From NCBI RefSeq assembly GCF_056712565.1, contig NZ_CM160072.1: a DNA stretch of 64,000 nt. The stretch is one strand, 5' to 3'. The position numbers were made by a program, and so were the translations under genes. Shown here one piece after another: positions 1 through 64,000 of this stretch; the first letter of the stretch is position 1, and every line of letters begins with the position of its first letter. The notes under the pieces were generated by a model, which saw nothing but the letters and a program-made list of their open reading frames with translations, was not told where the DNA came from and made no database searches.

Positions 1-209
1 ATCTGCAGGGTGAGGCGATGAGCCTGGCGGGTGCAGCCGTTCAGGGGATGCGTGGCGCAGATACGGGACTGAAAAATGGCATTACACAGACTGCTTTTGC
101 CGGTGCCGGATTTACCCATAATGCCAATCACGGGCTCGTAATGAATAACACCGTGGAGATGTTCAAGGATTTTCTGGCGAATTTCTTCAGGAAGAAACGT
201 CAGATATGA
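1..209 (+). CDS. 3' end of an ORF that begins left of the window; function unknown
   Basis: Frame is open from position 3 through the stop at 207-209; no recognisable motif. Confidence 0.2.
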   Translation, partial: LQGEAMSLAGAAVQGMRGADTGLKNGITQTAFAGAGFTHNANHGLVMNNTVEMFKDFLANFFRKKRQI

Positions 210-348
210 TTTCACTTGCGCGGAGAGGGAAGAATTGCTGAATGGCATACCGGTATCCTGTTGATTTCACTGAACCGGATCACACTAATCCGGTTTATCA
301 TTCAGGTAATATGGGTGTGAAAATTTTTCCATTGACGGGAAGAAGAGT

Positions 349-1572
349 ATGGCTAAAAACAAAGGTATCTGTCGGAATAAAAAATGCAGTAATCCTGTTT
401 CAGAATTTGATGAGGCAAATGCCTTAAGGTTATGCGATGATCATTATAAGCTATGGAAGCGAAATAAAGAGAATCGTCGGGTCAGGAATATTTGTCGTAT
501 AATTAGTAGATATGACAAAAGTCTGGACTGGGAGATATTTTATAGAGTAAGAGATGCTGCAAAAAATAAAACGGGAAAGAGAATTATTGAGGACGCAAAA
601 ATATTACACCAATGGCGTGCTTCAAAGCAAGTAAGAAAAAGTTTTCACAAGGGTGTGCTTCGGTCACGGGAATGGCTTAATACACAGGAGTTACTGAGCA
701 GAAAACATATATCTGTTACAGGTGAACTATTTAAATTTTACATAAAAGATATTATCAGATTATATTGCTATAAGTTTCTCTACAGCAGAGAATATCTTAA
801 TGAAAACGCATACAAAAAACGATATCAGAGAGATATTCACCCCAGAAAAGTTAATGTTCCGATACTGCAACTTGAAGTTGCATGGATAAATAATAATTGC
901 CGCTCAAGTGATTCAAGCACTGATATTATTATCCTTCCGAGGATGATAAGAAGAATGGTTGTATTTAATTATACGAAGATAAATAAACAATTAGAGAAAG
1001 TGTTGGGGGGGATAGCACGAAAACAAACCTCAGAAAGGAATAAAGGCGGTCTCTATACCAGAATAAAAAAAGAAAGTGACTTTCTTTCTATGGATAGATT
1101 TATGGTGGAAATAGAAAATATCATAAGACCTGAAAGGTTTCCTACATCAATTTATCCAGTCTTTTCACATTCATTTATTGAACGAGAGCTTCCGCTACTG
1201 AATCTTGCCCGATCACAGTATAAAAGAGCAATAAGTAAAAGAGTGGCGAATTCAATTTTTTATACTTTGCAAAAAACTAACGTGGCATTATGGCTATATC
1301 TTGAAATGTTTGCTCTGGTGGCATTCATTAAACTGTATACAGGAAAAGGTTTTGAATTCATAAAGAACATGTGTGTATTTATCGATTATGAGAAAGGGAT
1401 AATAAAATCCACACATGAAGAACTGCTGGGTGAAATTAAACGTAACATTCAAGTGAATTTGAAGGTGAATCCTGATAATTTTCCAGAGTTAATAGATATA
1501 TACAATTCATGCTTTAGTGAAAATATATTGTCATATGATATTCAGGATGGTAATTTTAAATGGCGCTCATGA
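349..1572 (+). CDS. Hypothetical protein, 407 aa, Lys/Arg/Ile-rich, in very AT-rich DNA (likely horizontally acquired orphan)
   Basis: Long uninterrupted ORF with strong low-GC codon bias unlike the core genes; no recognisable catalytic motif. Confidence 0.4.
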   Translation: MAKNKGICRNKKCSNPVSEFDEANALRLCDDHYKLWKRNKENRRVRNICRIISRYDKSLDWEIFYRVRDAAKNKTGKRIIEDAKILHQWRASKQVRKSFHKGVLRSREWLNTQELLSRKHISVTGELFKFYIKDIIRLYCYKFLYSREYLNENAYKKRYQRDIHPRKVNVPILQLEVAWINNNCRSSDSSTDIIILPRMIRRMVVFNYTKINKQLEKVLGGIARKQTSERNKGGLYTRIKKESDFLSMDRFMVEIENIIRPERFPTSIYPVFSHSFIERELPLLNLARSQYKRAISKRVANSIFYTLQKTNVALWLYLEMFALVAFIKLYTGKGFEFIKNMCVFIDYEKGIIKSTHEELLGEIKRNIQVNLKVNPDNFPELIDIYNSCFSENILSYDIQDGNFKWRS

Positions 1573-3024
1573 TGTGAAAATATTAATTTCACATTACATA
1601 TTAATTATCCACAAAAAACATATAATTAATTTCAATGAGTTACATATAAAAACGTTGATGATTATCCAGCTTAGTATGGTTATGCAATGTGATGCTTAAC
1701 GCTTACAGATAATAACACATTCATATGAGCTATATATCATAATATTCAATAATCATGATATGCTAATCTGATTATGGATAAAAATTACTGAATGACGCCA
1801 TATTATGATTGGCAGTGTTTCCTGTATACGATGACTTATCTCTCCCGCATCATATGGGGGTACGTTTCTTAGGAAAAGTGACGGGGTTACAGAAGCCAAT
1901 TACGATAGTTTGTTGTAGAGTTATCACGAGTTTTTGTTGTTCTGAAGACGGAATCAGAAAAATAATTCCAGAGTAAACATGTCTGTTTTTTGACCAGTAA
2001 AGATCCATGCTGGCCGTGAAAAACTGAAATCAACACTCAGTCTGCATGGATGTCTGAAGATATTGAGAATGTCGGGAATGGTACTATATACGTATTATAC
2101 AGACATATCTTCACTAAGTGTTATACACGCATTTTCATAAACAATTCTACAAGTGTTTTCATTAAGCATTGCTGTACACATTGTTTGATCTGATACACAT
2201 CCAGTTTAGTAAATCTTTACGTTAGCTAAAATCAGTTTAAAGCTGCTACAAAACAATTTTTCTTGTTTAAGTAATCAGGATGATATTCTATTTTTCTGAA
2301 GTTACGTTTAACCTTTTCTTAGTTTTTGTGTTTTTAGTCGTTAACCTGAGACAAGTGTCTTTATGTAAAAACGCAAATCCGGCTGAGATAACCTGGCGTG
2401 ATTTACTGTGTGCTTACGATGATTTTGTTAAATGGTTTTATGGATGATTTTGTAACGATGAGATTGATGAGATGATTAACTGGCCCTGGTGTTTTTTCTC
2501 AGCGCAAGACTCTTTTCAGGAAAAGCGTGATGATTGGTTCTGGTGTTTTGATTCAGATGAGGTTTACGTTATCGATGGTTAACCGTTTTTATGGAGCGTA
2601 GTTAAAAGTAACGTTTTCAGTATAAGAAAATCGATTCTGATGTTGGTGGTTTTTGTTCTTGGGGCGGGGGTGTCTGTAAACAGGTTTTAATCGCGCTGTT
2701 CGGCTCTGTGATTGAGTTGTGTGGTTAAGCTGTAGGTGTGGTGTTGCTGTTGATTTACAGCGCCAGAAAGCGTTCTGATTGCGTTTCTGACGTTTTGTTT
2801 GCGCGTTCTGTTGATCCGTTTCCCTTCAGGCTTTGTAGTTTTTAAAAAACATTTATGCCGTTGTTGTGTGTTTTACTCTGCGTGTAGGTTTATTTTTTCT
2901 TCGTGGGGGATTCATTCTGTTTTAATCAGGAGCCATTGGCGTTGCTCAATGGCGGGATGCCGTAAAGTTTTACCGCAGTGATTAATGATGTGAAGTCAAT
3001 CCAAATCAACGGAGATCTCTCATC

Positions 3025-3756
3025 ATGAATCAACCAATACACAATGCTTACTGGTTATCCCGTTTTGAAAGTATTCTCAACAGTGCCCTGGCGCAACACC
3101 GTGCCGTCTCGTTAATCCGGGTGGATTTACGTTTCCCTGAGTATATGCCTGCCACCATCATGGATACCGATTTAGATTCAGCGGTGATTTCTCGTTTTTT
3201 TGCATCCCTGAAAGCAAAAATTCAGGCTTACCAGCGACATAAACGACGTGCCAACAAGCGTGTGCGTGCAACCACTCTGCGTTATTTCTGGTGTCGGGAG
3301 TTTGGCAAGGAAAAAGGCAGGAAACATTATCACGTGATATTACTGCTCAACAAAGATACCTGGTGCTCGCCAGGGGATTTCACCGTTCCTTCTTCGCTGG
3401 CGACGCTGATCCAACTGGCATGGTGCAGTGCTCTGCATCTCGAGCCCTGGCAGGGTAATGGACTGGTTCATTTTTCCAGGCGGACGCCTTTCCGTAAACC
3501 GACATCATCTGATGCTCGCCCTTCTTCCGATGATACGCCTTTGTCGGGTGGATGTTCTGAAACCAGGAAGGCTTCAGACAAAAAGTCTGGTGGATCCGCT
3601 GTGCTCTGGGTCAAGCGTGGTGATGTGGAAGCGATGCAGAAAGCCCGGAACAGAGCCAGTTATCTCGTGAAATATGAGACGAAGCAGCATGACGGTTCCG
3701 GGCAACGTAATTATGGTTGCAGTCGTGGGGTAGGGCGTCTACTGGATGGCAGGTGA
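3025..3756 (+). CDS. YfjJ/YagK-family (inovirus Gp2-like) prophage protein
   Basis: 243 aa ORF; HYHVILLL-type block and overall resemblance to the YfjJ/YagK proteins of CP4-type cryptic prophages; adjacent AlpA-like gene. Confidence 0.5.
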   Translation: MNQPIHNAYWLSRFESILNSALAQHRAVSLIRVDLRFPEYMPATIMDTDLDSAVISRFFASLKAKIQAYQRHKRRANKRVRATTLRYFWCREFGKEKGRKHYHVILLLNKDTWCSPGDFTVPSSLATLIQLAWCSALHLEPWQGNGLVHFSRRTPFRKPTSSDARPSSDDTPLSGGCSETRKASDKKSGGSAVLWVKRGDVEAMQKARNRASYLVKYETKQHDGSGQRNYGCSRGVGRLLDGR

Positions 3757-3913
3757 GCCCTGTAAAACGGCATCCGGTACCAGAGTGTATGTCACGGTAA
3801 GGGCGTCAGCCAACGCCCTTAGATCGTTTTCTGCTAATAGCCCTGAAGTCATGAAACGGTATTTTTATCTGCTTCCGCTCCTGGAAACACTCCGTCGGTA
3901 AAAACTTACCGGG

Positions 3914-4678
3914 ATGATTAATGATGTGAACCGAAGTCAACGGAGATCATTCCCCCTGAACCTGCATCCAGTGTTCTTTCCCTTATCTTCCCGTTCTGCT
4001 TCGGTTCTTCACTTATTCCATCAACTCCATCCGCAAACCATAACACGTCAGCTTATTCACGGGCAGGACGCATTGTGGGCTGCGCATAACGGAGCATATC
4101 TTATGAATGCTATCCCTTATTTCGACTATAGCCTGGCCCCCTTCTGGCCATCTTATCAGAACAAAGTCGTCGGCGTCCTTGAGCGTGCGCTGCGTGAGCA
4201 GTCCGGCTCACGGATACGGCGGATCCTGCTTCGTCTGCCGTGTGAATATGACAATACCTTCAACAGCAGAACGACCTGGTTTGGTATGGATTTTATCGAA
4301 ACCGTCAGTGCGCTGATGAATGCAACCCCCGGACGTGATCTCTGCTGGCTCCTGACCCGTCATCCTGAAAAACCGGAATACCACGTGGTGCTGTGCGTCA
4401 GACAGGAGTATTTCGATGGCCCTGAATTGGACCGGTTGATACTGGATGCCTGGAGTAACGTACTGGGCTTCGCGTCACCGGGTGAAGCAAAGCAGTATCA
4501 GAAGCAGATCACCCGGGATGTGGTGCTGGACAGTCGTTCACCGGACTGTGAAAACATCCTCAAAGAGTTGATATGGGCGTTCAGTGATTTCGCCCGCGAT
4601 CGTCGTGGTGTGTGCGATCCGGAAGCCCGTTGCCTCGCCGGTAATCCCGGCTATCCCGGATCTGCAGGACCGTTCTGA
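3914..4678 (+). CDS. Second YfjJ/YagK-family paralog (true start may be the ATG near 4103)
   Basis: Parallel architecture to 3025..3756 including the EYHVVLCV block; the first ~60 codons of the ORF are a leader shared with the element upstream of the first copy. Confidence 0.45.
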   Translation: MINDVNRSQRRSFPLNLHPVFFPLSSRSASVLHLFHQLHPQTITRQLIHGQDALWAAHNGAYLMNAIPYFDYSLAPFWPSYQNKVVGVLERALREQSGSRIRRILLRLPCEYDNTFNSRTTWFGMDFIETVSALMNATPGRDLCWLLTRHPEKPEYHVVLCVRQEYFDGPELDRLILDAWSNVLGFASPGEAKQYQKQITRDVVLDSRSPDCENILKELIWAFSDFARDRRGVCDPEARCLAGNPGYPGSAGPF

Positions 4679-4746
4679 AAGCTCGGTTCAGCATCTTTCC
4701 CTGCATTCGCACAAACTTCATAAATCTCACAAAGGACATTCTGACC

Positions 4747-4980
4747 ATGTTGACCACAACAAGCCACGACAGCGTGTTACTGCGTGCCGACGATCCCCTG
4801 ATCGACATGAACTACATCACCAGTTTCACCGGTATGACCGATAAATGGTTTTACAAGCTGATCAGTGAAGGTCATTTCCCTAAACCCATCAAACTGGGGC
4901 GCAGCAGCCGCTGGTACAAAAGTGAAGTGGAGCAGTGGATGCAGCAGCGAATTGAGGAATCACGAGGAGCAGCAGCATGA
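4747..4980 (+). CDS. alpA: AlpA-family phage/island transcriptional regulator (small HTH protein)
   Basis: 77 aa; FPKPIKLGRSSRWYKSEVEQW matches the AlpA signature (FP.P.KLG...W...E...W). Confidence 0.6.
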   Translation: MLTTTSHDSVLLRADDPLIDMNYITSFTGMTDKWFYKLISEGHFPKPIKLGRSSRWYKSEVEQWMQQRIEESRGAAA

Positions 4981-5254
4981 AACGTGTTGCAATACCAGCG
5001 CCGGCATTGCGGAAATCAGCCCTGTCCCCGATGCTGGCGACACTCCCGCTCATCTTTCTGCTGACTCCTCTGGTCTGCCAACTGTTTGTCATCATTTCCT
5101 GACTGATTCGTCATTCCCTTCGTCCCGCCAGTCACTGGTGTTTGTATCGTACCGTCCGGTGTTGATGTGCGTTTTCCGTGTGTCTGCACCGGCTTAACAA
5201 AATTCAACAGGGTTTGAAAAGGAACATTTCGTGCAAATAACCGAAGCCTTAATT

Positions 5255-5590
5255 TCAGAGCCGGGAGACATCCGGCGTTTTGTTCAGCAGGCGCTGGAGT
5301 TCTTTAATCTGCTTCATGGCAGCAGCAAGTTCAGAGGCAGGAACGACCTGTTCTCCTGCGGCCACAGCAGTAAGACTTCCCTCCTGGTATTGCTTGCGCC
5401 AGAGAAATAACTGGCTGGCTGCCACACCGTGTTGCCGGGCAACAAGGGAGACCGTCATTCCCGGTTCAAAGCTCTGCTGAACAATAGCGATCTTTTCCTG
5501 TGTAGTACGCCGTCTGCGTTTCTCCGGTCCTAAGACATCAATCATCTGTTCTCCAATGACTGGTCTAAAAACTAGTATTAAGACTATCAC
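5255..5590 (-). mobile_element. IS66-family accessory protein TnpA (orfA) relic; rest of the IS is missing
   Basis: [44 protein letters not shown] matches the IS66 OrfA signature; no orfB/tnpC follows. Confidence 0.6.
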
Positions 5591-5728
5591 TTAAATAAGT
5601 GATATTGGTTGTCTGGAGATTCTGGGGGCTAGTCTAGTTTTAAAGCGCCCCCTGCCGTATCAGAACTGGGGAATGCTACAGGGTTTGACCTGTTCCTCGA
5701 GGATCGTAGCGGAGCTAGCCATGAAAAA

Positions 5729-6793
5729 ATGATCCAGGCCCGAAATCAGCTTCTTGCTGAAGCGGCGAAAAGTCCAGCGTTAAACATGGTTCGTCCTAAC
5801 GGCATGAACGATGAGCCTCAGTTCCAGATTCTGATTGATGACGAGAAAGTTCAGGCGTTTAAACTGAGCATGAGCGACGTCGACAACATAATGTCAGCAG
5901 CCTGGGGTTCGATGTATGTAAATGATTTTAACGATCGTGGACGGGTGAAAAAAGTCTATATTCAGGGCGAACCCGGCTCACGTATATCACCGCAGGATTT
6001 TGATAAATGGTATGTCCGTAACAGTGATGGCGACATGGTTTCCTTTGCCTCTTTTGCAACAGGCAAATGGATTTATGGCTCACCAAAACTGGAGCAATAT
6101 AATGGTATCTCTGCTGTCGAAATCCTGGGGGAACCGGCACCAGGATACAGTTCCGGGGATGCAATGAAAGCAATTGAGGATATTGCGGCAAGACTTCCCG
6201 AAGGTTTCCATATTTCCTGGACAGGTTTGTCTTTTGAGGAACGACTTTCAGGTTCTCAGGCTCCTGCACTATATGCACTTTCACTGTTGATCGTCTTTCT
6301 GTGTCTGGCTGCACTGTATGAAAGCTGGAGCATTCCTTTCTCGGTCATGCTGGTTGTTCCGCTTGGTGTCCTGGGGGCTGTCTGTGCTACTTTGTTGCGC
6401 GGCCTTGGTAACGATGTCTTTTTCCAGGTCGGTTTATTAACAACAATAGGGCTGTCTGCGAAAAATGCCATACTTATCGTGGAGTTTGCTCGTGAATTGC
6501 ATGAGAAAGAAGGACTAAGCATTAAAGAGGCTGCTGTTGAAGCGGCGAGAGTGAGGTTAAGACCGATAATTATGACTTCGCTGGCATTTGTAATGGGGGT
6601 TATCCCACTGGCTGTCTCGACTGGAGCAAGTTCCGGAAGTAAACATGCCATCGGTACTGGTGTGGTTGGAGGGATGATCACTGCTACGATACTGGCAATC
6701 TTTTATATTCCTCTCTTCTATATGTTAATTGCCGGGTTCTTCAGCCGCAGAAATAAGAAATCATCGGATAAGACTGAAGCTGAGCAATCATAA
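5729..6793 (+). pseudogene. C-terminal third of an RND multidrug efflux permease (AcrB/AcrF-like); 5' two-thirds absent
   Basis: ORF aligns to the last ~350 residues of AcrB ([19 protein letters not shown]..., [20 protein letters not shown]..., MTSLAF) with nothing coding for the N-terminal ~650 aa. Confidence 0.75.
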
Positions 6794-6892
6794 GCATGAG
6801 TAAATATTCAGGTGCAGTAAACAACATACTGCGCCTGAGTAAATGGCTGTTGGGTTGGTACTAAATGCCCCAGAGATATTTCCTGAAATAAG

Positions 6893-7264
6893 ATGTCAAT
6901 GGAGATTTCAACAGTGGTGCGGCACACAAAATTTGCAGCGGAAGAAACCCGCAAACAAATCCTGGATGTGGCAGAGTTCTGCTTTTGTGAGACGGGCTTT
7001 TCGAAGACGACACTGGAGATGATTGCGGCGCGCGCAGGTTGTACTCGGGGGGCCATATACTGGTATTTCAACGAAAAAAAAGATCTTCTGCGACAAGTCA
7101 TCGAGCGGGTACCACTATCATTATTTGATGAGCTTACAGCCATCAAAAATGGGAGAGTTTTTGAACCGGTTAAAGCGATGTATCGTTGCTTATCACGTAG
7201 CCTGATTAAATTACAATATAATGTACACTTACGGAATGTAATTTATATTGTGTTTTTTTTGTGA
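6893..7264 (+). pseudogene. TetR/AcrR-family regulator, N-terminal HTH retained, C-terminus degenerate
   Basis: TetR HTH signature (TTLEMIAARAGCTRGAIYWYFNEKKDLL); ORF is only 123 aa and ends in low-complexity sequence. Confidence 0.55.
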
Positions 7265-7535
7265 AGAATGTCCGGATGATATAAGAATAAATTTCTTACA
7301 AAAAATGGTGGATGTCAATAATTTTGTGAAATTACTATGTTATATTTTCGAAAAAGGTAAGTTATATAGAGAAATATGTTTGGAAATTCGTAGTGAGACT
7401 CTGGCGTTCCTGCTTTTTTCTTTGTTTACGGGGGGGGGCGAAGTTGCATTCTGCAACCTGATAATAAATCCCTTTTCAGAGAGGGTTGCATAGTACTGGA
7501 GTTGACCCAATCAACCTTCACAGGCATCGATAAAA

Positions 7536-7881
7536 ATGAACGCTACTATAAAAAACAGCTCTGATATCAATGAGTTTGCTAAATGGATTGATGAAAATCT
7601 TGAGGTAGAACTCTCAATAAATATTGAGGCAAAAAAAGCTGGATATTCAAAATGGTATTTACAGAGATTGTTTAAACATATCATTGGTATTTCTATTGGT
7701 AGGTATATTAATAAATGCAGCAGAAGAACTACGTTCTACTACTGAATCGGTCACGACTATCACTTTTAAATATCAGTTTGATTTTCAGCAGACATTTACA
7801 AGGGCATTTACTCGCCGCTTTGGTATAGCTCCTATTGCATACCGAAAACTCGCTAAGGAAGAAGTGAGATGGAATAGTTAG
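7536..7881 (+). pseudogene. MarA/RamA/SoxS-like small AraC-family activator, split by a frameshift
   Basis: Two overlapping ORFs (7536..7745, 7624..7881) carry the two halves of a MarA-type double HTH (AGYSKWYLQRLFK... / ...FDFQQTFTRAFTRRFGIAPIAYRK). Confidence 0.55.
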
Positions 7882-8183
7882 TTATGTAAGCGTTATTTAC
7901 TTAAGCGTGGATATATAAGAATGATATTATCAATATGTTGCTCATGAGTTTTTAATAGCATATAGGCTTGTTAACATAGCCCAGCAATATACTTTGCAGT
8001 GGGAGCAGGTATGCATACAGAACAGTGGGCGAGGACGAGCGTCCCTTTTCGAACAAGGTAGCAAAAGAGGAAGAAGAAAGACAAATACAACTGGGCCTGA
8101 AAGGGTAGTGTTTAAGCCCCCTTTCAGGGGGCCGTGTCAAAGCCGCCCGCTATGCAGATGGTTTTTTACTTTATCTGTTAAGC

Positions 8184-8219
8184 AAAAAAATGCCGCGATA
8201 AAGAAATTGTTACCGCGGC
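8184..8219 (-). terminator. Rho-independent terminator after the extended shell-protein gene
   Basis: On the minus strand GCCGCGG...CCGCGGC stem followed by a run of 7 T, ~20 nt past the stop at 8238. Confidence 0.5.
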
Positions 8220-8237
8220 AGCGTCATAGCAATTTAC

Positions 8238-8783
8238 TTATTTTTTCTTGCCGCTGGAACGAGGACCTTTCTTTGCTGCCTCCTGCGGTACATCAGATTT
8301 TGTAGGTTTAGTGTTTTCTATTGAGGGTTTAACTGGTTGATGCTGCTCCACGGACTTCAGCGTTTCATCAGTGACATCCATACAGGATGCGCTGATTGAC
8401 GTATCAAGGTTAACCACCGGGAATGTCTGTGAAGGCGCGTTTTCAGCCTGCAGTGTCGGTTGTGCAGCAGGCACTTCAGGTTGAGGTTCTGCGACGCCGG
8501 CGGTCACTTTAGAGTGAATAATCTGCTCGATATGCTGCGCGGTGCGGGCGATCACCTTATGGGCATACACCTCGCCAACCCGGCTTGCCGCGCTGATGGC
8601 TGCCGCTACCGCCGCGTTAATTGCGCCCACTTCCCCTTCCAGCTTCACGGTCACCATCCCGCCGCCTTTCGTCAATTCATAGCCTACCAGACTAACGTTA
8701 GCGGATTTCATTGCGGCATCGGCGGCTTCTACCGCCGCAGACATCCCGACGGTTTCGATTAAGCCTAAACTTTTCCCAGACAT
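8238..8783 (-). CDS. BMC-H microcompartment shell protein with a long Pro/Gln/Glu-rich C-terminal extension (PduK-like architecture)
   Basis: N-terminus MSGKSLGLIETVGMSAAVEAADAAMKSANVSLVGYE is a canonical BMC (PduA/EutM) domain; AGGAGA RBS before the ATG at 8783; ~90 aa tail follows. Confidence 0.8.
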   Translation of the reverse strand: MSGKSLGLIETVGMSAAVEAADAAMKSANVSLVGYELTKGGGMVTVKLEGEVGAINAAVAAAISAASRVGEVYAHKVIARTAQHIEQIIHSKVTAGVAEPQPEVPAAQPTLQAENAPSQTFPVVNLDTSISASCMDVTDETLKSVEQHQPVKPSIENTKPTKSDVPQEAAKKGPRSSGKKK

Positions 8784-8827
8784 AAATTTCTCCTGTAATA
8801 AATTCAACTGTGCTGCGCGTCGTCGGC

Positions 8828-9979
8828 TTAACGTCCAACGTCTTCGTATAATAGCGCCGCTTTGTCCGTAACTTCCCACGGAAAGCTGTCGCGACCAAAG
8901 TGACCATAGCAGGCTGTTTTACGATAGCGGGGGACCAGCAGATCAAGCGTAGTAATGATGCCGAACACGCTAAGATCGAAATGGCTGTTAACGCCTCTCA
9001 GCAACGCTTCAGATGACACTGTTTGTGTACCGAAGGTGTTAATCCTGACGGAAACAGGGCGGGGCAGGCCGATGGCCCATCCCAACTGGACTTCACAGCG
9101 TGAGGCAAGCCCAGCGGCGACGATGTTTTTCGCCACATAGCGAGCAGCGTAGGCGGCGGAACGATCGACTTTCGACGGATCTTTGCCTGAAAACGCGCCG
9201 CCGCCATGGCAAGCCGCGCCGCCATAGGTATCAACAATAATTTTACGCCCCGTTAGCCCGCAGTCACCCACCGGCCCGCCAATCACAAAACTGCCTGCAG
9301 GGTTCACCAGAAAGCGGGTTTGTGGTGTGAGCCAGTGCGAAGGCATCACAGGTTTAACAATTTCTTCGATGACCGCTTCCCGTAGCGCGTCCAGAGAAAC
9401 GTCAGGGCTGTGTTGGGTAGACACCACAACGGTATCTACTGAATGAACACGATTATCCTGATAGCGCAGGGTAACCTGGCTTTTGGCATCAGGGAGTAAA
9501 AATGGTAACCGTTGGGATTTACGCAACTGCGCCTGGCGCTCCATCAGACGATGGGCGTATACCAGCGTGGCGGGCATCAGTTCCGACGTTTCATCACAGG
9601 CGTAACCGAAGGTGATGCCCTGATCGCCCGCCCCCAGTTCTTCCATCGAGTGGCCGCGAATGCCTTCAGCAATATTGGCGGACTGTTTGCCAAGGATATT
9701 TAATACACAGCAGGTATTGCCATCAAACCCCAATCGCGAATGGTCGTAACCAATCTCTTTTATGGTGTTGCGGACAATCTTCTCAATATCCACGGCGGCA
9801 TGGGTAGATATTTCTCCGGCAACAATAGTGGCACCAGTTTTCACCAAGCATTCACAGGCAACCTTACCCCACGGGTCCTGTAGGAGTATCGCATCCAAAA
9901 TGGCATCAGAAATTTGGTCCGCCATTTTATCGGGATGCCCTTCGGCAACGGATTCGGAGGTAAACAGGTAATCGTTCAA
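8828..9979 (-). CDS. S-adenosylmethionine synthetase paralog (MetK-like), apparent TTG start
   Basis: Full-length collinear MetK signatures ([33 protein letters not shown]) but clearly diverged from housekeeping MetK and not in the metK genomic context. Confidence 0.85.
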
Positions 9980-9985
9980 AGCGAG

Positions 9986-10039
9986 CCCACTTGTTTGGGA
10001 AGTTTATTCCTATCTTAGGATAGGAACCTGACAAGTGGG
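9986..10039 (-). promoter_or_regulatory. Long hyphenated palindrome immediately 5' of the MetK-paralog start codon
   Basis: CCCACTTGT...ACAAGTGGG outer arms around a perfect inner inverted repeat TTCCTATC-TTAG-GATAGGAA; lies 7-60 nt upstream of the start. Confidence 0.35.
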
Positions 10040-10107
10040 CGTAAACTATCTTGCGGGCGTGTTGGACTATTTTGCTTTCATTATCGGGCCAATGCAAAAT
10101 CACGCCA

Positions 10108-11163
10108 TCACCGTGTAATTCCCGGGGACACGACTTTTCGATAATCAGAGGGGGTCATGCCAGTATCTTTTTTGAAGATGCGGCAAAAATAGTTTGAATC
10201 CTGGTATGCCAGTTCCAGCGCAATGGTATTTACTTGTAAGTCACTGAACCGCAATAACGATTTGGCGATAGTAATTTTACGCGTGGCAATATAGTTCGAA
10301 AACCCGAACCCGGTAATTTTCTTAAAGGTACGGCTCAAATAGCAGGCACTGACAAACGATTTTGCTGCCACGTCATCGAGCGTCAAGTTTCTGAGAATAT
10401 TTTTCTCAATATGGAATTTCGCTCGTTCGATAAAATCGATATTGCCTGTATAGCCTTTTAATGCGTAATCAAACAGCTCTTCGCTAATGGTCAGCAGGCT
10501 GATCATGATGCGGAAATAGCGGCTTTCCATCATGCCATACTGGTTGATGTCTTTGATCAGCGCGGCGACTTTACGGTTAGTCGGCATTAACTTTTCCCCT
10601 TTGGCGGTCATATACTGGCTAACTATTTCCAGAAAATCGATCACGTCTTTGCGCTTATCCTCTTCTATCATATCCACCGGACAGGCACCGTTGAGCGTGT
10701 CAAAAATAAAGTTGTGCCACTGGGTGTAATCGCAATCGTCTATCATGGCGAACACTTTCTGTTTTAGGGCGCGGGATTTTTCATTTTCTCCTTCGTCGAA
10801 TGCTAGGGTTTTTTTGATGGTGTCGGTCAAGATACATTTTTTCACTGGTTTGAGCAGATAATCATCCACTTTAAGGTTGTACATGCTGCGTACTATATCA
10901 AAGTCATCATTGGCCGTGATTACGATGATTTTAGTATCGCTGTTTTTTTTCTTCAGATATTCAATCACCTGTTTACCGTTCGGCAACGGAATATTAATGT
11001 CCACTAAGATCATATCGATTTGACTCAGTTGGTCAATTAAGTGAATCGCTTTTTTACCGGTTGAGGCTTCATGGATCGCAGCGTTTTCCACACACTGGGA
11101 GATAATCTGCCGCAGGGATTCTAATTCGATGGGCTCATCTTCAACGATAACAATGGTAAACAT
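10108..11163 (-). CDS. Two-component response regulator, receiver + AraC-type HTH output domain
   Basis: N-terminal receiver (IVEDEP..., DMILVDINIP, KIIVITAND) and C-terminal AraC HTH (SACYLSRTFKKITGFGFSNYIATRKI). Confidence 0.8.
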   Translation of the reverse strand: MFTIVIVEDEPIELESLRQIISQCVENAAIHEASTGKKAIHLIDQLSQIDMILVDINIPLPNGKQVIEYLKKKNSDTKIIVITANDDFDIVRSMYNLKVDDYLLKPVKKCILTDTIKKTLAFDEGENEKSRALKQKVFAMIDDCDYTQWHNFIFDTLNGACPVDMIEEDKRKDVIDFLEIVSQYMTAKGEKLMPTNRKVAALIKDINQYGMMESRYFRIMISLLTISEELFDYALKGYTGNIDFIERAKFHIEKNILRNLTLDDVAAKSFVSACYLSRTFKKITGFGFSNYIATRKITIAKSLLRFSDLQVNTIALELAYQDSNYFCRIFKKDTGMTPSDYRKVVSPGITR

Positions 11164-11179
11164 ATGTCCTTTTCCTGTA

Positions 11180-12442
11180 TCAGGCTTCCTGCATTGGGAA
11201 CCGAAGTTTAATGGTTGTACCCATCCTGGGTTTGTTAGGGCTCATTATTTCCAAGCCATAGCTCTCGCCAAATAACAACTTCAATCTATTTTTTATGTTG
11301 TTAATGCCAATACTGCCTTTTTGCAATTTTTGGTCGCCTGATAAAATGCGATTAATGGTATCTGGTGCGATGCCGTCGCCATTGTCAGTGACTTCAATAA
11401 TCACGTTCAGGCCATCGTCCGTGGCACGGATCAGCAGATGACTATTGCTATCCCTTGGCTCCACTACGTAGTTAAAGAAGTTTTCCACCAGCGGTTGCAG
11501 GATCAAAAACGGGCAGACTACATCCAGATATTTTTCCGGGATATCGCACAGGTAATCGAAACGGTCTCTCATACGCACTTTTTGGATCGACATATAGTTG
11601 TTGACGTAATTTATTTCATTACGCAGAGTAATCAGGCCGTGACTATTTTTACGTAACAAATAGCGCATCATGTCAGAGAAATCGTGCACCATTGTTTCGG
11701 TACGCTGCGCATCTTCAAGAAAAGCTAACCGGCCAATGGTATTTAATACGTTAAATAAAAAGTGTGGATTTATCTGATAAGAGAGCGCTTTAAATTCAGC
11801 TTCATGTAGTGAGCGTTCTATCTCTACACGTTTTCTTAACTCATTAGCCAGTGCAAGATCCTTTTTACGAAGTTCGCGTTGGATATTATTGGTGTGCGCT
11901 TGTTCGACCAGATAAGACGATACGTGTAGTAACGTCGAGGCAGTAGACTCAAAACGCTCATACGGCATGCGACGTGTATTCTGGTGCAAATTAATTAACC
12001 AAGGATTATCTTTCCAGACGTCATTATTATTCAGAATATAGGAAATGCTCTGTTCTTTCTCTTCTTCGACTTTTACCTGACCGGAAATAAAAGCACCGAG
12101 ATAATGATCGTTAATCATGATTGGGACAGCGAATTCGACAAAACCGCAGTGGCAGCGATAAACCACCGGTTTGCGAGCGTGCATCGCGGCACGGCCACCA
12201 GCGTTGTCGCTTTCATAACAGTGGTGCGCCAGTGTCGGGTTGAGACGCGAACGCATGCAGAAGTCTGAAAAACCGCTGGGCTTAGTGACCGGGATACCAT
12301 TCTCATCCACAACCACGAGCGCGATCATCATTGATTTTGAAAAGTTGTCCTGCAGGGTCTGAAGGCGTTTTACATCCAAAAACTCATTTAATTTGTATTT
12401 ATTCTTCATACTTTCAGCCTGCATTTTTAAAAACATAATCAT
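11180..12442 (-). CDS. Sensor histidine kinase with N-terminal PocR ligand-binding domain (LytS/YesM-type kinase core)
   Basis: PocR-like block (FSDFCMRSR...HHCYESD...[15 protein letters not shown]...GQV), then His-kinase region ([12 protein letters not shown]) and HATPase (DNGDGI...G.G). Confidence 0.8.
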
Positions 12443-12674
12443 ATATTTATAAATAATTTGTCGCGAAAAAATTGAAATGGATCACAGCAACAAAAACAGC
12501 TCCGGCTCTGAAAGTAATGCTTCGGTTATTTGCAAGGGATACTCCTTTTCAAACCTTGCTGAACCAGTGCAGATACACAGGGAAACGTATACCAGAACTG
12601 CCACAATACAAACGCCAGTTACTGGCGATACGAATGGAATGACGAGGCAGTCTGTCAGAAAGCCCCACATGAAC

Positions 12675-14515
12675 GATCACCACCTACATAGGAGGTGTTT
12701 TAAAATTGATCGAGTAGGAGGCGGGATCACTCCCGCCGTCCTCTCACACCACCGTACATGCGGCTCCGCATACGGCGGTTCATGTTAACACTGGAACTGC
12801 CTCTGCTGTTCCAGCAGTGATATCAGACCCTGCCTGCTGAACCACGCATTCTTTATCGCCTGATTCATATGGCTTGACTCTGAGTTCCACCATGGCCCGT
12901 GGTTGTTGTACGCTGAGATCATCGCCCTGTCCTTACTCAGTCCTGCTCTTTGCAGGTTCTTTGCCCGGGTTAGCGGTCTCTTCCACTGCCGCTACAACAA
13001 GCAACGCAGTTTCCGTTTGATCCAGCCATCCAGCTCCTCCAGCACTCCTCTGACCTCCGTCAGCCTGAAGTAGCTTATCCATCCACACAGCACTGGTGTC
13101 AGAGCATTGATTGTCGCTTTCACTGATTTGCTCCGGTTTCCCGTCGTCAGACTGTGGACTTTCTCCTTCAGCCTGTTCACGCTCGTCAGGGCTATCTTCA
13201 GCTTCGCCTGTTTGTGCCATGTCACACTGTACCCGAGGAACTTCCGATCCCACGGGCGCGCCACCGCGCTCTTCTTCTCATTCACCTTCAGTTTGTTCTC
13301 CACGAACGCCCTGATGTTCTTCAGCAGATGGTCGCCCGCTTTCCGGCTGCTTACGTAGATGTTGCAGTCGTCTGCGTAGCGGCAGAAGCTGTGTCCACGA
13401 CGCTCCAGTTCTTTATCCAGTTCATCCAGCAGGATGTTCGACAGTAACGGCGACAGTGGGCCGCCCTGCAGCATGCCCGCCTGCCGTTTCTCCCTTTGCC
13501 CGTCTTTAACCATTTCCGCTTTCAGGTAGCGGCGTATCAGTCACAGCACCCGCCTGTCCTTTATCGTTCTGGCCAGACGCGTCATCAGGAGTCTGTGATC
13601 CACCCGGTCGAAGAACTTCTCCAGATCCATATCCACCACCCACCGTTTGCCACCCCGTATGTAACGCTGTGCCTGTTGCACCGCCTGCTGGATAAGCCTG
13701 TCCACCACCGTCGGGATGCCTGAGGTTCTCACGCCGCCATCCGGCTTCGGGATATCCATCCGGCGTATTGTCCGCGGCTGGTAGTTTCCGTCAATCAATG
13801 CCTGCCTGACGCTGCGCCAGTTCTTCTTCAGCCACGGTTTCAACTCCGCCACGCTGAGGTTATCCACCCCCGCCGTGCCTTTGTTTTCCACCACGCGCTG
13901 ATAAGCCAGCATCAGGTTTTCTCTCGTTATCACCGCTTCCATCGTCAGCGGCACTTCCGCTTTCGTTTGCCCACCCGCCGCCGTGCTGATTTCAGCGCCA
14001 TCATGCAGCCCTGACGGATACTGTCCGTCTCCTCTGCCGCTGGTCGCAGTGGCCTGCGCTTGTGCTTCATTAATCATCATCGGGTTCGGATGTCCTAATC
14101 ACAGTTAATCATGTTCGGCCCTTCATGCTGCCGGTTTTGCAGCACTACTACGGCGTCGGCTGACTTCTGCCGCCCCATCCCGGCGCCTCACGGCGCCGGT
14201 AGCACACTGGCAGGGCGACAGATCTCCCGGGGTAATTCACGCGACTTTCCTGCTTATGCCTGTCGGCTTTACGTCACAGCGTTCCGTGTGAGTATCGGGC
14301 TTTGGTGATTAGTGCCACCTTACCCTGCTGCGCCGCCTTAACCGCTTCCTGTTCGTCAGGCCAGCATTTTGCATCCAGCTTCCTTCAGATTTCACCTCGC
14401 GATGAACACCCTTGCCTTCCGCTAACACTTCCCCTCACCGGGTGTGTGGAGGACTTTCACCTCTTAGTCGTTCTTCTGCCACCACAGTTGAAGAACAGCG
14501 CCAGTCACGGCGCAC
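12675..14515 (-). mobile_element. Group II intron (~1.8 kb) inserted just downstream of the microcompartment operon terminator; ends approximate
   Basis: Minus-strand GTGCG at 14515..14511 8-9 nt after the terminator T-tract; RT/maturase ORF inside; domain V-like hairpin at ~12745..12775 (CCGTATGCGG / CCGCATGTACGG with 2-nt bulge) and GNRA-capped helix after it. Confidence 0.65.
12784..14080 (-). pseudogene. Group II intron reverse transcriptase/maturase, disrupted by one frameshift (~13515-13540) and one in-frame TAG (12992-12994)
   Basis: RT blocks 0-2 in ORF 13541..14080 (AGVDNLSVAEL, IPKPDGGVRTSGIPTVVDRLIQQA, DMDLEKFFDRVDH); RT4-5 in ORF 12992..13513 (QGGPLSPLLSNILLD, FCRYADDCNIY); maturase tail continues in the same frame past the TAG (QWKRPLTRAKNL...LISLLEQQRQFQC). 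Confidence 0.7.
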
Positions 14516-14519
14516 ATAA

Positions 14520-14552
14520 CAAAAAGCCAGCAGGCAGACACTGCTGGCTTTT
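14520..14552 (-). terminator. Rho-independent terminator of the microcompartment structural operon
   Basis: GCCAGCAG-loop-CTGCTGGC stem followed by TTTTTGTT on the minus strand, 14 nt after the stop at 14566. Confidence 0.6.
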
Positions 14553-14565
14553 TGTTATGGCGGGA

Positions 14566-15471
14566 TTAAAACAGGGGAACCAAGGTAAATAATCCAATGG
14601 TCGCCAACAGATTAATCATCGTGGTCATAATGGTGATGACCATCGCCGGCGGGTCAATATGTGTATCGCCGTGGATCAGGAAGATACGCGACATCAGTTC
14701 ACCCAATATCGCGCAAATTATGCCAACGATAGCAGCCCAAATCAGGCTACCTGATGGCACCGCTACCAACGCGGCAGGCAGCGAAATATGATGTGACACC
14801 GGTACCTGAGTATTGAAATGCAGGAAAATCAGTGAGAACGCGGAAATACCAAACGCCAGCAGCGCGCCGTTGCCGCCAAACTTCAGGCCTAAAAAGCCTG
14901 CCATCAAGCCAATACCCAAGCCCAGCACGGAAAGCTGCGGAATGCGGCTATGGTAAGGTATCCAGCACTTATCCTGCGGCGGATAGCAGTGACGAATTCC
15001 CTGCTCCGGTTTTCCAAACAGGCCAGTTTTACCGAAAACCAGACGCGAGACCACGCCAGAAATCACCACGGTTAGTGCCACGGTATCGGTCCAAGCATTG
15101 CCGGACGGGAAGGCCGGAATCTGGTTCAACCCCCAGGCGATGATGTAACCAACCGCCCCAAAAACCCCGCCTACCAGCAGCACATCGTAAGCCGCCAGAC
15201 CGCTCAACCCGGCAGTGATATCACGCCCGGAACCCAGCTTGCCTTTCTTCGCTGCATACGCCGTCGCCGCAACCCCAGCGGCAAAGCCGCCGGTGTGCGG
15301 GCCAAACAGTCCAAACGGAAAAGTAATAAAGTCCGATGATGCTCCGGTAATAATTTGCACTACCGTCATGGCGATAACCAGAAGCCCAACGAATTCAAAC
15401 GCCGCCAGCGCGCCAACAGCCGCACCAAATATGCCGCCGCCGAAGGCAACTACAATATCTAAGCTATTCAT
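14566..15471 (-). CDS. Gly-rich polytopic membrane protein, last gene of the microcompartment operon; putative substrate/product facilitator of unknown family
   Basis: 301 aa with ~8 hydrophobic Gly/Ala-rich segments; no NPA (aquaporin) or obvious EutH/FocA signature. Confidence 0.5.
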   Translation of the reverse strand: MNSLDIVVAFGGGIFGAAVGALAAFEFVGLLVIAMTVVQIITGASSDFITFPFGLFGPHTGGFAAGVAATAYAAKKGKLGSGRDITAGLSGLAAYDVLLVGGVFGAVGYIIAWGLNQIPAFPSGNAWTDTVALTVVISGVVSRLVFGKTGLFGKPEQGIRHCYPPQDKCWIPYHSRIPQLSVLGLGIGLMAGFLGLKFGGNGALLAFGISAFSLIFLHFNTQVPVSHHISLPAALVAVPSGSLIWAAIVGIICAILGELMSRIFLIHGDTHIDPPAMVITIMTTMINLLATIGLFTLVPLF

Positions 15472-15607
15472 CTAGCTTACCTCTGTAATTAAATCAAATG
15501 ACAATATAAGTAATGCAGATTGCTCTATATTTTTAAAATTGAAATAGTATTCATGCGTAACAAATAAACAAGCGCAGCATTTTTTCGCACTCTTATTACA
15601 TCTTTTA

Positions 15608-16525
15608 TTAACCGCCGATATGGCAGTTAAAACCTAAGGATTCAACCATTGCTTTTAACTCTGCCATTTGGGCTTCTTCGATACTTTTTGTATCGCCCAT
15701 CGGATACTGGCGACCAAGCAGATTATATTTATTTTCACCGAAGCTGTGATAAGGCAATAAGTGAATGGTATCGACGTTCTGCATCAGGCGGGCGAACTCC
15801 GCAATATTATGGATTTCCTGCGAATTGTCATTCACTCCTGGGATCACAGGAATACGCACAACCACTTTGGTTAAAAAGGAGATGCGCAGCAGATTCTCCA
15901 GAATCACTCTGTTATTCACGCCGGTGTTGCGCTCATGGATTTCCGGATCGATGGCTTTAATATCGGTCAGAGCAAGATCGACATAGGGAAATATCTCATC
16001 AATCACCGCTTTGGTGGTGAAGCCGCTTGTTTCAATAGCGGTGTGCCAGCCTTTGGCTTTACAGGCTTTAAGCAGCTCGCGGGCAAATTCCGGCTGCGCC
16101 AGCGGTTCACCACCGGACAGGGTAATCCCGCCGCCTGAACGCCGGTATAAATTCTCTTCTTTTTCCAGTTCGCGCATCACTGCCGTTACCGACATACGCT
16201 TGCCCTTCATTTCCAGCGCACGGGTAGGGCAAATCTCAGTACATTTCCCACACTGAATACAGCGGTCGCGATTGATAAACCAGGCATTAGTAGTGGAAAG
16301 AGCCTGTTGTGGGCAAGCATCAATACATTTTCCACAGCGGATGCAATCATTCTTTTTAAATAATAACTCTGGGCTGTGACGTTGTGATTCAGGATTACTA
16401 CACCATTTGCAGGACAGCGGGCAGCCTTTAAAAAAAGGAATGGTTCGAATGCCTGGACCATCATGCAAAGAATAGCGTTGAATATTAAATATGACGCCTT
16501 CGGTTTCGTACTCAACTTTATTCAT
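15608..16525 (-). CDS. Glycyl-radical enzyme activating enzyme (radical SAM, with ferredoxin-like insert)
   Basis: GCPLSCKWCSNPE radical-SAM CxxxCxxC site near the N-terminus, plus two additional Cys clusters (CIRCGKCIDACP, CIQCGKCTEICP) typical of non-PFL activases. Confidence 0.85.
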   Translation of the reverse strand: MNKVEYETEGVIFNIQRYSLHDGPGIRTIPFFKGCPLSCKWCSNPESQRHSPELLFKKNDCIRCGKCIDACPQQALSTTNAWFINRDRCIQCGKCTEICPTRALEMKGKRMSVTAVMRELEKEENLYRRSGGGITLSGGEPLAQPEFARELLKACKAKGWHTAIETSGFTTKAVIDEIFPYVDLALTDIKAIDPEIHERNTGVNNRVILENLLRISFLTKVVVRIPVIPGVNDNSQEIHNIAEFARLMQNVDTIHLLPYHSFGENKYNLLGRQYPMGDTKSIEEAQMAELKAMVESLGFNCHIGG

Positions 16526-16633
16526 AACATCACTCTATATTTACCAGATGAATTACCTTTTCAGATAAAAGTAACAACCAGAAGTCGTGGAGAAAGTAAC
16601 GGGCTATATATTGATACATAGCCCGTCTGGTAT

Positions 16634-19186
16634 TTACGACAGTTGTTGCTCAGTACGGCTGATTATGTCGTCCTGAACTTCTTTCGCTAAAACTACCCAC
16701 TGGGCGCTATAGCCCGCAACGCGTACCACCAGATCCTGATGTTGCTCAGGATTTTTCTGGGCTTCGATCAAAGTGTTGCGGTCGATAACGTTAAATTGAA
16801 CGTGCATCCCTTTCTTATCGAAGTAGTGACGTATCAGGCCGCTGAAGTTGCGCAGACCGTTCTCGCCAGCCAAAGAAGACGGCAGGAATTTCTGATTATA
16901 GAGCGTACCGTTGGAGGCGATAAAGTGATCCAGTTTGGCAACTGAGTTGGCTGCGGCGGTTGGGCCAAGGGTGTCTTTACCCTGACGTGGAGATACGCCA
17001 TCCGCCAACGGCTCTTTCGCCAGACGGCCATCCGGCAGTGCGGCAACGTCTTTACCAAACAGCACGTTCGCAGACACCGGATAGATACCAGCCTGGAACT
17101 GGCCACCGCGCGGGTTGGTATATTTCTCAACTTCCTGGCAGTAGATCAGCGCACATTTACGCGCTACTAAATCCACGTCATCGATGTCGTTACCGAAGCA
17201 CGGTGTGTTTTCCAGAATACGACGGATCTCCTCGTGACGGGACATAGTGCCGGATTGCACCGGTGCTGCACTGCCGGAAGTCAGCTGGCGATAAACTTCG
17301 TTTTTAATCGCTGCCGGATCCAGCGCGCCATGCTGTTCAATGATGCGTTTCACCACATCGTAGATATCCTGCTCGTTGAGCGAGGATTTCGCCGCTGGAG
17401 TGTGCGGGTTCGCACCCACCGGATAACCGAAGTTGGCGTCCAGTGCGCTTTTCAGTTCGCTCAAAGACAGTTTACGATCTTCGAATACCTGTTTCTGGAT
17501 GGCATAGACGGAGTCGCCGGTATCGGCTACGCCGAATGCTTGCGGCCCAGTAAAGTTGTAAATCGCCCCGCCTTCCTGGAGAGATTTACCACGGCCGATA
17601 CAGTCGTCGACCAGTGCTGATAGGAACGGCAGCGGGCAGCGTTCGCCGTGGGCAATATCCACGCTGTTACAGGCTTCAACCAGTTGATGAACGAAGTGCG
17701 CCATCTGTTTCTGGAACGCGGTGTAGAAGTCCTCCATGCTGGTGAACTGAGTCAGTTCGCCAGTCACTGGGCCTAGCTGTTTATTGCCAACGCGACCGTT
17801 GTTCAGGGTGATTTCCAGCACTTTTGCAACGTTAAAGAACGCGGCGTCATGCCAGCCCTCGGTGCGATGCGGTGCCTGCGGCTCTACGCAGCCGATGATA
17901 CAGTAATCACGCGCATCACGCAGCGAAATGCCACGGTTCTGCAGCGCCGGGATGATTACTTCATCGTTGTACATTGCCGGAACGCCCAGGCCCATACGCA
18001 CCAGCTCGCAAGCGCGATACAGAAACTCATCCGGAGTACCCTGCCATACGCGGATTGAGAAGGATGGCTGCGGCAGACGCACATGGGCAGTCGCTTCCAT
18101 ACACATGTAGCTCAGATCGTTAGTTGCGTCGCGACCGTCTTCTGTCTGGCCGCCACAGCACAGGTTCTGGAACACTGCGTAACCGGCAAACGCCTGGGCA
18201 GAGACTTCGTCACGCGTTTTGTTAATGTCGTTAAGCTTGATCCAGCAGCAATCCACCAGTTCCTGCGCGAATTCACGCGAGATAGATTTGTCCGACTCCA
18301 GATACGGGTACATATACTGGTCGAAACGCCCCGGGGAGATAGAATGACCGCTGGATTCAATCTGTAACATGCTCTGAATAAACCAGAATGTCTGGCATGC
18401 TTCCCAGAATGTGGTAGCACCGTATTCCGGCACGCGAGTACAGTTTTGAGCAATCTGCTCCAGTTCGCGTTTACGGGTCGGATTGCTCTCCTGCTGCGCC
18501 AGACGGGATGCTTCTTCAGCGTAACGATGGGCGAAACGGATCGCTGCGTTATAACTGATCAGCACCGCATTATAGAACTGTTCTTTCTTTATATATCCTG
18601 GTTCAGTGCGATCTAATGATTCCAAGGCACGGCTAACTTCATTAATGATACCACGGAAACCAATTTTCAGCACTTTACCGTAGTCAACACTGACATGACC
18701 GACGCCCCCGAAGAAGTAGTTACCAACAGTGAATACACCGCTCGCCATACTCTCTTTAGTGCCTTCTGACATGTAAGATGCCGCCAGAGCACTGGTAGTT
18801 TTACCCGGCCAGTATTTAAATGCTTCATGAAGCTCCTGAGCAGTCTTTTTCGGGATAACAAACGGGTCGGCAATACGGTGTTCCATAGTCTCAAACTCTT
18901 TTTCCACCCAGTCGTAGGAGAACTCAGGGCAGATTTCAGTTGAGCGAGGATTAATAGTTACCGCTCCAACGATTAATTCGTCTGGGCGAATTGTTACCGG
19001 TAATTGGTTAAAGATTTTTTCCACCACTTTAGCACGACGCATAATCGCGGGCAGTTGTTCTGTTTCTTTATATGCTTCGGTTGCTAACACCGCGCGTTCT
19101 GATTCCACATACGGCTTCGCCGTCAGGATCATATTTCTCAGTCTTACAACACGGTCTGTCGGATTAGAAAAGCCTTTCTCTAACAT
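16634..19186 (-). CDS. Glycyl radical enzyme, 850 aa; most likely B12-independent 1,2-propanediol dehydratase (choline TMA-lyase not excluded)
   Basis: C-terminal glycine-radical motif RVAGYSA; active-site GCVEP loop; size and neighbours (activase, PduL, PduP-like, kinase, Fe-ADH, shell genes) fit the dehydratase/lyase class rather than PFL. Confidence 0.85.
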   Translation of the reverse strand: MLEKGFSNPTDRVVRLRNMILTAKPYVESERAVLATEAYKETEQLPAIMRRAKVVEKIFNQLPVTIRPDELIVGAVTINPRSTEICPEFSYDWVEKEFETMEHRIADPFVIPKKTAQELHEAFKYWPGKTTSALAASYMSEGTKESMASGVFTVGNYFFGGVGHVSVDYGKVLKIGFRGIINEVSRALESLDRTEPGYIKKEQFYNAVLISYNAAIRFAHRYAEEASRLAQQESNPTRKRELEQIAQNCTRVPEYGATTFWEACQTFWFIQSMLQIESSGHSISPGRFDQYMYPYLESDKSISREFAQELVDCCWIKLNDINKTRDEVSAQAFAGYAVFQNLCCGGQTEDGRDATNDLSYMCMEATAHVRLPQPSFSIRVWQGTPDEFLYRACELVRMGLGVPAMYNDEVIIPALQNRGISLRDARDYCIIGCVEPQAPHRTEGWHDAAFFNVAKVLEITLNNGRVGNKQLGPVTGELTQFTSMEDFYTAFQKQMAHFVHQLVEACNSVDIAHGERCPLPFLSALVDDCIGRGKSLQEGGAIYNFTGPQAFGVADTGDSVYAIQKQVFEDRKLSLSELKSALDANFGYPVGANPHTPAAKSSLNEQDIYDVVKRIIEQHGALDPAAIKNEVYRQLTSGSAAPVQSGTMSRHEEIRRILENTPCFGNDIDDVDLVARKCALIYCQEVEKYTNPRGGQFQAGIYPVSANVLFGKDVAALPDGRLAKEPLADGVSPRQGKDTLGPTAAANSVAKLDHFIASNGTLYNQKFLPSSLAGENGLRNFSGLIRHYFDKKGMHVQFNVIDRNTLIEAQKNPEQHQDLVVRVAGYSAQWVVLAKEVQDDIISRTEQQLS

Positions 19187-19234
19187 ATAAAACTCCCGAA
19201 TATATTTTGTTAACCTTGCGGAGATGCCAGGGTA

Positions 19235-19810
19235 TTAATGAATAATGCTAGTGCCCATTTGAGTAATAAAGTGACGTAATATTGCTGGATGCCCCATCCA
19301 GGTAGTCGCGGTTATTAAATTACCATCCACAATGGCTTCATCATCTGCGGCAGTGACCCACTGGCCACCCGCCATTTCCACTTCCGGTTTTACCGTAAAA
19401 TATCCCGTCAGTTTCCGGCCTTTTAATACCCCAGCAGCGGCCAGAATTTGTGGGCCATGACAAATTGCAGCAACAGGTAATGTTAAATTCATCGCGTAAT
19501 GCACGATATCCAATACTGACTTATTTAATCGCAAGTATTCCGATGAACGCCCACCAGAAATATAAACACCACTATATTCCTGTAACCTTATGTCATCAAA
19601 TGATGCAGTTAATCTAAAAAGATGTCCGGGTTTTTCGGTGTAGGTCTGATCACCTTCAAAATCATGAATCGCGGTTTTAATAAACTCGCCGGTACGTTTT
19701 CCCGGACACACTACATCCACTCTGAAACCTAACATGTTTAATGCCTGCCATGGCACCATGACTTCATAGTCTTCAGAGAAATCGCCTGTGATAAGTAATA
19801 TCTTCTTCAT
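19235..19810 (-). CDS. DJ-1/PfpI-family protein (class I glutamine amidotransferase-like fold)
   Basis: MKKILLITGDFSEDYE start and the conserved nucleophile elbow AICHGP; the ORF track start at 19945 is an upstream extension overlapping the preceding gene. Confidence 0.7.
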   Translation of the reverse strand: MKKILLITGDFSEDYEVMVPWQALNMLGFRVDVVCPGKRTGEFIKTAIHDFEGDQTYTEKPGHLFRLTASFDDIRLQEYSGVYISGGRSSEYLRLNKSVLDIVHYAMNLTLPVAAICHGPQILAAAGVLKGRKLTGYFTVKPEVEMAGGQWVTAADDEAIVDGNLITATTWMGHPAILRHFITQMGTSIIH

Positions 19811-19820
19811 AAGCGGACTC

Positions 19821-20120
19821 TCAAAACTGGTTATCGTCTTCCTCAATGATTCGCATGGCTTCATGCACCGCCGCGACTTCGCCAAAAATGGCCAATGTGG
19901 TGATATGCTGAGGGCAACTGCCAAAGATTTCTGATACCACCACATTGGCGCTTTTACTGGCTACGTCGGCATAAAAATAGAGATCCGGAACCGGCAGTAT
20001 TAACAAACCAATGGCGTCGATGCGAATCAAATCCAAACGCGAACGAAACTCCCCGGGCATACGCCGTTTCAACATAGCCAAAATATCCGGGGTCGGTGCG
20101 TTTATGATTCGTTTTTTCAT
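19821..20120 (-). CDS. Circularly permuted BMC-H shell protein (PduU/EutS-like)
   Basis: IDAIGLLILPVP...ADVASKSANVVV...LAIFGEVAAVHEAM parallels the PduU/EutS core (AIGILTITP...CDIATKSGAV...GAVVLTGDVSAVEYAL). Confidence 0.65.
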   Translation of the reverse strand: MKKRIINAPTPDILAMLKRRMPGEFRSRLDLIRIDAIGLLILPVPDLYFYADVASKSANVVVSEIFGSCPQHITTLAIFGEVAAVHEAMRIIEEDDNQF

Positions 20121-20143
20121 CTTTAAGTCACCCTTCGCGATAG

Positions 20144-21661
20144 TTAGCGAATATTCAGCGCTTCAACCATTACACAGCGACGACGGCGTGCAAACGAACG
20201 CGCTGACGTAAGTCCCTCGCCGGTCGGTCCGGCAATCGTAAAGGTGGCATGCCCTTCACCGCCCACCCCCAGCCCTGCATAAGAGGGACCATTTTTAACA
20301 AAGATGGTGGTCTGGATCAGGCGCGCCATTTTGGTCAGCTTTTCGACGTTGGTGGAGTGCATAACCGCGGTATGACGATTGCCGTGCTCCACTTTCACCG
20401 CCAGCTCAATGGCTTCATCAACATTGTCTACGCGCACCACCGGCAGGACCGGCATCATCAGCTCATGCACCACAAACGGATGTGTTTTCTCAGCCTCAAT
20501 TAAGATGACTTTGATATCGTCGCCAACCTGGATTCCCAGTTGTTGCAGGATATAGCGCGCATCTTTGCCGACAAAGGCGGTATTCGGCCCAGTGCCTTTT
20601 TCATTAAGCACCAACGATTGCAGTTGTTGACTTAACTTCTTATCGCACAACAGATAGGCACCGCTTTTCTTCATGCAGTGAATCAGATAGTCCGCTACCT
20701 GGTTCACAACAATCACCTCTTTTTCCGCCACGCACGGCAGGTTGTTGTCGAAGCTACAGCCCTTAATGATGTCGCGGGCTGCTTTTTCGATATCCGCCGT
20801 TTCATCTACCACAGCTGGCGGGTTACCTGCGCCTGCACCAATCGCTTTTTTACCTGATGACATCACGGTTTTCACGATGGCTGGACCGCCAGTCGCTACC
20901 AGCATGTTGATACGTGGGTCGTTGATCAGGACGTTGGTATTGTCGATGGACGGTTTGGTCACCGTTACCACCATGTTCGCCGGTGCGCCCAACTGGGCAA
21001 GCTTGTTGTTGATCAGCTCAACCGCGTACAGCGACACTTTGCGCGAGCGCGGATGTGGACTGAACACCACAGTGTTGCCTGCCGCCAGCATGCCTATGCT
21101 GTTGTTGATAATGGTTTCGGTCGGGTTAGTCGTTGGTGTAATCGAACCAATCACTCCGAACGCAGAGTATTCGATCAACGTTAAACCCCCGTCTCCGGAA
21201 ACCGCGCTGGTGGTCAGATCTTCGATACCTGGCGTTTTCAGCGCTGCGACGCGGTTTTTGATCAGTTTGTCCTCGTAATTCCCCATGCCGGTCTCTTCCA
21301 CCGCCATACGGGAAAGGGCACACAGCACATCTTCCTGCAGGAAGACATCGCGAATGCCATTGATAAACGAGGCGCGGTCTTGCATAGAACAGTGGCGATA
21401 CTGTACCTGTGCCAAGACGGCGGCGGAAATCGCCTCATCCATGGTATCGAATGCTCCAGTGCTAGCATTCGCTACCTTCGCTACCTGAGAGATCGCACTG
21501 GCGTCGCGCACGGAAGAGTGCTGCGCCAACGCCTTAGCGACAATTTCATCCAACCCGTCGACCCGCGCTGCTTCTGACGTGGCGGGAGCTTCATCCGGTG
21601 TTGCTTTGGTGAATTTGCTCAGGATGGTCGAGACAGCCTGAGCGATTTCAATATCATTCAT
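20144..21661 (-). CDS. CoA-acylating aldehyde dehydrogenase (PduP/EutE-like) with N-terminal extension (putative encapsulation peptide)
   Basis: Aldehyde-DH fold with catalytic Cys region (NNLPCVAEKEV) and GxGxxG-like dinucleotide site; ~40 aa N-terminal extension before the catalytic core. Confidence 0.8.
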   Translation of the reverse strand: MNDIEIAQAVSTILSKFTKATPDEAPATSEAARVDGLDEIVAKALAQHSSVRDASAISQVAKVANASTGAFDTMDEAISAAVLAQVQYRHCSMQDRASFINGIRDVFLQEDVLCALSRMAVEETGMGNYEDKLIKNRVAALKTPGIEDLTTSAVSGDGGLTLIEYSAFGVIGSITPTTNPTETIINNSIGMLAAGNTVVFSPHPRSRKVSLYAVELINNKLAQLGAPANMVVTVTKPSIDNTNVLINDPRINMLVATGGPAIVKTVMSSGKKAIGAGAGNPPAVVDETADIEKAARDIIKGCSFDNNLPCVAEKEVIVVNQVADYLIHCMKKSGAYLLCDKKLSQQLQSLVLNEKGTGPNTAFVGKDARYILQQLGIQVGDDIKVILIEAEKTHPFVVHELMMPVLPVVRVDNVDEAIELAVKVEHGNRHTAVMHSTNVEKLTKMARLIQTTIFVKNGPSYAGLGVGGEGHATFTIAGPTGEGLTSARSFARRRRCVMVEALNIR

Positions 21662-21721
21662 CTTTAAATTCCTTACTACTCTTCATCTACCGACCGCGCC
21701 GCGTGCATCGTCATCAGATGC

Positions 21722-22507
21722 TTAGATATATGGCGTCGTGGTGGATTTAATTTCCACCGGATCTAACGTGGAGAGCAGTTGTAGACCGACTTCACGCGCG
21801 GCAATCACCGCCTGACGTACTGCACCGGAATCACCGGAGAAGGTGAAGATCACTTCGTTACTAAAGCTGGTGCCTTGCGACGGGCTGGCATAACCCACCG
21901 GGTCAATCACGGCGGATTTCGCCGCAGCGTCGGCAATCACTAGGCCAATCGCCGCAGGCGAGGCACAGGTCATCCCGAAGGATTTACCAATCGGCGCACC
22001 CAGCGCTTTATTCAGCGCGTAGCTGGCACGAGCGGTGTACTGGAATTCAAGATGTCCGGCTGACGAGCCATAAACGTCACCCATGGTGCGTTCAATTTCA
22101 GACAGCGCCACTTCAACCGCACGCCTGACGTCGGAAACATCAGACGCACCAAAAATAATTAAGCAACCGTGTCCGCCACCTCCTTCGGTATCGCGGGCCA
22201 GCTCAATAGAAATAATTTCGCTGTTGGTTGCTTTAATCGCTTCGTCAGCCGCAAAAATTTGCGGGCCTGCGCCAGTACGTGCGCCAAGAATACCGATAGA
22301 GCGATATTTCTTGTCGATATTCATGACTTCATGCAATTGATTATCAACATTGGCAATCACTAGGCCGATAGTGTGGCCCAACGCAGTGCCGACAAATTCC
22401 GTAATACCGCAACCAGCGAAATTTGCTGCTGTTTTAGCTTCCGGTGAGATATCGGTTTGTTTATTCATTACGTCAGATATAATCTGCTCAACAAGATTAT
22501 CTCTCAT
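21722..22507 (-). CDS. BMC-T tandem-domain shell protein (PduB/EutL-like)
   Basis: 261 aa with two BMC-like repeats, Gly-rich loops (TEGGGGHGCLIIFGAS) reminiscent of PduB. Confidence 0.75.
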   Translation of the reverse strand: MRDNLVEQIISDVMNKQTDISPEAKTAANFAGCGITEFVGTALGHTIGLVIANVDNQLHEVMNIDKKYRSIGILGARTGAGPQIFAADEAIKATNSEIISIELARDTEGGGGHGCLIIFGASDVSDVRRAVEVALSEIERTMGDVYGSSAGHLEFQYTARASYALNKALGAPIGKSFGMTCASPAAIGLVIADAAAKSAVIDPVGYASPSQGTSFSNEVIFTFSGDSGAVRQAVIAAREVGLQLLSTLDPVEIKSTTTPYI

Positions 22508-22528
22508 GATCAGTATCCTTTATTGTTA

Positions 22529-22810
22529 TTAACCGATAGCCTTCGGTAGAATTTTTTCCACCTCAATGTGTGGGCGTGGAATAACATGTACGGAGACCAG
22601 TTCTCCCACTTTACTCGCAGCAGCGGAGCCCGCATCTGTCGCGGCTTTCACTGCGCCAACGTCGCCGCGAACCATCACAGTCACCAAGCCGGAGCCGATT
22701 TTTTCATAACCCACTAGGGTCACGTTGGCAGATTTCACCATGGTATCTGCAGCTTCAATTGCAGAAACCAGACCTTTCGTTTCAACCATTCCTAATGCTT
22801 CTTGTTGCAT
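22529..22810 (-). CDS. BMC-H shell protein (PduA/EutM-like), ~93 aa
   Basis: [57 protein letters not shown] is the canonical BMC hexamer sequence; ORF-track start at 22861 is an upstream extension. Confidence 0.85.
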
Positions 22811-23094
22811 AACGACCTCAATATTTCCGATAGAAAGAAAACGTGCACAGAGGAATAGCAATCTACGGATTCACCCATGTGCATTAATTATTTAATTATC
22901 ATAATGCTAAGGTTATTCAGACAAAATGTTTTGCGCGTCAGTGGGACTATCTTGCTTTTGCATTCCCGCAATTGACAATAAAATCCACCCGAGGTTTGTA
23001 ATAAAAGATCTGCGTTTAAATTTCCTTGCAAAATAGCCCCGCTCTGAATAGCAATCATAATTACTGTTAAAACTGTCGTATTTTTGCCAATTAG

Positions 23095-24291
23095 TTATGC
23101 CGTGCGGGCAATCTCCGCTGCATCTATAGCAATCATTTTTTCTTCATTGGTTGGGATGACCGCAATCTTCGTGGTGTCGGTTTTAGAAATCAGTCCGCTA
23201 CGTCCGCCGAACAGCTGCTGGTTACGTTCTTTATCCAGTTCCAATCCCAGCGCCTGAAGGCGTTGCACGGTAAGTTCTCGAATTAACGCCGAGTTTTCGC
23301 CAATTCCACCGGTGAAAATCAGCGCATCGAAGCGTTTAAGCGAGGTCACGTGGCCGCCGATATGTCGTGCGAGACGATGTACTAACACGTCGATGGCTAA
23401 CGCTGCCCGTTCGTGGCCCTCATCACGCGCCTGCTGAAGGGTGCGGCAATCGCTGGATAAGCCGGAAATCCCCATTAGGCCGGACTGGTTATTGAGCATT
23501 TTGTACAGCGTGTCGAACGTTTGACCTGTGCGTTTCGCCAGATATGCGACGACACCAAAATCAAGATCCCCGCAGCGCGTGCCCATTACCAGCCCTTCCA
23601 GCGGGGTCATACCCATTGAGGTGTCAATGCTCGTGCCGTTTTGCACCGCACATAGCGATGAACCGTTGCCCAAGTGGGCAATCACGATGCCATGATCCGC
23701 CGGGTCGAGATCTAGTGATGCAAGCGCCTCGGCGGCAATATAGCGGTGAGATGTTCCGTGAAAGCCGTAACGTCGCACCATATAATCTTGCTGGAACTCC
23801 AGCGGGATCGCATAGGTGTAAGCAGCCGGAGACAAGGTCTGGTGGAACGCAGTATCGAACACCGCAATATGCGGCAACGCGGGCAACAGAGCCCGAGCCG
23901 CTTCAATACCAATCAGGTTGGCAGGGTTATGCAAAGGGGCCAGCACCGACAGCGCGCGGACTTTTTCGATCACATCATCGGTAACCAGTACTGATCTTTT
24001 GAAGTCGCTGCCGCCATGAGCCACGCGGTGCCCAACGGCGTTGATGGCTTCCAACAGTTGCTGTTCGTCGAGCTTCGCGAAGAGCACTTTGAGCGCATGC
24101 TGATGGCTGGCGTCATCCAGCGCGACAGTGGATTTATGGCCGTCTCGGTCTTTAAACGTTATGACAGCATGATCAATACCCAGTCGTTCCGCTAGGCCCG
24201 ACAGCAACGGCTGATCTGCATCCTGAGGAATGACGGAGAATTTCATTGATGAGGAACCACAATTAATCACTAATACACAAGCTAAAGACAT
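23095..24291 (-). CDS. Acetate/propionate kinase (AckA/PduW/TdcD family)
   Basis: LVINCGSSSMKF N-terminus and downstream ASKHGxT-family blocks (GFHGTSHRY, HLGNGSS); ORF-track start at 24402 overlaps the upstream gene, true ATG at 24289-24291. Confidence 0.85.
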   Translation of the reverse strand: MSLACVLVINCGSSSMKFSVIPQDADQPLLSGLAERLGIDHAVITFKDRDGHKSTVALDDASHQHALKVLFAKLDEQQLLEAINAVGHRVAHGGSDFKRSVLVTDDVIEKVRALSVLAPLHNPANLIGIEAARALLPALPHIAVFDTAFHQTLSPAAYTYAIPLEFQQDYMVRRYGFHGTSHRYIAAEALASLDLDPADHGIVIAHLGNGSSLCAVQNGTSIDTSMGMTPLEGLVMGTRCGDLDFGVVAYLAKRTGQTFDTLYKMLNNQSGLMGISGLSSDCRTLQQARDEGHERAALAIDVLVHRLARHIGGHVTSLKRFDALIFTGGIGENSALIRELTVQRLQALGLELDKERNQQLFGGRSGLISKTDTTKIAVIPTNEEKMIAIDAAEIARTA

Positions 24292-24319
24292 GATGCCCCC
24301 TGAAATGGACTGCAAAAAA

Positions 24320-24817
24320 TTAACGGGTTGTTGTGAGGGGATAACGCAGAACGCTAAACTGCGCCATCGCCTGGCGGGCGATGAGCATATCTTCCTCAAC
24401 ACTGCCGCCGCTGATGCCGATGCCGCCTAGTAAGCGCCTGCCCGACCAGCAGGGAAAACCACCGCCGAAGCAGCAGATATCTTTTTCTTTCTCAAGGCCG
24501 TACAAATCACCACCCGGCTGTACCAGCGTTGCCAGTTCGTGAGTTGGCATTTTGAGAGCTACCGCGGTCCAGGCCTTTTGTGGTGCCAAGGTATGGCTGA
24601 CCAGCAGGGCGTTATCCATGCTGAAGAAAAAACGCTGCTGACCGCAGGCATCCACTAGGCTAAAAACGATCGATACATTGCTGGACTGTGCTATTTCCCG
24701 GACCAACTTTGCCAGCAGTTCACTGTCCTCCAGGCTCAGCGACATCCGGAGTTCCGGTAACTGCGTGGCAATAGCCTCGTTAATCCAGTTGTCGAGTGAA
24801 GCCTCATTCGCAGACAT
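24320..24817 (-). CDS. GlcG/DUF336 (PduO C-terminal-like, haem-binding family) protein
   Basis: 165 aa with the Gly-rich C-terminal block (GGGFP...GGIGISGGSVEEDMLIA) typical of DUF336/GlcG. Confidence 0.6.
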   Translation of the reverse strand: MSANEASLDNWINEAIATQLPELRMSLSLEDSELLAKLVREIAQSSNVSIVFSLVDACGQQRFFFSMDNALLVSHTLAPQKAWTAVALKMPTHELATLVQPGGDLYGLEKEKDICCFGGGFPCWSGRRLLGGIGISGGSVEEDMLIARQAMAQFSVLRYPLTTTR

Positions 24818-24844
24818 AAGTATTCCTCAGCGTACGCGCCGCTA

Positions 24845-25114
24845 TTAACCGTTAAGTTCGAGCGAGTCGACGATACCCACCACGGCAGCGTCAATCACCG
24901 AGTGATCTTTGTTGTTGCTCATACGCGCCGAACTGCCGGTGGTGATGATCACAATCTCTCCATTGCCCGCGCCGACAGTATCAACTGCCACCTGGGCATG
25001 AACAGTCGGCTGATAGTTTTCATCGAGCCGCGCCACTATCAGCAGTTTTGAGCCATTCAGCGAGGCGTGTTTGGTGGTGGAAACCAATGCGCCAGTAACT
25101 TTAGCGAGGTACAT
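24845..25114 (-). CDS. BMC-P vertex (pentamer) protein, EutN/PduN/CcmL family
   Basis: 89 aa; MYLAKVTGALVSTTKH...GSKLLIV...VAVDTVGAGNGEIV matches the EutN/CcmL fold. Confidence 0.8.
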   Translation of the reverse strand: MYLAKVTGALVSTTKHASLNGSKLLIVARLDENYQPTVHAQVAVDTVGAGNGEIVIITTGSSARMSNNKDHSVIDAAVVGIVDSLELNG

Positions 25115-25125
25115 ATTTCCTCCGG

Positions 25126-25830
25126 TTAACCATGGATAACAGTGAGATTACGCCGCTGGATTTCATCTCTGGCAGCAGGGGTAATCAGCGTGTCGCTCTC
25201 AATGCGCAGCACTGTGCCAATGGTCAGTAGGCGGATATCGCTCTGGGTGATTAAACGTTTTTTACCGGCTACTGTCAGGGTGGATTGGCTTCCTTGCACC
25301 GACTTGACATGGGCTGCACGTTTACCGAAAAGCGTAATGCCATAGCTCTCTAGGACCTGAGCGTAACCTTCCAGACAAGACAGCAGTGGCATCGGTAATT
25401 CGCTATCGACGCATTGTTGATGCAGCGTGGCGATAATCTGTTTACGGTGCTGTAACGTCTGAAATACAGTTTCACAGGCCAGATTATCGCGAATGCCCAG
25501 CGCAATTTTGCTCATGCTGTTGACAGAGAGCGCAGGCAGATAGAGCACCTCATAGTGAGGCGGCGATCTGTCAAATCCAGCACGAGAACCACGCTGAATT
25601 AGCGCATCCATGCAGACAGATTTCAGCGCCGACTGGCTGGCGCTGTGAGAAAAATTTACCCACAACTGATAACCCGCCAGCTCAAGCGCCTCAAGGCAGT
25701 TCAGCGTTTCCGGCAGCGAGGAGATATCCTCACCAGTCACCACTACGCAGACATTTTTCTGCGCGACGGATTGTGCCAACACTTCAGCGATGACCCGGTC
25801 CAGCAGTTGCGATAAGGTTTGATTGTCCAT
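25126..25830 (-). CDS. Microcompartment-associated protein of unknown function (possibly PduM-like or other accessory protein)
   Basis: ORF embedded between shell and EutJ-like genes with overlapping stop/start; no confident motif. Confidence 0.4.
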   Translation of the reverse strand: MDNQTLSQLLDRVIAEVLAQSVAQKNVCVVVTGEDISSLPETLNCLEALELAGYQLWVNFSHSASQSALKSVCMDALIQRGSRAGFDRSPPHYEVLYLPALSVNSMSKIALGIRDNLACETVFQTLQHRKQIIATLHQQCVDSELPMPLLSCLEGYAQVLESYGITLFGKRAAHVKSVQGSQSTLTVAGKKRLITQSDIRLLTIGTVLRIESDTLITPAARDEIQRRNLTVIHG

Positions 25831-25834
25831 TGAT

Positions 25835-26593
25835 TTACCCCTGGTCCGCATTCATGGCGATGCCTAATGGTGTGACCAATAGTGGCTCTGCCGAAGGAAT
25901 CACATTTTTACCGGTTTGTTTACTGAACACGTTGGCAAACTGGCTGAAGCTGCTCGCGCCACCTACCAAATAAATATTTTTTACCTGCTGGGTAGCGAAC
26001 CATCCCGACACCAAGCTGGCCATTTTCTGGGCCACCGGTAGCACCAGGGTAAAGACCTGCGCTTCCTGCCCGTTTTTTTTCATTTCTTCCGCCTCGGCAT
26101 AAGGCAAGCCCAGCGCGCCAGCGATCACCAACTTCATATGGCTTCCACCGGTGGGCTCATCGGCACTGAACGTCACTTTACCGCTTTTCAAAATGCTCAT
26201 GCCGGTGGTGCCTCCTCCGACATCCACCACCGCCCCGTTTTTAATATTCAGCGCGCTGGCAGCGGCTACCGGTTCATCTAGTACTTGGGTCACGATAAAA
26301 CCCGCCAACTCCACTACGTTGACGATCACTTTTGTGTTGCCTTCAGAGATCCCCGGTGGGACTGCGATCGCCGCGCGCTCCAGCGTGCAGCCCTGTTTCT
26401 GTTCAAGAATTTGTTTGAGACGTGCTACTACCCGGCTGGCGGTCAGGTAATCCACCACCACGCCGTCTTTCACCACATTGGAGGGATACATTACCCCTGC
26501 CACCGGCTGGTTATCTTCATCCAGCACCACGATTGCGATATTGGCGGTACCGAGATCCCCCCCACCTTCAACGCGCCGGAGTAGGGCCGACAT
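25835..26593 (-). CDS. EutJ-like actin-fold ATPase/chaperone
   Basis: GGDLGTANIAIVVLD... and VVDVGGGTTGMSI... match the phosphate-1/phosphate-2 motifs of the Hsp70/actin fold as in EutJ. Confidence 0.7.
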   Translation of the reverse strand: MSALLRRVEGGGDLGTANIAIVVLDEDNQPVAGVMYPSNVVKDGVVVDYLTASRVVARLKQILEQKQGCTLERAAIAVPPGISEGNTKVIVNVVELAGFIVTQVLDEPVAAASALNIKNGAVVDVGGGTTGMSILKSGKVTFSADEPTGGSHMKLVIAGALGLPYAEAEEMKKNGQEAQVFTLVLPVAQKMASLVSGWFATQQVKNIYLVGGASSFSQFANVFSKQTGKNVIPSAEPLLVTPLGIAMNADQG

Positions 26594-26647
26594 TCGCCGC
26601 TGTCAATCAGCGCGGCCAATTCGTGAAATCGGCAGTTTTCGGGGCTG

Positions 26648-27334
26648 TTAGCCATGGCGCGCAGCCTGTTTTATGCCGCGAACGGTATCGCCATTACGCA
26701 GACCGACGCCGTTAGCTTCTTCCATATCAATATGCAGTTCCAGCACTGCATCCGCCGTGACGCGTACCACTACATGGCTGAGCACACCACCGCGCGGACC
26801 GTTTGTTTGCACATCGATTTCCATTCCGTCATGCAGGCCGTGCAGTTCGGCTTCTTCGGGCGAGATATGGATATGGCGCCAGGCGACAATCATGCCGTTG
26901 TGTTTCACCACCCGCCCTTTCGGACCGATGATTTCAATGCCCGGCGAATCCAGCAGATCCCCCGACATGCGCACCGGAGCTTTAGTGCCCAGCGCAAAGC
27001 CGTCGGCCACAGAGATTTCCACCTGCGTGGCATTACGCAGTGGCCCTAACACGCGCACTTTGTTGAGCTCGCCTTTTGGCCCGCGCAGCGTCACCATCTC
27101 TTCGGCGGCATACTGACCGGGCTGTTTCAACGCTTTAGAACGGGTTAGCGTAGAGCCGTAGCCAAACAGAATGTCCATATCTTCACGGCACAGATGAACA
27201 TGGCGGTTGGACACGCCCACCGGAATATTCAGCGCGACAGGCGCGGCAGCAGGCGCTGCCGTTTTTTTACTGGTGGCAAGTTCCTGCAAAATTTGTTGGG
27301 TAATCCACTCGGCTTGTTGTTCGGTGTAATTCAT
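26648..27334 (-). CDS. pduL: Phosphate acyltransferase PduL (phosphotransacylase)
   Basis: Duplicated PduL/EutD-type motifs (GVSNRHVHL and AWRHIHISPEEA; GPKG/GPRGGV). Confidence 0.8.
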   Translation of the reverse strand: MNYTEQQAEWITQQILQELATSKKTAAPAAAPVALNIPVGVSNRHVHLCREDMDILFGYGSTLTRSKALKQPGQYAAEEMVTLRGPKGELNKVRVLGPLRNATQVEISVADGFALGTKAPVRMSGDLLDSPGIEIIGPKGRVVKHNGMIVAWRHIHISPEEAELHGLHDGMEIDVQTNGPRGGVLSHVVVRVTADAVLELHIDMEEANGVGLRNGDTVRGIKQAARHG

Positions 27335-27473
27335 AATGGGTACGACCTGATTATTGGGTTATCTTATGGGTAATGGGCGTCTAACGATCAGGATAGGGAG
27401 TAACGACGCCCGGTTTTTGTTTATCAGCAGGACTTTTTTGACTGCTTCACGGAGGCTGAACAAAGTTATCCAG

Positions 27474-28592
27474 CTAGCCGGTAATCAGGTCGATCAACCC
27501 TTCGACATCATGCGTCGTCACCTGCCGCGGGTTCGACGCGGTACAACCGTCGGCCAGCGTCGAATTCACCAGTGCGCTGCGCAACTCGATGATTTTTGCA
27601 CGGTCGATGCCCAGTTCGCTGAGAGTGACGGGGATGCAGAAATGGCGATTGATCTGGCGGATCTCCTGAGTCATCAGCGCGATGGCCTGCTCCGGTACCG
27701 CATGGTCAATGCCTATGATTTGCGCGCAACGGTGATAGCGATCGCGGGTTTCAGTGCTGGCCCGTTTGCTGTTGAAGTCGATGACAATCGGCAGCAGCAT
27801 GGCGTTAATTTTGCCATGAGGAATATGCAGCATCCCGCCGATGGCGTGTGCCATGCCGTGTACCAACCCCAGCCCGGCGGAGTTAAATGCCATGCCTGCC
27901 ATACAGGAGGCATTGTGCATGTGGGTGCGCGCCGCAATGTCTTTTTCGTCGTTAAACACCTGCGGCAGATAGCGCCAGGTCAACGCGATGGCTTTTTCCG
28001 CCAGCGCATCGCTAAAGTCATTTGAGCCAGTAGAGACAAAGGCTTCAATGGCATGGGTCAGCACGTCCATGCCGGTATCTACCGCGACATGACGCGGCGC
28101 GGTTAACACTAGGTTAGGATCGAGAATGGCGATTTCCGGCACCAGTTGCCCGGAGATCAACGGATATTTGCGGCCATTTTGCGGATCAGAGATGATCGCG
28201 TAGGACGTCACTTCAGAGCCGGATCCGCTGGTTGTGGGAATAGCAATGAGATCGATTTGATGATCTCCAAAATACTCTTCCAATGTGACTTTAATTCCTT
28301 TCGCAGCGTCCAGCGACGAGCCGCCGCCGAGGGCGATAATAACGTCGGGCTTAAAGGCTTTAAAACGCGCCGCGCCGGAAGTCAGAATATCAATATCTGG
28401 ATCCGGAGTAACCTCACCGAAAATGCATACCGATGCCTCAGGCATATGGCTTATTAAATAACGAGTTTTACCTGATGACATCATAAAATCATCGGTGACA
28501 ATACCGACTCGTTTATTATTAAATTGGCATAGAGAGGTTATTGCCTCTTCACCAAAATAAATTTTGGGGCACGAAAAATAATAGCGGGCCAT
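27474..28592 (-). CDS. Iron-containing alcohol dehydrogenase (PduQ/EutG-like), first gene of the operon
   Basis: Fe-ADH signatures GGGSSLDAAK and the metal-site His-rich region (HGMAHAIGGMLHIPHG). Confidence 0.85.
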   Translation of the reverse strand: MARYYFSCPKIYFGEEAITSLCQFNNKRVGIVTDDFMMSSGKTRYLISHMPEASVCIFGEVTPDPDIDILTSGAARFKAFKPDVIIALGGGSSLDAAKGIKVTLEEYFGDHQIDLIAIPTTSGSGSEVTSYAIISDPQNGRKYPLISGQLVPEIAILDPNLVLTAPRHVAVDTGMDVLTHAIEAFVSTGSNDFSDALAEKAIALTWRYLPQVFNDEKDIAARTHMHNASCMAGMAFNSAGLGLVHGMAHAIGGMLHIPHGKINAMLLPIVIDFNSKRASTETRDRYHRCAQIIGIDHAVPEQAIALMTQEIRQINRHFCIPVTLSELGIDRAKIIELRSALVNSTLADGCTASNPRQVTTHDVEGLIDLITG

Positions 28593-29040
28593 GTGTAACT
28601 ACCTTAATCATGGTAAACGACCAAATTTGATGTCGTTAACCTAACATGGCGATTTTTTTAATGGACTGAGGATGTTTGTGCAGGTGAAGGATTATTTTGC
28701 GGTATTGTTTTGCCTTGAGCAAAAAAGTCCTTTTCTAGGAAATACCTAAAATCTGATACAGTCAAACTCAATATTTATTGTCAGAGAATGAATAAAAGCG
28801 GGGTGTTTTTTTGCCACTGCACTGCTTCAGGAATGTATTCACCCCTCATAAAGGCTTCAATGACTCTCCGCCATGGCAAACATGCCATAGGGGGAGATTT
28901 TCAGATAATGATAATAATGTTCGCCCACATCCGATTGTAAATGGATCAGAAAAATGGCCGCGTATTGCCCTGCTGAATGTGGATTACGTCACCTGTTTTG
29001 AATTGCCTTTCTGCTTACCCGGACACCACAACTGATTGCT

Positions 29041-29442
29041 GTGCTGCGTGAAGAATGGGACATCAGCCAGAAAAATGTGGTGTTCAACGATAAACGCTTT
29101 GGCTGCGTGTACAGCCTGAAGGCCAGTCTTTCCAGTGTGCCGGATACATACCGGTATCATCTGTCTCACCGTATTCGTCGCGTGGTTGGGAATGAAAACA
29201 CATCATTGCCATATCAGCAGGTTGCCCGGGAAGTGAAAGCGCCCCGTGAACGGCTGAAGTATGCGCTGGAGGCGGGGTTACTGGTGACCGCACTGGACGG
29301 CCTGTTCTGGTCTGGCAGTCAGCGTATTGCGGCTGATGTCCTGAGACTAAGACAGAGCGGAATGCCGGTGGTGACAACGACCGTGGAGGTGCACGATAAC
29401 CTGACGGGAACAACCCGCAAAATACCGGCATACCATCTCTGA
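29041..29442 (+). CDS. Hypothetical protein; possibly the 3' part of a frameshifted gene beginning in ORF 28811..29035
   Basis: ORF only; no motif recognised. Confidence 0.25.
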   Translation: MLREEWDISQKNVVFNDKRFGCVYSLKASLSSVPDTYRYHLSHRIRRVVGNENTSLPYQQVAREVKAPRERLKYALEAGLLVTALDGLFWSGSQRIAADVLRLRQSGMPVVTTTVEVHDNLTGTTRKIPAYHL

Positions 29443-29537
29443 TACAACCATCAGGGGGAATATTGCTCTGGCAGCAGCAGTACGACATTCTTTATACTTT
29501 ATCCCCGTGCCTGAAAACATGTGCTAAGGAAACGGGA

Positions 29538-29771
29538 ATGGCAAGGTCCGATTACGATATTATCAATCTGTCTCTGGAACATGAACTGAATGAGTGGCTG
29601 GCAGAGAGAGGTTATGCCGGACTGGCGTATAACCGGAACCGGGTGGTAGAGGTGGTTACCCGCAAATTGCAGGACAGCTTTTATATCAACGTTTCCTGGG
29701 ATGCGCTGAACACGGCATACAATGAACACCCGGAGTGGTTTTCAGGGTTTGTCTCCGGGGATGAGAATTAA
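29538..29771 (+). CDS. Small hypothetical protein
   Basis: ORF only. Confidence 0.2.
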   Translation: MARSDYDIINLSLEHELNEWLAERGYAGLAYNRNRVVEVVTRKLQDSFYINVSWDALNTAYNEHPEWFSGFVSGDEN

Positions 29772-30607
29772 TAAGTGGATTATGCTGCCATCAGGCAGTG
29801 TGATTGCCGGCAGGGATTTCGTTTTATTCTGTTTCTTCCCGGGGGTCGGGTTTGAATTTTCCCAGAAAGTTGTACATCGGTCGCATACAGGGATGCGGAT
29901 AACCCTCCCGCATAAAAACCACTCGGGTTTCTTCGACGCTGGTTACGGTGGCCAGTGCTCCATGATCGTCTTTGTATCGCTGATTGACTTTCGGTAATGG
30001 AACATCTTCTGACATAAATTTTAGTACGGTAACAGTTAACTAAATTTTCATGTGGTAGCACTGAATCAGGAGACTGCGTTTCCTGATGTGCGCTGTTAAT
30101 TTTCTGTTTTTACGAAACATTTTCCCCTTCTTCCTGTGTATTTTATTGCGCTCCTCTTTTCATGTCCTTCCCATATCCTGAAACTCACTTAAATGCTGTT
30201 GAATCGTCACGCATTGCAATTTTCAATGACTGAAATCAAAAATTGCTATTTTTTAAGCTAACCAACTGTATTAAAAGCATTCAGTGGAATAATTTTCTGC
30301 ACTTTTCCATTAATTATGGTTATAAATTTTGTAATGTGCTGTTTTTGCGATATTAGTCAGAATAAAGAACTGTTCATTTGTATTATATTGATCGATAAAT
30401 CTGCCATATTGCTGTAGTTCAGATCATTATTCTATAATGATCAAAATTAAGTCAGCTAAAAATTGGCAGATTTATTACTCAGCATTCTGGTACCGGTTGA
30501 TGTGGGTAAATACCGGAAAGGCGGTAGCGTGCCATTGCAAAAAATGGTGGGAGGTATCGTCAGGAGGCTGGTAATTGTTGGTATGGCATGAATAAAAGGT
30601 TTTTCGT

Positions 30608-31045
30608 TTGACTGGAAAATTATGTTGCAGGAACGTGAGGGCTGAGGAACAAAGCGTATTCCGGCGCTGTCCGTCCTTGCTGTCACTGACACTGATGTCT
30701 GCTTTATTATCGCCTTTATCTCTTCAGGCAGCGGATGTCCGGCGTAGCGGAGATGAAGCATTTATCATTCAGCAGCAGCGTCAGGAAGCCCTTGAGCAAC
30801 AACTGATGCCTTCAGCCCCTGATGTTCGCCTTTCTGCACCTGGCTCTTTTGCACGTAAGATTAATTTTCCTGTTGAAACGCCCTGTTTTCAGATTAAACA
30901 GACGGAACTGGAGGGGGCTGATGCGTTACCACACTGGCTGCCTTTACAAAAAATCGCCAACGGGGCGGTCGGGCACTGTCTGGGGGCGAAAGGAATTAAT
31001 CTGCTGATGAGTACATTGCAGAACCGTCTGGTCGATCATGGTTAA
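30608..31045 (+). pseudogene. N-terminal fragment of a two-partner-secretion outer-membrane transporter (TpsB/ShlB/CdiB-like)
   Basis: Signal-peptide-like start then POTRA-region resemblance ([16 protein letters not shown]...[12 protein letters not shown]); only 145 of the expected ~550 aa. Confidence 0.4.
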
Positions 31046-31116
31046 CCCTTTCCGGTCAGCAGATAACGCGACTGACAGAATTACCCCCGGCATATAACCT
31101 GCAGCGCAGTGCGCAG

Positions 31117-31515
31117 TTGCTGCAGCAACTGATGGTACTTTTCCCCGACAATCCCCATGTTCAGGAAATGGTGGATAACTGGCAGAAGAGCGTAAGGAGT
31201 CGTGCGCTCCCGGAAGAGGCGATGACGGGCTGGAATGAAGGCATGACCCGCTTACAGCAGCTGGCTGAACGCCTGAACCGTCTGGATGAACAGCGGGGAA
31301 AATACATGACGGTCAGTGAACTGAGAACGGAGGTGTTTGGCATCATGCAGGCCTTTAACCGGCATATCCCGGCGGAAGAGCAGTTACGTCGCTATGATGA
31401 AGCCCGTAACCAGAATGGCAGTGAACAGCAGCAAAAACAGGCTGAAATGGCACTGAATCAGCTGATTAATCGTTATCAGGTGGAACACGCTGGCAAACCG
31501 GAGAGGCAGCCATGA
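31117..31515 (+). CDS. Hypothetical protein or gene fragment
   Basis: ORF only; Gln/Glu/Arg-rich. Confidence 0.2.
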   Translation: MLQQLMVLFPDNPHVQEMVDNWQKSVRSRALPEEAMTGWNEGMTRLQQLAERLNRLDEQRGKYMTVSELRTEVFGIMQAFNRHIPAEEQLRRYDEARNQNGSEQQQKQAEMALNQLINRYQVEHAGKPERQP

Positions 31516-31753
31516 TGGCTGATAAAACATGGTAATGGAAAATAAACCCAAAAGAATGCGCACACCATGGGCAATCGAAGATATTCGCTACCTTGAAACG
31601 CATTATGGCGTGAAAAAAAACGCGAAATAGCGGCATATTGCCATGGGAGGGGATATGTCTGTCAGGCTGACTTGTTTTTCTCTTAAATAGCCTTTATTTA
31701 AATTAGCCTTGGTATGAAATTAGAATCTATTAATTTTTATCAAAGGAGATTGT

Positions 31754-33190
31754 GTGACAATAGCAAGAGATTCTGTTAGTGGTGAAATTGTTCATGGTCA
31801 TGATCTTCGGGAAATGGATGATCTTTATATACGAACAACCACTTTTGAATGCCCGTATGACAAATGTAGGATACCCGCTACTCCATGTAGCTTCAAAGAA
31901 ATAAATTTAAATCAATCATACTTTCGATATAAAGAGACTCATAGGCCGGGATGTAATATTCATGATCCTAAGAGTAAAAATAAGTGTAACTCAAAGAATA
32001 ATAAAAAGCATAATTCACCACCGGCATTAGCTATATCTCTTCTGAAACTTGATGTGTCTGAAAGAAATTACGACTCTTCTGGCAGAAGAATTATCAAACA
32101 GACGCGAAATGATGAAAAAGATTTGGGAGGTAAAGTACACCCTGTGTCATCTTCAAGCATCAAACCGGTAGTAGACTACTACATTAATGGAGATAATCTC
32201 TATGAACCATTATCAATTCCCCCTTATGGAGTTAGAACTTATAAAGATACTTTTCAACTAATCATCTATAAAGAAGGAATTAGATATAATAAGCCAGCAA
32301 TTTATTTTGGTAAAATTCAATCTAATATACGGCTGGAGATAAATTCGAATAGATATTACCTTACTTTTTTAGCCAGAAAGAAAGGTACCAAACAAGCATA
32401 TAAACTTGAAATTGATGCTTCAGAATGGGATGAAAGTAAAAAGAGTTTTTTCTGTAGTGAGTATGAAAAACAAAGAGCAGAAGCAAATAAGTATTATAAT
32501 GGACTAAAAGACAAGCGCAAAGCAACCAAATATCTTAATATTTTCTTTTTTGGTTTTCCTGATGAGTGCGATAGTTTTTTATTTAAGACTAGTTGTTTTA
32601 AATTGATTTATATCGTTTTCTTAGATGATTTTGATGTGACTTATAATGACAAAAACTACAGCATAGAAAAAGAACAGCTAATTAGAGATGAAATTAACAA
32701 AGAACATTTGACAGATCATCAAAATAGAATAAACCTTGCTGAGGTTGCTGAGGTTGCTGAGGTTGCTGAGGTTGCTGAGGTTGCTGAGGTTGCTGAGGTT
32801 GCTGAGGTTGCTGAGGTTGCTGAGGTTGCTGAGGTTGCTGAGGTTGCTGAGGTTGCTGAGGTTGCTGAGGTTGCTGAGGTTGCTGAGGTTGCTGAGGTTG
32901 CTGAGGTTGCTGAGGTTGCTGAGGTTGCTGAGGTTGCTGAGGTTGCTGAGGTTGCTGAGGTTGCTGAGGTTGCTGAGGTTGCTGAGGTTGCTGAGGTTGC
33001 TGAGGTTGCTGAGGTTGCTGAGGTTGCTGAGGTTGCTGAGGTTGCTGAGGTTGCTGAGGTTGCTGAGGTTGCTGAGGTTGCTGAGGTTGCTGAGGTTGCT
33101 GATTTTGACAAGAGCGAATTTAACCCTTCGGATTCTGATAGGAAAATATGGACTGGGATAAGAAAGCTTATTTCATTCTTTAAAAAATAG
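31754..33190 (+). CDS. Hypothetical AT-rich protein with a Cys/His-containing N-terminal region and a C-terminal (Ala-Glu-Val)x40 tract
   Basis: GTG start preceded by AAAGGAGA; 478 aa ORF; the in-frame 9-bp repeat encodes AEV 40 times. Confidence 0.6.
   Translation: MTIARDSVSGEIVHGHDLREMDDLYIRTTTFECPYDKCRIPATPCSFKEINLNQSYFRYKETHRPGCNIHDPKSKNKCNSKNNKKHNSPPALAISLLKLDVSERNYDSSGRRIIKQTRNDEKDLGGKVHPVSSSSIKPVVDYYINGDNLYEPLSIPPYGVRTYKDTFQLIIYKEGIRYNKPAIYFGKIQSNIRLEINSNRYYLTFLARKKGTKQAYKLEIDASEWDESKKSFFCSEYEKQRAEANKYYNGLKDKRKATKYLNIFFFGFPDECDSFLFKTSCFKLIYIVFLDDFDVTYNDKNYSIEKEQLIRDEINKEHLTDHQNRINLAEVAEVAEVAEVAEVAEVAEVAEVAEVAEVAEVAEVAEVAEVAEVAEVAEVAEVAEVAEVAEVAEVAEVAEVAEVAEVAEVAEVAEVAEVAEVAEVAEVAEVAEVAEVAEVAEVAEVAEVADFDKSEFNPSDSDRKIWTGIRKLISFFKK
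32738..33097 (+). repeat. Perfect tandem repeat, 40 copies of GCTGAGGTT (360 bp)
   Basis: Read directly: unit starts at 32738 and repeats without a single mismatch to 33097, then a partial GCT. Confidence 0.95.
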
Positions 33191-33221
33191 ATCTATAGCA
33201 GTCATCATATTGGATTATTGG

Positions 33222-33257
33222 TGAAGTGGTACACTGAATTTGCCCACCTGAACAGAG
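33222..33257 (+). mobile_element. Solo IS911/IS3-family terminal inverted repeat (IS scar)
   Basis: TGAAGTGGTACACTGAATTTGCCCACCTGAACAGAG differs at only ~2 positions from the terminal repeat of the intact IS911 at 41881..41914. Confidence 0.5.
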
Positions 33258-33321
33258 TTGGTTTTATCAAACTTGTAGTTTACTCAATGACGTAAAAATT
33301 GGTGATGTAAAGGATATAAAA

Positions 33322-35106
33322 ATGTGGTCAGACAAAGAGTCATCAGAAGACTACCTAAATTTTGGTGAAGTATCTCAGTTAGCCGTGGATGTACTTACCA
33401 CGAAAGATATGTTACCAGTATCTATCGGAATTTTTGGAAACTGGGGGGCAGGTAAATCCTCTCTGTTAAAACTGATAGAGCAAAAACTTGAGCAAGACGA
33501 CAAAGATTGGATTGTTATCAATTTTGACTCTTGGCTCTATCAGGGGTACGACGACACCCGTGCCGCACTTCTTGAAGTCATCGCTACAGAATTGACAAAA
33601 GCTGCTGAAGGTAATTCAGCCCTTATATCAAAAACTAAGAGACTCCTTAGTCGAGTTGATGGTTTTAGAGCTATGGGATTACTAGCTGAGGGTACAGCTT
33701 TAATGGCAGGATTACCTACTGGCGGTTTGCTTTCTAGGGGGATTGGTGCATTAAGAAATATCACCGATGGCATCCAGAGCCAGGAAGAGTATGAGGCTTT
33801 AGGCAATATAGCTAAAGAAGGTAAAGAAACTGCTTGTGGTTTGATTAAACCACAAACAAAAAAAAGCCCCCCTCAGCAGATTGATGCCTTTCGTAAGGAA
33901 TATGGGGAAATTCTAGAAGAACTTGGAAAGCCACTCATTGTGGTAATAGATAACCTAGACCGCTGTCTCCCTGCCAATGCTATCCATACACTTGAAGCTA
34001 TCAGGCTATTCCTTTTCTTGACTAATACAGCCTTTATTATTGCAGCAGATGAGGACATGATTCGCTCTTCTGTGGCTGATTACTTCAAAGGGGCATCACA
34101 GCGCCATCAAATAGATTATCTGGATAAGCTAATCCAGGTTCCTATTCGGGTGCCTAAGGCTGGGGTCCGTGAGATCCGTTCGTATCTGTTCATGCTTTAT
34201 GCCATTGAACATGGCTTAGAAGGCGAAAAAATAACTATGCTCCGTGAGGGCTTAGAGAAGGCGTTACAGCAATCCTGGAAAGATGAACCAATCTCACGTC
34301 AGGAGGCCTTAAAAATGACTGGTGAAGCGGATGATAGCAACCTCGCGCTGGCGTTTGCGCGTGCTGACCGTATTGCTCCCATTTTAGCCAACTCTCCAAT
34401 TATTCATGGTAATCCCAGGATCGTTAAACGCTTGTTGAATGTTGTGAAAATGCGATCTCAAATTGCGAAGCGACGAGCAATGCCTTTGGATGAAGCAATT
34501 ATTACTAAGCTAGTAATTTTTGAACGCTGTGTTGGAGTGGATGGCACCGCTGATTTATATCATCTCGTGGATATTGAACAAGGTGTTCCCCAGATACTTA
34601 AACAGCTTGACGATAATGGCGGTCAAATACCTACTGATGCACCAAAGACATGGACTGATAGTCCAACGACTAAATCTTTCATCAGTCAATGGGCCCAACT
34701 TGAACCTCGTCTTGGTGGGATTGACTTAAGGGCCGCCATATATCTGTCCCGAGAAACTATGCCAATAGGTGCATATGTGGTTGGTTTATCGCCATCTGGA
34801 CGGGAAGTACTAAATGCACTAATTGAATTGAAAAACACTAGTTCTCCTACAGCAGAAAACCTTTTGAAAGCACTTCCTCGTGAGGAGCAAATACCTGTAA
34901 TGGAAGGTTTAATTAACCAGTTACGGCAGGTATCAGATTGGGATCGTAAGCCCAGAGGCTTTTCCGGTGCATGTCTGTTGGCCCGCTACTCAACAGATGC
35001 AGCCAGCATATTAATTCGTTATCTACAGGAATTACAGTTGGGGATGAAACGACCAGCGTGGATGACTGCAGCATTAAAAGATGAACAATGGAATAAGGAC
35101 GCTTAA
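33322..35106 (+). CDS. qatA: KAP-family P-loop NTPase (QatA-like)
   Basis: Walker A GNWGAGKSS followed by the KAP-characteristic INFDSWLY block; 594 aa. Confidence 0.8.
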   Translation: MWSDKESSEDYLNFGEVSQLAVDVLTTKDMLPVSIGIFGNWGAGKSSLLKLIEQKLEQDDKDWIVINFDSWLYQGYDDTRAALLEVIATELTKAAEGNSALISKTKRLLSRVDGFRAMGLLAEGTALMAGLPTGGLLSRGIGALRNITDGIQSQEEYEALGNIAKEGKETACGLIKPQTKKSPPQQIDAFRKEYGEILEELGKPLIVVIDNLDRCLPANAIHTLEAIRLFLFLTNTAFIIAADEDMIRSSVADYFKGASQRHQIDYLDKLIQVPIRVPKAGVREIRSYLFMLYAIEHGLEGEKITMLREGLEKALQQSWKDEPISRQEALKMTGEADDSNLALAFARADRIAPILANSPIIHGNPRIVKRLLNVVKMRSQIAKRRAMPLDEAIITKLVIFERCVGVDGTADLYHLVDIEQGVPQILKQLDDNGGQIPTDAPKTWTDSPTTKSFISQWAQLEPRLGGIDLRAAIYLSRETMPIGAYVVGLSPSGREVLNALIELKNTSSPTAENLLKALPREEQIPVMEGLINQLRQVSDWDRKPRGFSGACLLARYSTDAASILIRYLQELQLGMKRPAWMTAALKDEQWNKDA

Positions 35107-35858
35107 TGGGAACATCACAATCAAGTAAAGGTCCAGGAGGTGGCTCTCCGCTGGTTCCACCATGGGCTGATGATCAGCCACAGCAACCGTTACCCTCGCC
35201 GCAAGAAAGGAGGTTTGCGCCATTTCGAGAATCGTTGGGAAATGCGGTATCAAATGGAAATCGAGCAGATTTCAGAAAAGCCATAGGGCACTACGCGCGA
35301 AAAGCCTCCGGAGGGAGCAGTAACGCTGCTCGGCGATTAGGGAGTGTCACGCAAGCTGGGGCCGAATTATTTGGGGCTTTAGTGGGAATGCCTTCGGCTC
35401 CCGGAGAACCAAGCATCGATTTGGGCAGTTTGGCAGGCCTTCCATGCGAAATAGCAATATCAACTATTGCTCAAGCTTTAACATCACAGGATGGTGACTC
35501 AGAAAAGATCTGTGCGGCCATGAACCATGCTTTAGTGGAGGCTCTTGATGGCGTAGAAATTTTCGATCCTCAAAAAATAACTGATGGTGTGATTGTTGAC
35601 ACAATGATTGGTTATCTAGCGGAAAGTATTTTCCTTCAGATGGTAATGGATTCTAATAGGGCATGGAACAAAGCAGATACACCTTCAAAGGCAATTCATG
35701 CAGAAATTGAACTCCGGGAATTGATTAAAGTTGTTGTTGATAAACATATGGCACCAAAACTTGCCGGTAACATAAGATCGTTCACACGAAACCAAATGGT
35801 AAAAATTGAACGTCAGGCCATTATTGAGGCCTGGCAAGAATGGGAGGCATACCAGTGA
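35106..35858 (+). CDS. qatB: Protein of unknown function (QatB-like position), Gly/Pro-rich N-terminus
   Basis: Start overlaps the qatA stop (TAATG); no motif recognised; call rests on operon position. Confidence 0.55.
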   Translation: MGTSQSSKGPGGGSPLVPPWADDQPQQPLPSPQERRFAPFRESLGNAVSNGNRADFRKAIGHYARKASGGSSNAARRLGSVTQAGAELFGALVGMPSAPGEPSIDLGSLAGLPCEIAISTIAQALTSQDGDSEKICAAMNHALVEALDGVEIFDPQKITDGVIVDTMIGYLAESIFLQMVMDSNRAWNKADTPSKAIHAEIELRELIKVVVDKHMAPKLAGNIRSFTRNQMVKIERQAIIEAWQEWEAYQ

Positions 35859-37159
35859 CACAATTAGTTTTCCATCATAAACATCACCATTTGCCGCCAG
35901 CAAGTGAGAAAGTGTTACCTGTTCAGCTATATGGATTAAGTGGTCAGAGGCGCGGAGATATATCTGTTATCGGGAATCCTGCGATTGATCGGATCAGACG
36001 TTTGGGAGTACAGCTTCCAGCTAAGGTCATGGATTTTCTGAGTGTTGCATTAGCAGTAACTGCAGCAGATACTTTCGTTCAGCGTGAAAGTTCCGAGGAT
36101 GGTTGGACCCGCCAATTGTCGTTACGACTCCCCCTTCATGAACCATCCAGATGGATTAGTCTAAAGAAAGAACTTGAGAGTGCTTTGCATTTTCTTAGTG
36201 GAGACATCTGGGATTTCGAATTTTGTGACGATGGTTATGCACCGCCAGAGCCTTATAGCCAGCATTCAAGGCATCGTCTGATTAAGCTAAAAGGGCTTGA
36301 CTGTGTCAGCTTATTTTCAGGAGGTCTGGATTCAGCTATTGGTGCAATAGATCTTCTGGCTGCAGGGCGCGCTCCACTTTTGGTTAGTCATGCTTATAAG
36401 GGGGACAAGTCTCGTCAAGATCAGATCGCTGAAAAATTAAGTGGCCAATTTTCGCGCTTTGAGATTAATGCTGACCCACACATTTATCAAGGCGTGACTG
36501 ATATTACGATGCGAACTCGTAGCCTCAATTTTCTTGCCTTTGCGGCCGTAGGTGCTTGTGCCGTACAAGAGATATCTCAACAAGAAAAGATTGATTTGTT
36601 CGTACCTGAAAATGGATTTATCTCATTAAATGCACCACTTACTCCACGGCGGATAGGTTCGCTGAGCACACGAACAACACATCCACATTTTATTACGAGC
36701 ATACAAAAGATCTTTGATGCGCTCGGTATTTCTTGTCAAATAATCAATCCATATCAGTTTAAGACAAAAGGAAAAATGATCTCCGAATGTTCAAATAAGC
36801 AGCTCTTATCTAAAATTGTGGAAAGTACAGTATCCTGCAGTCATTGGAAACGAATGGGGCAGCAATGTGGGGTATGTATACCGTGTATCATTCGACGAGC
36901 ATCACTTCATGCAGGGGGAATTAGTAGAGATGTTGAATATATTTTCCAGTCCTTAGCTAAAGTAATGAATGAAATAGATCGCAGGGACGACCTGATCGCC
37001 CTTAGGATTGCGATCACGCAGAAATCGACTTTGAAAATAGGTACATGGATTGCCAAAAGTGGCCCTTTGCCTACGGCAGAATTTGATAATTTCAAGCAAG
37101 TATTTAAGGATGGCCTAGATGAGGTTGAAAGCTATTTACTGAGTGAGAACATAGTATGA
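35840..37159 (+). CDS. qatC: QueC-like PP-loop ATPase (QatC-like)
   Basis: PP-loop SGGLDS (LFSGGLDSAIGAIDLL) in a 439 aa protein larger than housekeeping QueC; overlaps both neighbours. Confidence 0.8.
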   Translation: MGGIPVTQLVFHHKHHHLPPASEKVLPVQLYGLSGQRRGDISVIGNPAIDRIRRLGVQLPAKVMDFLSVALAVTAADTFVQRESSEDGWTRQLSLRLPLHEPSRWISLKKELESALHFLSGDIWDFEFCDDGYAPPEPYSQHSRHRLIKLKGLDCVSLFSGGLDSAIGAIDLLAAGRAPLLVSHAYKGDKSRQDQIAEKLSGQFSRFEINADPHIYQGVTDITMRTRSLNFLAFAAVGACAVQEISQQEKIDLFVPENGFISLNAPLTPRRIGSLSTRTTHPHFITSIQKIFDALGISCQIINPYQFKTKGKMISECSNKQLLSKIVESTVSCSHWKRMGQQCGVCIPCIIRRASLHAGGISRDVEYIFQSLAKVMNEIDRRDDLIALRIAITQKSTLKIGTWIAKSGPLPTAEFDNFKQVFKDGLDEVESYLLSENIV

Positions 37160-37881
37160 GCATCGATATGCACTGTCATCTAGACTTATATCCTCGGCCA
37201 GACCTCGTGGCTGAAGAAAGTAAGCGTCGAGGGACTTATATTCTGTCGGTGACAACAACACCTAAAGCATGGCATGGTACTTCTTTATTGGCTAAAGAAA
37301 GTCAACGAATCCGAACTGCTCTTGGGCTACATCCTCAAATCGCGCATCAAAGATCGCATGAGTTAGACCTGTTTGATTCATTGCTTTCGGAAACTAAGTA
37401 TGTAGGGGAAATAGGGCTTGATGGTGGACAGGGATTTAAAGAACATTGGGATATTCAATTGAAAGTGTTCCGACACATTCTCAACAGTGTAAATCGGGCT
37501 GGTGGCAAGATTATGACTATCCATAGTCGGGGAAGTGCATCAGCGGTGCTTGATGAGATTGAAAATATCGATGGGGTGGCAATATTGCATTGGTTCACTG
37601 GAACACCTAAGCAGCTTGAAAGGGCAATTGATTTAGGATGCTGGTTCTCAGTGGGGCCTGCTATGCTCGATACAATAAAGGGTAAGGCCTTAGTTTTGAA
37701 AATACCCAAATCACGCATTCTTACAGAAACAGATGGGCCATTTGCTAAGTTTCGTAATGACCCACTAATGCCATGGGATAGTGGGATTGCAGAGAAACAG
37801 TTAGCCGCATTATGGGGGATTAGTCAGATGGAGGTTAATGCTCAGCTAGTTGATAATTTTAAGGTATTATGTACATCATAA
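37156..37881 (+). CDS. qatD: TatD-family metal-dependent nuclease (QatD-like)
   Basis: N-terminal HCHLD motif and downstream His/Asp/Glu pattern of the TatD TIM-barrel hydrolase; ATGA overlap with qatC. Confidence 0.85.
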   Translation: MSIDMHCHLDLYPRPDLVAEESKRRGTYILSVTTTPKAWHGTSLLAKESQRIRTALGLHPQIAHQRSHELDLFDSLLSETKYVGEIGLDGGQGFKEHWDIQLKVFRHILNSVNRAGGKIMTIHSRGSASAVLDEIENIDGVAILHWFTGTPKQLERAIDLGCWFSVGPAMLDTIKGKALVLKIPKSRILTETDGPFAKFRNDPLMPWDSGIAEKQLAALWGISQMEVNAQLVDNFKVLCTS

Positions 37882-38433
37882 GAATGAAAAACTTAGATAT
37901 GCATTTACAGTTCAATTCATTTTTCGTCATCAGTTAATTACACATAAAATTAAAAGTAAGAATATATCTACCCTGTGAATGAGTAAGGCGGATTTATATA
38001 GTTTGTAATTAGTTTAAATGTAAGCAGTTCGTCAGAGTGCGTATTCCGCTCTATTCGATCACGGATTGGCCGTTATGACCCGATCTCGATGGAAGTTATT
38101 GGGTGATCCCCTTCCATGAAAATATGCACCGAAGCTCCCGCAGAGGTTTCCGTGGGCGAAGGCATGATTCTGTCCGAGAGCCGGATGTGTTAGAAGCGCA
38201 TGTCCGCTTCGATGAGCGGGGTGTGGAAACAGGATTTATGGTCAGGACAGTAAGGCACCGCCAATCGAAAGAGGCGGCAACAGATATGCCTGACCTGTAA
38301 AATTACCGCGCCACATCTTGACTCTACCCGTTTTCCAAGCGCCCCCCCTTATAGAACGTACACTGGATGGTGATACCGGCTATACATCGCATATTTGACA
38401 GTCAGCTTGCTGAATTTTTCATTGGCTGCAGCA

Positions 38434-39009
38434 TCAGGGCGTTTTCCAGATGACAGCTATAGTAAAAATGATCGCCAGACTGGCGAGAAAGCAGAGCGAA
38501 AGCGGGATTTTGTCCTTCAGTGTCAGGTTCAGCTCTTCTTCAACCCATGCTTTTTCAAATTCACAGTAAAATTTATAATGTGCGTACCAGTTACTTCCGA
38601 AGATCTGTTTGCTGATGACCGTGCCGTAAAACCGGGACATGATAGCGTCGATGGATTGTTGTGTACGCTGATAGTCAAAGTTTGCATCGCTTTTTACGTT
38701 GCGGTAGATGACTTCAAGTTCATTAAAAATTTTGGTCTGCTCAATCCCCGCACTTTCATAACTCTGCTTTTCCGAGTCATAAAACTGAATGTACATTGTA
38801 GCAACACCAAATATAATTAATATCGCGGAAATGACGTTTGTGGCCAGCTCAGGAATAAAAAGGGCGAACACACCGACAGCAAGAGAAATAAAGCTAATCC
38901 AACCGGATGCCTTACAAATCAGATCATAGGTGGCAAAGTTTTTCTTAGCGCCAAATCCAACGTTATAACCATGTCGGGCGATTAATTTCAGCATCTCTGA
39001 TTGCGTCAT
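38434..39009 (-). CDS. SLATT-like two-transmembrane effector protein
   Basis: 191 aa with two central hydrophobic helices (WISFISLAVGVFALFIPELATNVISAILIIFGVATMYI) and a C-terminal hydrophobic segment; 8 nt downstream of the SMODS gene. Confidence 0.6.
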   Translation of the reverse strand: MTQSEMLKLIARHGYNVGFGAKKNFATYDLICKASGWISFISLAVGVFALFIPELATNVISAILIIFGVATMYIQFYDSEKQSYESAGIEQTKIFNELEVIYRNVKSDANFDYQRTQQSIDAIMSRFYGTVISKQIFGSNWYAHYKFYCEFEKAWVEEELNLTLKDKIPLSLCFLASLAIIFTIAVIWKTP

Positions 39010-39016
39010 AAAAACC

Positions 39017-40345
39017 TCAGCTTATGGGAACTTCAATCTGGGCCCGGGCAACCACAACCTCATTTTTTATCACATAGCATTCTACCATGTGATCTCCGCG
39101 GAAGTCGGTAGTTTCTTTCTTCGTACAGTAGCCGCCGTCCGAAACGATTTGTCCCCGGATCATATTTCTTCTGCGTGCTTCGTCACCCACGTTCAGTACC
39201 TTCCACATAACGGTGTAGGGTTCCTCTGCCTCCATTTCTGTCAAGTCTGCCCGGAAAAGGAGAGATTTTCGAGCGGAGAGGCGGAATCTTCTGATAAGCA
39301 TCTCCCTCAGGCTTCTGGGAGGGAAACCATCCTGGGTTACGGTACAGTCAAGGTTGAGTGAGTACCTGATATCCACCGGATATTTATCCTCTATAAACTC
39401 TTCGGTATCGGTCCAGGGAACAGCATCTGCCGCATGCGATTCCAGACCAAGACGGGCTTCCATAATACCCACTTTACGTCTGGGGAAGGCTCGTCCGAAC
39501 ACTTTGCGCCAGCGGTCATTTTCACTGGCAGCCCCCTCAGCGTCTAAGGCATCACAACATAATTCATACGCGTGTTTCGCTGCCCGGCCAAACCAGGGAG
39601 ATTTAACACGTACATGCTGATTACTGCCTAACGCGAGATACCTTTCCTTTCTCTCCTCATTTGACAGATATTCAAAAAAGTCTCTGGCGAGGGCTCCCAG
39701 GCTGCCATTTCCGGTATTGTCATAATCTGATGTTGATGAAAGAAAGCGATACGCTAGTGTGTCTATCAGTAAGCCACCCATATTGACGCCATGCAGGTTC
39801 TTCCAGGCTCTGATCATTTTACACAGCTTGCGCAGATTATTGGATTTATCTCGCGAAAATGCGGTCATGGCCGCCTTTTCGTGAAGAGGTTTTGTAATGC
39901 GCCATGCTCCTCCATTATAGCTTTCAGGGAATTTAAAGCTGTCATCATCCTGTCTGAATACAGGTTGAACCTCGACATAAAAGTTTTTAAAGATGATCTG
40001 AACAACCAGTCTGTCCTTTTTCACAGTCTGGTCAGGATATTCTTCCGCCAGAATGTTTCTGACATCTGTAAGCAATGCAGACTGACCATTATCCTTACGG
40101 TTATAATATTCATACTGATTGGGGGGCATAATATAAAGCATATCCAGATCGGATATGCCTTTTATTGCGGTATGTCTGCCTACTGACCCCACTTTCAAGC
40201 GGTTTGCTACCCGGGAACTCGTTCCTCTGAACGCAAGATTTAATGACTTGGTTATTTTTCGATAGTGATAGCTGATCTTTTTTGCCTGTTTGAGGTCAAG
40301 ATTCAAATTTTCAAGAAATTCGCTGAACAATTCCCTGTGGCTCAT
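39017..40345 (-). CDS. SMODS-type (cGAS/DncV-like superfamily) nucleotidyltransferase with C-terminal sensor-like domain
   Basis: Pol-beta NTase motif GS-x10-DLD (GSVGRHTAIKGISDLDMLYI) in a 442 aa protein. Confidence 0.75.
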   Translation of the reverse strand: MSHRELFSEFLENLNLDLKQAKKISYHYRKITKSLNLAFRGTSSRVANRLKVGSVGRHTAIKGISDLDMLYIMPPNQYEYYNRKDNGQSALLTDVRNILAEEYPDQTVKKDRLVVQIIFKNFYVEVQPVFRQDDDSFKFPESYNGGAWRITKPLHEKAAMTAFSRDKSNNLRKLCKMIRAWKNLHGVNMGGLLIDTLAYRFLSSTSDYDNTGNGSLGALARDFFEYLSNEERKERYLALGSNQHVRVKSPWFGRAAKHAYELCCDALDAEGAASENDRWRKVFGRAFPRRKVGIMEARLGLESHAADAVPWTDTEEFIEDKYPVDIRYSLNLDCTVTQDGFPPRSLREMLIRRFRLSARKSLLFRADLTEMEAEEPYTVMWKVLNVGDEARRRNMIRGQIVSDGGYCTKKETTDFRGDHMVECYVIKNEVVVARAQIEVPIS

Positions 40346-40479
40346 GGTGTTTCCTTTGGCATGTGAAACATTAGCTTACATTATCATTACACCTTATAAA
40401 AACCAAGATCTTGGGAGGTGAGCGTTCTGCATGGCTTTATGACTTAAACGTAAGCGTTAACGGAGTGCCGTATTGACGC

Positions 40480-40665
40480 TTATTTATTGGTGAGTACTAC
40501 GTTCCATGGCAGGAGTTCGTCAACTCGGTTGGAAGGCCATTCCGGCAGTACGCTCAGGATATGGCTCAGATACGCTTCCGGATCGATATCGTTCAGTCGG
40601 CAGGTGCCGATCAGCCCGTACAACAGTGCTCCTCGCTCGCCGCCGTGATCGCTGCCGAAGAACAT
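40480..40665 (-). mobile_element. IS66-family transposase (TnpC) C-terminal relic
   Basis: YLSHILSVLPEWPSNRVDELLPWN is the conserved IS66 transposase C-terminus; only ~60 codons present. Confidence 0.6.
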
Positions 40666-40685
40666 AATGAATCGCCACGGATAAT

Positions 40686-41498
40686 CTAGACACTTCCGAG
40701 CCGTTGATAATACTGGTTTTCATATTCTGTCGGTGACATCTGTTCGCTAGAACCATGCCGACGCTTACTGTTATAAAACATTTCGATGTAATCAAAAATA
40801 TCACTGCGGGCTTCTTCCCGCATTCCGTAGATCTTTTTCTTTATCCGTTCACGTTTCAACAACTGGAAAAAACTTTCTGCAACCGCATTATCATGGCAGT
40901 TACCGCGACGGCTCATGCTACCCTCCAGGCCGTGTGATTTCAGGAACGACTGCCACTCATGGCTTGTGTACTGACTGCCCTGATCCGAATGAACCAGCAC
41001 CTGTTTTTCGGGATTACGCCGCCATACAGCCATCAGCAGTGCGTTCAGGACAATGTCCTTTGTCATCCGGGATTGCATGGACCAGCCGATAATTTTGCGT
41101 GAGAACAGATCAACAACAACGGCAAGATACAGCCAGCCTTCGTGGGTCCTGATGTAGGTTATGTCCGTTACCCAACGCTCATCAGGAGCATCCGGATTGA
41201 ACTGTCGCTGGAGCCTGTTGGGTGACATGATACTGGCCTCGCCTTTACGTGCCCGCGGGCTTCGGTATCCGACCTGAGCCTTTATTCCGACACGTTTCAT
41301 CAGTCTCCAGACTCTGTTTACTCCGCACTGTTGCCCGCTGTCACGCAGATCCAGATGGATTTTGCGATAACCATAGACGCATCCCGATTCCAGCCAGAAC
41401 TGTTTAATCTGTCCTGTCAGTCTCAGGTCTGCCTGATGGCGTTGTGAATGCGGCTGCTGAAGCCAGGCGTAAAAACCACTGGGATGAACATCCAGCAC
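40686..41498 (-). CDS. IS911 OrfB (DDE integrase/transposase catalytic subunit)
   Basis: IS3-family rve domain with DDE context (WVTDITYIRTHEGWLYLAVVVDLFSRKIIGW ... HSDQGSQYTS ... CHDNAVAESFF). Confidence 0.85.
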   Translation of the reverse strand: MLDVHPSGFYAWLQQPHSQRHQADLRLTGQIKQFWLESGCVYGYRKIHLDLRDSGQQCGVNRVWRLMKRVGIKAQVGYRSPRARKGEASIMSPNRLQRQFNPDAPDERWVTDITYIRTHEGWLYLAVVVDLFSRKIIGWSMQSRMTKDIVLNALLMAVWRRNPEKQVLVHSDQGSQYTSHEWQSFLKSHGLEGSMSRRGNCHDNAVAESFFQLLKRERIKKKIYGMREEARSDIFDYIEMFYNSKRRHGSSEQMSPTEYENQYYQRLGSV

Positions 41499-41554
41499 CC
41501 GACAGAGCAGGCGAACAGGCCAGCAACAGGTGTTGTCACGGATAAAGGCGTACC

Positions 41555-41842
41555 TCAGTCGGACAGCTTTGCGAAGTACGCCGCCTTTTTTAATATTTCA
41601 TTCTCCATTTCAATGCGTTGTAGCTTTTTCCTCAGCTTACGTATTTCGATTTGTTCTGGTGTTATCGGAGAGGCTTTTGGTGTTTTGCCCTGACGCTCAT
41701 CACGCAGTTGTTTGACCCATCTTGTCATTGTGGAAAGGCCAACATCCATAGCTTTGGCGGCATCTGCCACCGTGTATTTCTGGTCAACAACCAGTTGAGC
41801 GGATTCGCGTTTAAACTCTGCGCTAAAATTTCTTTTTTTCAT
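41555..41842 (-). CDS. IS911 OrfA (HTH transposase subunit)
   Basis: [46 protein letters not shown]. Confidence 0.85.
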
Positions 41843-41911
41843 TGGAGCACCTGTGTTGTTCTGAGGTGAGCATATCACCTCTGTTCAGGTGGCCAAATTC
41901 AGTGTGCCACT

Positions 41912-42289
41912 TCAAGCCGGGAGCGGCGTCAGCCAGTCTCCCTTTACCCGCGCTTTTTCGGAAAGCCCACCCCAATGTTTTTCTCCTACACCCCAGCCGG
42001 TCAGCAGGACCTTATCCCCGGTCTGATATTCAGGATGTGAGCTGGCGGACACTGTACCGGCAAAATCAATGCCTGGCACCATTGGAAAGTGCCGGACGAT
42101 AGGCCCGCGGCCCGTAATAGCCAGTGCGTCTTTGTAGTTGATAGATGAACAGTCGACATTGACCTCCACATCCCCCTGTGGCAGCTCGCTTTCAGCGATT
42201 TCAGCAATTTGGGCACTGTGGCGACCATACATCTTACTGATTAATAAGGATTTAAACATTTTTTTCTCGTCTTTCTGGTTTGATGTCAT
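41912..42289 (-). pseudogene. N-terminal ~115 codons of a YhdH/AcuI-like zinc-independent MDR oxidoreductase, truncated exactly at the IS911 end
   Basis: [42 protein letters not shown]...[26 protein letters not shown] matches the YhdH N-terminus; reading frame runs into the IS911 terminal repeat. Confidence 0.65.
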
Positions 42290-42862
42290 TGAGCTATAAA
42301 GTAGTCAATAAACAATATTGACCGATCGTCTAATAATCAACGCTGATATCCCAGTGTTTGTCAGAAAACAAGAATTGCTTTTCTTTTCATCAGGTTAAAT
42401 CTATCTTTTTTGATTTATATCAAACCAGATTCGGTCTTCAATTATATAGGCATCAATGTTAGCGGTCCTACAAGATACGCAGTCGATGCTTCAGGGCGTA
42501 CTGATGAAATAAAACAAGTAGGCTGAGATTAGTTGGTCTGCTCATCGCTCACAGCGGACCTTCAGCTTCGTTAGCCAAGCGCTGACATAGTTACCGATGT
42601 AGCGTGTTAATCTGTCGGGAGCATAGCCGAAATCACTTAACCCATTAGACTTCACCTAAAACTGCAAAAATTACCGTCTTTGTCACACTCACCGAGTTTA
42701 ATCAAACTAACACTGTACATAGTGCGAACAAGAGCCAACCAGAAAGACTGTTCAGCATCAACAGTGAAGTTTTTCCCCGCTACTTCCCCGCAATTCTTCC
42801 GCAGTTTTCCCACTAGAGAGTTCGACACATCCCTTGCATACCAACGCTTTGATTCAAATCTC

Positions 42863-43627
42863 GGTAGTGCATCCAATTAGTAGAATATGTGTTTTTCGAT
42901 AAATGCTCCGATCACTTTTTCGTGGATCTCAACTGAGCGTGAGAAGCAGATTGTTTACGAGCCAACCGCTTAATGTGGGTGCGTAGCGTCAGATTATTAC
43001 GCTCAATGCGTTGGGTGAATATTTTGCCGGTCAGATGCTTATTCTTCGGCACCACCCGGCCATAGCTGTCCCAGTCATCGCTGGTGAGCATGCCGATGTT
43101 GAAGGGTGTAAGCAGTGCCAGTAGCTCCCGGCACGTTTGATCGGTTCGGGGACCAAAAGTGTAGGCCAGTACACCGCCTGTTTTGGTGTTGTACGCGTAC
43201 CAGAGCCAGTGTAGCCGGGCTTTACTGCCAACGTAGCTCCATTGCTCATCAAGCTCGCAGATAAGCGCCACATCAGCATGGGCAACAGGCGAAGAAGTTA
43301 TTTGCGTTGGTGCGAGTTTTTTAAAGTCCGGATGATGGTGTTAATACCAATTTTCAGTGTCCTGGCGGTATCGCGAACCCCGGCACCATTAAAGGCCATT
43401 TCAGTGATCATCTCTTTCATACCCGGCTTACGTGCTTGATAAGTATAAGTGAGCTGAAACACACGGTGGCAGTCACGGCAGCGAAATCTGTCACGGCCTT
43501 TAGGGTTCTGACCATGGCGGTAAACCTGAGCTGACTGACAACGGGGACAATGAATATTAACGCTGGCCATGAGATAACCTCAAAAGCCCGTATTATACAT
43601 CAGATTCAACCAATTAGAGGCATCACC
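42863..43627 (-). mobile_element. Diverged IS1-family element (InsA 43298..43570, InsB 42912..43271)
   Basis: InsA-like zinc-finger protein (CPRCQS...CRDCHRVF) and InsB-like ORF; IS1-like terminal repeats GGTGATGCC.../...GGTAGTGCATCC. Confidence 0.8.
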
Positions 43628-43822
43628 CTTTCCTACATTCGTAGGACTTTGATTACATATAGCAAGGGTTAATTCTTATATACATAGAATAAATTAGGAA
43701 TATAATGAATTTTATCGTGACGACCTTATTTATAATTAATTTATATTGTCAGAGAAATTAGTGTCCACAACATGAAGCCTTACAAAGAGATTCTATGATT
43801 TAAAAAAAATAAGAGCCAGCTT

Positions 43823-45292
43823 ATGCATATCGATTCGACTGAAAAAAATAATAAACAAAAGTTGGGCTTGCTTGCGCTAACATCCATTGTCGTGAGCTCG
43901 ATGATCGGCAGCGGCGTTGACGGACTCCCCCAGAATATGGCGGAGAATTCTGCCGTGGGCCCGGTGGCGATAGCATGGATAGTCTGTGGTATCGGCATGT
44001 TTTTCATCTCCAGAACTTTTATCGTGCTGTCAAACATTAGACCTGATCTCCAGTCAGGAGTTTATATGTATGCCCGGGAAGGGTTCGGCCGATTTACGGC
44101 ATTTAACGTCGCCTGGGGCTACTGGCTGATGACTATATTCAGCAACGTCGCCTTTGCCATTATGGTGATGGATACGCTGAATTATTTCTTACCAGGTGAT
44201 TTCAAGGGAGGGAACAATATTCCTTCCGTTATCGGTGCCTCTTTGCTGATATGGGGATTCAACTTTTTAGTCCTCTCCGGTACCCGCATTGCCGGGTCGA
44301 TTAACATCGTCGGCACGCTGGCCAAACTGATCCCGCTGGTGGCCTTTATTATTATTCTCATGCTGTTTATGAAGTACACCACGTTCGCAGATAACGTCTG
44401 GGGGCACAGCGCGAGTAAGGCCAGTCAGGACCTAGGCTCTATTTTCTCACAGGTAACTTCACCGCTTAGCGTGGCACTCTGGAGCTTCATCGGCGTTGAG
44501 GGGGCTGTCGCTCTTTCCGGTCGGGCCAAAAATAAACGCGACGTGGGTAAAGCCACATTCATTGGCTTCGTTGTATCACTGATTATCTGTCTGCTGGTCT
44601 CCATCCTGCCGTTTGGCGTGCTGACTCAACATGAGCTCAGCGCAATTCCAACCCCATCCACCGCCGGTATTCTGAAGATTGTTGTCGGTGAATGGGGGAA
44701 GATTATGATTATCTTGGGGGTGCTGATTTCGGTGCTTACCAGCTGGCTGGCGTGGACCATCATCTGCGCCGAACTGCCTATGGTGGCCGCGCAGAACGGC
44801 ACATTCCCGAAACCGTTCAGCAAAAAAAATGTGAAGGGTTCGGCCTCGGTTTCGCTTTATATAAGCAGTGCGTTTATGCAAATCGTCGTACTTCTGGTCT
44901 ACTTTTCTAACGATGCCTGGCTTGCAATGCTGGCTATCTCTACCCTGACCGTTTTACCTGCGTATTTAATGACCACGGCATACCTGTTTAAACTATGTAT
45001 TAGCGGCGAGTATGCCAGCTATACCACGAATCACAGCCGCAGCGCCGCGCTGGTCAGCAGTATTATCGGCTTTGTATTCTGCCTGTTTATGTTCTACGCC
45101 AGTGAAATCAAATATCTGGCGATGGTTCCGGTGCTGCTTACGCTGGGCGTGCCCCTGTTTATCTGGGCAAGAAAAAAAGACGATCGCGCAGATAAAATAT
45201 TTACGCTACGCGAACTGGCATTTTTTATTTTACTGCTGGTCCTCGACATCATTGTTTTTATTCTACTGCATTATAAAACGATACATTTTTAG
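43823..45292 (+). CDS. APC-superfamily basic amino acid/polyamine antiporter (ArcD/PotE/CadB-like), copy 1
   Basis: 489 aa, 12-13 TM profile, conserved N-terminal block (LGLLALTSIVVSSMIGSGV) shared with copy 2. Confidence 0.75.
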   Translation: MHIDSTEKNNKQKLGLLALTSIVVSSMIGSGVDGLPQNMAENSAVGPVAIAWIVCGIGMFFISRTFIVLSNIRPDLQSGVYMYAREGFGRFTAFNVAWGYWLMTIFSNVAFAIMVMDTLNYFLPGDFKGGNNIPSVIGASLLIWGFNFLVLSGTRIAGSINIVGTLAKLIPLVAFIIILMLFMKYTTFADNVWGHSASKASQDLGSIFSQVTSPLSVALWSFIGVEGAVALSGRAKNKRDVGKATFIGFVVSLIICLLVSILPFGVLTQHELSAIPTPSTAGILKIVVGEWGKIMIILGVLISVLTSWLAWTIICAELPMVAAQNGTFPKPFSKKNVKGSASVSLYISSAFMQIVVLLVYFSNDAWLAMLAISTLTVLPAYLMTTAYLFKLCISGEYASYTTNHSRSAALVSSIIGFVFCLFMFYASEIKYLAMVPVLLTLGVPLFIWARKKDDRADKIFTLRELAFFILLLVLDIIVFILLHYKTIHF

Positions 45293-45396
45293 TCCAGATT
45301 AATTCACAGCAAGTTAAGGTGACGATAATGTCTGTTTCTTGGGCATGACATCCTCACAGTTAAATACTATCTGAACAGTAACCGTGGAGACACCTA

Positions 45397-47766
45397 ATGA
45401 AATTTAACCACAATCTTTTATTTATTTCCTCACAATATCTTGATGGCGACAACCCTTCGCAGCAGGTACTGGAAGAGCTTCAAACCGAACTCGCGGAACG
45501 CGGTTTTAAAATTCATATCACGCACCAGATCTCTGATGGATTAAAAATCATCGAAAAAAGCCCCCAATACAGCGGGATTGGTTTTTACTGGGAGCCAGAC
45601 AATCCGACCTTTGCAGAAGAGCTACAGCACTTTATCAGCATATTCCGCAAAAGAAATGCCACGACGCCGCTGATAATTTTCTCAGAACAGAATATTACCG
45701 ATCGTATCCCACTCGACGTCTTAAAAGAGGTCAGCGAATATGTTTATCTGTTCTCTGAATCCGCAGCCTTCACTGCCAATCGACTGTACTCCTTAGTCCA
45801 CCGCTATGCGGATAAGCTTCTTCCTCCCTACTTTAAAACCCTTAAGGACTTTACCGAGGACGGTGACTATTACTGGGACTGCCCGGGGCATATGGGGGGA
45901 ATGGCCTATCTGAAACATCCTGTTGGCATTGAGTTCATTAACTTCTTTGGCGAAAACATGATGCGCGCTGATATTGGCGTGGCTACCGCGGAGATGGGGG
46001 ATTATCTGATCCACGCCGGACCGCCTAAAAAATCGGAAGAAATTGCGGCCCGACTGTTTGGCTCTGATTGGACCTTCTACGGTGTTTCCGGCTCATCGGG
46101 GTCGAACCGTATTGTGGCCCAGGCTGCGGTTGGCGCAGATGAAATTGCCATTATTGACCGAAATTGCCACAAGTCACTTAATCATGGCCTGACCTTGTCT
46201 CAGGCAAGGCCGGTTTACCTGAAACCTACCCGCAACGCGTGGGGGCTGATTGGGCCTATCCCGACCGGGCGCCTGAAGAAGGCCAGTATTGATGCGCTGG
46301 TGGCAAACAGCCGACTGGCATCTGGTGCGGTCAGCCAGTCCCCGTCCTACGCCGTGGTAACCAACTGCACCTATGATGGCTTCTGTTATAACGTGAACGA
46401 TGTAGTCAGACACCTGGGTGAAAGCGCACCGCGCATCCATTTTGATGAAGCATGGTATGCCTATGCGCGTTTCCATCCGCTATACCAGAGTCGCTATGCA
46501 ATGGACGCGGAGGAAACGCCAAATCGTCCAACCCTATTCGCCGTACAGTCCACCCATAAAATGCTGCCCTCACTCTCCATGGCCTCAATGATTCATGTGA
46601 AGAAAAGCGATCGCGCGCCGCTTAATTTCGATGACTTTAACGATGCCTTTATGATGCACGGCACGACCTCACCCTACTACCCGATCATTGCATCAATTGA
46701 TGTGGCAGTAAGCATGATGGAGGGTGAATCCGGTTATTCGCTTGTGCAGGAGTCAATTGAAGAAGCGATTGCCTTCCGTAAAGCCGTGGTCAGCGTCAAG
46801 CGCCAGCTCCAGGAGCAGGAAGGTGGTGACGCCTGGTTCTTCGATGTGCTTCAGCCAACCGAAGTGCAGGACAGCGATTCTGGGCAGCGATACAGTTTTG
46901 AAGAGGCACCCGTATCGCTGCTGAGCCACAGCGCCGACTGCTGGTCGCTGCGCTCCGGTGAGCGCTGGCACGGTTTTGCCGATGATGATCTGGTCGAAAC
47001 CAACAGTATGCTCGATCCAGTAAAAGTGACCCTGACTTGTCCAGGGATCGGCCCGAAGGGAGAATACCAGAAAAACGGTATTCCGGGATATTTGCTGACC
47101 CGTTTTCTCGATGACCGTCGCATTGAAATTGCCCGTACTGGTGACTACACCGTGCTGATCCTGTTCTCCGTCGGCATCACCAAAGGCAAATGGGGAACTC
47201 TGATTGAAAGCCTGCTGGCCTTTAAAAAGCATTACGACAATGACGATCTGGCCACAGATGCTATCCCGTCGCTGAAAGCGCATTCTCCACACTACGACAC
47301 GCTAACCCTCAAGGAGCTATGTCAGATAATGCATGAAAAAATGGATGAGCTGGAGCTGATGTCGCATATCAACGACGCGGTAAACACCGATCCGGAACCA
47401 GTTATGACCCCGGCAGAAGCCTATCAGAAAGTCGTACGCTACAAAACCGAGCATATCCGGCTGGATGATTTTAGCGGCAGAATTGCCGCCAGCATGCTCG
47501 TCCCATATCCCCCAGGCATTCCTGTACTGATGCCGGGCGAACGGATGCCGCAAGGTAACAAGGGCATTATTGGCTATCTGCGCGCCCTGCAGGAATTCGA
47601 TAAGCAATTCCCAGGTTTTGAACATGAGATCCAGGGCGTTAACGTCGATGAAAACGGGGACTTCTGGGTCAGAGCGATTGTGGAAGAAGAACGCGATGGG
47701 CAGTCGCTACCCGGCCACATAACCTTTAAACGCCAGGTCTCTGGTATTAAAAAGGGCCGCCAGTAG
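45397..47766 (+). CDS. Fold-I PLP-dependent Orn/Lys/Arg decarboxylase (inducible AdiA/SpeF/CadA type), substrate unassigned
   Basis: 789 aa; collinear with AdiA-type decarboxylases (YWDCPGHMGG, DRNCHKS, STHKML PLP-lysine region, PYPPGIPVLMPGE). Confidence 0.8.
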   Translation: MKFNHNLLFISSQYLDGDNPSQQVLEELQTELAERGFKIHITHQISDGLKIIEKSPQYSGIGFYWEPDNPTFAEELQHFISIFRKRNATTPLIIFSEQNITDRIPLDVLKEVSEYVYLFSESAAFTANRLYSLVHRYADKLLPPYFKTLKDFTEDGDYYWDCPGHMGGMAYLKHPVGIEFINFFGENMMRADIGVATAEMGDYLIHAGPPKKSEEIAARLFGSDWTFYGVSGSSGSNRIVAQAAVGADEIAIIDRNCHKSLNHGLTLSQARPVYLKPTRNAWGLIGPIPTGRLKKASIDALVANSRLASGAVSQSPSYAVVTNCTYDGFCYNVNDVVRHLGESAPRIHFDEAWYAYARFHPLYQSRYAMDAEETPNRPTLFAVQSTHKMLPSLSMASMIHVKKSDRAPLNFDDFNDAFMMHGTTSPYYPIIASIDVAVSMMEGESGYSLVQESIEEAIAFRKAVVSVKRQLQEQEGGDAWFFDVLQPTEVQDSDSGQRYSFEEAPVSLLSHSADCWSLRSGERWHGFADDDLVETNSMLDPVKVTLTCPGIGPKGEYQKNGIPGYLLTRFLDDRRIEIARTGDYTVLILFSVGITKGKWGTLIESLLAFKKHYDNDDLATDAIPSLKAHSPHYDTLTLKELCQIMHEKMDELELMSHINDAVNTDPEPVMTPAEAYQKVVRYKTEHIRLDDFSGRIAASMLVPYPPGIPVLMPGERMPQGNKGIIGYLRALQEFDKQFPGFEHEIQGVNVDENGDFWVRAIVEEERDGQSLPGHITFKRQVSGIKKGRQ

Positions 47767-47840
47767 GCGGGGGAAAGAACAATACCGTCGGATCGCCTGC
47801 AATCCGACGGCAATATTATAGAATAGCTGAGGGAAACGTT

Positions 47841-49340
47841 ATGGCAGAGCAATCTTCAGATGTAAAAAATAGTGACAATAGCGCCGGAGGACATAAGCTG
47901 GGGCTTATATCCCTCATCGCTATTGTCGTTAGCTCCATGCTGGGAGGCGGCGTTTTCAGTCTGCCGCAAAACACGGCGGCCTCTTCTGCACTAGGGCCAG
48001 TAATCATTGCATGGATTATTGCCGGGATCGGTATTTATTTTATCGCAAACTCCTTTCGCGTACTATCAGATCTGCGCCCGGACCTTCAGGCTGGAGTGTA
48101 TATGTATGCCCAGGAAGGTTTTGGTTCCTTTATTGGCTTTAACGTCGCCTGGGGCTACTGGCTGATGACCGCATTTGGCAACGTTGCCTTTGCGGTAATT
48201 TTAATGGATGCTTTTAATCAGTTTATGCCGGGGGTTTTTACGGATGGTAATAATCTGAACTCCATTATCTGCGGCTCAGTGCTGATCTGGGGCTATAATT
48301 TTCTTGTTCTGTCCGGGACGAAAGTGGCCGGATTTGTTAACACCTTGGGAACCATCGCCAAGCTCGTCCCTCTGATCCTATTCGTATTACTGCTGGGTGT
48401 GCTGATCGATTATTCGGACCTGTTTAAAAACTTTTGGGGAGAATCACCCGCGATCCTCAGTGGCAACGGAAATGACGCCGCACCAGTATCGCTGCTGTCT
48501 CAGATTCTGGCACCGATGACCGTAACGCTCTGGGCCTTTATTGGCGTCGAGGGAGCGGTTGTTCTATCCGGACGTGCCAAAAATAAACAGGACGTAGGGA
48601 AAGCCACACTGATCGGCTTTCTGCTGGCGCTAATTATTTATATGTTAATGTCCATTCTGCCGTTCGGTGTAATGCCTCAGGCAGAACTAGCGCAGGTCAG
48701 TAACCCCTCTACCGCAGGCGTGCTCGCCCACGTTGTCGGTCAGTGGGGCGACTGGCTGATGAGCGCGGGGCTGATTATTTCTGTTCTGGCCGGCTGGCTT
48801 GCCTGGACCATGCTATGCGCTGAAATACCGATGGTCGCAGGACAGAAAGGCGCTTTCCCGCGCGCGTTTGCCCGAACGAACAGTAAACAGGCGGCCAATG
48901 TGTCACTGTGGGTTAGTAGCTTTGTGATGCAGGCGGCCATGTTACTTGTTTATTTTTCAAATAATGCTTGGACCACCATGTATAATATCAGTGCGCTGAT
49001 GGTTGTTCCGGCCTATATTACCACCACGCTGTATCTGACCAGTATTTGCAGAAACGGAAAATATGATCAGTATGCAAAAAAAGGCCGCAGGCTGGCTTTG
49101 TCCAGCGGTGTTTTAGGCTCGCTATTCTGTCTGTTTATTCTTTACGCCAGCCAGATTGAGTATGTTGCATTAATTCCTATCCTGTTGACCTGTGGTCTGC
49201 CGGTCTTTATCTGGTCAAGAAAAGAAAAAAATGATGGTCAGCCGATATTTACCAAAAAAGAGCTGATTTATCTGATTATGCTGTTGCTGTGCGATATTAT
49301 CGTCGTTGCCCTGTTTATTGGTGGATATTTAAAGGTATAA
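47841..49340 (+). CDS. APC-superfamily antiporter, copy 2 (paralog of 43823..45292)
   Basis: 499 aa, collinear with copy 1 along the whole length. Confidence 0.75.
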   Translation: MAEQSSDVKNSDNSAGGHKLGLISLIAIVVSSMLGGGVFSLPQNTAASSALGPVIIAWIIAGIGIYFIANSFRVLSDLRPDLQAGVYMYAQEGFGSFIGFNVAWGYWLMTAFGNVAFAVILMDAFNQFMPGVFTDGNNLNSIICGSVLIWGYNFLVLSGTKVAGFVNTLGTIAKLVPLILFVLLLGVLIDYSDLFKNFWGESPAILSGNGNDAAPVSLLSQILAPMTVTLWAFIGVEGAVVLSGRAKNKQDVGKATLIGFLLALIIYMLMSILPFGVMPQAELAQVSNPSTAGVLAHVVGQWGDWLMSAGLIISVLAGWLAWTMLCAEIPMVAGQKGAFPRAFARTNSKQAANVSLWVSSFVMQAAMLLVYFSNNAWTTMYNISALMVVPAYITTTLYLTSICRNGKYDQYAKKGRRLALSSGVLGSLFCLFILYASQIEYVALIPILLTCGLPVFIWSRKEKNDGQPIFTKKELIYLIMLLLCDIIVVALFIGGYLKV

Positions 49341-49427
49341 GTCCGAGTTAAATCTTTACTGGGCTAGTAATGCCGCCTTTTAAACAAGAAGGGCGGCAAT
49401 CTTACTGAAATTAGTATGCTGCAAATC

Positions 49428-50195
49428 GGTAATGCTGCCAACTTACTGATTTAGTGTATGATGGTGATTTTAAGGTGCTTGCGTGGCTTCCATTTCCATC
49501 AGATGTCCTTCCTGCTCCGCTACTGAAGGCGTGGTGCGTAACGGCAAAAGCACTGCCGGACATCAGCGCTATCTCTGCTCTCATTGCCGTAAAACATGGC
49601 AACTGCAGTTCACTTACACCGCTTCTCAACCCGGTACGCACCAGAAAATCATTGATATGGCCATGAATGGCGTTGGATGCCGGGCAACTGCCCGCATTAT
49701 GGGCGTTGGCCTCAACACGATTTTACGTCACTTAAAAAACTCAGGCCGCAGTCGGTAACCTCGCGCATACAGCCGGGCAGTGACGTCATCGTCTGCGCGG
49801 AAATGGGCGAACAGTGGGGCTATGTCGGGGCTAAATCGCGCCAGCGCTGGCTGTTTTACGCGTATGACAGGCTCCGGAAGACGGTTGTTGCGCACGTATT
49901 CGGTGAACGCACTATGGCGACGCTGGGGCGTCTTATGAGCCTGCTGTCACCCTTTGACGTGGTGATATGGATGACGGATGGCTGGCCGCTGTATGAATCC
50001 CGCCTGAAGGGAAAGCTGCACGTAATCAGCAAGCGATATACGCAGCGAATTGAGCGGCATAACCTGAATCTGAGGCAGCACCTGGCACGGCTGGGACGGA
50101 AGTCGCTGTCGTTCTCAAAATCGGTGGAGCTGCATGACAAAGTCATCGGGCATTATCTGAACATAAAACACTATCAATAAGTTGGAGTCATTACC
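49428..50195 (+). mobile_element. IS1, complete 768 bp copy (insA 49483..49758, insB 49677..50180)
   Basis: Canonical InsA ([21 protein letters not shown]...) and InsB; terminal repeats GGTAATGCTGCCAACTTACTGAT... and ...GTTGGAGTCATTACC. Confidence 0.9.
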
Positions 50196-50646
50196 GACAT
50201 TGTCAAGATGAACAGCATGCATTGTAACAGTCTGCAGTTTATGTTCTCCGTGGATAATTATTCTTATTTCATGGTGATTTTTGTTATATTTTAAAATGCA
50301 TATCTCACCATTTAGTTTTTTATATCACAAAAACATAGTGATGCAATCATACACACCTGCCTCTATCGTACAGAGAAAACGGGCAATTATTTGTATTATT
50401 CCTTCATAACGACTTCAGTATACAGGATGACCGCAACCACGCTCCTTCTCCTGCCCGGGCGAAGTGCCTGGTTCAGACAATTACATTAACTGGCTGAAAT
50501 TTTCGACGCGGTACAAGCCTCCCTGCTTTGAAAGGTGGCCTGGCGCTGCAATTTTTTACTTTTGTTTTTGTATCCGGAAAAACACATCTGCAAGAATCAT
50601 TATTCTCTTGCCTGAAGCTATCCAGCATCCTCAGATATTTCGCACT

Positions 50647-51198
50647 TTATGAGCTGGCATCAGAAAAATGTGCCAGTAATTTTTTATTAATGACTTCAAA
50701 CAGTTCCTGTTCATCATGAGTCAGATAATCCCAGATTTCTTTCAGATACATGCTTTGTGCAAGAGTGAGCCTCTGAATAAAAAACATACCTTCAGATGTC
50801 AGACTGATTTTTTTAGCACGGCGATCCTCCCTGCTATCCGTCCTTTTTACATATCCGGCTTTTTCTAAAAAATCTGTAATGCGGGTAATATTAGTTCTGG
50901 TAAACTGAAGTTTCTGGCTTATCTCTGAAGGTGACAGACAATGGTTCTCCGCTGCGAATAATGTGGTGAGAACCATATATGCTGAGTGATTTATTCCATA
51001 CGCCCCCAGAAATTCAGATATATTATCCTGCATTCTTTTATTTGTGCGAATACAGAGCTGCATCAACAAATGTTCCCGAAAGGGATATGCGGGGTCTTTG
51101 TTTTTTTGGTGTCTGATTATTTTTTCTAATGTGTCTGTGTTATTCATTTCATTATTCTCCATATTACTGAAACACACTGTCTGTGTACAAGCGCGCAT
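50647..51198 (-). CDS. MarR-family transcriptional regulator, PapX/SfaX/FocX-like (probable start at the MENNEMNN ATG near 51162)
   Basis: Winged-helix MarR core (LSPSEISQKLQFTRTNITRITDFLEKAGYVKR...DRRAKKISLT); resemblance to fimbrial-operon-associated PapX-type regulators is from memory. Confidence 0.55.
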   Translation of the reverse strand: MRACTQTVCFSNMENNEMNNTDTLEKIIRHQKNKDPAYPFREHLLMQLCIRTNKRMQDNISEFLGAYGINHSAYMVLTTLFAAENHCLSPSEISQKLQFTRTNITRITDFLEKAGYVKRTDSREDRRAKKISLTSEGMFFIQRLTLAQSMYLKEIWDYLTHDEQELFEVINKKLLAHFSDASS

Positions 51199-51364
51199 CA
51201 GTCATCCGGTAAACATCGACTTTCCACTACAATTTATTCCTACCTGATTTCTGTATGACAGAGTAGTCCCGACAGGCAGACGGATAAATTCCCGCAGGTA
51301 AAAGAACATAAATGCTGGCTGCTGACAAGTCTGTGAAAAAGGATTATTGTAGTGGTTCACAAAA

Positions 51365-52171
51365 TCAGGACACCGGAATAACCTGTTTCCACTTTTCTTC
51401 ATGTAAGCAAGGCGGTAAACCATCGTTGTTCGTGTGAGGTCGATAAACGTTGTAATAACCATTAATCCACTGGTTTATATCACGTACCGCATGGATAAAA
51501 TCACCATAACCACCTTTCGGAAGCCATTCATTTTTAAGGCTGCGAAAGACTCTTTCCATCGGCGAATTATCCAGGCCATTCCCTCTGCAACTCATACTTT
51601 GCATTACCCCATAACGCCAGAGTAACTTTCTGTATTTATTGCTTTTATACTGAACACCTTGATCTGAATGAAACAGCAGACGGCCATCACGTGATCGTGT
51701 TTCCAGTGCATTACGCAAAGCCCTACACACCAACTCAGCATCAGCGGTTAATGAGAGGGCTGAACCGGTAATCCGCCGTGAATATAAATCAACAACGAGC
51801 GCGAGCTAACACCATTTGTCATGCAGGCGAATAAAACTGATGTCGCCGCACCAGACGCGGTCTGGTGCGGCGGGGTGAAATTGCCGGTTCAGTAAATTTG
51901 GCAATGGCGGACTTTTGTCTTCGTTGACCCGGTAGTGATGTTTAACCATCTGTCGACTTGTCAGCCCGCATTCCCGCATCAGTCGTCGTGCCAGCCACCG
52001 GCCTGCATCAACGCTACTCTGGCGCAACATCTGACTGATTGCACGGCTACCGGCTGCGCCACGACTGAGAGCATGGAAAGCCCTCACCCGACTTCGTAAG
52101 TCAATTCTTTGCACATTAACAGGACGCGTCACCTGCGCGTAATAAACGCTACGGTTAGGTAATGACTCCAA
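51365..52171 (-). pseudogene. IS3-family transposase OrfB relic, frameshifted and truncated by the adjacent IS1
   Basis: Two ORFs (51806..52171 HTH region; 51365..51733 rve C-terminus [10 protein letters not shown]...) in different frames; upstream ORF abuts the IS1 end. Confidence 0.65.
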
Positions 52172-52925
52172 CTTATTGATAGTGTTTTATGTTCAGATAA
52201 TGCCCGATGACTTTGTCATGCAGCTCCACCGATTTTGAGAACGACAGCGACTTCCGTCCCAGCCGTGCCAGGTGCTGCCTCAGATTCAGGTTATGCCGCT
52301 CAATTCGCTGCGTATATCGCTTGCTGATTACGTGCAGCTTTCCCTTCAGGCGGGATTCATACAGCGGCCAGCCATCCGTCATCCATATCACCACGTCAAA
52401 GGGTGACAGCAGGCTCATAAGACGCCCCAGCGTCGCCATAGTGCGTTCACCGAATACGTGCGCAACAACCGTCTTCCGGAGCCTGTCATACGCGTAAAAC
52501 AGCCAGCGCTGGCGCGATTTAGCCCCGACATAGCCCCACTGTTCGCCCATTTCCGCGCAGACGATGACGTCACTGCCCGGCTGTATGCGCGAGGTTACCG
52601 ACTGCGGCCTGAGTTTTTTAAGTGACGTAAAATCGTGTTGAGGCCAACGCCCATAATGCGGGCAGTTGCCCGGCATCCAACGCCATTCATGGCCATATCA
52701 ATGATTTTCTGGTGCGTACCGGGTTGAGAAGCGGTGTAAGTGAACTGCAGTTGCCATGTTTTACGGCAATGAGAGCAGAGATAGCGCTGATGTCCGGCAG
52801 TGCTTTTGCCGTTACGCACCACGCCTTCAGTAGCGGAGCAGGAAGGACATCTGATGGAAATGGAAGCCACGCAAGCACCTTAAAATCACCATCATACACT
52901 AAATCAGTAAGTTGGCAGCATCACC
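52157..52925 (-). mobile_element. IS1, second canonical copy, inverted relative to 49428..50195 (insA 52595..52870, insB 52173..52676)
   Basis: InsA/InsB proteins identical to the first copy; ends read to within ~2 bp. Confidence 0.9.
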
Positions 52926-53399
52926 CAATCTGCTGACAGACGAAGATAATGAACCCGTTATGGTTTTTAACGGAGAGAGGAATGTACTGGCAGACAGTCT
53001 GAAACCACAGCCTCTGATTCTTCCGGTCAAGGGAAAATAAGCGTAATGTTCATCACCAGATTATGTACGATGAGTTTTCCACTGTTTATAGCAATTATCT
53101 TGCTAATAACCAGACAGGAGTAACCAGACCAACCGAAAACACCGGGAAGGTGATTACCCGCTGGCAGAGGAAATCCGGTTTTTTTTGATGTCAGCCATAA
53201 CGTGTTTGACAATAAAGCATCATGAAAGGGTGTTAATGAGTCCATGGGATAATTCATAAAAATAATTTACTGTGTTATCCTTTTCAAAAGAAATATTCAG
53301 AAGATAACCCCTGGCTGACAACCAGGGGAAGGGAGCATTAACAGTGTTATTATTGGTGAATAAATTATTACTTGTGTGCAGGATACACTAATGCAATAT

Positions 53400-54473
53400 C
53401 TACTGATACTGTATGCCAGTATGTTTCATGCCTGCCGCTGAAAACGGCAATATCCAGGGCCAGACATATTCACCATTCATATTTCTGCATTTCTGTACAA
53501 TTTTCTCAGAAAGCGTCTCATCAATTCTTTCACGCAACTTCTCCTGCTGTCTTAAAATACTTTCGCATATTTCGAAATCATCTTCCTGCATCAGCATTTC
53601 GGCGCATTTAATGATTTCTGCCCGTTCATGCAGCACAGAGGAATGATTATAGAGCCAGTTTACAAACAGCAATGCTTCCGGATATTGCCCCCATAACGGG
53701 TGGTATGTGGCATAATAATCTTCGGCAGTATCCGGACCGCCTGAAAAGTTATGCCATACAGCAAGTGGAAATGGATGCAGATTTCCGCACAGTATTTCTG
53801 CGATGTAAGTATTTGCCGCAAAGCCGCGACGAAATGCAGTTGCAGCTTTTACCAGTTCCCCATTAAGAAAATGCAGAAGGCCGAGTTCATACCAGTAAGG
53901 TGAAAATTCATCTGCATGTTCCTGCAGTATATGGCGTGCCTGTTCATGAGCGCCAGTGCGTAACAGTTCCGGTCCCAGTAGCCAGCGTGCACCATGATTA
54001 TCTTCGGGATTGTAATCCAGTATTTTTTCAATGAGCATGATGGCATCCTGATGACGCCGTAAATGTGCATTTGCCAGGATTGCCGCATAGAGGGCACGAA
54101 GAAAAGGTCGGTTGTCAGGATGTATCCAGATGATTCTGCCACTGAAACCTTCAGGGATAAGACGATTGCCAACTGCCAGCCCTTTAAGGGCAGCATTCAG
54201 CGCCTTACGCGGGGCATTCTGCTCCAGAAATACGTATGCCAAGTGAGCGTGTACATCAATAAAGTCATTCTCCTGTCGGGCAAGGCGCCTGAGTTTGTTG
54301 ATGTAACTTGTTTCGCTGATTTCATCCGCATCGTATGCATCAATCAGTTCTTCAAACTCATCCAGCAACGAGCCAAACCAGGTTTCCGGAAATATGAAAC
54401 AGCCCTGGTTATCGTTCACTTCAAAGCGTAATTTGCCAGTCATATTCTGAACCTGTAAAAAAGGATGGACCAT
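53400..54473 (-). CDS. Hypothetical island protein, 357 aa
   Basis: ORF only; helical repeat-like composition, no catalytic motif recognised. Confidence 0.4.
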   Translation of the reverse strand: MVHPFLQVQNMTGKLRFEVNDNQGCFIFPETWFGSLLDEFEELIDAYDADEISETSYINKLRRLARQENDFIDVHAHLAYVFLEQNAPRKALNAALKGLAVGNRLIPEGFSGRIIWIHPDNRPFLRALYAAILANAHLRRHQDAIMLIEKILDYNPEDNHGARWLLGPELLRTGAHEQARHILQEHADEFSPYWYELGLLHFLNGELVKAATAFRRGFAANTYIAEILCGNLHPFPLAVWHNFSGGPDTAEDYYATYHPLWGQYPEALLFVNWLYNHSSVLHERAEIIKCAEMLMQEDDFEICESILRQQEKLRERIDETLSEKIVQKCRNMNGEYVWPWILPFSAAGMKHTGIQYQ

Positions 54474-54698
54474 AACCTGCAGGCTATAAAAATTGTGATG
54501 CCTGGCATCGGTGTCCTTTTATTGTCCGGGATTAACGTTGCCCATGATAATACAGTGAATTCTGTTCTGTGGTAAGACGTTGAGTTATTGAATGAGAACC
54601 TCAGCCTGGCTGATGGTTCCGCCGGCATAAAAAAGAAATTGATTGAGGCGGGTGCTCTTCCCCTTAAGAGGAAGAGCATGTGTGTAAATGGCGTTCAG

Positions 54699-55964
54699 TC
54701 ACCTTTTCAGTGGATTGTTAACTTTTGCATATTCAAACGGACTGATACACTCCTCCCTGTTTGCATCCAGAAAATCTGCCCACCATTGCAGCATAAGCCG
54801 ACGTTCTTCCAGATGTTCTGCTTTATGAATATACGCGGCACGTACTCCGTTGCGCTCCTGATGACTCATCTGACGTTCAACCGCATCTCTTGACCATAAG
54901 CCGGATTCAATCAATGCACTGCACGCCATCGCCCGGAATCCATGGCCACAGACTTCCTTGGTTGTGTCATACCCCATCACTCTGAGGGCCTTATTTACGG
55001 TATTTTCACTGATTGGTTTACGTGGGTCGTGTGCTCCCGTAAAGATCAGACCATTTTCACCTGCCCATGTCTGAAGTTCTGCCAGTATGGCTACAGCCTG
55101 TTGGCTGAGTGGCACAAGATGTGGTGTTCGCATCTTGGAGCCCCGGTATGAAAATTTTACGCCTGGCAGAGGTTCGCGTTCGGCTGGAATAGTCCACATG
55201 GCATTGTCAATATCAATTTCAGACCAGCGGGCATATCTGAGTTCACTGGAACGAATAAAAACCAGTAAATTCAGCATAACTGCCAGTCGGGTGACAGGCT
55301 GGCCTTTATAACCGTCAATACGCGACAGAAGTTCAGGCAGGCGTGAAAGATCCAGAGCAGGGCGATGCTGGCGTTTTACCGTGGTCAATGCACCAGCCAT
55401 ATCCAGAGCCGGGTTATATCTGATGATGCCAGACTGTACGGCATAACGCATTACAGCAGATATTCTTTGCTGCAGACGACTGGCGATTTCATAAATTTGT
55501 TTAACTTCTGCAGCACGAACAGGGATAAGCAGATCCGGGGTACTGAGTGTTGTGATATCCCGGTTGCCGATAAAGGGGAAAACGTGAGTCTCGAGGCTTT
55601 TGAGTACTTTATCGCTGTGTGATTGTGCCCATTGTTTATTACTGGCATGCCAGCGTCGTGCAATATGTTCAAAAGAGAGCTGTAAATCAGGGACTACTTT
55701 TTTAGCTCTTTTCTGTTCGCAAGGGTCAACCCCCTCCGAAATCAGTTTTCGGGCCTCATCCCGTTTTGTACGAGCTTCGGAGAGAGAAACTTCCGGATAC
55801 ACACCAAGTGCCAGGGTTTTCTCCTTACCCAGAATACGATAACGGAGACGCCAGTAACGGGAACCATTAGGATGTACCAGCAGGAACATGCCAGCCCCGT
55901 CAGTGAGTTTATAAGCCTTGTCAGTGGGCTTTGCAGCCCGGATTTTTGCGTCAGTCAGTGCCAT
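54699..55964 (-). CDS. int: P4-type tyrosine integrase (site-specific recombinase), adjacent to tRNA-Phe
   Basis: 421 aa; N-terminal MALTDAKIRAAKPTDKAYKLTDGAGMFLLVHPNGSRYWRLRYR arm-binding signature and C-terminal catalytic region (HGFRAMACS... with R/H/Y pattern). Confidence 0.85.
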   Translation of the reverse strand: MALTDAKIRAAKPTDKAYKLTDGAGMFLLVHPNGSRYWRLRYRILGKEKTLALGVYPEVSLSEARTKRDEARKLISEGVDPCEQKRAKKVVPDLQLSFEHIARRWHASNKQWAQSHSDKVLKSLETHVFPFIGNRDITTLSTPDLLIPVRAAEVKQIYEIASRLQQRISAVMRYAVQSGIIRYNPALDMAGALTTVKRQHRPALDLSRLPELLSRIDGYKGQPVTRLAVMLNLLVFIRSSELRYARWSEIDIDNAMWTIPAEREPLPGVKFSYRGSKMRTPHLVPLSQQAVAILAELQTWAGENGLIFTGAHDPRKPISENTVNKALRVMGYDTTKEVCGHGFRAMACSALIESGLWSRDAVERQMSHQERNGVRAAYIHKAEHLEERRLMLQWWADFLDANREECISPFEYAKVNNPLKR

Positions 55965-56161
55965 AGTTCAGCCTTCTGAATGCGTTAAAGAGGGTACAAA
56001 TTCTGTCGAACTGGGGTATACCCGCAATTATACCCACACAATGGGGTTGATGTGGGGGGAATCTGGTTGAGTTCGGTAGAATTGATTTGGAGGCAGAACG
56101 CTTAAATTGTGGCGTTCTGAAACGAAAAACGGACCTCCGTGGAGGTCCGTTGATATGAACT

Positions 56162-56237
56162 TGGTGCCCGGACTCGGAATCGAACCAAGGACACGGGGAT
56201 TTTCAATCCCCTGCTCTACCGACTGAGCTATCCGGGC
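56162..56237 (-). tRNA. pheU: tRNA-Phe (anticodon GAA)
   Basis: Reverse complement reads GCCCGGATAGCTCAGTCGGTAGAGCAGGGGATTGAAAATCCCCGTGTCCTTGGTTCGATTCCGAGTCCGGGCACCA; pheU rather than pheV inferred from the yjdC-dsbD-cutA-dcuA-aspA flank. Confidence 0.95.
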
Positions 56238-56343
56238 AACGGGGCGCATTAAACCGTAATCTGCACATCTCGTCAACCTAATTTCAGTAAAAGCGATTCA
56301 ACTGCTTAAGATTGCGGCAAATCGCTTCTTTTCTGTGTTTCTG

Positions 56344-56943
56344 TCAGGTCAGTGCACCACCCTGACGGCAGCGGGCGAAGCGCAGGATATCTTCCGCCAG
56401 CCGATGTGCGGTGTCGACATCCGCCTGGCTACGATTCACCAGCATTCGGCTTAAACAGCCTTCCAGCACCAGTTCCATCTGCTTTGCTACCATCGCCGGA
56501 TCGTCAACTTCCAGCGTGGTTAACAGTTCGTGGGTGAAATCGTAGGCCGCGCTTTTTTGCTGATCGGCCAGTTGATGAATAGGGTGGCCAGGATCGGGGT
56601 AAAACGTACAGGCAGCGATAAACAGACAGCCCGGATAGCGGTTGTTTTTAACGCACTCCGATAACGCCTGATAACGTGCCAGCAACTTTTGTTCGGCGGT
56701 TTGCGTTTCGTCCAGCATCAGCTGACGACGCCAGACATCTATCTGTTGGCTAAGATAACGCAGCGCATCGTAGAGGATTGCCTCTTTGTCTGGCCAGAAG
56801 CGGCGTAGCTCGTCCAGTGGATAATCCACACGTTCAGCAACCATCTCCAGCGTGGTGTTGGCAATCCCTTGTAATTCTAATAATTTCAGGGCTTCTCCCA
56901 GTACATCTTCACGTTGCACGCTATTTTCCTCCGTCTTTCCCAC
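56344..56943 (-). CDS. yjdC: TetR-family regulator YjdC (true start may be an internal GTG)
   Basis: Recognised core protein; HTH block [28 protein letters not shown]. Confidence 0.8.
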
Positions 56944-56955
56944 TGCAAGTGTCGT

Positions 56956-58653
56956 TCACGGTTGGCGATCGCGCAAATGTGCGCTGAAGGTTTCAGCATC
57001 CATAAAGCCCGTGACGCGTGCTTGTGGATGCTCCTGGCCTTGTCCGTCAAAAAAGAGAATTGTCGGTAGGCCAAGGACATTAAGATGCTTTAACAGCGCC
57101 ACATCTTGTGCGTCGTTGGCAGTGACGTTGGCCTGAAGTAAGACCGTATCTGCTAACGCTTTTTGCACCTGCGGGTCGCTGAAGGTGTATTTCTCAAACT
57201 CTTTACAGGCGACGCACCAGTCGGCATAGAGATCTAACATCACTGGTTTGCCTTTGGCTTCAACGAGCGCCTGATTTAACTCATCTACTGTTTTGATTTG
57301 TGTAAAGTTGAGATGCGTCTGAGTTTGCGCGGTATGTGTTTCACCAAATGCCCAATCCTGAAGTGGGCGCACGCTAACCAATGCCGCTGCCAGCAGGATT
57401 ATTTGCACCACGCGCATCCAGCCGCGTTTGGCCTGTAGGCTGGTGATAAAGGCCCAGCCAAAGAATGCGACACCAAGCGCCGACCACAAGCGTAATCCCC
57501 ATATATCACCAATCACTCGCTCCAGCAGGAAGACCGGCAGTGCGAGGATCACAAAACCAAACGCGGTTTTGACTTGTTCCATCCACGGGCCGCTTTTCGG
57601 CAGCAAGCGGTTACCAAAGACGGTAATTAGCATCAGCGGCAGGCCCATGCCCAGCGCATAAAGATAAAGCGTGCCGCCGCCCAGCCACATGTTCCCGCTT
57701 TGGGCGATATACAGCAGAATCGCGCTAAGCGGTGCAGTGGTGCATGGTGAACAGATCAGTCCGGCAATCGCCCCCATAATAAACACACCGCCAGGTGAGC
57801 CGCCCTGTTGGCGATTGCTCATCAGCGTGAGACGTGTTTGCAGCGAAGAGGGGAGTTGCAGAGTAAACAAGCCAAACATTGACATCGCCAGCAAGGTAAA
57901 GACGATGGCGAGGCCAATGAGCACGTATGGGTGCTGTAGCGCCGCCTGGAACTGTAACCCTGCGGCGGCAACCACCAGACCCAGCGCCGTGTAAGTCAGC
58001 GCCATCCCCTGCACATAAATAAAGGTCAGCAACAATGCTCTGGCAGTGGAAAGCCGCTGTTTACCGCCCAGCACGATGCCAGAAATCAGTGGGTACATTG
58101 GCAGCACGCATGGCGTAAAGGCGATACCAATACCGATCAACAACGCCCAGAGCGCGGAAAAGGGCAATTGCGCGGTGGGCTGCTCTTGCTGCGGAACAGA
58201 CACAGGCTGTGACGCTTCGTTGTTAGCGACCACTTCGCTTAACGGAACGGTTTTGGTTTCTGGCGGATAACAGAAACCGGCATCAGCACAGCCCTGGTAG
58301 GTGACAGTTAACGTTGCTCCCGCACTCGCCTGGTTGATGGTTACGGGAAGCGTCAGCCGATCGCGGTAAATCTCGCTTTTGCCGTAAAACTCATCTTCAT
58401 GCCAGACGCCTTGCGGCAGCTGCACGTCAGCAATTTTCGCGTGTTCCGGCGTAATGCGGATCTGTTTACGGTAGAGGTAGTAACCGTCTTTGATCTGCCA
58501 GGTCAGATTCAGATCATGTTGATTTTGCTGAAAATCAAAAGCAAAGGCTTGATCCGCGGGGACAAATTGTGAACGTCCCGGCGCGTCGAATAATCCGGCA
58601 AAAACGGAAGTGCTGCAAAGTAGCAGGATCAGCGTAAAGATGCGTTGAGCCAT
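56956..58653 (-). CDS. dsbD: Thiol:disulfide interchange protein DsbD
   Basis: [19 protein letters not shown] signal then multi-TM core and C-terminal thioredoxin-like domain with CVAC; ORF-track start at 58734 is an upstream extension. Confidence 0.9.
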
Positions 58654-58967
58654 GAGAGGTAATCTGTGTCTCCGTGTGTAACAGGTAAAACCAGAAGTTC
58701 CGGGGTTTGATATGGATGATGAGACTTCAGGCATTCCAGCAGCGCCTGCTGGTGAGATACGGTAGTTTTTAAAATCATCTGCACTTCGTATTCTTGCTCC
58801 AGCTTACCTTCCCAGTAATAGAGAGAGGTAGCGCCGGGGATCAAGGTCGCGCAGGCCGCCAGTTTTTCCGCCAGCACTTTGGCGGCTAAATCCTGGGCTG
58901 TCGCTTCATCCGGTGCCGTACATAGCACCACGACAGACGTGGTATTCGAACTTTTTTCATCAAGCAT
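58629..58967 (-). CDS. cutA: Divalent-cation tolerance protein CutA
   Basis: [54 protein letters not shown] recognised as CutA. Confidence 0.9.
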
Positions 58968-59082
58968 AAACACCTCGCAAGAACAGATGGAACCGCAAGA
59001 GAGAGGTCACTATACAACGGACGGGGAAAGGATGTTAGTCGGCGGGAAAGAAAGCGGGGCGTGAACGCCCCGCGATGGGTCA

Positions 59083-60384
59083 TTACAGCATGAAGCTACC
59101 CAGCACGAAGCCGAAGCAAACGGCCAGGGCAACGCCCAGAGTACCCGGGATGAAGAACGGATGGTTGAAGACGAATTTACCGATACGGGTAGTACCCGTG
59201 TCATCCATCTGTACCGCAGCAACCAGTGTCGGGTAGGTCGGCAGAATGAACAGACCAGACACCGCAGCGAAAGAAGCAACAGCGGTCAGCGGAGAAACGT
59301 TCAGTGCCAGAGCCATCGGCATCAGTGCTTTTGCGGTTGCAGCCTGAGAGTACAGCAGAGCAGAAGCAAAGAAGAAGATGACGGCCAGCAGCCACGGATG
59401 ACCCTGAATCACTTCACCAGCGGTATCTTTGATCCAGTCGATGTTGTTGGAAACGAAAGTATCGCCCAGCCACGCAACACCCAGGATACAAATACAGGCG
59501 CTCATACCTGCTTTGAAGGTGCTGGAGTTGAGAATGTTGTCGGTATCGACTTTACAGATAACGGTGGTCAGAGTTGCAACGCTGAGCATGATGATCAGGA
59601 TTGCGTTGGTGGTGTTCATCAGCGGTTTTTCAACCAGACCCATGCTTGGGCTGTTGATGATTGCATAGATAACCACGCCAACTACGCCCAGCAGGAACAG
59701 CCAGACGGACGTTTTTGCACCGGATTTGATTTCAATCTGCTTTTCACCGCGCAGTTCAACCAGGCCCTCTTCCAGACGCTTGCGATAAATCGGATCGTCA
59801 GAGAGTTTGGAGTTGAACAGCATAGTGACCAGGAAGGACATCACCAGAACCGCCAGCAGGGTGGACGGGATGACCACGGAGAGCAGATGGAGGTAGCTGA
59901 TGCCATGACCTTCCATTACGGAAGACATGTAAACCACTGCCGCTGAGATTGGCGATGCGGTGATCGCAATCTGCGCGGATACCACTGCAGTAGACAGCGG
60001 ACGGCAAGGTTTAACGCCTTGTTCCTTCGCAACTTCAGCGATAACTGGCAGTGTCGCCAGAGAGATGTTGCCAGTACCAGCAAAGATTGTCAGGAAATAG
60101 GTCACGATCGGTGCGAGGATCGTGATGTATTTCGGGTTACGGCGCAGCAGCTTTTCTGTCTGATGAACCAGATAGTCCAGACCGCCAGCAACCTGCATGG
60201 CAGAAATAGCGGCGATAACCGCCATGATAATGGAAATGACATCGAACGGGATGTTACCGGGTTTAACGCCAATAGCGGCAAGAACCAGCACCCCCAATCC
60301 GCCTGCAAAACCAATACCTATTCCCCCCAATCTGGCGCCCAAGAAGATCGCCAGCAAAACTATGATGAGTTCTACAACTAGCAT
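59083..60384 (-). CDS. dcuA: Anaerobic C4-dicarboxylate transporter DcuA
   Basis: 433 aa polytopic protein recognised as DcuA. Confidence 0.9.
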   Translation of the reverse strand: MLVVELIIVLLAIFLGARLGGIGIGFAGGLGVLVLAAIGVKPGNIPFDVISIIMAVIAAISAMQVAGGLDYLVHQTEKLLRRNPKYITILAPIVTYFLTIFAGTGNISLATLPVIAEVAKEQGVKPCRPLSTAVVSAQIAITASPISAAVVYMSSVMEGHGISYLHLLSVVIPSTLLAVLVMSFLVTMLFNSKLSDDPIYRKRLEEGLVELRGEKQIEIKSGAKTSVWLFLLGVVGVVIYAIINSPSMGLVEKPLMNTTNAILIIMLSVATLTTVICKVDTDNILNSSTFKAGMSACICILGVAWLGDTFVSNNIDWIKDTAGEVIQGHPWLLAVIFFFASALLYSQAATAKALMPMALALNVSPLTAVASFAAVSGLFILPTYPTLVAAVQMDDTGTTRIGKFVFNHPFFIPGTLGVALAVCFGFVLGSFML

Positions 60385-60501
60385 ATTAGCCTTCCTTGTT
60401 TTTTAACAAGTTGATATTAAATCGTTATTTTTAAGTTACTACTCACAAGAAAAAAGGCACGCCATCTGACGTGCCTTCTTTATTTGTACTACCCTGTACG
60501 A

Positions 60502-61938
60502 TTACTGTTCGCTTTCATCAGTATAGCGTTTTGCTTTGTAAGCCGGGTGCATCAGATTCTGTACGGAGAAAATATCGTCAAGTTCCGCTTCAGTCAACAG
60601 ACCGCGTTCCAGAACGACTTCACGTACACTCTTACCGGTTTCGGCACAGATTTTACCCACGATGTCACCGTTGTGGTGACCGATGAACGGGTTCAGGTAA
60701 GTAACGATACCGATAGAGTTGTAAACGTAACCTTCGCACACTTCTTTGTTAGCAGTGATGCCGTTAATGCATTTTTCCAGCAGGTTGTAGCAAGCGTTGG
60801 TCAGAATGTGAACGGATTCGAACATGGCCTGGCCAATGACTGGCTCCATAACGTTCAACTGCAGCTGACCTGCTTCTGCTGCCATGGTAACAGTGGTGTC
60901 GTTACCGATGACTTTGAAGCATACCTGGTTAACCACTTCCGGAACAACCGGGTTTACTTTAGCTGGCATGATGGAAGAGCCTGCCTGCAGTTCCGGCAGG
61001 TTGATCTCGTTCAGGCCGGCACGTGGACCAGAAGAGAGCAAGCGCAGGTCGTTACAGATTTTGGACATCTTCACAGCCAGGCGTTTCAGCGCGCCGTGAA
61101 CCATAACATAAGCGCCGCAGTCGGAGGTCGCTTCGATCAGGTCTTCAGCCGGTACGCATGGGAAGCCAGTGACTTCAGCCAGTTTTTTCACTGCCAGCGG
61201 AGAGTACTCTTTCGGCGTGTTCAGACCAGTACCGATTGCTGTTGCGCCAAGGTTAACTTCCAGCAGCAGTTCAGCGGTACGTTGGATATTTTTCACTTCT
61301 TCTTTCAGCAAGATGCTGAAGGCGCGGAATTCCTGACCGAGGGTCATCGGTACTGCGTCCTGCAGCTGGGTACGACCCATTTTCAGGATGTCCTGGAATT
61401 CGACAGCTTTACGTTCAAAGCCTTCACGCAGTTGGTTAATCGCATCTACCAGTTTAATCAGGGAAGAGTAAACTGCGATACGGAAACCGGTCGGGTAGGC
61501 GTCGTTAGTGGACTGACATTTGTTAACATGGTCGTTCGGGTTCAGGTACTGATATTCACCTTTCTGGTGACCCATCAGTTCCAGACCGATATTGGCCAGC
61601 ACTTCGTTGGTGTTCATGTTTACGGAAGTACCTGCGCCGCCCTGGTAGACGTCTACCGGGAACTGATCCATGCATTTTCCGTTGTTCAGGACTTCATCAC
61701 ATGCGGCAATGATGGCATTCGCTACACTTTTAGGAATGGTTTGCAGCTCTTTGTTTGCCATAGCTGCGGCTTTTTTAACCATTACCATACCGCGAACAAA
61801 TTCAGGAATATCACTGATTTTGTTGTTGCTGATATAGAAGTTTTCAATCGCTCTCAGAGTGTGAACACCATAGTAGGCATCAGCTGGAACTTCCCTGGTA
61901 CCCAACAGATCTTCTTCGATACGAATGTTGTTTGACAT
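60502..61938 (-). CDS. aspA: Aspartate ammonia-lyase AspA
   Basis: [30 protein letters not shown]... and fumarase/aspartase signature [15 protein letters not shown]; true start is the internal ATG, not the ORF-track start at 61983. Confidence 0.9.
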
Positions 61939-62274
61939 GTGAACCTTCTTTTTCAAGCTGCCAATGATTTGCTTTAAACACACAGAATATATGTGGTTTC
62001 GAATGTTTTTCGGCCGACGATTATCCCCTGCATCGACCGAATACCCGAGATCATATGCTGCTTGAGGATTTCTACCGTAACCTGGATCACTTTAAGTGTC
62101 GGTTTTTACCCCTTAATTATTAATTTGTGAAATGGATCACCGCTTTGGGATTACTACCAAAAATAGTTGCGCAAACATCTTGAAATTTTGCTAATGACCA
62201 CAATATAAGCTAAACGCGATTCGCAACCCATTCAGGTAGCCGGGTTTAACCGGCTGCTATTACAGGAGAAACCT

Positions 62275-62751
62275 TTGCGCTGGTTACCTTTTATTGCCAT
62301 TTTCCTTTATGTCTATATTGAGATTTCAATCTTTATTCAGGTTGCTCATGTATTGGGGGTATTGCTGACCCTCGTGCTGGTTATATTCACGTCAGTTATC
62401 GGTATGTCACTGGTACGCAACCAGGGCTTTAAGAATTTCGTGCTGATGCAGCAAAAAATGGCGGCGGGTGAAAACCCAGCGGCGGAGATGATTAAAAGTG
62501 TTTCGCTGATCATTGCCGGTTTGCTGCTTTTATTACCGGGCTTTTTCACCGACTTCCTCGGTCTTCTGCTTTTATTGCCGCCGGTGCAAAAGCATCTGAC
62601 AGTGAAGTTGATGCCTCATCTGCGTTTTTCCCGTATGCCAGGCGGCGGTTTTAGCGCCGGGACCGGTAGCGGTAATACTTTTGATGGTGAGTACCAGCGA
62701 AAGGATGATGACCGCGACCGCCTTGATCATAAAGACGATCGCCAGGATTAA
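62275..62751 (+). CDS. fxsA: FxsA (F exclusion of phage T7 suppressor) inner-membrane protein
   Basis: MRWLPFIAIFLYVYIEISIFIQVAHVLGVLLTLVLVIF... with acidic tail, recognised as FxsA. Confidence 0.85.
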   Translation: MRWLPFIAIFLYVYIEISIFIQVAHVLGVLLTLVLVIFTSVIGMSLVRNQGFKNFVLMQQKMAAGENPAAEMIKSVSLIIAGLLLLLPGFFTDFLGLLLLLPPVQKHLTVKLMPHLRFSRMPGGGFSAGTGSGNTFDGEYQRKDDDRDRLDHKDDRQD

Positions 62752-62766
62752 TGTCGAAACGCCGGA

Positions 62767-64000
62767 TTATGTGGTTATGCCATTTCCCGGCGTTTTTCGT
62801 TTTGGCAGAAACAGCCATAACCCCGCCAGCATGATCAGCGCGTAGAGACTTTTCCAGCCGACCATTGCCAGTAACAGAACGCATAATAGCCCGCCAACCA
62901 CTGCCAGTAGTCGATAACGTCCTTGCAATAATTTACAGCCTGCCAGCATGCATAACAGATAAATCATAATAAAGATGCCATTGGCATAAATAATAAGAGC
63001 GTCCAGATTGATCTCTAAAGCATGAATCACCAACGTGCTCACCACGCAGCAGCCGAGCACCGCATTGAGGGCATTATTCGGAATATGGCGAGAAGAGAGG
63101 CGTGCCAGGTAGTGGTCAGGATTATGTTGCGCCTGCGACCAGACCAGGCGGGCGAAGCTCTGTATATAAATGTTGAGACTGGCAAAGCAGGCCAGATAGC
63201 CAATTACGCAGGCAATCCATAACGCTCCTACACCGAACAACTGCACTACAATTTTGGGAAGCGATGCTGCCGCCGCCATTTGTTCACCATAGGCGTCGAA
63301 GTGTAAGACGACTACCGTACAGCCCCAATAGACTAATCCTGCCAGCAGCAGGCCAATCATCAAAGCACGAGGAAAATCACGCTCTGGATTTTTAAATTCC
63401 GAGGCAAGATGGGCAAATGCTTCCAGACCGACAAAACACCAGAACATCACTGATAACGCAGCGAATAACCCGGTAAGTTCGATATTTCCTGGCGCAGGGA
63501 AGGGGATATTCGCAGGTTTGATATCGCCCGCCCACCAGATAGCGACAATCAGTGCGACGATAAGTCCGGCAATAACTGTTTGTAGATTAGCACTGGAACT
63601 GGCACCGCGAGTACCGATATACCACACCAGCGCCAGCGTACCGAGTTCTGCCAACAACAGTTGCTCGCTATGCCAGCCAAACATTGCCTGGCCGAATCCG
63701 GCAGCAATTTGTAGCGCGGCAGGCAAACCCACGGGAATGACCGATAAAAACAACCAGCCGGTGACTCGCTCAAGCCGCGAACCAAACGCCATACCGACGA
63801 AGTGTGCGACGCCGCCTGCGCTGGGATAGTGGCGACCCAGAATCGCAAACACAATCGCAATCGGGAACACTAAGATAATCAAAACGGGCCACGCCCACAG
63901 GCTGTTATTGCCTGCTACTAGCGCAGCTAACGCAGGAACGGCAAACACGCCAGTGCCTAATAATGACGTCGATAGCAGGCCGATGCCCTGGGCCAGCCCC
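62767..64000 (-). CDS. yjeH: L-methionine/branched-chain amino acid exporter YjeH, 5' end beyond the window
   Basis: APC-type transporter recognised as YjeH; the ORF remains open to the window edge. Confidence 0.8.
   Translation of the reverse strand, partial: GLAQGIGLLSTSLLGTGVFAVPALAALVAGNNSLWAWPVLIILVFPIAIVFAILGRHYPSAGGVAHFVGMAFGSRLERVTGWLFLSVIPVGLPAALQIAAGFGQAMFGWHSEQLLLAELGTLALVWYIGTRGASSSANLQTVIAGLIVALIVAIWWAGDIKPANIPFPAPGNIELTGLFAALSVMFWCFVGLEAFAHLASEFKNPERDFPRALMIGLLLAGLVYWGCTVVVLHFDAYGEQMAAAASLPKIVVQLFGVGALWIACVIGYLACFASLNIYIQSFARLVWSQAQHNPDHYLARLSSRHIPNNALNAVLGCCVVSTLVIHALEINLDALIIYANGIFIMIYLLCMLAGCKLLQGRYRLLAVVGGLLCVLLLAMVGWKSLYALIMLAGLWLFLPKRKTPGNGITT

Follow-up and report, generated by a model that had tools for sequence, protein, structure and literature searches.

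A nested palindrome around a predicted promoter element between the grpQ and grpR genes of Escherichia coli

The question raised by this locus is what role can be assigned to a long, perfect nested palindrome that lies between the stop codon of a response-regulator gene and the start codon of a gene for a paralog of MetK. The window (the whole stretch of 64,000 nucleotides analyzed here, from contig NZ_CM160072.1 of NCBI RefSeq assembly GCF_056712565.1) is E. coli chromosome of the B2/ExPEC type, and 2.4 kb of the region is 100% identical to ATCC 11775, S88, and APEC O1. The spacer under study falls within the grp locus, which encodes a glycyl-radical 1,2-propanediol microcompartment and is carried by 538 of 5426 complete E. 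coli genomes. This microcompartment serves B12-independent fermentation of 1,2-propanediol in uropathogenic and avian pathogenic E. coli. A first-pass annotation had read the palindrome as occluding the ribosome-binding region of the MetK paralog or, at the DNA level, as a dimeric regulator site. That interpretation was partly right, and what it probably missed is that the palindrome encloses the predicted -10 element of a deeply conserved internal promoter of the activator type.

Gene order and anatomy of the spacer

The genes and the spacer are arranged as follows:

11180-12442, minus strand: grpP, sensor kinase (RefSeq)
10108-11163, minus strand: grpQ, response regulator with a REC domain and an AraC-type HTH (RefSeq; NCBIfam REC and AraC/RhaS/XylS-type HTH models)
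9980-10107: the grpQ-grpR spacer, 128 nt
8828-9979, minus strand: grpR, MetK paralog (SAM synthetase/methionine adenosyltransferase; NCBIfam metK equivalog, 588 bits)
8238-8783, minus strand: grpS, BMC shell protein, 3' of grpR and called co-transcribed with it (RefSeq, NCBIfam)

The response regulator, the MetK paralog, and its TTG start had all been called from the letters alone, and these calls match RefSeq and NCBIfam. The TTG at 9979-9977 is identical to the RefSeq start, and the N-terminus of GrpR can be aligned from residue 1 in 12 species. GrpQ is the only transcription factor encoded in the grp locus, with no second regulator.

In every species compared, grpQ and grpR are co-directional. 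In all of the other species, as well as in E. coli L73, grpPQRS is a separate four-gene unit that is convergent with grpA-O; in L73 (L139 17740-23989) and in L002-L027, grpO/grpN is found on the opposite strand right after grpS. Thus, induction of grpR and grpS needs either an internal promoter or read-through. Judging from these arrangements, the co-directional grpPQRS layout that is seen in the window (8238-12442) and is common in B2 E. coli is a derived inversion. Fragments of a group II intron reverse transcriptase/maturase occur at 12992-14080, exactly at the junction of grpO and grpP in the inverted module, and may mark the rearrangement breakpoint. Downstream of grpS, at about 5650-7900, there are fragments of genes for RND efflux, TetR, and AraC, together with what remains of a transposase (RefSeq pseudogenes or short ORFs), which are genomic-island debris flanking the grp locus. 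Published measurements show that grpR mRNA is lower in a grpPQ deletion under anaerobic 1,2-propanediol, and that grp induction requires anaerobiosis plus propanediol (PMC11724981). Our search of the literature and of available data found no transcript-start data for grp under inducing conditions, and the literature searched held no description of grp promoters and operator sites.

The palindrome is made up of an outer and an inner stem, for which the main elements are these:

10031-10040, minus strand: outer 5' arm, which reads GCCCACTTGT in the mRNA and falls in the spacer/-35 region of the predicted promoter (inverted-repeat search and folding)
10019-10026, minus strand: 5' arm of the inner stem, TTCCTATC, found in the common E. 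coli allele only (alignments)
9985-9994, minus strand: 3' arm of the outer stem, ACAAGTGGGC, which includes the Shine-Dalgarno-like AAGUGGG (9992-9986)

The outer arms, GCCCACTTGT and ACAAGTGGGC, are 10 nt long, 100% complementary, and have 36 nt between them, and the inner arms, TTCCTATC (10019-10026) and GATAGGAA (10007-10014), are 8 nt long and 100% complementary around a 4-nt loop. The element reported by the first-pass annotation is therefore present, with perfect arms and in a single copy, although its length is 56 nt rather than about 54 nt, and the 3' arm, which ends at 9985 on the mRNA strand, comes to within 5 nt of the TTG at 9979-9977 rather than about 7 nt. The palindrome is far beyond chance, its pattern being seen once in the window and in 0 of 100 shuffles, and complementarity of the flanks around the loop in the window sequence has p = 0.001. 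RNA folding of 9960-10110 on the minus strand (151 nt), along the lines that had been proposed, gives a strong stem (-45 kcal/mol, z = -4.2); the part from the proximal repeat described below to the start codon gives z = -6.2, and the palindrome folded as DNA gives z = -5.8. Each of 538 E. coli genomes has it at a single place, and among the 535 that carry the common allele all sampled records agree with it at 100% identity. A dispersed repeat of the REP/ERIC type, or the end of a mobile element, can be rejected, given a single copy both in the window and per genome.

The 3' arm covers the AAGUGGG, which is the only Shine-Dalgarno-like sequence, 6 nt before the TTG. It is weak: paired by hand with the 3' end of 16S rRNA, it makes six of seven pairs, one of which is G.U. 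The GG at the Shine-Dalgarno position is nearly invariant among aligned relatives.

Several known kinds of element were compared with the palindrome and do not account for it. As had been noted from the letters, it is not a simple terminator. The sequence after the stem (CUCGCUUUGAAC) has no T-tract, and the terminator scan found 0 sites in 9700-10400 and so none between grpQ and grpR; the stem is rejected as a Rho-independent terminator. Housekeeping metK is controlled by MetJ boxes in Enterobacteria and by SAM riboswitches elsewhere, and comparison with both had been suggested for this site, with negative results in each case. A MetJ operator was taken to be at least two tandem 8-bp met boxes (AGACGTCT); there were 0 matches to AGACGTCTAGACGTCT (16 nt) with up to three mismatches in the whole window, and a MetJ site is rejected. 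Rfam cmscan of 9500-10600 at E <= 10 gave no riboswitch match and none in the spacer, its only matches being four at chance level (E 0.97-3.4), all outside the spacer, so that a SAM riboswitch or other known RNA family is also rejected. Nor is the spacer homologous to the leader of housekeeping metK, as the similarity ends inside the coding region. Like housekeeping metK, then, grpR is a SAM synthetase gene, but it has no MetJ box, riboswitch, or related leader, and its regulatory logic follows propanediol sensing rather than methionine or SAM.

Conserved boxes and a predicted internal promoter

Relatives of the spacer came from two scans. A GrpQ scan recovered grpQ-grpR adjacency, with a spacer of 119-142 nt, in Atlantibacter (three species), Citrobacter freundii, Silvania (two), Rahnella, Rouxiella, Klebsiella indica, an Enterobacterales MAG, and two Vibrio species. 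Lineages L019, L020, and L049 and an E. coli-like variant came from a scan of metagenomes for a DNA pattern, in which six to seven of the 120 stretches were genuine grpQ-grpR loci, the rest being mostly chance. The comparison set contains 16 sequences from about eight lineages, with GrpQ proteins that are 51-94% identical. The sole invariant columns of the spacer in these 16 sequences are two repeats, a TAnnAT hexamer, and the start codon. The relevant features in the window are listed here:

10064-10075, minus strand: distal direct repeat, GCAAAATAGTCC (CAAaAnAGTCC columns invariant in 13 species; PWM score 18.0)
10043-10054, minus strand: proximal direct repeat, GCAAGATAGTTT (CAAnAnAGT invariant in 16 sequences)
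10012-10017, minus strand: TAAGAT, the predicted -10 hexamer, in the loop and the inner 3' arm (TAnnAT invariant in 16 sequences)
10004-10006, minus strand: predicted transcript start, from the -10 geometry
10094-10101, plus strand: inverted partial copy of the repeat, GCAAAATC (read as TTTTGC in the mRNA), with 18 nt between it and the distal repeat downstream

The direct repeats, CAAnAnAGT (in full form GCAAnATAGTyy), are present as two copies exactly 21 bp apart, and the double-repeat pattern has one match per locus, always in the grpQ-grpR spacer. Across the 16 sequences the hexamer takes the forms TAAGAT, TAAAAT, TATGAT, TACCAT, and TAACAT, in which T, A, A, and T are invariant, and its distance from the start of the proximal repeat, examined in 14 species, is 36 nt in 13 of them and 37 nt in E. 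coli.

The reading that we prefer, with a confidence that falls a little short of even, is that the spacer is a conserved, activator-dependent internal promoter for grpR-grpS, with the palindrome folded around its -10. Phosphorylated GrpQ would bind at about -70 and -49, where the two GCAAnATAGTyy repeats stand with their 21-bp period, and bound GrpQ would recruit RNA polymerase to the TAAGAT in the palindrome loop, where there is no usable -35. Transcription would start about 7 nt downstream of the hexamer, and the induced mRNA would have a leader of about 26 nt that contains the 3' arm only. The leader length predicted from the distance between hexamer and start codon is constant across species, at 24-26 nt. 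Because the loop holds an invariant TAnnAT whose spacing from the repeats is fixed, the start of the induced transcript probably falls within the palindrome. The first-pass annotation had implicitly assumed that the grpR mRNA holds the whole palindrome, and the position of this hexamer, 36-37 nt from the repeats, argues against that assumption.

In class II promoters of the AraC/XylS type (araI1-I2 at araBAD, XylS at Pm, RhaS at rhaBAD), two direct-repeat half-sites recur with a 21-bp period, the proximal half-site abuts the -35 region, and there is a recognizable -10 but no -35. The grpR spacer resembles these promoters in its repeat period, in having a -10 without a -35, and in the adjacent gene for a regulator with an AraC-type HTH. 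The half-sites GCAAAATAGTCC and GCAAGATAGTTT are 21 bp apart, with cores invariant in 13-16 sequences, and, as a matter of geometry only, the proximal half-site falls at -35 with the -10 at a matching distance. Relative to the predicted start, the distal repeat would occupy about -71 to -60 and the proximal repeat about -50 to -39, abutting the -35 region. No -35-like hexamer was found 16-18 nt upstream of TAnnAT in the spacer, which is why a generic promoter scan returned nothing in the grpQ-grpR spacer. The likeness has its limits, in that GrpQ is a response regulator (REC plus AraC HTH, YesN-like, acting in a phosphorylated form) and not a ligand-binding AraC protein, and in that the spacer has a third, inverted partial copy of the repeat 18 nt upstream.

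A further difference concerns which protein binds the boxes; GrpQ is the candidate on account of its HTH type, its adjacency, its position as sole regulator in the locus, and the reported dependence of grpR mRNA on grpPQ. The published GrpQ footprint on fimS (29 bp; L141 251-279) does not contain the repeat motif; its best PWM score is 5.1, compared with 13.6-18 for real sites, and 47% of shuffles score as well. Identity of the repeats with the footprint sequence was rejected, as there is no similarity between them. The assignment of the box-binding protein therefore rests on context, and the mismatch implies either two modes of GrpQ binding or an error in one of the two assignments. A third GrpQ half-site was also considered at TAAGATAGG, which has AAGATAG in common with the proximal repeat; this is disfavored because a distance of 36 nt does not keep helical phase with the 21-bp repeats and fits the geometry of a -10.

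The inverted partial copy and the distal repeat together form a first hairpin ("hairpin 1"). The TTTTG of the inverted copy is invariant in the 13-species alignment and is not kept in L049 or L020; the stem it makes is 11 bp in K. indica and the MAG and is similar but imperfect in Rouxiella. One possibility is that this third, inverted box allows alternative occupancy in off and on states, as for AraC. That the whole spacer is a novel structured RNA (hairpin 1, a linker, and hairpin 2) is disfavored, because the conserved blocks are a direct repeat of 21-bp period that also occurs in reverse orientation upstream of grpA, and because hairpin 1 is not retained in L049 and L020.

The repeat motif recurs at two other places in the grp locus of the window, which are its remaining large spacers:

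22923-22955, minus strand: direct repeat pair GCAAGATAGTCC-9-GCAAAACATTTT, 21 bp apart, in the 284-nt grpG-grpH spacer (PWM pair score 26.8)
28689-28730, minus strand: inverted motif pair GGACTTTTTTGC-18-GCAAAATAATCC, upstream of grpA (conserved in L73)

The grpG-grpH pair is conserved in the E. coli L73 allele (92% identical), and from its sequence this spacer is likely to hold a second internal promoter. The distance from box to best -10-like hexamer differs there from that in the grpR spacer by about 2-5 nt, and a search of the grpG-grpH spacer for an equivalent of the hairpin at the grpH repeats found none. One inverted copy of the motif is located farther upstream in the same spacer, at 23028-23039 (plus strand). 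The pair at grpA has an 18-nt spacing, as do, in the grpR spacer, the distal repeat and the inverted partial copy. The grpA leader also has a 10-bp hairpin, GGTTAACGAC/GTCGTTTACC (90% complementary, 28612-28641), about 20 nt upstream of the ATG (28592). A single copy of the motif, GCAATATAGTTC (PWM score 16.9), is found inside the grpQ coding sequence at 10286-10297 (plus strand) and is kept in E. coli L73 and Atlantibacter; it could reflect coding constraint or be an extra site. In V. salinus (L012 2582-2593) and in metagenome lineage L049 (3887-3898), a single copy also precedes grpP by about 125-130 nt, which hints at autoregulation of grpPQ in some species.

Possible read-through RNA and the conservation of the stem

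If the internal promoter is used as predicted, the two arms of the palindrome have different fates. Because the predicted grpR transcript is without the 5' arm, the complete hairpin would form only on RNA that enters from upstream, that is, on read-through from grpPQ, for which the scan found no intervening terminator. On such RNA the hairpin would bury the weak AAGUGGG, so that GrpR would not be translated from uninduced read-through, and the untranslated RNA would be open to Rho-dependent polarity, by which the shell gene grpS would be kept off as well. The palindrome thus probably silences read-through RNA only and not the messenger of grpR itself. We regard as possible, although doubtful, the fuller proposal that the grp two-component module has a built-in insulator, with a promoter in the hairpin, dead read-through, and live RNA where activated GrpQ has started it within the hairpin. 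This proposal, in which the sensor and regulator genes are taken to be constitutively expressed and the dead read-through to be terminated by Rho, would make the element a chromosomal counterpart of transposon fold-back inhibition, with a stem that has been reinvented in several genera and, in the common uropathogenic E. coli allele, a hairpin remodeled by a template-switch mutation that added 1 bp to the spacing between activator site and hexamer.

Computed accessibility differs between the two RNAs. In E. coli, opening of the ribosome site (-14 to +2) costs 15.6 kcal/mol with the 5' arm and 9.0 kcal/mol without it; the predicted short transcript is unstructured (z = +0.27) and still costs about 9 kcal/mol to open. 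The opening energy is at least 5 kcal/mol higher in the long RNA in seven of 14 species, namely E. coli, Atlantibacter, C. freundii, Rouxiella (23.1 vs. 6.1), L019, L094, and Rahnella, and there is no such gap in the other seven (Silvania, the MAG, K. indica, the two Vibrio species, L020, and L049). The stem of V. salinus falls short of the ribosome site. The earlier proposal that the ribosome-binding region is sequestered is supported by the computed values for E. coli RNA with both arms and not for the mRNA that grpR would make from its own promoter. Tight translational control had been suggested from the combination of stem and TTG start. The weak, non-AUG start of GrpR is conserved in 15 of the 16 sequences (TTG in the E. 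coli clade, Rahnella, and L019/L020/L049; GTG in the MAG, Rouxiella, K. indica, and V. salinus; ATG in V. methylphosphonaticus only), and the stem can mask the ribosome site, but the complete palindrome is probably missing from the mRNA made on induction. A mini-ORF of four codons, GTG GGC TCG CTT TGA (9976-9990, minus strand), has a stop that overlaps the grpR TTG (TTGA); it is kept in the clade of E. coli, Atlantibacter, Citrobacter, and L019 and is not found in Rahnella or in the lineages with a GTG start.

The same observations bear on an alternative in which the hairpin belongs to the leader of grpR itself, from a start upstream of 10040, and acts with the TTG as a constitutive or regulated translational operator that keeps GrpR low. 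Any read-through or upstream-initiated RNA would indeed behave in this way, as the stem is very stable and its 3' arm covers the AAGUGGG, and the conservation of a non-AUG start in 15 of 16 sequences fits as well. We nevertheless consider it unlikely: a scan of the spacer found no promoter-like site upstream of the 5' arm, the loop itself holds the invariant TAnnAT with its constant spacing from the repeats, the stem is missing from five lineages in which the weak start persists, and neither a trans-acting opener nor a ligand-binding fold is evident, with no Rfam match.

Evidence that the stem is under selection is partial. Complementarity of the flanks around the hexamer is significant in the clade of E. 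coli, Atlantibacter, Citrobacter, Silvania, and L019 (p 0.001-0.009), in Rouxiella (p = 0.002), where the arms are unrelated and abut the GTG start, and in V. salinus (p = 0.002), again with unrelated arms; the same test found no significant stem around the hexamer in five of the eight lineages. On these sequences, three independent stems among eight lineages seem unlikely to be chance, yet the stem is clearly dispensable. Within the first clade, the outer stem has been kept despite divergence of GrpQ to 68%. In-register covariation over all sequences is weak, with 64% against 55% of cells paired and a score that 12 of 500 shuffles reach, and within the clade 59 of 500 shuffles reach the score. 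The clade shows a single compensatory pair in the stem; the other three changes are one-sided, and each of them leaves a G.U on the sense strand. Together with the turnover of the arms beside invariant boxes, these G.U-only changes would favor a role at the RNA level, on the sense strand, over a protein operator.

This pattern also weighs on the DNA-level explanations, of which the dimeric regulator site put forward by the first-pass annotation is one and a cruciform that would expose the -10 in single-stranded form when negative supercoiling is high under anaerobiosis is another. Perfect inverted repeats of 10-12 bp, with centers about 40-46 bp apart, do bracket the -10, the DNA fold is strong (z = -5.8), and induction of grp needs anaerobiosis as well as propanediol (PMC11724981). 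The arms, however, change in both sequence and register between genera while the neighboring boxes are invariant, the stem tolerates G.T and shows no A.C mismatches, which points to the sense-strand RNA, and the locus has neither a second regulator nor a MetJ site. A dimeric-repressor operator around the -10, or a cruciform, is for these reasons very unlikely.

The inner stem has a history of its own. It is absent in all 15 other sequences, including E. coli L73, which have TTSNN-CC at that position; the closest relatives, L73 and L094, have TTCCC-CC where the window has TTCCTATC. A clustered change of CC to TAT at 10022-10020, which adds 1 nt (minus-strand TTCCTATCC, 10018-10026), produced an arm exactly complementary to the conserved GATAGGAA, and to judge from the alignment it looks like a quasi-palindrome template-switch mutation. 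The same change lengthened the distance from repeat to hexamer from 36 to 37 nt and gave rise to TATCCT, another hexamer resembling a -10, which precedes TAAGAT by 5 nt. Another explanation is that the stems have no selected function and are mutational by-products (for example, of quasi-palindrome template switching) in a spacer where the boxes, the hexamer, and the start alone are constrained. The inner palindrome is a novelty of a single allele derived from the clustered CC to TAT change, five of eight lineages are without a significant stem, and covariation is weak, all of which would be expected of by-products. An absence of function seems improbable to us, however, because stems arose in three independent lineages, each with p <= 0.002-0.009 and always around the same hexamer, and because the outer stem persists across E. 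coli, Atlantibacter, Citrobacter, Silvania, and L019, with GrpQ identity down to 68%.

Related designs and significance

A close analogy for a hairpin that would distinguish between transcripts comes from transposons. In the fold-back inhibition of IS10 and IS50, the 5' arm of an inverted repeat precedes the point at which the element's own transcript begins and the 3' arm lies over the ribosome-binding site, so that RNA initiated externally folds and is translationally silent, which protects the element from outside transcription. The grpR palindrome is similar in that its 5' arm is upstream of the predicted start and its 3' arm is over the ribosome-binding site. It differs in that it sits in a chromosomal catabolic cluster, the incoming transcription would be from its own regulator genes, the start and the effect are predicted, and the stem is missing in several lineages.

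Intercistronic stem-loops that stabilize RNA, such as the REP sequence in malE-malF and the hairpins of the puf operon, offer another comparison. The grpR hairpin is like them in being stable, without a U-tract, and placed between co-directional genes that need different levels, and unlike them in being single-copy and always around a conserved promoter hexamer. An intercistronic element for RNA stability or processing, which protects the 3' end of the grpPQ mRNA or is an RNase III site and so sets the level of the regulators relative to that of grpRS, would account for a stable stem directly 3' of grpQ in a co-directional unit; stems that recur with unrelated sequences fit a purely structural role, as does the V. 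salinus stem that does not reach the ribosome site. Such an element could be anywhere in the spacer, and the stem instead always straddles TAnnAT; moreover, RNA folding places a second hairpin already 3' of the grpQ stop, and five lineages have no stem. We therefore judge this explanation to be quite unlikely, and we retain the internal promoter with its enclosing palindrome as the preferred reading.

On that reading, the grpR spacer is a new instance of known regulatory designs, with an architecture that is plausible but ordinary. If the hairpin does not insulate grpRS, it is an ordinary, lineage-variable spacer hairpin. If it does, a metabolic operon would offer a neat case of translation that depends on the promoter used, and the engineering of microcompartment expression would gain a practical design element. 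GrpPQ has recently been tied to virulence via type 1 fimbriae, and the conserved boxes provide a testable candidate for the sequence that GrpQ recognizes at its own regulon, one that is different from the fimS footprint. For the grp locus itself, an internal promoter would explain how a SAM synthetase and a shell protein come to be induced from a position behind the regulator genes.

Follow-up and report, generated by a model that had tools for sequence, protein, structure and literature searches.

A PocR-domain sensor kinase and an AraC-type response regulator as the probable two-component switch of the Escherichia coli Grp microcompartment

The grp locus and its enzyme

The window analysed here is a single stretch of 64,000 nucleotides of E. 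coli chromosomal DNA from contig NZ_CM160072.1 (RefSeq assembly GCF_056712565.1). It contains two adjacent minus-strand genes, grpP (11180..12442; RefSeq WP_001329690.1, annotated as 420 aa), which encodes a cytoplasmic sensor histidine kinase, and grpQ (10108..11163; RefSeq WP_000494233.1, 351 aa), which encodes a response regulator with an AraC-type output. A sequence-only reading of this DNA had placed a kinase gene and a regulator gene at 10108-12442, and the two open reading frames lie exactly there. RefSeq already calls the genes grpP and grpQ, with WP_001329690.1 named "propanediol utilization sensor histidine kinase GrpP". The pair, together with its inducer and phosphorelay, is already known, being named in RefSeq and studied in E. 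coli strain CFT073 (Lundin et al. 2020, J Bacteriol 202:e00017-20; Li et al. 2025, Nat Commun 16:607). The GRM3 feature list of Axen et al. 2014 already includes this sensor pair, and PocR-kinases are listed there for PDU1D.

The grpP and grpQ DNA in the window is 100% identical to that of 535 complete E. coli genomes, and the pair is present in 538 of 5,426 complete genomes. The window and CFT073 share a single GrpQ accession, GrpP differs from its CFT073 counterpart at a single residue (419/420 identical; E162K), and the grpA promoter is identical to that of CFT073 over 168 bp. The CFT073 genes (c4545/c4546) also have the same gene order, including an intron remnant between grpO and grpP, and apart from the strain background there is no substantive difference between the two pairs. 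The stretches queried between positions 6800 and 14700 of the window are 100% identical to strain ZJ3920, among others, and the ZJ3920 gene coordinates agree with the window ORFs up to approximately 33 kb.

The metabolosome that the sequence-only reading had associated with these genes is real. Based on Pfam, NCBIfam and RefSeq names, the regulated operon grpA-grpO (14566..28592, minus strand) encodes an ADH, PduL, an EutJ-like protein, a flavoprotein, BMC-P, a GlcG-like protein, propionate kinase, BMC-H, BMC-T, an AldDH, a further BMC protein, a DJ-1 protein, a glycyl-radical diol dehydratase, its activase and a permease. The same three sources identify grpR (SAM synthetase; 8828..9979, minus strand) and grpS (BMC shell protein; 8238..8783, minus strand) downstream of grpQ in the same orientation, which places grpPQ between grpO and grpR-grpS. 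Directly after grpO, RNA folding predicts an intrinsic terminator hairpin, AUAACAAAAAGCCAGCAG...CUGCUGGCUUUUUGUUAU (14516..14558, minus strand), with a folding energy of -34.9 kcal/mol (z=-9.0 against shuffles). As read from the sequence, grpPQRS is a transcription unit apart from grpA-grpO, behind this strong predicted terminator.

Between the grpO terminator and grpP lies a decayed group II intron (GUGCG...CGAU; 12709..14515, minus strand; Rfam RF02001, RF01998 and RF00029). Its RT/maturase ORF is in two pieces, and the remnant lacks 87+6 nt compared with an intact copy that is 96% identical. The remnant is outside the sensor, yet it parts the two transcription units.

The glycyl-radical enzyme, GrpM, bears on the substrate. 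It falls in the diol/glycerol dehydratase clade, outside the choline lyases, which agrees with the diol substrate that the sequence-only reading had favoured. GrpM scores 1063 and 964 bits against glycerol and diol dehydratases, respectively; overall, its dehydratase matches in the PDB range from 964 to 1662 bits, compared with approximately 470-511 bits for PDB CutC matches. Its score against the NCBIfam CutC equivalog model is 555 bits, well below the cut-off of 1050, and by these scores the grp locus is not a choline-utilisation (CutC-type) GRM locus. That the pair senses another glycyl-radical substrate (choline or glycerol, both of which the sequence-only reading had listed as candidates) rather than 1,2-propanediol (1,2-PD) is hardly credible. 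The B12-independent glycerol dehydratase 1r8w is indeed a slightly better match to GrpM than the Roseburia diol dehydratase 5i2a is; however, GrpM is far from CutC, the locus carries a propanediol-pathway set (PduL, propionate kinase, AldDH and ADH), and growth on and induction by 1,2-PD are described in the published genetics, to the extent that these are recounted in PMC11724981.

Domain architecture of GrpP and GrpQ

Domain searches bore out the architecture proposed in the sequence-only reading, namely a kinase with a PocR-type N-terminus and a LytS-type core, together with a receiver-AraC regulator. The PocR sensory domain (PF10114; 11897..12385, minus strand) spans residues 20-182 of the 420-aa form of GrpP (E=1.4e-44), scoring 152 bits against a gathering cut-off of 23.9 and covering 161 of 162 model positions. 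It is followed by a His_kinase domain (PF06580; residues 215-295; 11558..11800, minus strand; E=1.8e-27; 95.9 bits against a cut-off of 25.2) and then by a HATPase_c catalytic domain (residues 313-418; 11189..11506, minus strand). PF06580 is the LytS/YehU-type dimerisation/phosphoacceptor domain. The phospho-accepting histidine of GrpP, H227, lies within the motif QINPHFLFN and is invariant in an alignment of 39 homologues, as are the N box (E-N box) and the DxGxG box of the catalytic domain.

No hydrophobic or transmembrane segment was found in GrpP (the highest Kyte-Doolittle 19-residue mean is 1.32), which indicates that GrpP is a cytoplasmic sensor. A membrane-embedded N-terminal sensor, whether 5TM-Lyt or a YesM-type transmembrane region, is likewise absent. 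GrpP therefore has only the kinase core of the LytS/YehU/YesM type, and its sensor is the cytoplasmic PocR domain. The true start of GrpP is probably M12 at 12409, giving a protein of 409 aa, because this is the length of nearly all GrpP homologues (compared with the 420 aa annotated here) and because a conserved promoter element precedes the annotated ATG by only 28 nt.

GrpQ consists of a receiver domain (Response_reg; residues 4-116; E=2.3e-20) and a C-terminal HTH_AraC/HTH_18 domain (residues 266-343), both identified with Pfam. The receiver residues D9/E10, D55, T83 and K105 are all present, and the set of phosphorelay residues in the pair is complete (H227 and the N and G boxes in GrpP; D55, T83 and K105 in GrpQ). 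The best NCBIfam match of the GrpQ HTH is PocR itself (E=6.8e-23), and the solved structures 6swl and 3lsg (YesN) are among the top matches to its receiver and HTH.

GanS- and YesM-type kinases are membrane proteins that sense extracytoplasmic signals. The GanS/GanT and YesM/YesN systems of Firmicutes sugar utilisation share with GrpPQ the PF06580 kinase core and the REC-AraC regulator architecture, and GanS (6swj) is the only solved kinase that was found by sequence (E=4.9e-27), as well as the best match by fold. Unlike these kinases, GrpP is soluble and has an N-terminal PocR domain.

Sequence searches returned no solved structure for a PocR sensory domain. Because all Foldseek matches of a full-length GrpP model were either kinase cores or PAS-kinase chimeras, with high rmsd, the sensory domain was modelled alone. 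The models suggest that the PocR domain has a GAF/IclR-effector-like fold, with a long helix linking it to a LytS/YesM-type DHp-CA core. In all PocR domains examined, whether of kinase-type, AraC-type or other proteins, the three cysteines that correspond to Cys62, Cys75 and Cys97 of GrpP are invariant, and D68, H87 and D92 (409-aa numbering) are nearly so.

The PocR protein of Salmonella enterica is a one-component AraC-family activator of pdu/cob that responds to 1,2-propanediol. Its sensory domain is homologous to that of GrpP (NCBIfam PocR model, GrpP residues 21-228, E=1.3e-31) and both systems control a propanediol microcompartment. GrpPQ, however, divides sensing and DNA binding between two proteins that are linked by a His-Asp phosphorelay. 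We rejected the assignment of either protein as a PocR orthologue (NCBIfam NF047788), as GrpP scores 110 bits and GrpQ 81 bits against an equivalog cut-off of 500.

Promoters of the two transcription units

A CRP-like site, TGTGATCCATTTCAAT, is located upstream of grpP (12471..12486, minus strand). It is the sole match within the 64-kb window (0.21 expected), and its TGTGA half lies at 12482-12486. Each related locus in Escherichia, Buttiauxella, Dryocola and Vibrio has exactly one such site, which always precedes the 409-aa start by 61-69 nt. A -10-like TATAAA lies approximately 19 nt downstream of the site, and transcription is predicted to start near 12436-12440. This arrangement suggests that grpPQRS probably has its own, CRP-dependent promoter, predicted to be of class II.

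Upstream of grpA, a predicted extended -10 element, TGTTAGGTT (28638..28646, minus strand), of the grpA promoter (PgrpA) is conserved in 10/10 aligned sequences, and the start site is predicted near 28631-28633. The -35 position is occupied by GTCCAT (28661-28666), which matches the consensus at only 1/6 bases. Phylogenetic footprinting revealed a conserved 40-bp block, AAAACAATACCGCAAAATAATCCTTCACCTGCACAAACAT (28672..28711, minus strand; approximately -79 to -40 of the predicted promoter), which is shared by the enterobacterial genera Escherichia, Atlantibacter, Citrobacter, Buttiauxella and Dryocola, and partly by Vibrio. The core of this block has seven matches in 100,044 species genomes, six of which are directly upstream of grpA orthologues. 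The seventh, in a Treponema MAG, has no adjoining grpA gene and was dismissed as a chance match. A second conserved block, GGACTTTTTTGC, is found slightly further upstream (28719..28730, minus strand; approximately -98 to -87 of PgrpA). The footprint, taken together with the weak -35, fits an AraC-type class II activator, and the 40-bp block abutting the weak -35 is most likely the site that GrpQ would occupy, which makes it a candidate GrpQ operator.

A simple sigma-70 scan gave nothing convincing at PgrpA or at the grpP promoter (PgrpP), so the two proposed promoters rest on conservation. A search upstream of grpP for a block resembling that of PgrpA, as expected under autoregulation, gave nothing better than shuffles. 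An FNR box in PgrpA was considered as a source of anaerobic-only induction and was rejected; inspection by eye yielded no more than a TTGAC-N3/4-ATCAG-like string, which is poor, not conserved and located upstream of the conserved region.

Signal, circuit and evolutionary distribution

In CFT073, 1,2-propanediol no longer induces the grp genes under anaerobiosis once either grpP or grpQ is deleted (Lundin et al. 2020, as quoted in PMC11724981). The proposal of the sequence-only reading that the pair is the substrate sensor of the metabolosome thus holds, and was already known. GrpP autophosphorylation and phosphate transfer to GrpQ have been demonstrated biochemically, grpP and grpQ are co-transcribed, and grpR is lowered in the mutant with 1,2-PD under anaerobic conditions, which reproduces the loss of induction for this gene; 1,2-PD is effective only under anaerobiosis (Li et al. 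2025, PMC11724981).

We consider it very probable, taking all parts of the statement jointly, that GrpP/GrpQ is the two-component system dedicated to regulating the Grp (GRM3-type) microcompartment of E. coli, acting from 1,2-PD through GrpQ~P on grpA-grpO. The signal would be 1,2-propanediol inside the cell under anaerobiosis, acting on soluble GrpP; we infer that it binds the PocR domain directly. GrpP would autophosphorylate on H227 and the phosphate would pass to D55 of GrpQ. GrpQ~P would then activate the weak-(-35) promoter upstream of grpA via its AraC-type HTH, most likely by contacting the conserved block at approximately -79..-40, and grpA-grpO would be switched on. grpPQRS would run as a separate unit behind the grpO terminator, probably from its own CRP-dependent promoter.

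The distribution of related pairs bears on what is being sensed. Orthologous pairs of a PocR-domain kinase and a REC-AraC regulator are found in GRM3 loci of Rhodospirillum, Vibrio, Buttiauxella and Dryocola, with the order grpPQRS conserved in the latter three. In Sedimentibacter, a pair whose kinase is 47% identical to GrpP adjoins a B12-dependent PduCDE locus. The presence of the sensor pair beside both GRM3 and B12-dependent PduCDE loci suggests that it tracks the substrate and not the enzyme. In Clostridium butyricum, glycerol is converted to 1,3-propanediol by a pathway that is not known to use a microcompartment. DhaS/DhaA of this species is a PocR-domain two-component system beside the B12-independent glycerol dehydratase of the 1,3-propanediol operon (as cited by Axen et al. 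2014). As in the grp case, a propanediol BMC locus of Acetobacterium woodii is accompanied by a two-component pair, Awo_c25930/25920, which precedes the B12-dependent pdu cluster. The regulator was found to bind PpduA as well as its own promoter, and 1,2-PD was the best inducer of the reporter (PMC7593272). This locus and the PDU1D-type loci, which have a PocR-domain kinase (Axen et al. 2014), differ from grp in that their signature enzyme is a B12 diol dehydratase.

Besides 1,2-PD and the grp genes, D-serine has been reported as a further signal, and fimS as a further target, of GrpP/GrpQ (Li et al. 2025, PMC11724981). D-serine at 0.02-1 mM raises grpPQ mRNA and GrpQ phosphorylation, and footprinting places GrpQ~P on a 29-bp site in fimS; the mutant shows attenuation in the mouse bladder, and the D-serine/fim effect does not depend on oxygen (PMC11724981). 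The response of the same cytoplasmic sensor to a chemically different signal counts against our explanation, and these observations would fit a pair that is primarily a host-cue (D-serine) sensor for type 1 fimbriae via fimS, with the microcompartment link being secondary. We regard such a primary role as unlikely. The pair sits inside propanediol microcompartment loci and is inherited along with them in genera that are free-living or associated with plants and in alpha-proteobacteria without the fim switch, and it also accompanies B12-dependent pdu loci. Furthermore, nothing resembling the fimS footprint was found in the grp promoters: a search of the window allowing up to 3 mismatches gave no match, and when aligned without gaps to PgrpA and to PgrpP the footprint scored, at best, lower than the average of shuffled sequences, which also makes it unusable for predicting the grp operator. 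Li et al. 2025 (PMC11724981) report neither direct binding of D-serine nor a ligand-binding assay of the GrpP PocR domain. A D-serine/fimS role is compatible with an added, lineage-specific output that did not replace the ancestral role in the microcompartment.

The anaerobic-only effect of 1,2-PD also counts against regulation by 1,2-PD as we propose it, as plain ligand binding does not account for it. GrpP could instead sense a downstream or accompanying cue (propionaldehyde, or a redox/thiol or metal-centre state) via the three PocR cysteines, and not 1,2-PD, a reading that we find distinctly improbable. One-component PocR proteins of the AraC type (28/100 of the set) show the same invariance of the cysteines, and Salmonella PocR responds to 1,2-PD aerobically too. 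The A. woodii paper also describes pdu expression as occurring with or without oxygen (PMC7593272). The anaerobic requirement could instead sit in uptake, in CRP/ArcA-type control, or in mRNA or protein stability. A more speculative idea, to which we give little credence, is that the PocR domain is itself a Cys3-based metal or redox centre (with D68, H87 and D92) that senses small molecules with vicinal O/O or N/O donors by chelation. If true, this would explain both how one cytoplasmic sensor can answer 1,2-PD and D-serine and why the diol response depends on oxygen.

To the known role of GrpP/GrpQ in propanediol-dependent regulation, the present analysis adds the PduCDE-flanking pair, the separate predicted grpPQRS unit with its CRP-like site, the 40-bp block and the three invariant cysteines. 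The 40-bp conserved block provides a precise target for locating GrpQ binding at the grpA promoter. In practical terms, the pair represents a well-defined diol-responsive switch that is present in approximately 10% of complete E. coli genomes and is reported to be enriched in uropathogens.

Architecture of the GrpPQ sensor pair

ORF calling identified two neighbouring genes on the minus strand at 10108-12442, exactly where the sequence-only reading had placed a PocR-domain sensor kinase and an AraC-output response regulator, and Pfam searches confirmed both assignments. The kinase gene grpP (11180..12442, minus strand) encodes 420 amino acids with a PocR domain (PF10114, residues 20-182, E = 1.4e-44), a His_kinase domain (PF06580, residues 215-295, E = 1.8e-27) and a HATPase_c domain (residues 313-418). 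The regulator gene grpQ (10108..11163, minus strand) encodes 351 amino acids with a Response_reg domain (residues 4-116) and an AraC-type HTH (residues 266-343). Across 39 homologues, with identity down to 43%, GrpP shows an invariant phospho-accepting His (H227, within QINPHFLFN), N box and DxGxG box; in GrpQ the acidic pocket is present together with D55, T83 and K105. GrpP lacks a hydrophobic segment, so sensing takes place in the cytoplasm. The NCBIfam PocR model matches the N-terminal half of GrpP and is also the top match for the GrpQ HTH, with neither protein reaching its cut-off. On the basis of these matches, GrpPQ looks like a PocR-type regulator that has been split by a phosphorelay.

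Scanning all 1.84 billion representatives yielded 4,328 PocR-domain proteins. Three cysteines, C51, C64 and C86 of the 409-residue form of GrpP (C62, C75 and C97 in the annotated 420-residue numbering; domain at 11897-12385, minus strand), are invariant in all architectures, in 134/134 diverse PocR domains and in 100/100 of a second set that includes 47 PF06580 kinases and 28 AraC one-component regulators. D68, H87 and D92 (409-residue numbering) are conserved at 90% or more, and a fourth cysteine, C99, is confined to the GrpP clade. The conserved residues may form a metal or redox site. We found no discussion of the invariant residues in the literature searched.

Substrate and neighbourhood of the grp locus

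The catabolic operon grpA-grpO (14566..28592, minus strand) of this glycyl-radical microcompartment locus encodes an alcohol dehydrogenase (ADH), PduL, a EutJ-like chaperone, a flavoprotein, a vertex protein, a GlcG-like protein, propionate kinase, shell proteins, an aldehyde dehydrogenase (AldDH), a DJ-1 protease, the glycyl-radical diol dehydratase GrpM, its activase and a permease. GrpM scores 1662 bits against 9rco (an unnamed glycyl radical protein), 1063 bits against 1r8w (B12-independent glycerol dehydratase) and 964 bits against 5i2a (diol dehydratase), but only about 470-511 bits against choline lyases, and its CutC model score is far under the cut-off. These matches support a diol rather than choline as the grp substrate.

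The grpH gene is intact here (22529..22810), whereas RefSeq annotates a frameshift in its CFT073 reference copy (comparison locus L018, 11812-12095). GrpO (14566-15471) is a 301-residue multi-pass membrane protein without a Pfam or NCBIfam match; relatives (L005/L007, L006/L008 and L009) instead have a MIP-family (PduF/GlpF-like) channel. In Buttiauxella and Dryocola the channel gene closes the catabolic operon, and in Vibrio it lies upstream of grpA in divergent orientation. As in some E. coli, the locus of strain 4/2-1 (L001, 17428-18872) retains intact grpPQ but is truncated inside grpR and lacks grpS, with the remainder joined to an spt/acyl-carrier/LPS gene block. Downstream of grpS, 5648-7881 holds what is left of an efflux module, namely an RND permease truncated at its N-terminus, a small gene of the TetR family and two short AraC/HTH fragments; these resemble decayed island cargo. 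The same island carries defence-type genes at 31754-40345, near IS1/IS3 remnants; in strain ZJ3920, whose coordinates are offset by 45 nt beyond about 33 kb, the annotation gives a KAP-family NTPase, a Qat anti-phage system (qatC, qatD) and a SLATT-domain protein beside a nucleotide-binding-domain protein.

Promoters, start codon and transcription units

The region 28593..28810, proposed in the sequence-only reading for reporter fusions, holds the conserved elements of the grpA promoter. Aligning the DNA upstream of grpA in ten sequences from Escherichia, Atlantibacter, Citrobacter, Buttiauxella and Dryocola, and in part Vibrio, revealed three conserved blocks and no conservation past about -100. 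On the minus strand, these are GGAyTTTTTTGC (28719-28730), the 40-bp AAAACAAyaCCGCAAAATAATCCTTcACCTGCACAAaCAT (28672-28711) and a predicted extended -10, TGyTAGgTT (28638-28646); the -35 position has a non-consensus GTCCAT. The core of the 40-bp block has seven matches in 100,044 species genomes, six of them directly upstream of a grpA orthologue. We propose this block as a candidate GrpQ operator, because conserved sequence directly adjoining a poor -35 resembles an AraC-type class II activator site. It has no similarity to the published GrpQ footprint on fimS.

Upstream of grpP, a CRP-like motif, TGTGATCCATTTCAAT (TGTGA-N6-TCAAT; 12471-12486, minus strand), is the sole match in the 64-kb window (0.21 expected). 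It occurs once per related locus in Escherichia, Buttiauxella, Dryocola and Vibrio, in each case 61-69 nt upstream of the start of the 409-residue form, and resembles a CRP half-palindrome in class II promoter placement. This suggests catabolite control of sensor expression from a putative grpPQRS promoter. The annotated GrpP start (12409-12442) is probably wrong and the real start M12 at 12409, because nearly all homologues have 409 residues and a conserved promoter-like element precedes the annotated ATG by just 28 nt; the predicted class II position would leave the 420-residue start upstream of the transcript.

The grpPQRS genes, which include a SAM synthetase (grpR, 8828..9979, minus strand) and a shell protein (grpS, 8238..8783, minus strand), form their own unit in Vibrio, Buttiauxella and Dryocola, where they converge with the catabolic operon; in E. 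coli they are co-oriented with it. An intrinsic terminator with a very stable hairpin and a U-tract (14516-14558, minus strand; -34.9 kcal/mol, z = -9) lies 3' of grpO. Inserted 5 nt past the U-tract, between grpO and grpP, is a decayed group II intron of 1,807 nt (14515 to 12709, minus strand; Rfam RF02001, RF01998, RF00029) whose RT/maturase ORF is broken in two (12992..13513 and 13541..14080). It lacks 87+6 nt present in an intact, 96%-identical copy in E. coli strain M18, which likewise lies just behind a terminator hairpin. The grpO-intron-grpP stretch is nearly complete in at least 447 of the 538 genomes that have grpPQ, and is partially deleted in some.

The sensor pair in published work and in other genera

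Over its 2,335 bases, the grpPQ DNA shows 100% identity to its top ten matches among complete E. coli genomes, and identity is at least 99% in 535; 538 of 5,426 carry it. RefSeq already names grpP ("propanediol utilization sensor histidine kinase") and grpQ. In the CFT073 grp locus (4306029-4326385) the GrpQ accession and the 168-bp sequence preceding grpA are the same as in the window, with a single substitution (E162K) in GrpP. Li et al. 2025 (PMC11724981) demonstrated that GrpP autophosphorylates and passes the phosphate to GrpQ and that the two genes are co-transcribed, and found that with 1,2-propanediol (1,2-PD) grpR is down in the mutant anaerobically and not aerobically. As quoted there, Lundin et al. 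2020 reported that deletion of grpP or grpQ prevents anaerobic 1,2-PD induction of the grp genes. Li et al. also describe a second signal, D-serine, that acts independently of oxygen, and a second target, fimS; we found no ligand-binding assay in that paper. Axen et al. 2014 list the pair as a feature of GRM3 loci, with PocR-kinases also in PDU1D. Given these results, with Lundin et al. as cited by Li et al., the proposal of GrpPQ as the likely substrate sensor of the metabolosome was correct and had already been tested.

GrpP homologues sharing all three domains number 2,880 at E <= 1e-20. PocR-kinase and REC-AraC pairs occur in glycyl-radical microcompartment loci of Buttiauxella and Dryocola (83-84% identity), Vibrio salinus (74%) and Rhodospirillum rubrum (46%), and in Sedimentibacter (GCA_032006665.1, L004 10001-18886) such a pair, 47% identical, sits immediately upstream of a microcompartment locus with B12-dependent PduCDE. 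Presence beside both locus types indicates that the pair tracks substrate rather than enzyme chemistry, which independently supports diol sensing; one sensor type thus serves both diol dehydratase chemistries. This agrees with A. woodii, whose regulator binds PpduA and whose promoter is most responsive to 1,2-PD (PMC7593272).

The grpPQ feature is thus real, correctly read and already known, and of little interest as a discovery. Its useful yield is a set of precise points open to test, namely a candidate operator, a CRP-type unit separate from the operon, the start codon and three invariant cysteines.

Follow-up and report, generated by a model that had tools for sequence, protein, structure and literature searches.

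Among characterised group II introns, the element treated here is close to the class C (IIC) introns B.h.I1 of Bacillus halodurans, O.i.I1 of Oceanobacillus iheyensis, GsI-IIC and E.r. IIC. These have in common a short domain V with a CGC triad, an AGGAA bulge, an EBS1-IBS1 pairing of 3-4 bp, the lack of an endonuclease domain and insertion after intrinsic terminators, and they are active ribozymes and retroelements. The RNA of a IIC intron, together with its own RT/maturase, recognises a terminator-like hairpin, an IBS1 of 3-4 nt and an IBS3 of 1 nt, after which the RNA inserts into DNA by reverse splicing and the RT copies it. Its position behind a terminator keeps such an intron almost untranscribed and harmless. 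The element described below presumably resembles O.i.I1 in its 5' end and domain V, and differs from all four of these introns in being a pseudogene with RNA lesions. Its family, E.c.I6, is also unlike them in that its 5' end has an additional 19-nt hairpin unit in tandem, which is prone to deletion. Toor et al. 2006 (PMC1702495) set out the features that distinguish class C, namely a shortened domain V with the CGC triad, the AGGAA bulge and a short EBS1, and also reported that IBS1-EBS1 pairing is essential for correct splicing of IIC introns.

The intron E.c.I6 itself was described by Leclercq and Cordaux 2012 (PMC3522654) as a single-copy element of ORF class C with a disrupted ORF, located in a genomic island of Escherichia coli strains CFT073, ED1a, S88 and APEC O1. 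The intron present in the 64-kb stretch of DNA analysed here (the window) is this same, already known IIC relic: its length of 1807 nt, class, disrupted ORF and island location agree with the description, nothing essential differs, and it is an ordinary retroelement and not a new kind. The published S88 coordinates (NC_011742, 4641434-4643240) map exactly onto the intron of Table 1, the edges also agree with those published for APEC O1 and CFT073, and S88, APEC O1 and many other chromosomes match the region 12600-14620 with 100% identity. The window is DNA of an E. coli of the extraintestinal-pathogenic type. The island in question, grpA-grpS, encodes a glycyl-radical 1,2-propanediol microcompartment, and the intron lies between grpO and grpP, with all elements on the minus strand. 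What the present analysis adds to the earlier description are the exact lesions, a 19-nt deletion at the 5' end, a mismatch in EBS1, the population frequency and the link to intact plasmid relatives; the practical value of this is limited. It is very likely that E.c.I6 retro-inserted sense-wise downstream of the grpO terminator in the E. coli grp island and subsequently decayed to an immobile relic.

Table 1 Features of the intron, its coding sequence and its flanks in the window
Feature	Position	Strand	Details and basis
grpO (permease), last gene of the structural grp block	14566..15471	-	stop 14568-14566; ORF list and RefSeq annotation of identical S88 DNA
Intrinsic terminator hairpin of grpO	14516..14558	-	folding, inverted repeat I2, conserved in Atlantibacter locus L004
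IBS1, last 4 nt of 5' exon (UUAU)	14516..14519	-	position relative to GUGCG; IBS1/EBS1 covariation
Group IIC intron E.c.I6 relic	12709..14515	-	1807 nt, GUGCG to ...CUCGAU; Rfam, plasmid-copy alignment, published coordinates
19-nt deletion site	14507..14513	-	canonical 5' end GTGCGCCG[GGCATGGCGCGTAGCGCCG]TGAC, one of two tandem 19-nt units lost; 11-copy alignment
Domain I core (RF02001)	14237..14406	-	139.7 bits, E 8e-29, full model length
Terminal loop of domain ID arm, GCACUAAU	14308..14315	-	EBS1 = ACUA 14313-14310; covariation with 5' exon
Domains II-III region (RF01998)	14118..14202	-	73.8 bits, full model length
RT/maturase pseudogene	12785..14080	-	one reading frame; intact homologue 462 aa; translation compared with intact ltrA
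87-bp in-frame deletion junction	~13682..13690	-	GCAGGCG microhomologies; alignment A1 columns 924-1010
In-frame TGA	13541..13543	-	AGA in L002, ATA in L003
6-bp in-frame deletion site	~13289..13296	-	one AAACTG repeat unit; alignment A1 columns 1405-1410
In-frame TAG	12992..12994	-	TGG in intact copies; inside maturase (X) domain
Domains V + VI (RF00029)	12709..12780	-	48.5 bits; domain V ~12778-12749; domain VI bulged A ~12715
3' flank, non-homologous to grp loci of other genera	12501..12708	-	208 nt; Atlantibacter homology resumes only at 12500
grpP (sensor kinase), first gene of the grpPQRS block	11180..12442	-	start 12442; block inverted in E. coli as compared to other genera

Regarding the boundaries, homology to copies in unrelated plasmid contexts, as defined by alignment with pO86A1 and an E. 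fergusonii LT plasmid, starts at GTGCG (14515-14511) and stops at CTCGAT (12709). These ends (5' GUGCG, 3' ...GAU) conform to the group II motifs 5' GUGYG and 3' AY. Three Rfam covariance models (RF02001, RF01998 and RF00029) match over their full length with scores at or above the gathering score, all in sense orientation with respect to grpO and the other grp genes. A first reading of the DNA from sequence only had proposed a group II intron on the minus strand and a covariance-model search for domains V and VI; the former is confirmed by these matches and the latter located both domains, although the lower bound then given (12675) overshoots the 3' end by 34 nt. The Rfam search of the 64-kb window returned no second copy of the intron.

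The assignment to class C is well supported by features of both the RNA and the protein. Domain V carries the CGC triad, reading CCGCCGUAU where the Rfam consensus has GAGCCGUAU, with CCGCC in place of GAGCC, and in the Rfam alignment it is 4 nt shorter in the upper helix and loop. The AGGAA bulge is found at 14384-14380 within AAUCUGAAGGAAG, aligned to the unpaired positions 17-27 of model RF02001, which corresponds to the 11-nt bulge of IIC introns. The Rfam structure further has a single long ID arm with one terminal loop, and a hairpin in the RF01998 region shows a compensatory change from G-C to A-U between copies. For the protein, grouping with class C RTs was judged from the E-values of PDB matches. 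The best match of the intact 462-aa protein of the plasmid copies is the GsI-IIC RT (6ar1; E 3e-139), followed by the protein of the E. rectale IIC RNP (7uim; E 7e-106), whereas the values are 4e-43 for the IIA protein LtrA, 4e-33 for a IIB RT and 1e-5 to 1e-9 for retron RTs, which are remote PDB matches. Pfam recognises RVT_1 and GIIM only in the intact homologue, and no endonuclease domain was found with it. A retron or other RT class as the source of the RT-like ORFs had been named as one case that would overturn the intron assignment. The rival in which the ORFs are of retron, DRT or Abi-type and the RNA matches are coincidental is refuted, its chance being negligible: three full-length group II covariance matches flank the ORF, the GIIM maturase domain is present, and in the PDB search group IIC RTs come first, ahead of retron RTs by about 100 orders of magnitude.

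Both the orientation and the position of the intron are those of a IIC element, namely in sense and within 3-11 nt after the stem of a terminator or stem-loop. The grpO hairpin has a core stem 14548-14541 / 14533-14526 with a 7-nt loop, followed by a T5 run at 14525-14521, and it extends to a perfect stem of 18 bp over 14558-14516, with the sequence AUAACAAAAAGCCAGCAG-7nt-CUGCUGGCUUUUUGUUAU. It folds with -26.6 kcal/mol (z = -9.5), and none of 200 shuffled sequences (0/200) folds as well. The strong terminator postulated immediately upstream of the intron is thus real, as is the insertion of a class C intron behind it, given the hairpin, the IIC-type RT and the IIC features of the RNA. The proposed distance of 8-9 nt from the T-tract requires adjustment: it is 5 nt from the T5 run to the intron start, and 10 nt from the G+C core stem. 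A terminator scan missed the main grpO hairpin, probably because its stem runs through the T-run; folding confirmed the structure. A hairpin with a T-run also precedes most of the related intron copies examined.

The gene for the RT/maturase is decayed beyond use. The sequence-only reading had proposed an ORF with all RT blocks, broken by a frameshift near 13515-13540 and by an in-frame TAG. A frameshift can be ruled out, since all pieces of the ORF, including 14080-13541 and 13513-12992, are in the same reading frame, and the break is an in-frame TGA (13543-13541). Not all RT blocks are present either: 29 aa are lost through an 87-bp deletion, among them the SYGF(R/Q)PGR portion of RT block 2. 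All non-grp copies examined that span the position have these 87 bp, including L002, L003, L032, L034, L036 and L037 (numbers with the prefix L denote related loci). The TAG is there as proposed, and the maturase tail behind it stays in frame up to a TAA at 12787-12785. In addition, the PQGG motif of RT4 contains a missense mutation (CCG to CTG, Pro to Leu, at 13470), and a 6-bp in-frame deletion accompanies the two nonsense codons and the 87-bp deletion, so that the earlier view of a decayed and probably immobile element stands. Active introns have an uninterrupted ORF with all RT blocks, which the window copy lacks. With its protein gene in this state, the copy can neither mobilise itself nor supply its own maturase, and we infer that it cannot move. 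The two genes between grpO and grpP that RefSeq annotates as "maturase / reverse transcriptase domain" should be corrected to fragments of one pseudogene inside a catalogued intron.

Many independent assemblies, S88, APEC O1, CFT073 and SCEC020007 among them, have exactly these lesions, which are hence not read errors. Since CFT073 and SCEC020007 carry all of the ORF lesions, inactivation predates the split of the island lineages. The ORF has 28 substitutions that are specific to the lineage at the grp locus; 15 of the 28 are at codon positions 1-2 and all codon positions are hit, a spread that is consistent with relaxed constraint.

Intact members of the E.c.I6 family are known from plasmids, such as pO86A1 (NC_008460) and p18B233LT3 of E. 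fergusonii. Their identity to the window copy is 94-97% across the entire intron, the ribozyme domains are the same, and they too follow motifs consisting of a hairpin plus a T-run. Unlike the window copy, they possess a complete RT/maturase of 462 aa and mostly both 19-nt units, and in several of them EBS1 matches the 5' exon of the copy itself. Next to the grp genes, about 530 of 5,426 complete E. coli genomes (~10%) have the intron: all genomes with the grp flanks have them split by it, as judged from 540 records at least 99% identical to intron plus flanks and 535 records at least 99% identical to the flank queries, with the full 3' flank in 525 genomes. When the same 5,426 genomes were searched with the joined flanks for a place covering at least 80% of the query, no empty site was found (0/5,426). 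The predicted 30-mer of the empty site was absent from metagenome contigs as an exact match, in a scan that had no positive control. The median copy number of E.c.I6 is one per genome having any.

The RNA is damaged as well, by the loss of one 19-nt unit and by a defect in EBS1. Most copies, including distant ones on IncP and IncC plasmids, begin with GTGCGCCGGGCATGGCGCGTA-GCGCCGTGACTGGCGCTGT, i.e. two tandem units of 19 nt, and this canonical 5' end is seen in L002, L032, L034 and L037-L040. Deletions equivalent to that of the window copy occur in L033 and L036, and a 17-nt version is present in L003 / pO86A1. Loci L036 and L037 represent one and the same insertion, with the 19-nt deletion in L036 and lacking it in L037, and the region of the tandem units is a hot spot for slippage. 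Copies with intact ORFs (L003, L036) carry the 17- or 19-nt deletion, which suggests that it may be tolerated. The basal helix CCGGG/CCCGG covaries in L040 (CCAGG/CCTGG), and one of its pairs would be mismatched in the window copy.

A second lesion concerns exon recognition. Covariation of loop positions 3-6 with the last 4 nt of the 5' exon places EBS1 in the terminal loop of the long ID arm (GC-NNNN-AU). Complete pairing (4/4) is found in L033 (EBS1 ATAC, exon GTAT), L036-38 (ACAA, TTGT) and L040 (CAAA, TTTG), and three of the four pairs form in L002 and L034 (ATAC, with exons TTAT / CTAT) and in L039 (CATT, TATG). The family as a whole thus shows a short EBS1-IBS1 pairing of 3-4 bp, whereas the window copy, with ACUA opposite UUAU, forms only 2/4 pairs, with mismatches at -2 and -3. 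Position T14311 is an A in SCEC020007 and in the closest plasmid copies, where EBS1 reads ACAA and would form 3/4 pairs with UUAU; the T is therefore a later, derived mutation. As an alternative EBS1, the AUAA in GGCAUAAGCAGG was considered, since it could form all four pairs with UUAU. It was rejected because it is a bulge of a basal stem in the Rfam structure and is invariant, in contrast to the loop at the end of the ID arm, which covaries with the exons.

The mismatch in EBS1 and the deletion at the 5' end lead to the expectation that the window copy probably splices poorly or not at all. On the other hand, the Rfam scores of its ribozyme are not lower than those of intact copies, and the 511 nt of ribozyme contain only 4 of the 32 substitutions specific to the lineage, as compared to 28 in the 1296 nt of ORF. 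Some residual catalytic competence may therefore remain. It could thus be proposed that the ribozyme is still functional and that an intact copy of the E.c.I6 family, residing on a plasmid of the F-, I- or HI1B-type, supplies the maturase in trans, so that the intron splices from read-through transcripts and is perhaps even mobilised. Besides the undiminished scores, such a role is favoured by the frequent occurrence of the 94-97% identical intact copies on plasmids of E. coli and E. fergusonii, and by the absence of window-specific substitutions in domains V and VI (0). We consider it unlikely, since only two of the four EBS1-IBS1 pairs can form where pairing is reported to be essential for correct IIC splicing (PMC1702495), 19 nt are missing at the 5' end, and a genome with any E.c.I6 has a median of one copy. 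Moreover, an intron situated behind a terminator of -26.6 kcal/mol will give rise to little precursor RNA. Efficient splicing of this copy would be improbable even with a maturase acting in trans.

The neutral, immobile fossil of a retroelement is the best-supported reading. The RNA of the intron would have inserted in sense orientation just 3' of the intrinsic terminator of grpO; later, the copy would have acquired the nonsense codons and missense changes, and lost RT block 2, the 6 bp, the 19 nt at its 5' end and the match of EBS1. The relic would then have been inherited passively with the island, because excision at the DNA level does not occur. As such it illustrates cleanly the extinction phase of class C introns, in a copy that a virulence-associated island carries along.

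Comparison with other genera does not support the view that the intron now separates the microcompartment structural operon from its regulatory genes, as the first reading had suggested. Relatives of GrpO were found in 28 species-representative genomes, and the intron is absent from all 28. For orientation, enterobacterial loci were compared that have grpP inside the 5 kb fetched downstream of grpO. In Atlantibacter, Silvania, Citrobacter freundii, Serratia, Symbiopectobacterium, Superficieibacter and Mixta, grpPQRS is on the opposite strand and convergent with grpO, and the convergent grpO and grpS share the same hairpin as a bidirectional terminator. Since the terminator is present in these intron-free loci, with grpPQRS convergent there, the intron has split no contiguous operon. 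The grpO terminator is ancestral, and the collinear grpO-grpP layout is, judged from these loci, a derived rearrangement of E. coli. Homology with Atlantibacter stops at window position 14518-14516, the 5' junction of the intron, and resumes in inverted orientation from 12500 to 8159, which places one inversion breakpoint within about 3 nt of the junction.

The intron might mark the rearrangement by which the grp island of E. coli became unique, or even have had a part in it; we regard this as quite unlikely. If the collinear layout were the work of the intron or of recombination between copies, terminator read-through together with splicing, or its failure, could couple the regulators to the structural operon or insulate them from it. 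An inversion by recombination between two inverted intron copies was considered and rejected, as no second intron or remnant was found at the other junction near 8159 or elsewhere in the window. Arrival of the intron after the E. coli grp rearrangement is the simplest reading. In E. coli, an intron-free version of neither the collinear nor the convergent arrangement was seen, and the 3' exon of the intron is foreign DNA of the island-repeat type: the segment 12658-12502 is a dispersed repeat of E. coli islands that occurs in 3,492 of the 5,426 genomes, near island genes of the UCP030791 type. The rearranged grpO-grpP junction of uropathogenic E. coli, different from that of other Enterobacterales, matters for mapping the promoters of GrpP/GrpQ, the two-component system that governs propanediol use and type 1 fimbriae.

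The relic might have been co-opted, either as a spacer or insulator or by providing grpPQ with an outward promoter, which would explain its retention in every grp-positive E. coli. It is indeed at the site in all of the approximately 530 genomes, with no empty allele, and the native AT-rich region that precedes grpP in Atlantibacter has been replaced in E. coli, beginning 58 nt ahead of the ATG. Outward promoters reportedly occur in a sub-lineage of IIC introns, the IIC-attC introns. Nevertheless, co-option is highly improbable: retention is the default for an element unable to excise from DNA, the lesions and the clustered divergence look neutral, a consensus scan of the minus strand detected no sigma-70-like promoter in the 3' part of the intron or in the 3' flank, and between the intron and grpP, at 12627-12613, the terminator scan gave a second terminator-like hairpin. 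In strain O15_8X the intron is present in an internally deleted and inverted version, and the locus has apparently been kept. The fossil intron probably has no role in grp expression. Strain CFT073 carries the same relic, and in this strain GrpP and GrpQ are co-transcribed, expressed and functional (PMC11724981).

In the grp island, which carries propanediol microcompartment genes, the orientation of grpPQRS (window 8159-12500) is flipped in E. coli as compared to the other enterobacterial genera (L004-L009, L012-L018), the comparison being made over enterobacterial grp loci in which grpP lies inside the fetched flank. In these other genera, grpPQRS is convergent with the permease gene grpO, and a bidirectional terminator is common to both. 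One breakpoint of the inversion is situated about 3 nt or less from the 5' junction of the group II intron E.c.I6, and the other 58 nt upstream of the ATG of grpP, the sensor kinase gene. Due to the position of the latter, a long AT-rich upstream region that is present in Atlantibacter was lost in E. coli.

The intron also varies among strains that carry the island. Between two grp-island lineages, 14-16 positions differ (window vs CFT073 and SCEC020007), and 10 of these are bunched in the last 166 nt (window 12758-12923), including the loop and the bulge of domain V, the latter being AU in the window copy and AC in CFT073. All lineage differences in CFT073 are located inside the intron, with none in about 700 nt of flanks. 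This clustering, together with the unchanged CFT073 flanks, suggests a gene-conversion tract that would have originated from another intron copy. In strain O15_8X (NZ_CM182542.1, 4330-5013) the intron is further rearranged: the equivalent of window 14081-13344 is deleted and that of 13343-12660 is inverted, leaving a grpO-grpP spacer of just 1378 nt. The rearrangement may reflect genuine additional decay of the intron, or it may be an artefact of the assembly.

The E.c.I6 family (L002, L032, L034, L037-L040) has two tandem 19-nt hairpin units directly 3' of GUGCG. One unit was lost several times independently, by deletion of 19 or 17 nt (window 14507-14513, L003, L033, L036), and L036 and L037 are otherwise identical insertions, yet differ by such a loss. 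The first hairpin of the intron itself, followed by UGUUCUUC, is terminator-like by score (14513-14498). EBS1, the loop that pairs with the last 4 nt of the 5' exon (IBS1), is ACAA in L003 (plasmid pO86A1; ORF intact) and in the 3'-truncated plasmid copy L032, and does not match their own 5' exons (CATT, ATAT). This mismatch suggests that these copies inserted ectopically under relaxed IBS1 pairing or drifted afterwards.

In the RefSeq annotation of L001, CFT073 and SCEC020007, 12992-14080 is not marked as a single pseudogene within the intron; the pieces of the pseudogene are entered as two ordinary protein-coding genes, variously named "maturase", "reverse transcriptase family protein", "hypothetical protein" or "reverse transcriptase domain-containing protein".

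Between the intron and grpP, window 12502-12658 is a dispersed repeat of about 150 nt, carried by 3,492 of 5,426 E. coli genomes at up to six places per genome, in association with UCP030791-family genes of CP4-like islands. A diverged inverted copy occurs near window 5101-5264 (L001 23357-23520).

Additional features of the window
Feature	Position	Strand	Remark
Terminator-like hairpin	12627-12613		Inside dispersed repeat
Unannotated 62-aa ORF	12482-12670	minus	Overlapped by dispersed repeat
tRNA gene	56165-56237	minus	Rfam 68.3 bits

The island may have integrated at this tRNA gene.

Follow-up and report, generated by a model that had tools for sequence, protein, structure and literature searches.

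The window, a 64,000-nucleotide stretch of contig NZ_CM160072.1 (RefSeq assembly GCF_056712565.1), carries 15 intact minus-strand genes between positions 14566 and 28592. An earlier note on this DNA had counted 16 genes, although its own list held 15; each open reading frame (ORF) that it named was found in place, on the minus strand and intact. Intergenic spacing was mostly -17 to 139 bp, with a single 284-bp gap between grpG and grpH. Since the interval was 100% identical to an annotated operon of E. coli ATCC 11775, where RefSeq names the genes grpA to grpO, and 536 of the 5426 complete E. coli genomes had a matching stretch, chance ORFs were not a concern. The genes and the matches on which their assignments rest were as follows.

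27474..28592, minus strand: grpA, iron-containing alcohol dehydrogenase, 1-propanol dehydrogenase role (NAD+ regeneration); 372-aa intact ORF, RefSeq GrpA
26648..27334, minus strand: grpB, PduL-type phosphotransacylase; NF011652 phosphate propanoyltransferase, 257 bits, cut-off 209
25835..26593, minus strand: grpC, EutJ-family (actin/Hsp70-fold) putative chaperone; TIGR02529, 384 bits, cut-off 152
25126..25851, minus strand: grpD, flavoprotein-family protein; weak match to Pfam Flavoprotein PF02441, E=5.4e-6
24845..25114, minus strand: grpE, BMC-P pentameric vertex protein; EutN/CcmL family matches
24320..24817, minus strand: grpF, DUF336/HbpS-like (GlcG-like) protein; Pfam PF03928, E=3.3e-29
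23095..24291, minus strand: grpG, propionate kinase (ATP-yielding step); NF009045, 694 bits, cut-off 580
22529..22810, minus strand: grpH, BMC-H hexameric shell protein; EutM/CsoS1-type BMC matches
21722..22507, minus strand: grpI, PduB-type BMC-T (tandem-domain) shell protein; NF011944 PduB, 423 bits, cut-off 173
20144..21661, minus strand: grpJ, CoA-acylating propionaldehyde dehydrogenase with N-terminal extension; NF011927, 733 bits, cut-off 403
19821..20120, minus strand: grpK, GrpU-type permuted BMC-H shell protein; PDB 4olp, E=1.4e-48, full length
19235..19810, minus strand: grpL, DJ-1/PfpI family protein, 191 aa from the annotated start; TIGR01382, 153 bits, cut-off 139
16634..19186, minus strand: grpM, glycyl radical enzyme, 850 aa; TIGR01774, 788 bits, cut-off 678
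15608..16525, minus strand: grpN, radical-SAM glycyl-radical activating enzyme; TIGR02494, 415 bits, cut-off 174
14566..15471, minus strand: grpO, DUF7973 (PF25928) multi-TM membrane protein, putative diol permease; hydrophobic segments, homologues with PF25928

Comparison with curated models supported the labels that the genes had been given from sequence alone: iron-containing alcohol dehydrogenase, PduL, EutJ, BMC-P, DUF336, kinase, BMC-H, PduB-type BMC-T, aldehyde dehydrogenase (AldDH), DJ-1/PfpI, glycyl radical enzyme (GRE), activase and membrane protein. The family matches of GrpA were all under equivalog cut-offs, and the NF011652 profile began at residue 37 of GrpB, which has an N-terminal extension of ~36 aa. 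GrpD, previously listed as an unknown, is a flavoprotein-family protein by its weak Pfam match; its C-terminus was faintly PDU_like, TIGR02536 eut_hyp scored under its cut-off, and a search for relatives in the PDB found none. The best solved relatives of GrpJ were the Rhodopseudomonas palustris GRM3 aldehyde dehydrogenase structures 5jfl/5jfn (710 bits). GrpK is a permuted BMC-H protein, as had been proposed, but of the GrpU-type Fe-S class rather than PduU-like, with the Fe-S pore motif GSCPQH and 52% identity to a 99-aa gene product of the R. palustris BisB18 GRM3 locus. Because GrpU-type proteins occur in ~85% of choline GRM1 loci, this shell protein, earlier cited as evidence of substrate, does not separate substrates. 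GrpO had no matches in the Pfam-A copy used, NCBIfam or the PDB. Next to the GRM3 locus of R. palustris BisB18 lies a GrpO homologue, and in a syntenic orthologous locus of Rahnella the place of GrpO is taken by the propanediol facilitator PduF. For GrpC, GrpD, GrpF, GrpK, GrpL and GrpO, the roles are predicted ones.

The locus proved longer than the interval first delimited. It runs from grpA to grpS (8238-28592, minus strand), and all 19 of its ORFs were intact, with zero internal stops. The PocR two-component system noted downstream was present as grpP and grpQ, and the tRNA-Phe and integrase context was likewise confirmed.

12709..14406, minus strand: degenerate group II intron between grpO and grpP (Rfam)
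11180..12442, minus strand: grpP, sensor histidine kinase with PocR sensory domain; Pfam PocR, E=2.2e-44, His_kinase, HATPase_c
10108..11163, minus strand: grpQ, response regulator with AraC-type HTH output; receiver-domain and AraC/PocR C-terminal matches, RefSeq GrpQ
8828..9979, minus strand: grpR, methionine adenosyltransferase (SAM supply for the activase); TIGR01034 metK, 588 bits, cut-off 309
8238..8783, minus strand: grpS, fifth shell protein of the locus, BMC-H; one Pfam BMC domain (residues 5-80 of 181), PDB BMC-H matches
56162..56237, minus strand: tRNA-Phe (pheU), island attachment site (ARAGORN)
54699..55964, minus strand: tyrosine-type island integrase adjoining pheU, 421 aa; RefSeq annotation, NF007246 integrase domain

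The intron ribozyme was detected as D1-D4 at 14118-14406 and D5/6 at 12709-12780, with Rfam scores of 139.7 bits (RF02001), 73.8 bits (RF01998) and 48.5 bits (RF00029), all above gathering. Its reverse transcriptase/maturase is divided between the ORFs at 13541-14080 and 12992-13513, which cover TIGR04416 model positions 2-85 and 168-348. GrpS has a C-terminal extension of ~100 aa. In the matching genome, pheU is flanked by dicD-dsbD-cutA-dcuA-aspA.

The locus had been presented as notable. It is not new, having already been named, annotated and genetically characterized, the genetic work reportedly in the uropathogenic strain CFT073. The order of grpA-grpS in the CFT073 locus (Lundin et al. 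2020, J Bacteriol 202:e00017-20) was the same as here, and the group II intron remnant lay at the identical place between grpO and grpP. GrpA, B, C, E, G, I, J, K, L, M, O, Q and S had identical RefSeq accessions in the two strains, whereas GrpD, F, N, P and R were under other protein accessions and therefore differ in sequence. The grpH gene is intact here, whereas the reference record of CFT073 shows it with two 1-nt insertions. The cargo beside the locus was also common to both (Qat, a CBASS-like pair and a decarboxylase with antiporters). Publications on the CFT073 locus describe 21 co-directional genes, a glycyl radical diol dehydratase and five shell proteins, and report that both the anaerobic induction of the locus by 1,2-propanediol and the gain in growth require GrpP and GrpQ.

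All of the ancillary genes that Axen et al. 2014 list for GRM3 were present in the grp locus. With the GRM3 loci of R. palustris BisB18 and Rhodobacter capsulatus, grp shares the GRE, activase, AldDH, DUF336, EutN, EutJ and acetate/propionate kinase genes, as well as a PocR kinase with an AraC-output regulator, SAM synthetase, a GrpU-like 99-aa shell protein and a DUF7973 membrane protein. However, gene order and orientation in those loci are unlike grp, and they are chromosomal in alphaproteobacterial hosts, whereas grp here lies on a tRNA-linked island. The B12-dependent Pdu system of Salmonella enterica has the same substrate and downstream pathway; PduL, PduP, PduQ and PduW correspond in role to GrpB, GrpJ, GrpA and GrpG, and both systems have a PduB-type BMC-T protein and PocR-type sensing. 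The two differ in signature enzyme, adenosylcobalamin-dependent PduCDE in Pdu and a GRE with a radical-SAM activase in grp, which also lacks B12 recycling genes. In grp the PocR domain forms part of a histidine kinase, in Pdu of the AraC regulator. The cut GRM2 loci (E. coli 536, Klebsiella) and the GRM5 fucose/rhamnose microcompartments (Roseburia, Clostridium phytofermentans) are, like grp, GRE-based metabolosomes with AldDH/ADH/PTAC cores, and GRM5 has a propanediol-type active site in common with grp.

GrpM was identical to the CFT073 enzyme at 850 of 850 residues and 90% identical, over 792 aligned residues, to the crystallized GRM3-type 1,2-propanediol dehydratase of Raoultella planticola (PDB 9RCO-9RCR, compared with 9RCO), in whose active site 1,2-propanediol is resolved. 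The R. planticola enzyme is itself 75% identical to that of R. palustris, which is specific for 1,2-propanediol in vitro. GrpM has Cys433, Glu435, His164 and Gly825. Its internal insertion, a feature known from GRM3/4/5 enzymes, starts at residue ~587, with the aligned core resuming at ~649-651, and is a putative encapsulation peptide; the R. planticola crystal construct lacks the corresponding segment (GrpM residues ~594-648).

A cut-type (GRM1 or GRM2) compartment in which GrpM serves as a choline trimethylamine-lyase would fit the shared Cys and Glu loop of GRE eliminases, the Phe found in GrpM at the position of CutC Phe395, the frequency of GrpU-type shell proteins in GRM1 loci and the presence of a cut microcompartment in some E. 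coli, such as strain 536. However, GrpM failed the NCBIfam CutC equivalog (555 bits, cut-off 1050), and was 35% identical to Klebsiella CutC as against 53-59% to diol/glycerol dehydratases. Alignment of the substrate-pocket residues, a check put forward in the earlier note, placed His164 at the essential CutC Asp216, and His446, Phe450 and Phe158 at Thr502, Tyr506 and Tyr208; the propanediol-type pocket of GrpM is formed by Phe339 and Val704. In the cut GRM2 system, CutC carries Asp216 and an N-terminal extension of ~350 aa and there is no BMC-T; GrpM has no such extension, and has instead the insertion typical of propanediol-type enzymes. The identical CFT073 enzyme also sits in a locus that, according to the literature, 1,2-propanediol induces and that serves in its use. 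Choline lyase identity of GrpM was excluded by the missing Asp at the 216 site together with the CutC model failure, and a choline compartment has a negligible probability.

A different small polyol, either glycerol, on which the C. butyricum enzyme acts, or ethylene glycol, is an unlikely physiological substrate in place of 1,2-propanediol, if the least improbable of the alternatives. The overall identity of GrpM is slightly higher with the glycerol dehydratase of C. butyricum (59%) than with Roseburia propanediol dehydratase (53%), a GrpO homologue lies within a spirochaete glycerol-catabolism cluster, and ethylene glycol is bound in crystals of the R. planticola enzyme and protects that enzyme in proteolysis assays. 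Against glycerol, GrpM has Phe339 and Val704, as in the Roseburia propanediol enzyme, where glycerol dehydratase has Tyr339 and Ser642; these two pocket residues are reportedly determinants of specificity. The R. palustris enzyme gave no product with glycerol, and glycerol effects on the R. planticola enzyme occurred only at very low affinity. The inducer named in the literature on CFT073 is 1,2-propanediol, and PduF stands in for GrpO in Rahnella. Decay of the locus into a non-functional island remnant is very unlikely. The degenerate intron separates grpO from grpP, and the island is full of IS1/IS3 copies and truncated genes, but no grp ORF is interrupted, and CFT073, whose locus works according to the literature, has the same intron in the same place. 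Further, 537 genome records have the sequence at 99% identity or more, a degree of conservation that points to maintained function.

Collectively, nothing found in the sequence contradicts the propanediol reading of grp, and the earlier proposal of a GRM3-type, B12-independent 1,2-propanediol compartment rather than a cut locus was borne out by the CFT073 identity of GrpM, the CutC result and the full GRM3 set. It is highly probable (about 95%) that 14566-28592 represents grpA-grpO of the grp (glycyl radical propanediol) locus known from extraintestinal E. coli, and equally so that this locus encodes a GRM3-type bacterial microcompartment in which 1,2-propanediol is fermented anaerobically and independently of B12. 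Gene content and order, identity to the characterized locus and the active-site signature were observed directly here; growth on 1,2-propanediol, its dependence on the microcompartment and regulation by GrpP/GrpQ are taken from the literature. GrpM may act on substrates besides 1,2-propanediol, since ethylene glycol is also bound by its close homologue from R. planticola.

In the proposed model, 1,2-propanediol would enter the cell, probably via GrpO, and then a shell composed of GrpH (BMC-H), GrpI (PduB-type BMC-T), GrpE (pentamer), GrpK (GrpU-type Fe-S hexamer) and GrpS. GrpN would install the glycyl radical on Gly825 of GrpM, using SAM from GrpR, and GrpM would use a thiyl radical on Cys433 to turn the diol into propionaldehyde by dehydration. 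Toxic propionaldehyde would be kept in the lumen and disproportionated there: GrpJ would oxidize it to propionyl-CoA with formation of NADH, and GrpA would reduce it to 1-propanol, regenerating NAD+. GrpB would then convert propionyl-CoA to propionyl-phosphate, recycling CoA, and GrpG would yield propionate and ATP. The PocR-domain kinase GrpP and the AraC-output regulator GrpQ would induce the locus in response to 1,2-propanediol and anaerobiosis. Since the locus lies at pheU beside the 421-aa integrase here, whereas CFT073 has it at selC (tRNA-Sec) beside another integrase, its expression context could differ between the two islands.

The interval 14566-28592 was found to contain 15 intact, co-directional open reading frames (ORFs) on the minus strand, for which the RefSeq names are grpA to grpO (for example, "glycyl radical diol dehydratase GrpM" and "propanediol utilization system aldehyde dehydrogenase GrpJ"). 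The tight minus-strand operon described in the earlier note was therefore upheld, but its count of sixteen genes was not, and that note's own list also comes to 15. The spacing between genes was mostly -17 to 139 bp, with a single exception of 284 bp before grpH. Gene labels were checked against curated NCBIfam models, Pfam and solved structures, and every functional label previously assigned was confirmed by these comparisons.

Assignments of the proteins encoded in the interval (minus strand); GrpD, GrpK and GrpO are treated in the text
GrpA: Fe-ADH
GrpB: PduL-type phosphotransacylase, above cut-off
GrpC: EutJ-family protein, above cut-off
GrpE: EutN/CcmL pentamer
GrpF: HbpS-like/DUF336 protein
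GrpG: propionate kinase, above equivalog cut-off
GrpH (grpH, 22529-22810, minus strand): BMC-H shell protein
GrpI: PduB-type BMC-T shell protein, above cut-off
GrpJ: acylating aldehyde dehydrogenase, above cut-off
GrpL: DJ-1/PfpI protein
GrpM: glycyl radical enzyme (GRE) of the PFL2/glycerol-dehydratase family, TIGR01774 above cut-off
GrpN: GRE activase, TIGR02494 above cut-off

GrpD, previously listed as unknown, gave a weak match to Flavoprotein (PF02441) and no relative in the PDB; this match fits the "flavoprotein" among the ancillary proteins of GRM3, the GRE microcompartment of the 1,2-propanediol type. GrpK had been described as a PduU-like permuted BMC-H protein. Its identity as a shell protein was upheld, but its specific type is GrpU and not PduU-like, as indicated by a whole-length match to PDB 4olp, "GrpU microcompartment shell protein" (E=1.4e-48), and by a pore motif, GSCPQH, that fits G-X-C-P-Q-N/H.

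In the reference record of CFT073, a uropathogenic Escherichia coli with a described grp locus, grpH contains two extra single bases (comparison locus L003, 21812-22095) that account for its RefSeq frameshift flag; grpH of the window is intact. The extra bases could be assembly errors dating from 2002 or real changes. Since deletion of grpH reportedly abolishes propanediol use in CFT073, a sequencing error is favored. Fermentation is said to be abolished in 8 of the 19 single-gene deletions.

Downstream of 14566, four further grp genes were found on the same strand as grpA to grpO, which extends the full locus to about 20.4 kb (8238-28592).

Features downstream of grpO
12709-14406, minus strand (same orientation as grp): degenerate group II intron between grpO and grpP
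11180-12442, minus strand: grpP, with PocR, His_kinase and HATPase_c domains
10108-11163, minus strand: grpQ, receiver domain with AraC-type HTH output
8828-9979, minus strand: grpR, methionine adenosyltransferase
8238-8783, minus strand: grpS, BMC-H with a C-terminal extension

The ribozyme segments of the intron, D1-D4 at 14118-14406 and D5/6 at 12709-12780, all scored above Rfam gathering thresholds, and its reverse transcriptase/maturase was represented by two ORFs (model positions 2-85 and 168-348) with the middle absent. The same intron arrangement was found between grpO and grpP in CFT073. Chromosomal and plasmid-borne members of this intron's family were found in 1239 of the 5426 E. 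coli genomes, and some copies have an intact ltrA. The 284-bp gap between grpG and grpH (22811-23094) lies ahead of the major shell gene grpH, and its orthologous counterpart in the Rahnella locus measures 142 bp. The gap matched no Rfam family, and its sole promoter-like match was weak (22924-22895). The promoter scan was uninformative (21 sites versus 18.9 expected). Terminator-like sites were enriched (41 versus 19.2 expected), most of those listed lying inside coding regions. A Thr_leader match at 14457-14557 was rejected as chance, with a score of 37.3 against a gathering threshold of 55.

The occurrence of the locus was determined by megablast against complete RefSeq E. coli genomes. All 14,027 bases of the interval were matched at 100% by numerous strains, among them ATCC 11775, and at least 80% of the interval was present in 536 of the 5426 genomes (9.9%), with an identity of 99% or higher in almost every case. 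This prevalence agrees with the figure of more than 10% of the ECOR collection reported to ferment 1,2-propanediol via grp. Positions 1-45844 of the window aligned to ATCC 11775 with two substitutions and a 252-bp length difference in an unrelated ORF at 31754-33190.

GrpM of the window was identical to that of CFT073 over 850 of 850 residues, and GrpA, GrpB, GrpC, GrpE, GrpG, GrpI, GrpJ, GrpK, GrpL, GrpM, GrpO, GrpQ and GrpS of CFT073 share RefSeq protein accessions with the proteins of the matching strain. The CFT073 cluster has been genetically characterized (Lundin et al. 2020, J Bacteriol 202:e00017-20). As summarized in other papers, its products are a glycyl radical diol dehydratase, five shell proteins and the enzymes that form propionate and 1-propanol from 1,2-propanediol. 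Induction by 1,2-propanediol under anaerobiosis was lost when either grpP or grpQ was deleted, and published work also connects the GrpP/GrpQ regulator with bladder invasion and the expression of type 1 fimbriae. Grp is already known as a named, annotated and genetically characterized system, present in about 10% of sequenced E. coli, and is not new; since its biology is published, the interval yields no new biology.

The active site of GrpM was compared with those of four relatives in an alignment of GrpM, its Rahnella orthologue, the Clostridium butyricum glycerol dehydratase, the Roseburia propanediol dehydratase (residues 12-839) and Klebsiella CutC, with CutC numbering (D. alaskensis) anchored on the Cys loop. 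The Klebsiella row read Tyr208, Asp216, Thr334, Phe395, Cys489, Glu491, Thr502, Tyr506 and Gly821, exactly the published residues, and the alignment is thus self-validating for CutC.

Active-site positions in the alignment, given as GrpM; CutC; glycerol dehydratase; Roseburia enzyme
CutC position 208: Phe158; Tyr208; Tyr158; Phe160
CutC position 216: His164; Asp216; His164; His166
CutC position 334: His281; Thr334; His281; His283
CutC position 395: Phe339; Phe395; Tyr339; Phe344
Thiyl Cys: Cys433; Cys489; Cys433; Cys438
Catalytic Glu: Glu435; Glu491; Glu435; Glu440
CutC position 502: His446; Thr502; His446; His451
CutC position 506: Phe450; Tyr506; Phe450; Phe455
Propanediol dehydratase Val696: Val704; Ile (~700); Ser642; Val696
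Glycyl radical: Gly825; Gly821; Gly763; Gly817

The alignment, which had been proposed in the earlier note, excluded a choline lyase and identified propanediol-type residues in GrpM. The essential active site of CutC comprises Asp216, Phe395, Cys489, Glu491 and Gly821 (D. alaskensis numbering), and GrpM has only the Phe, Cys, Glu and Gly in common with it. His164 occupies the Asp216 site, and GrpM has His in place of Thr502 and Phe in place of both Tyr506 and Tyr208. GrpM lacks the Asp that binds trimethylammonium and is therefore not a CutC; further, it scored 555 bits against the NCBIfam CutC equivalog TIGR04394, for which the cut-off is 1050. A glycerol dehydratase of the C. butyricum DhaB1 type was also rejected. 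GrpM differs from that enzyme in exactly two pocket residues, Phe339 and Val704 versus Tyr339 and Ser642, both of which match the Roseburia enzyme, and GrpM carries an insertion and is encoded in a bacterial microcompartment (BMC) operon. The two residues are reportedly determinants for the C3 methyl group, and Tyr339 and Ser642 of the glycerol dehydratase are said to contact the C3 hydroxyl of glycerol. GrpM H164, S282, F339, C433, E435, D447, V704 and G825 are the residues of the Roseburia propanediol dehydratase, and the pocket of GrpM, as predicted from its sequence, carries the propanediol-type signature.

GrpM aligned with the glycerol dehydratase from residue 1 and contained an insertion of about 64 residues from residue ~587; an internal insertion of about 60 residues, absent from the C. 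butyricum enzyme, is described as the hallmark of GRM3, GRM4 and GRM5 enzymes. The closest solved relative of GrpM was the Raoultella planticola enzyme (9RCO-9RCR; 1662 bits, 90% identity), which was crystallized without its encapsulation peptide and has 1,2-propanediol bound in the active site. The segment deleted in that construct corresponds to GrpM residues ~594-648.

The gene content of the locus was compared with that of known microcompartment classes. GrpM and its radical-SAM activase GrpN are encoded beside BMC-H, BMC-T and BMC-P genes in the same operon, together with the acylating aldehyde dehydrogenase GrpJ, the alcohol dehydrogenase GrpA and the PduL-type phosphotransacylase GrpB, and the GRE has the GRM3 architecture, with no N-terminal extension and with the internal insertion. 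The ancillary set described for GRM3 by Axen et al. [quoted passage not shown] The nearest structures to GrpJ were those of the GRM3 aldehyde dehydrogenase of Rhodopseudomonas palustris BisB18. The BisB18 GRM3 locus has the same component set as grp, including a GrpU-like gene (52% identical) and a GrpO homologue, and the GRM3 enzyme of R. palustris shows no turnover of glycerol. Assignment to the fucose/rhamnose class GRM5 was excluded because fuculose-phosphate aldolase, PduS and tandem-domain PduT are absent from the 19 grp genes. A B12-dependent Pdu compartment was excluded because PduCDE is absent; reactivase and B12 recycling genes are also missing from the 19 genes, and the signature enzyme is a GRE. 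A GRM3b assignment, considered on the presence of GrpU and the lack of PduS and PduT, was dropped since a GrpU-like gene is found in the GRM3 locus of BisB18 as well. Collectively, the gene set, the pocket and the failure of the CutC model support the earlier reading of a GRM3-like, B12-independent 1,2-propanediol compartment rather than a cut locus, with every sequence-testable feature of GRM3 present. No printed GRM subtype for the CFT073 locus was found in a literature search, so the predicted GRM3 class is derived from gene content.

Rahnella megaplasmids carry a locus syntenic with grp, with GrpM 88-89% identical. In the Rahnella victoriana locus (L007, a 723-kb megaplasmid, 9575-24559), PduF is found in place of GrpO. 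The Rahnella locus lacks grpL, the DJ-1/PfpI gene that in E. coli separates grpM from the GrpU-type shell gene, and its module of regulator, SAM synthetase and shell protein is inverted relative to E. coli grp. A GRE that is only 60% identical is encoded by a distinct group of plasmids, from Enterobacter, Kosakonia and Citrobacter.

GrpO gave no match in the Pfam-A copy used, NCBIfam or the PDB, and was placed by homology search in the recent family PF25928/DUF7973, with 1035 relatives. The BisB18 homologue flanks the GRM3 locus. On a spirochaete contig (L010, 3226-4131), a DUF7973 gene lies between a glycerol-3-phosphate-responsive GlpP-like antiterminator and glycerol kinase, in a cluster that also contains glycerol-3-phosphate dehydrogenase. 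The slot between a glycerol antiterminator and glycerol kinase is the usual place of a glycerol facilitator. From the BisB18 flank, the exchange with PduF in Rahnella and this glycerol slot, we tentatively propose, at slightly less than even odds, that DUF7973 proteins are small membrane proteins serving as diol/polyol uptake facilitators in place of aquaporin-type PduF/GlpF. The spirochaete cluster suggests that the family may transport small polyols generally. Since the RefSeq label of GrpO is already "permease", only the mechanistic, family-level claim would be new; these contexts point to GrpO as a small-polyol facilitator, the sole mildly new element of the analysis.

In the proposed model, for which enzyme assignments come from sequence and physiology and regulation from the literature, 1,2-propanediol would enter the cell, probably via GrpO, and then pass through a shell of GrpH, GrpI, GrpE, GrpK and GrpS. 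GrpN, with SAM resupplied by GrpR, would generate the Gly825 radical on GrpM, and the predicted Cys433 thiyl radical would start dehydration of the diol to propionaldehyde. This conversion appears indirectly supported by the identical CFT073 protein and the R. planticola structure with bound 1,2-propanediol. GrpJ would then form propionyl-CoA and NADH, while GrpA would form 1-propanol and NAD+; GrpB would yield propionyl-phosphate and recycle CoA, and GrpG would yield propionate and ATP. GrpP and GrpQ would turn on grp with 1,2-propanediol under anaerobiosis. Electrons may possibly reach GrpN via GrpD and the Fe-S shell protein GrpK, and the roles of GrpC, GrpF and GrpL, like transport by GrpO, are putative.

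The placement of the locus in an integrase-associated tRNA-Phe island proved correct. The sole tRNA of the window is pheU in the matching genome, its flanks containing dicD, dsbD, cutA, dcuA and aspA.

Island features outside grp
56162-56237: tRNA-Phe (pheU)
54699-55964: tyrosine integrase, immediately inside the island next to pheU
43823-49340, plus strand: Orn/Lys/Arg-decarboxylase-family gene (789 aa) and two flanking basic amino acid/polyamine antiporters, with IS1 copies on both sides
38434-40345, minus strand: CBASS-like pair of defence genes, for a 442-aa oligonucleotide cyclase and a 191-aa 2TM/SLATT effector
33322-37881, plus strand: complete QatABCD anti-phage system, with 4 of 4 proteins matching PADLOC models nearly end to end
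31754-33190, plus strand: hypothetical ORF (478 aa), exceeding its counterpart in ATCC 11775 by 252 bp

The decarboxylase/antiporter block is the "acid-stress cargo" of the earlier note; the best model for the decarboxylase was arginine decarboxylase, at 740 bits, well below the cut-off of 1167. Overlapping blast segments suggest that the length difference in the ORF at 31754-33190 reflects copy-number variation of an internal repeat. This ORF is flagged as frameshifted in CFT073, and its only family match was a marginal one in PADLOC. In CFT073, the same cargo was found at tRNA-Sec (selC), behind a different integrase. Besides grp, the CBASS-like pair and Qat, the shared cargo of about 45 kb includes the decarboxylase/antiporter block, which is 99% identical. 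Between the two strains, the integrase-proximal gene reaches an identity of only about 90%, and no nucleotide match was found between their integrases. Thus, the cargo block is common to islands with different integration modules.

Collectively, the original observation was confirmed with minor corrections and its interpretation is supported. Its worth lies in a correct blind annotation and in small refinements, namely, the pheU versus selC site, the recognition of GrpK as a GrpU-type protein and the family context found for GrpO. Anaerobic breakdown of fucose and rhamnose ends in 1,2-propanediol. The grp locus gives about one-tenth of sequenced E. coli, mostly extraintestinal and uropathogenic lineages, a B12-independent fermentation of this diol with a gain of ATP.

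Follow-up and report, generated by a model that had tools for sequence, protein, structure and literature searches.

By sequence and predicted structure, GrpL of the Escherichia coli grp microcompartment locus lies closer to plant DJ-1d glyoxalase III than to PfpI-type proteases

The gene grpL, located directly upstream of the gene for a glycyl radical enzyme (GRE) in the grp locus of E. coli, encodes a member of the DJ-1/PfpI family that, judged by sequence comparison and a structure model, is far closer to Arabidopsis DJ-1d (AtDJ-1d) than to PfpI, YhbO or human DJ-1. We put the chances at about even that GrpL serves as an accessory 2-oxoaldehyde hydratase, a single-domain bacterial equivalent of plant glyoxalase III enzymes of the DJ-1d type, and that it would act as a detoxifier of the Grp 1,2-propanediol pathway rather than as a protease. 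The label may matter, as RefSeq names the protein a protease while sequence and structure group it with a demonstrated glyoxalase III. The gene itself is an already known and named component and represents neither a new element nor a new kind of system; its placement with DJ-1d is a refinement of the annotation.

The window, by which we mean the whole stretch of 64,000 nucleotides that was analyzed, contains the following features around grpL.

8238..28592, minus strand: whole grp locus, grpS to grpA, a GRM3-type 1,2-propanediol microcompartment (ATCC 11775 annotation, 100% identical over 19100-19950)
12992-14080: RT/maturase insertion within the grp locus
15608..16525, minus strand: grpN, GRE-activating enzyme (RefSeq annotation)
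16634..19186, minus strand: grpM, glycyl radical diol dehydratase, 850 aa, the conserved partner gene of grpL (RefSeq annotation)
19235..19810, minus strand: grpL coding sequence, 191 aa, single-domain DJ-1d-like DJ-1/PfpI member (translation; PF01965; RefSeq WP_000722279.1; PDB; AF2 model)
19821..20120, minus strand: grpK, GrpU-type permuted BMC shell protein (PDB 4olp GrpU, E 1.4e-48; RefSeq annotation)

The genes of the grp locus are all on the minus strand. The 851 bases surrounding grpL (19100-19950) show 100% identity to those of strain ATCC 11775 and of numerous E. coli isolates from humans, and grpL of the CFT073 and ATCC 11775 grp locus is the same gene without any sequence difference, as are its neighbours grpK and grpM. 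In this identical locus RefSeq annotates a cluster running from grpA to grpS, which comprises the GRE, its activase, BMC-H/T/P shell genes, aldehyde dehydrogenase, PTAC and alcohol dehydrogenase. The protein is listed there as 'propanediol utilization system protease GrpL' (WP_000722279.1), and every RefSeq copy of grpL carries the word 'protease', a label that appears to be derived from homology rather than from experiment. The original prediction had described this gene as not being a standard named component of pdu/eut operons. This is correct for pdu and eut, whose nomenclature lacks grpL because the locus is the grp locus, but not for the locus at hand, where the gene is named in RefSeq and is most probably the 'peptidase' that Axen, Erbilgin and Kerfeld (2014; PMC4207490) counted as a conserved ancillary gene of the GRM3 type and whose role they gave as 'unclear; perhaps regulatory'. 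We infer this correspondence from a comparison of the gene lists: the ancillary set of the grp locus equals the GRM3 list (kinase, flavoprotein, EutJ homologue, SAM synthetase, two-component pair and DUF336), and grpL is the sole peptidase-family gene in the grp locus.

The grpL reading frame extends from an ATG at 19810 to a TAA at 19235-19237 on the minus strand. RefSeq uses the same start (positions 14136-14711 of the annotated ATCC 11775 region correspond to 19235-19810 of the window). A 236-aa version of the open reading frame reaching to 19945, taken from a mechanical ORF list, was rejected in favour of the start at 19810, because the extension overlaps grpK and because RefSeq and all homologues begin at MKK. 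The tight packing of the gene between the GRE and a permuted shell gene, as originally proposed, is borne out: the grpK stop ends at 19821, leaving a gap of 10 nt to the ATG of grpL, and 48 nt separate the grpL stop from the grpM ATG at 19186. Since grpK matched the GrpU structure 4OLP with an E-value of 1.4e-48, it is a GrpU-type shell gene. GrpU is reported to have been described by Thompson and colleagues in 2014 as a circularly permuted shell protein that binds an Fe-S cluster. No terminator-like sites were detected in 18900-20300, and thus none between grpK, grpL and grpM, and the promoter-like matches in the same interval showed no excess over shuffled sequences. The gene is probably co-transcribed with that of the glycyl radical diol dehydratase. 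A PADLOC search for anti-phage defence functions yielded no matches for grpK, grpL or grpM.

The match of GrpL to the DJ-1/PfpI family is, on the profile scores, far beyond chance. The Pfam model DJ-1_PfpI (PF01965) aligned with residues 2-183 over model positions 1-164 of 165 (E 2.2e-41) and the motif AICHGP occupies residues 115-120, which confirms the predicted DJ-1/PfpI protein with this nucleophile elbow. Among the NCBIfam models, GrpL passed TIGR01382 (DJ-1/PfpI/YhbO deglycase/protease) with 152.9 bits (cutoff 139.05), while it failed the equivalog NF040823 ('deglycase PfpI'; 90.9 bits vs a cutoff of 330) and the Hsp31 (HchA) equivalog NF003168 (26.2 bits vs 365). In a search of the PDB, the best matches by a wide margin were the AtDJ-1d entries 4OFW, 3UK7 and 4OGG (E about 1e-121), with both tandem domains of the plant protein aligning to GrpL residues 2-189. 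PfpI/PH1704 (5.5e-24), YhbO (6e-15), Drosophila DJ-1 beta (3e-6) and human DJ-1 (5e-4) followed at much weaker E-values. GrpL is 54% identical to the C-domain and 49% identical to the N-domain of AtDJ-1d, compared with approximately 36% for PH1704, 33% for YhbO and 22% for human DJ-1; the PH1704 sequence used here agrees with the one in the HMMER alignment. For PfpI-class proteins overall, identities range from 29 to 36%.

The predicted structure points in the same direction. An AF2 model of GrpL (pLDDT 90.7, pTM 0.88) found only AtDJ-1d among its top Foldseek matches, including 4OGG with a TM score of 0.93 and an rmsd of 1.4 Å, whereas PfpI-class structures ranked next with TM scores of 0.78-0.84. 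The entry 4OGG is described as AtDJ-1d 'with glyoxylate as substrate analog', and the PH1704 entry of the PDB is now deposited as a 'deglycase'. Sequence comparison and model thus strengthen the glyoxalase III lead of the original prediction, as the best solved relative is AtDJ-1d by a wide margin. Among the Arabidopsis DJ-1 proteins AtDJ-1d has the highest glyoxalase III activity (PMC5859077), and in PMC10127264, which cites Choi et al. (2014), D-lactate is given as its sole product and its kcat on phenylglyoxal as 0.692 s-1, a value between those of human DJ-1 and Hsp31.

GrpL and AtDJ-1d (AT3G02720; glutathione-independent glyoxalase III) have 49-54% identity over the whole domain and share the Glu and Cys-His residues as well as an insert. 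However, the plant protein is a tandem fusion of two domains (387 aa), while GrpL consists of one (191 aa) and must oligomerize to form an equivalent interface. They also differ in setting, since AtDJ-1d has no link to a glycyl radical enzyme or a microcompartment, whereas GrpL is encoded within such a locus. Members of the PfpI/PH1704/YhbO class (peptidase C56, TIGR01382) have the fold, the ICHGPQIL elbow and the GGR..E motif in common with GrpL, but they are only 29-36% identical, lack the insert of about 14 residues, and their NF040823 equivalog is out of reach for GrpL. E. coli Hsp31 (HchA), the classical bacterial glyoxalase III, which carries an extra cap domain, belongs to the same superfamily and has the same proposed chemistry, yet is very distant.

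The residues on which these comparisons turn are encoded at the following positions.

19457..19462, minus strand: codons of Cys117-His118 in the nucleophile elbow AICHGP, residues 115-120 (alignments; invariance)
19538..19540, minus strand: codon of Glu91 in GGRSSEY, counterpart of PH1704 Glu74 (HMMER alignment to 1g2i; invariant)
19640..19675, minus strand: insert core, residues 46-57, TAIHDFEGDQTY (alignment; marks the DJ-1d subfamily)
19772..19774, minus strand: codon of Glu13, counterpart of DJ-1 Glu18 (alignment; invariant)

In the model of GrpL, Cys117 is located at the end of the strand 113-116 and ahead of the helix 120-126. In the alignments it falls on the catalytic Cys of AtDJ-1d, PH1704 and DJ-1, and at the equivalent position of 4OGG both domains carry a modified residue ('X'), which is the adduct site. 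The pair Cys117-His118 corresponds to Cys100-His101 of PH1704, and with Glu91 the Cys-His-Glu triad is present including the motif Glu of the PfpI/YhbO class (GGRxPE). The search for this triad, which had been suggested as a check, was accordingly positive: Cys117 and His118 align with both DJ-1d and PH1704, Glu13 with Glu18 of DJ-1 and Glu91 with Glu74 of PH1704. In PfpI, the third triad residue (the PH1704 Glu74 position) comes across the dimer interface. The insert comprises approximately 14 residues and is missing from PH1704 (PfpI), YhbO and DJ-1, while the 12-mer TAIHDFEGDQTY is identical in the C-domain of AtDJ-1d. Thr46, Ala47, His49, Phe51, Gly53 and Tyr57 of the insert are invariant among the relatives aligned; the model is of low pLDDT at residues 52-57.

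Across 19 GRE-linked and 59 free-standing relatives, Asp10, Glu13, Asp14, Tyr15, Glu16, His49, Glu59 and His63 as well as Gly86-Gly87-Arg88, Glu91, Tyr92, Cys117, His118, Gln121 and Trp171 are invariant. As the catalytic residues do not vary in these 78 sequences, catalysis is subject to selection and is not altered in the GRE-linked clade. The positions that separate GRE-linked from free-standing proteins are 17, 29, 66, 83, 98, 104, 107, 141, 180, 183 and the last two residues. Most of them are in the model helices 97-108, 138-146 and 171-185, with charge changes at 98, 141, 180 and 183. They lie outside the invariant catalytic and motif residues, and no active-site change was found in the GRE-linked clade in this comparison of 19 with 59 sequences.

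If GrpL works as a glyoxalase III, Cys117 would attack the aldehyde carbon of a 2-oxoaldehyde (methylglyoxal or glyoxal) to form a hemithioacetal, Glu13 and His118 would move the proton to give a lactoyl-Cys thioester, and water would release D-lactate (or glycolate) without any need for glutathione. By analogy to PfpI hexamers and to the pseudo-dimeric domains of AtDJ-1d, the protein is probably a homo-oligomer in which Glu91 would reach the neighbouring active site. Rearrangement of the Cys-hemithioacetal to the thioester needs a 2-oxoaldehyde. Propionaldehyde and lactaldehyde, which had been proposed together with methylglyoxal, are not 2-oxoaldehydes and are therefore, on mechanism, not plausible as glyoxalase III substrates, so that of the three only methylglyoxal stands; methylglyoxal or glyoxal alone fit. 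2-Oxoaldehydes would arise as companions of deoxy-sugar and propanediol metabolism. They may derive from dihydroxyacetone phosphate (DHAP) via methylglyoxal synthase or from the oxidation of lactaldehyde or hydroxyacetone, both of which the Fe-alcohol dehydrogenase could form from 1,2-propanediol in side reactions. The role of GrpL would then be to keep such compounds off the thiyl Cys of the GRE, the clusters of the activase and the Cys of the acylating aldehyde dehydrogenase.

Several points speak against this glyoxalase reading. Within the DJ-1/PfpI family, deducing function from homology is known to be highly unreliable, and glyoxalase III enzymes are slow. E. coli already possesses GloAB, HchA, YajL and YhbO, which leaves the need for a locus-specific glyoxalase unexplained, and we know of no step in the canonical Grp pathway that yields a 2-oxoaldehyde. 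The pass of TIGR01382, a PfpI/YhbO 'deglycase/protease' model, and the RefSeq name 'protease' also point against it, and the strict adjacency to the GRE gene might be a sign of a GRE-directed function instead.

To describe this adjacency, we combined seven contig look-ups with a scan of one genome per species, from which the best 80 loci of at least 588 relatives were evaluated. The contig look-ups gave the following arrangements.

Rhodospirillum rubrum: DJ-1d-like gene directly upstream of a GRE of ~845-850 aa, BMC locus
Vibrio salinus: DJ-1d-like gene directly upstream of a GRE of ~845-850 aa, BMC locus
Caproiciproducens: DJ-1d-like gene directly upstream of a GRE of ~845-850 aa, BMC locus
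Cohaesibacter: DJ-1d-like gene directly upstream of a GRE of ~845-850 aa, BMC locus
Telmatospirillum: DJ-1d-like gene directly upstream of a GRE of ~845-850 aa, BMC locus
Mucilaginibacter: DJ-1d-like gene alone
Clostridium saccharobutylicum: DJ-1d-like gene alone

In the scan, GRE neighbours were called by tblastn with Grp proteins. A GRE was located directly downstream on the same strand in 15 of the best 80 loci (of at least 588), and in one further locus of these 80 it was 2.2 kb away. Approximately 60 of the best 80 had no GRE within 6 kb, and at least seven of these were on contigs too short to judge. Loci without a GRE came from Bacteroidota, Burkholderiales and many Lachnospiraceae. Pooling both sources and removing duplicates resulted in at least 19 distinct species-level GRE-linked loci, in each of which the DJ-1d-like gene is followed, after a gap of 47-359 nt and in the same orientation, by the gene for a GRE of ~845-850 aa. 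This count is a lower bound because in one Eubacterium-like locus scored as free the gene follows an activase-MetK-PocR kinase-regulator block at a distance of 5 kb. The GRE-linked loci belong to Gammaproteobacteria, Alphaproteobacteria and Clostridia and fall into three layouts. Enterobacterales and Vibrio have the order shell(GrpU)-DJ1-GRE-activase; in Alphaproteobacteria the cluster opens with DJ1, and GRE-ADH-shell come next; and in Clostridia the order is PduV/EutP-DJ1-GRE-activase, as seen in the one locus with called genes (Caproiciproducens), while the remaining clostridial loci showed DJ1-GRE-activase by tblastn.

The protein databases hold thousands of relatives of GrpL; nearly all of those close to it have a single domain and a length of 186-209 aa. 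In a neighbour-joining tree, which is indicative only as it was built on 190 columns, the GRE-linked proteins cluster, with the proteobacterial ones forming one clade and the clostridial ones adjoining it; both AtDJ-1d domains fall outside the bacterial set and PH1704 is on a long branch. The neighbours of the free-standing homologues, a heterogeneous set, gave no functional hint; they include genes for a LysR regulator, an ECF sigma factor, GNAT, DppA, an AAA protease and an amidohydrolase.

The original prediction had also suggested looking for an N- or C-terminal encapsulation helix. None with its linker was found in GrpL by Pfam span, model or alignment of the relatives: strand 1 of the model begins at residue 3 and the last core helix extends to residue 185, followed by six disordered residues of low confidence, and no conserved terminal extension occurs among the relatives. 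In the absence of an encapsulation peptide, GrpL would be cytosolic or brought in by binding to a cargo protein. The Vibrio and Celerinatantimonas relatives carry a C-terminal tail of 11 aa that is short, Gly/Ser-rich and not conserved.

The pairing with the GRE admits two further readings, each of which we regard as unlikely. In one of them, GrpL would bind the diol dehydratase as a GRE-dedicated holdase, chaperone or maintenance factor, with its Cys protecting or repairing the GRE instead of clearing a free metabolite, and may be piggy-backed into the compartment. The gene is directly upstream of the GRE in at least 19 loci across three layouts, the GRE-linked proteins are near-monophyletic in the neighbour-joining tree, and the separating positions leave the active site untouched and are mostly in the helices 97-108, 138-146 and 171-185 or at the C-terminus, all of which is consistent with a binding partner; chaperone activity has also been reported for Hsp31/DJ-1 relatives (PMC5691139). 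However, the fully invariant catalytic residues point to enzymatic turnover, about 60 of the best 80 loci (of at least 588) are without any GRE, adjacency alone is no proof of binding, and an encapsulation peptide is missing. In the other, held to be similarly improbable, the DJ-1d-like protein would be a dedicated partner of the GRE diol dehydratase that was recruited once and kept directly upstream through all rearrangements. It would clear an electrophilic by-product peculiar to radical diol dehydration (e.g. a 2-oxoaldehyde formed when the substrate-derived radical or lactaldehyde is oxidized) or protect the catalytic Cys of the GRE, and its way into the compartment would be by attachment to the GRE and not through an encapsulation peptide. 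If true, this would make GrpL the first example of a 'damage-control' enzyme that is an integral part of a bacterial microcompartment.

Two alternatives concern the chemistry of Cys117. We think it rather improbable that GrpL is, in analogy to activities of DJ-1, a Cys-hydrolase of another reactive electrophile of the pathway, for which acylating species derived from acyl-phosphates or thioesters, or S- or N-acyl adducts on proteins or CoA, would be candidates. PMC11301059 and PMC12135873 describe DJ-1 and HchA as esterases and hydrolases of cyclic 3-phosphoglyceric anhydride (cPGA) that use the same Cys, and propionyl-CoA and propionyl-phosphate are made by the Grp pathway according to the annotations of grpJ, grpB and grpG. 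Yet loss of acyl intermediates of the pathway would waste ATP yield, and the nearest characterized homologue has been assayed as a glyoxalase. It is doubtful, and to our judgement the least probable of these readings, that GrpL is a PfpI-type intracellular cysteine peptidase (MEROPS C56) that trims or degrades proteins of the system, such as oxygen-cleaved or mis-assembled GRE, or has a regulatory role. True proteolysis by the DJ-1/PfpI family is disputed. The TIGR01382 score above the curated cutoff, the alignment of Cys117-His118-Glu91 with Cys100-His101-Glu74 of PH1704, the RefSeq product 'protease GrpL' and the 'peptidase', perhaps regulatory, of Axen et al. (PMC4207490) would fit such an enzyme. 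Against it stand identities of 32-36% to PfpI proteins vs 49-54% to AtDJ-1d, the NF040823 score of 90.9 against a cutoff of 330, the DJ-1d subfamily insert that is missing from PfpI, the deposition of PH1704 itself as a 'deglycase', and a RefSeq name apparently taken from homology and not from experiment. These comparisons of sequence do not support 'protease' over 'glyoxalase III-like' in the product label.

In the literature that could be searched, outside which key BMC papers lie, we found no link of a microcompartment with GrpL, DJ-1, PfpI or glyoxalase III, no prior mention of GrpL as a member of the DJ-1d glyoxalase III subfamily rather than a PfpI protease, and no remark on the invariant position directly upstream of the GRE. 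The purpose of microcompartments is to confine reactive aldehydes, and a conserved, cofactor-free carbonyl-detoxifying enzyme tied to the signature radical enzyme would imply a second toxic species in the pathway. With its single domain, the GrpL family is moreover a simple system on which to model the DJ-1d enzymes of plants. In work of Lundin and colleagues from 2020, 8 of the 19 grp genes are said to be required for growth on 1,2-propanediol. As grpL is probably not among these eight, any role of the gene would be conditional.

Of 5426 complete E. coli genomes, 538 carry grpL, with nearly all copies at ≥99% identity, and an equal number carry grpM. Carriers of the grp locus thus account for about 10% of E. 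coli and are largely of the UPEC type. The grp nomenclature goes back to Lundin et al. (2020, J Bacteriol 202:e00017-20), as cited in PMC8007038 and PMC11724981, and the two-component system GrpP/GrpQ of the locus has been tied to uropathogenicity (PMC11724981).

The gene encoding the DJ-1d-like protein (grpL) is immediately preceded in the grp locus by a shell gene:

Window 19821-20120, minus strand: grpK, a close homologue of GrpU (4OLP, E 1.4e-48)

GrpU is a permuted shell protein that binds an Fe-S cluster. Among the loci of the best 80 of at least 588 relatives, which were searched by tblastn with the Grp proteins, grpK always directly precedes the DJ-1d-like gene in Enterobacterales and Vibrio. 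A sister clade of this gene was found in Eubacterium-like MAGs (L032 1-6564; L026 2553-7883), where it lies near, without adjoining, either a more divergent glycyl radical enzyme (GRE; 62% identity) or an activase-MetK-PocR kinase-regulator block. In the flanks examined around the sister-clade genes, BMC shell genes were not detected, and these loci may represent a non-compartment GRE system that retains the same accessory gene.

Protein database searches also returned plant proteins, such as one from Ilex paraguariensis (P0057, 305 aa), with scores as high as those of the bacterial homologues and about 60% identity. Conservation of the DJ-1d family between bacteria and plants is unusually high; both domains of the Arabidopsis DJ-1d protein fall outside the bacterial set in an NJ tree.

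Mobile-element genes were found at corresponding positions in the E. coli grp locus and the Vibrio salinus locus (L003):

Window 12992-14080, minus strand: two adjoining ORFs of 173 and 179 aa in the grpO/grpP interval (RefSeq annotation)
L003 14272-15747: ParE/Phd toxin-antitoxin pair and phage-type integrase

The E. coli ORFs, named 'reverse transcriptase domain-containing protein' and 'maturase' in RefSeq, resemble a group II intron ORF that has been split or has degenerated. Since the Vibrio genes are located 3' of the activase gene and ahead of the shell/MetK/regulator block, which corresponds to the site of the E. coli pair, mobile-element insertions occur at the same locus junction in two species. 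Gene fragments flank the grpS end:

L001 1-2782 (about window 5100-7880): transposase, RND pump and TetR/AraC regulator fragments (E. coli ATCC 11775 annotation)

The presence of these fragments fits the idea that the grp cluster is an acquired island. Of the 538 copies of grpL and the downstream GRE gene grpM in E. coli, one is plasmid-borne. A divergent allele is present in three E. coli genomes, with 95-99% identity for grpL and 90-95% for grpM.
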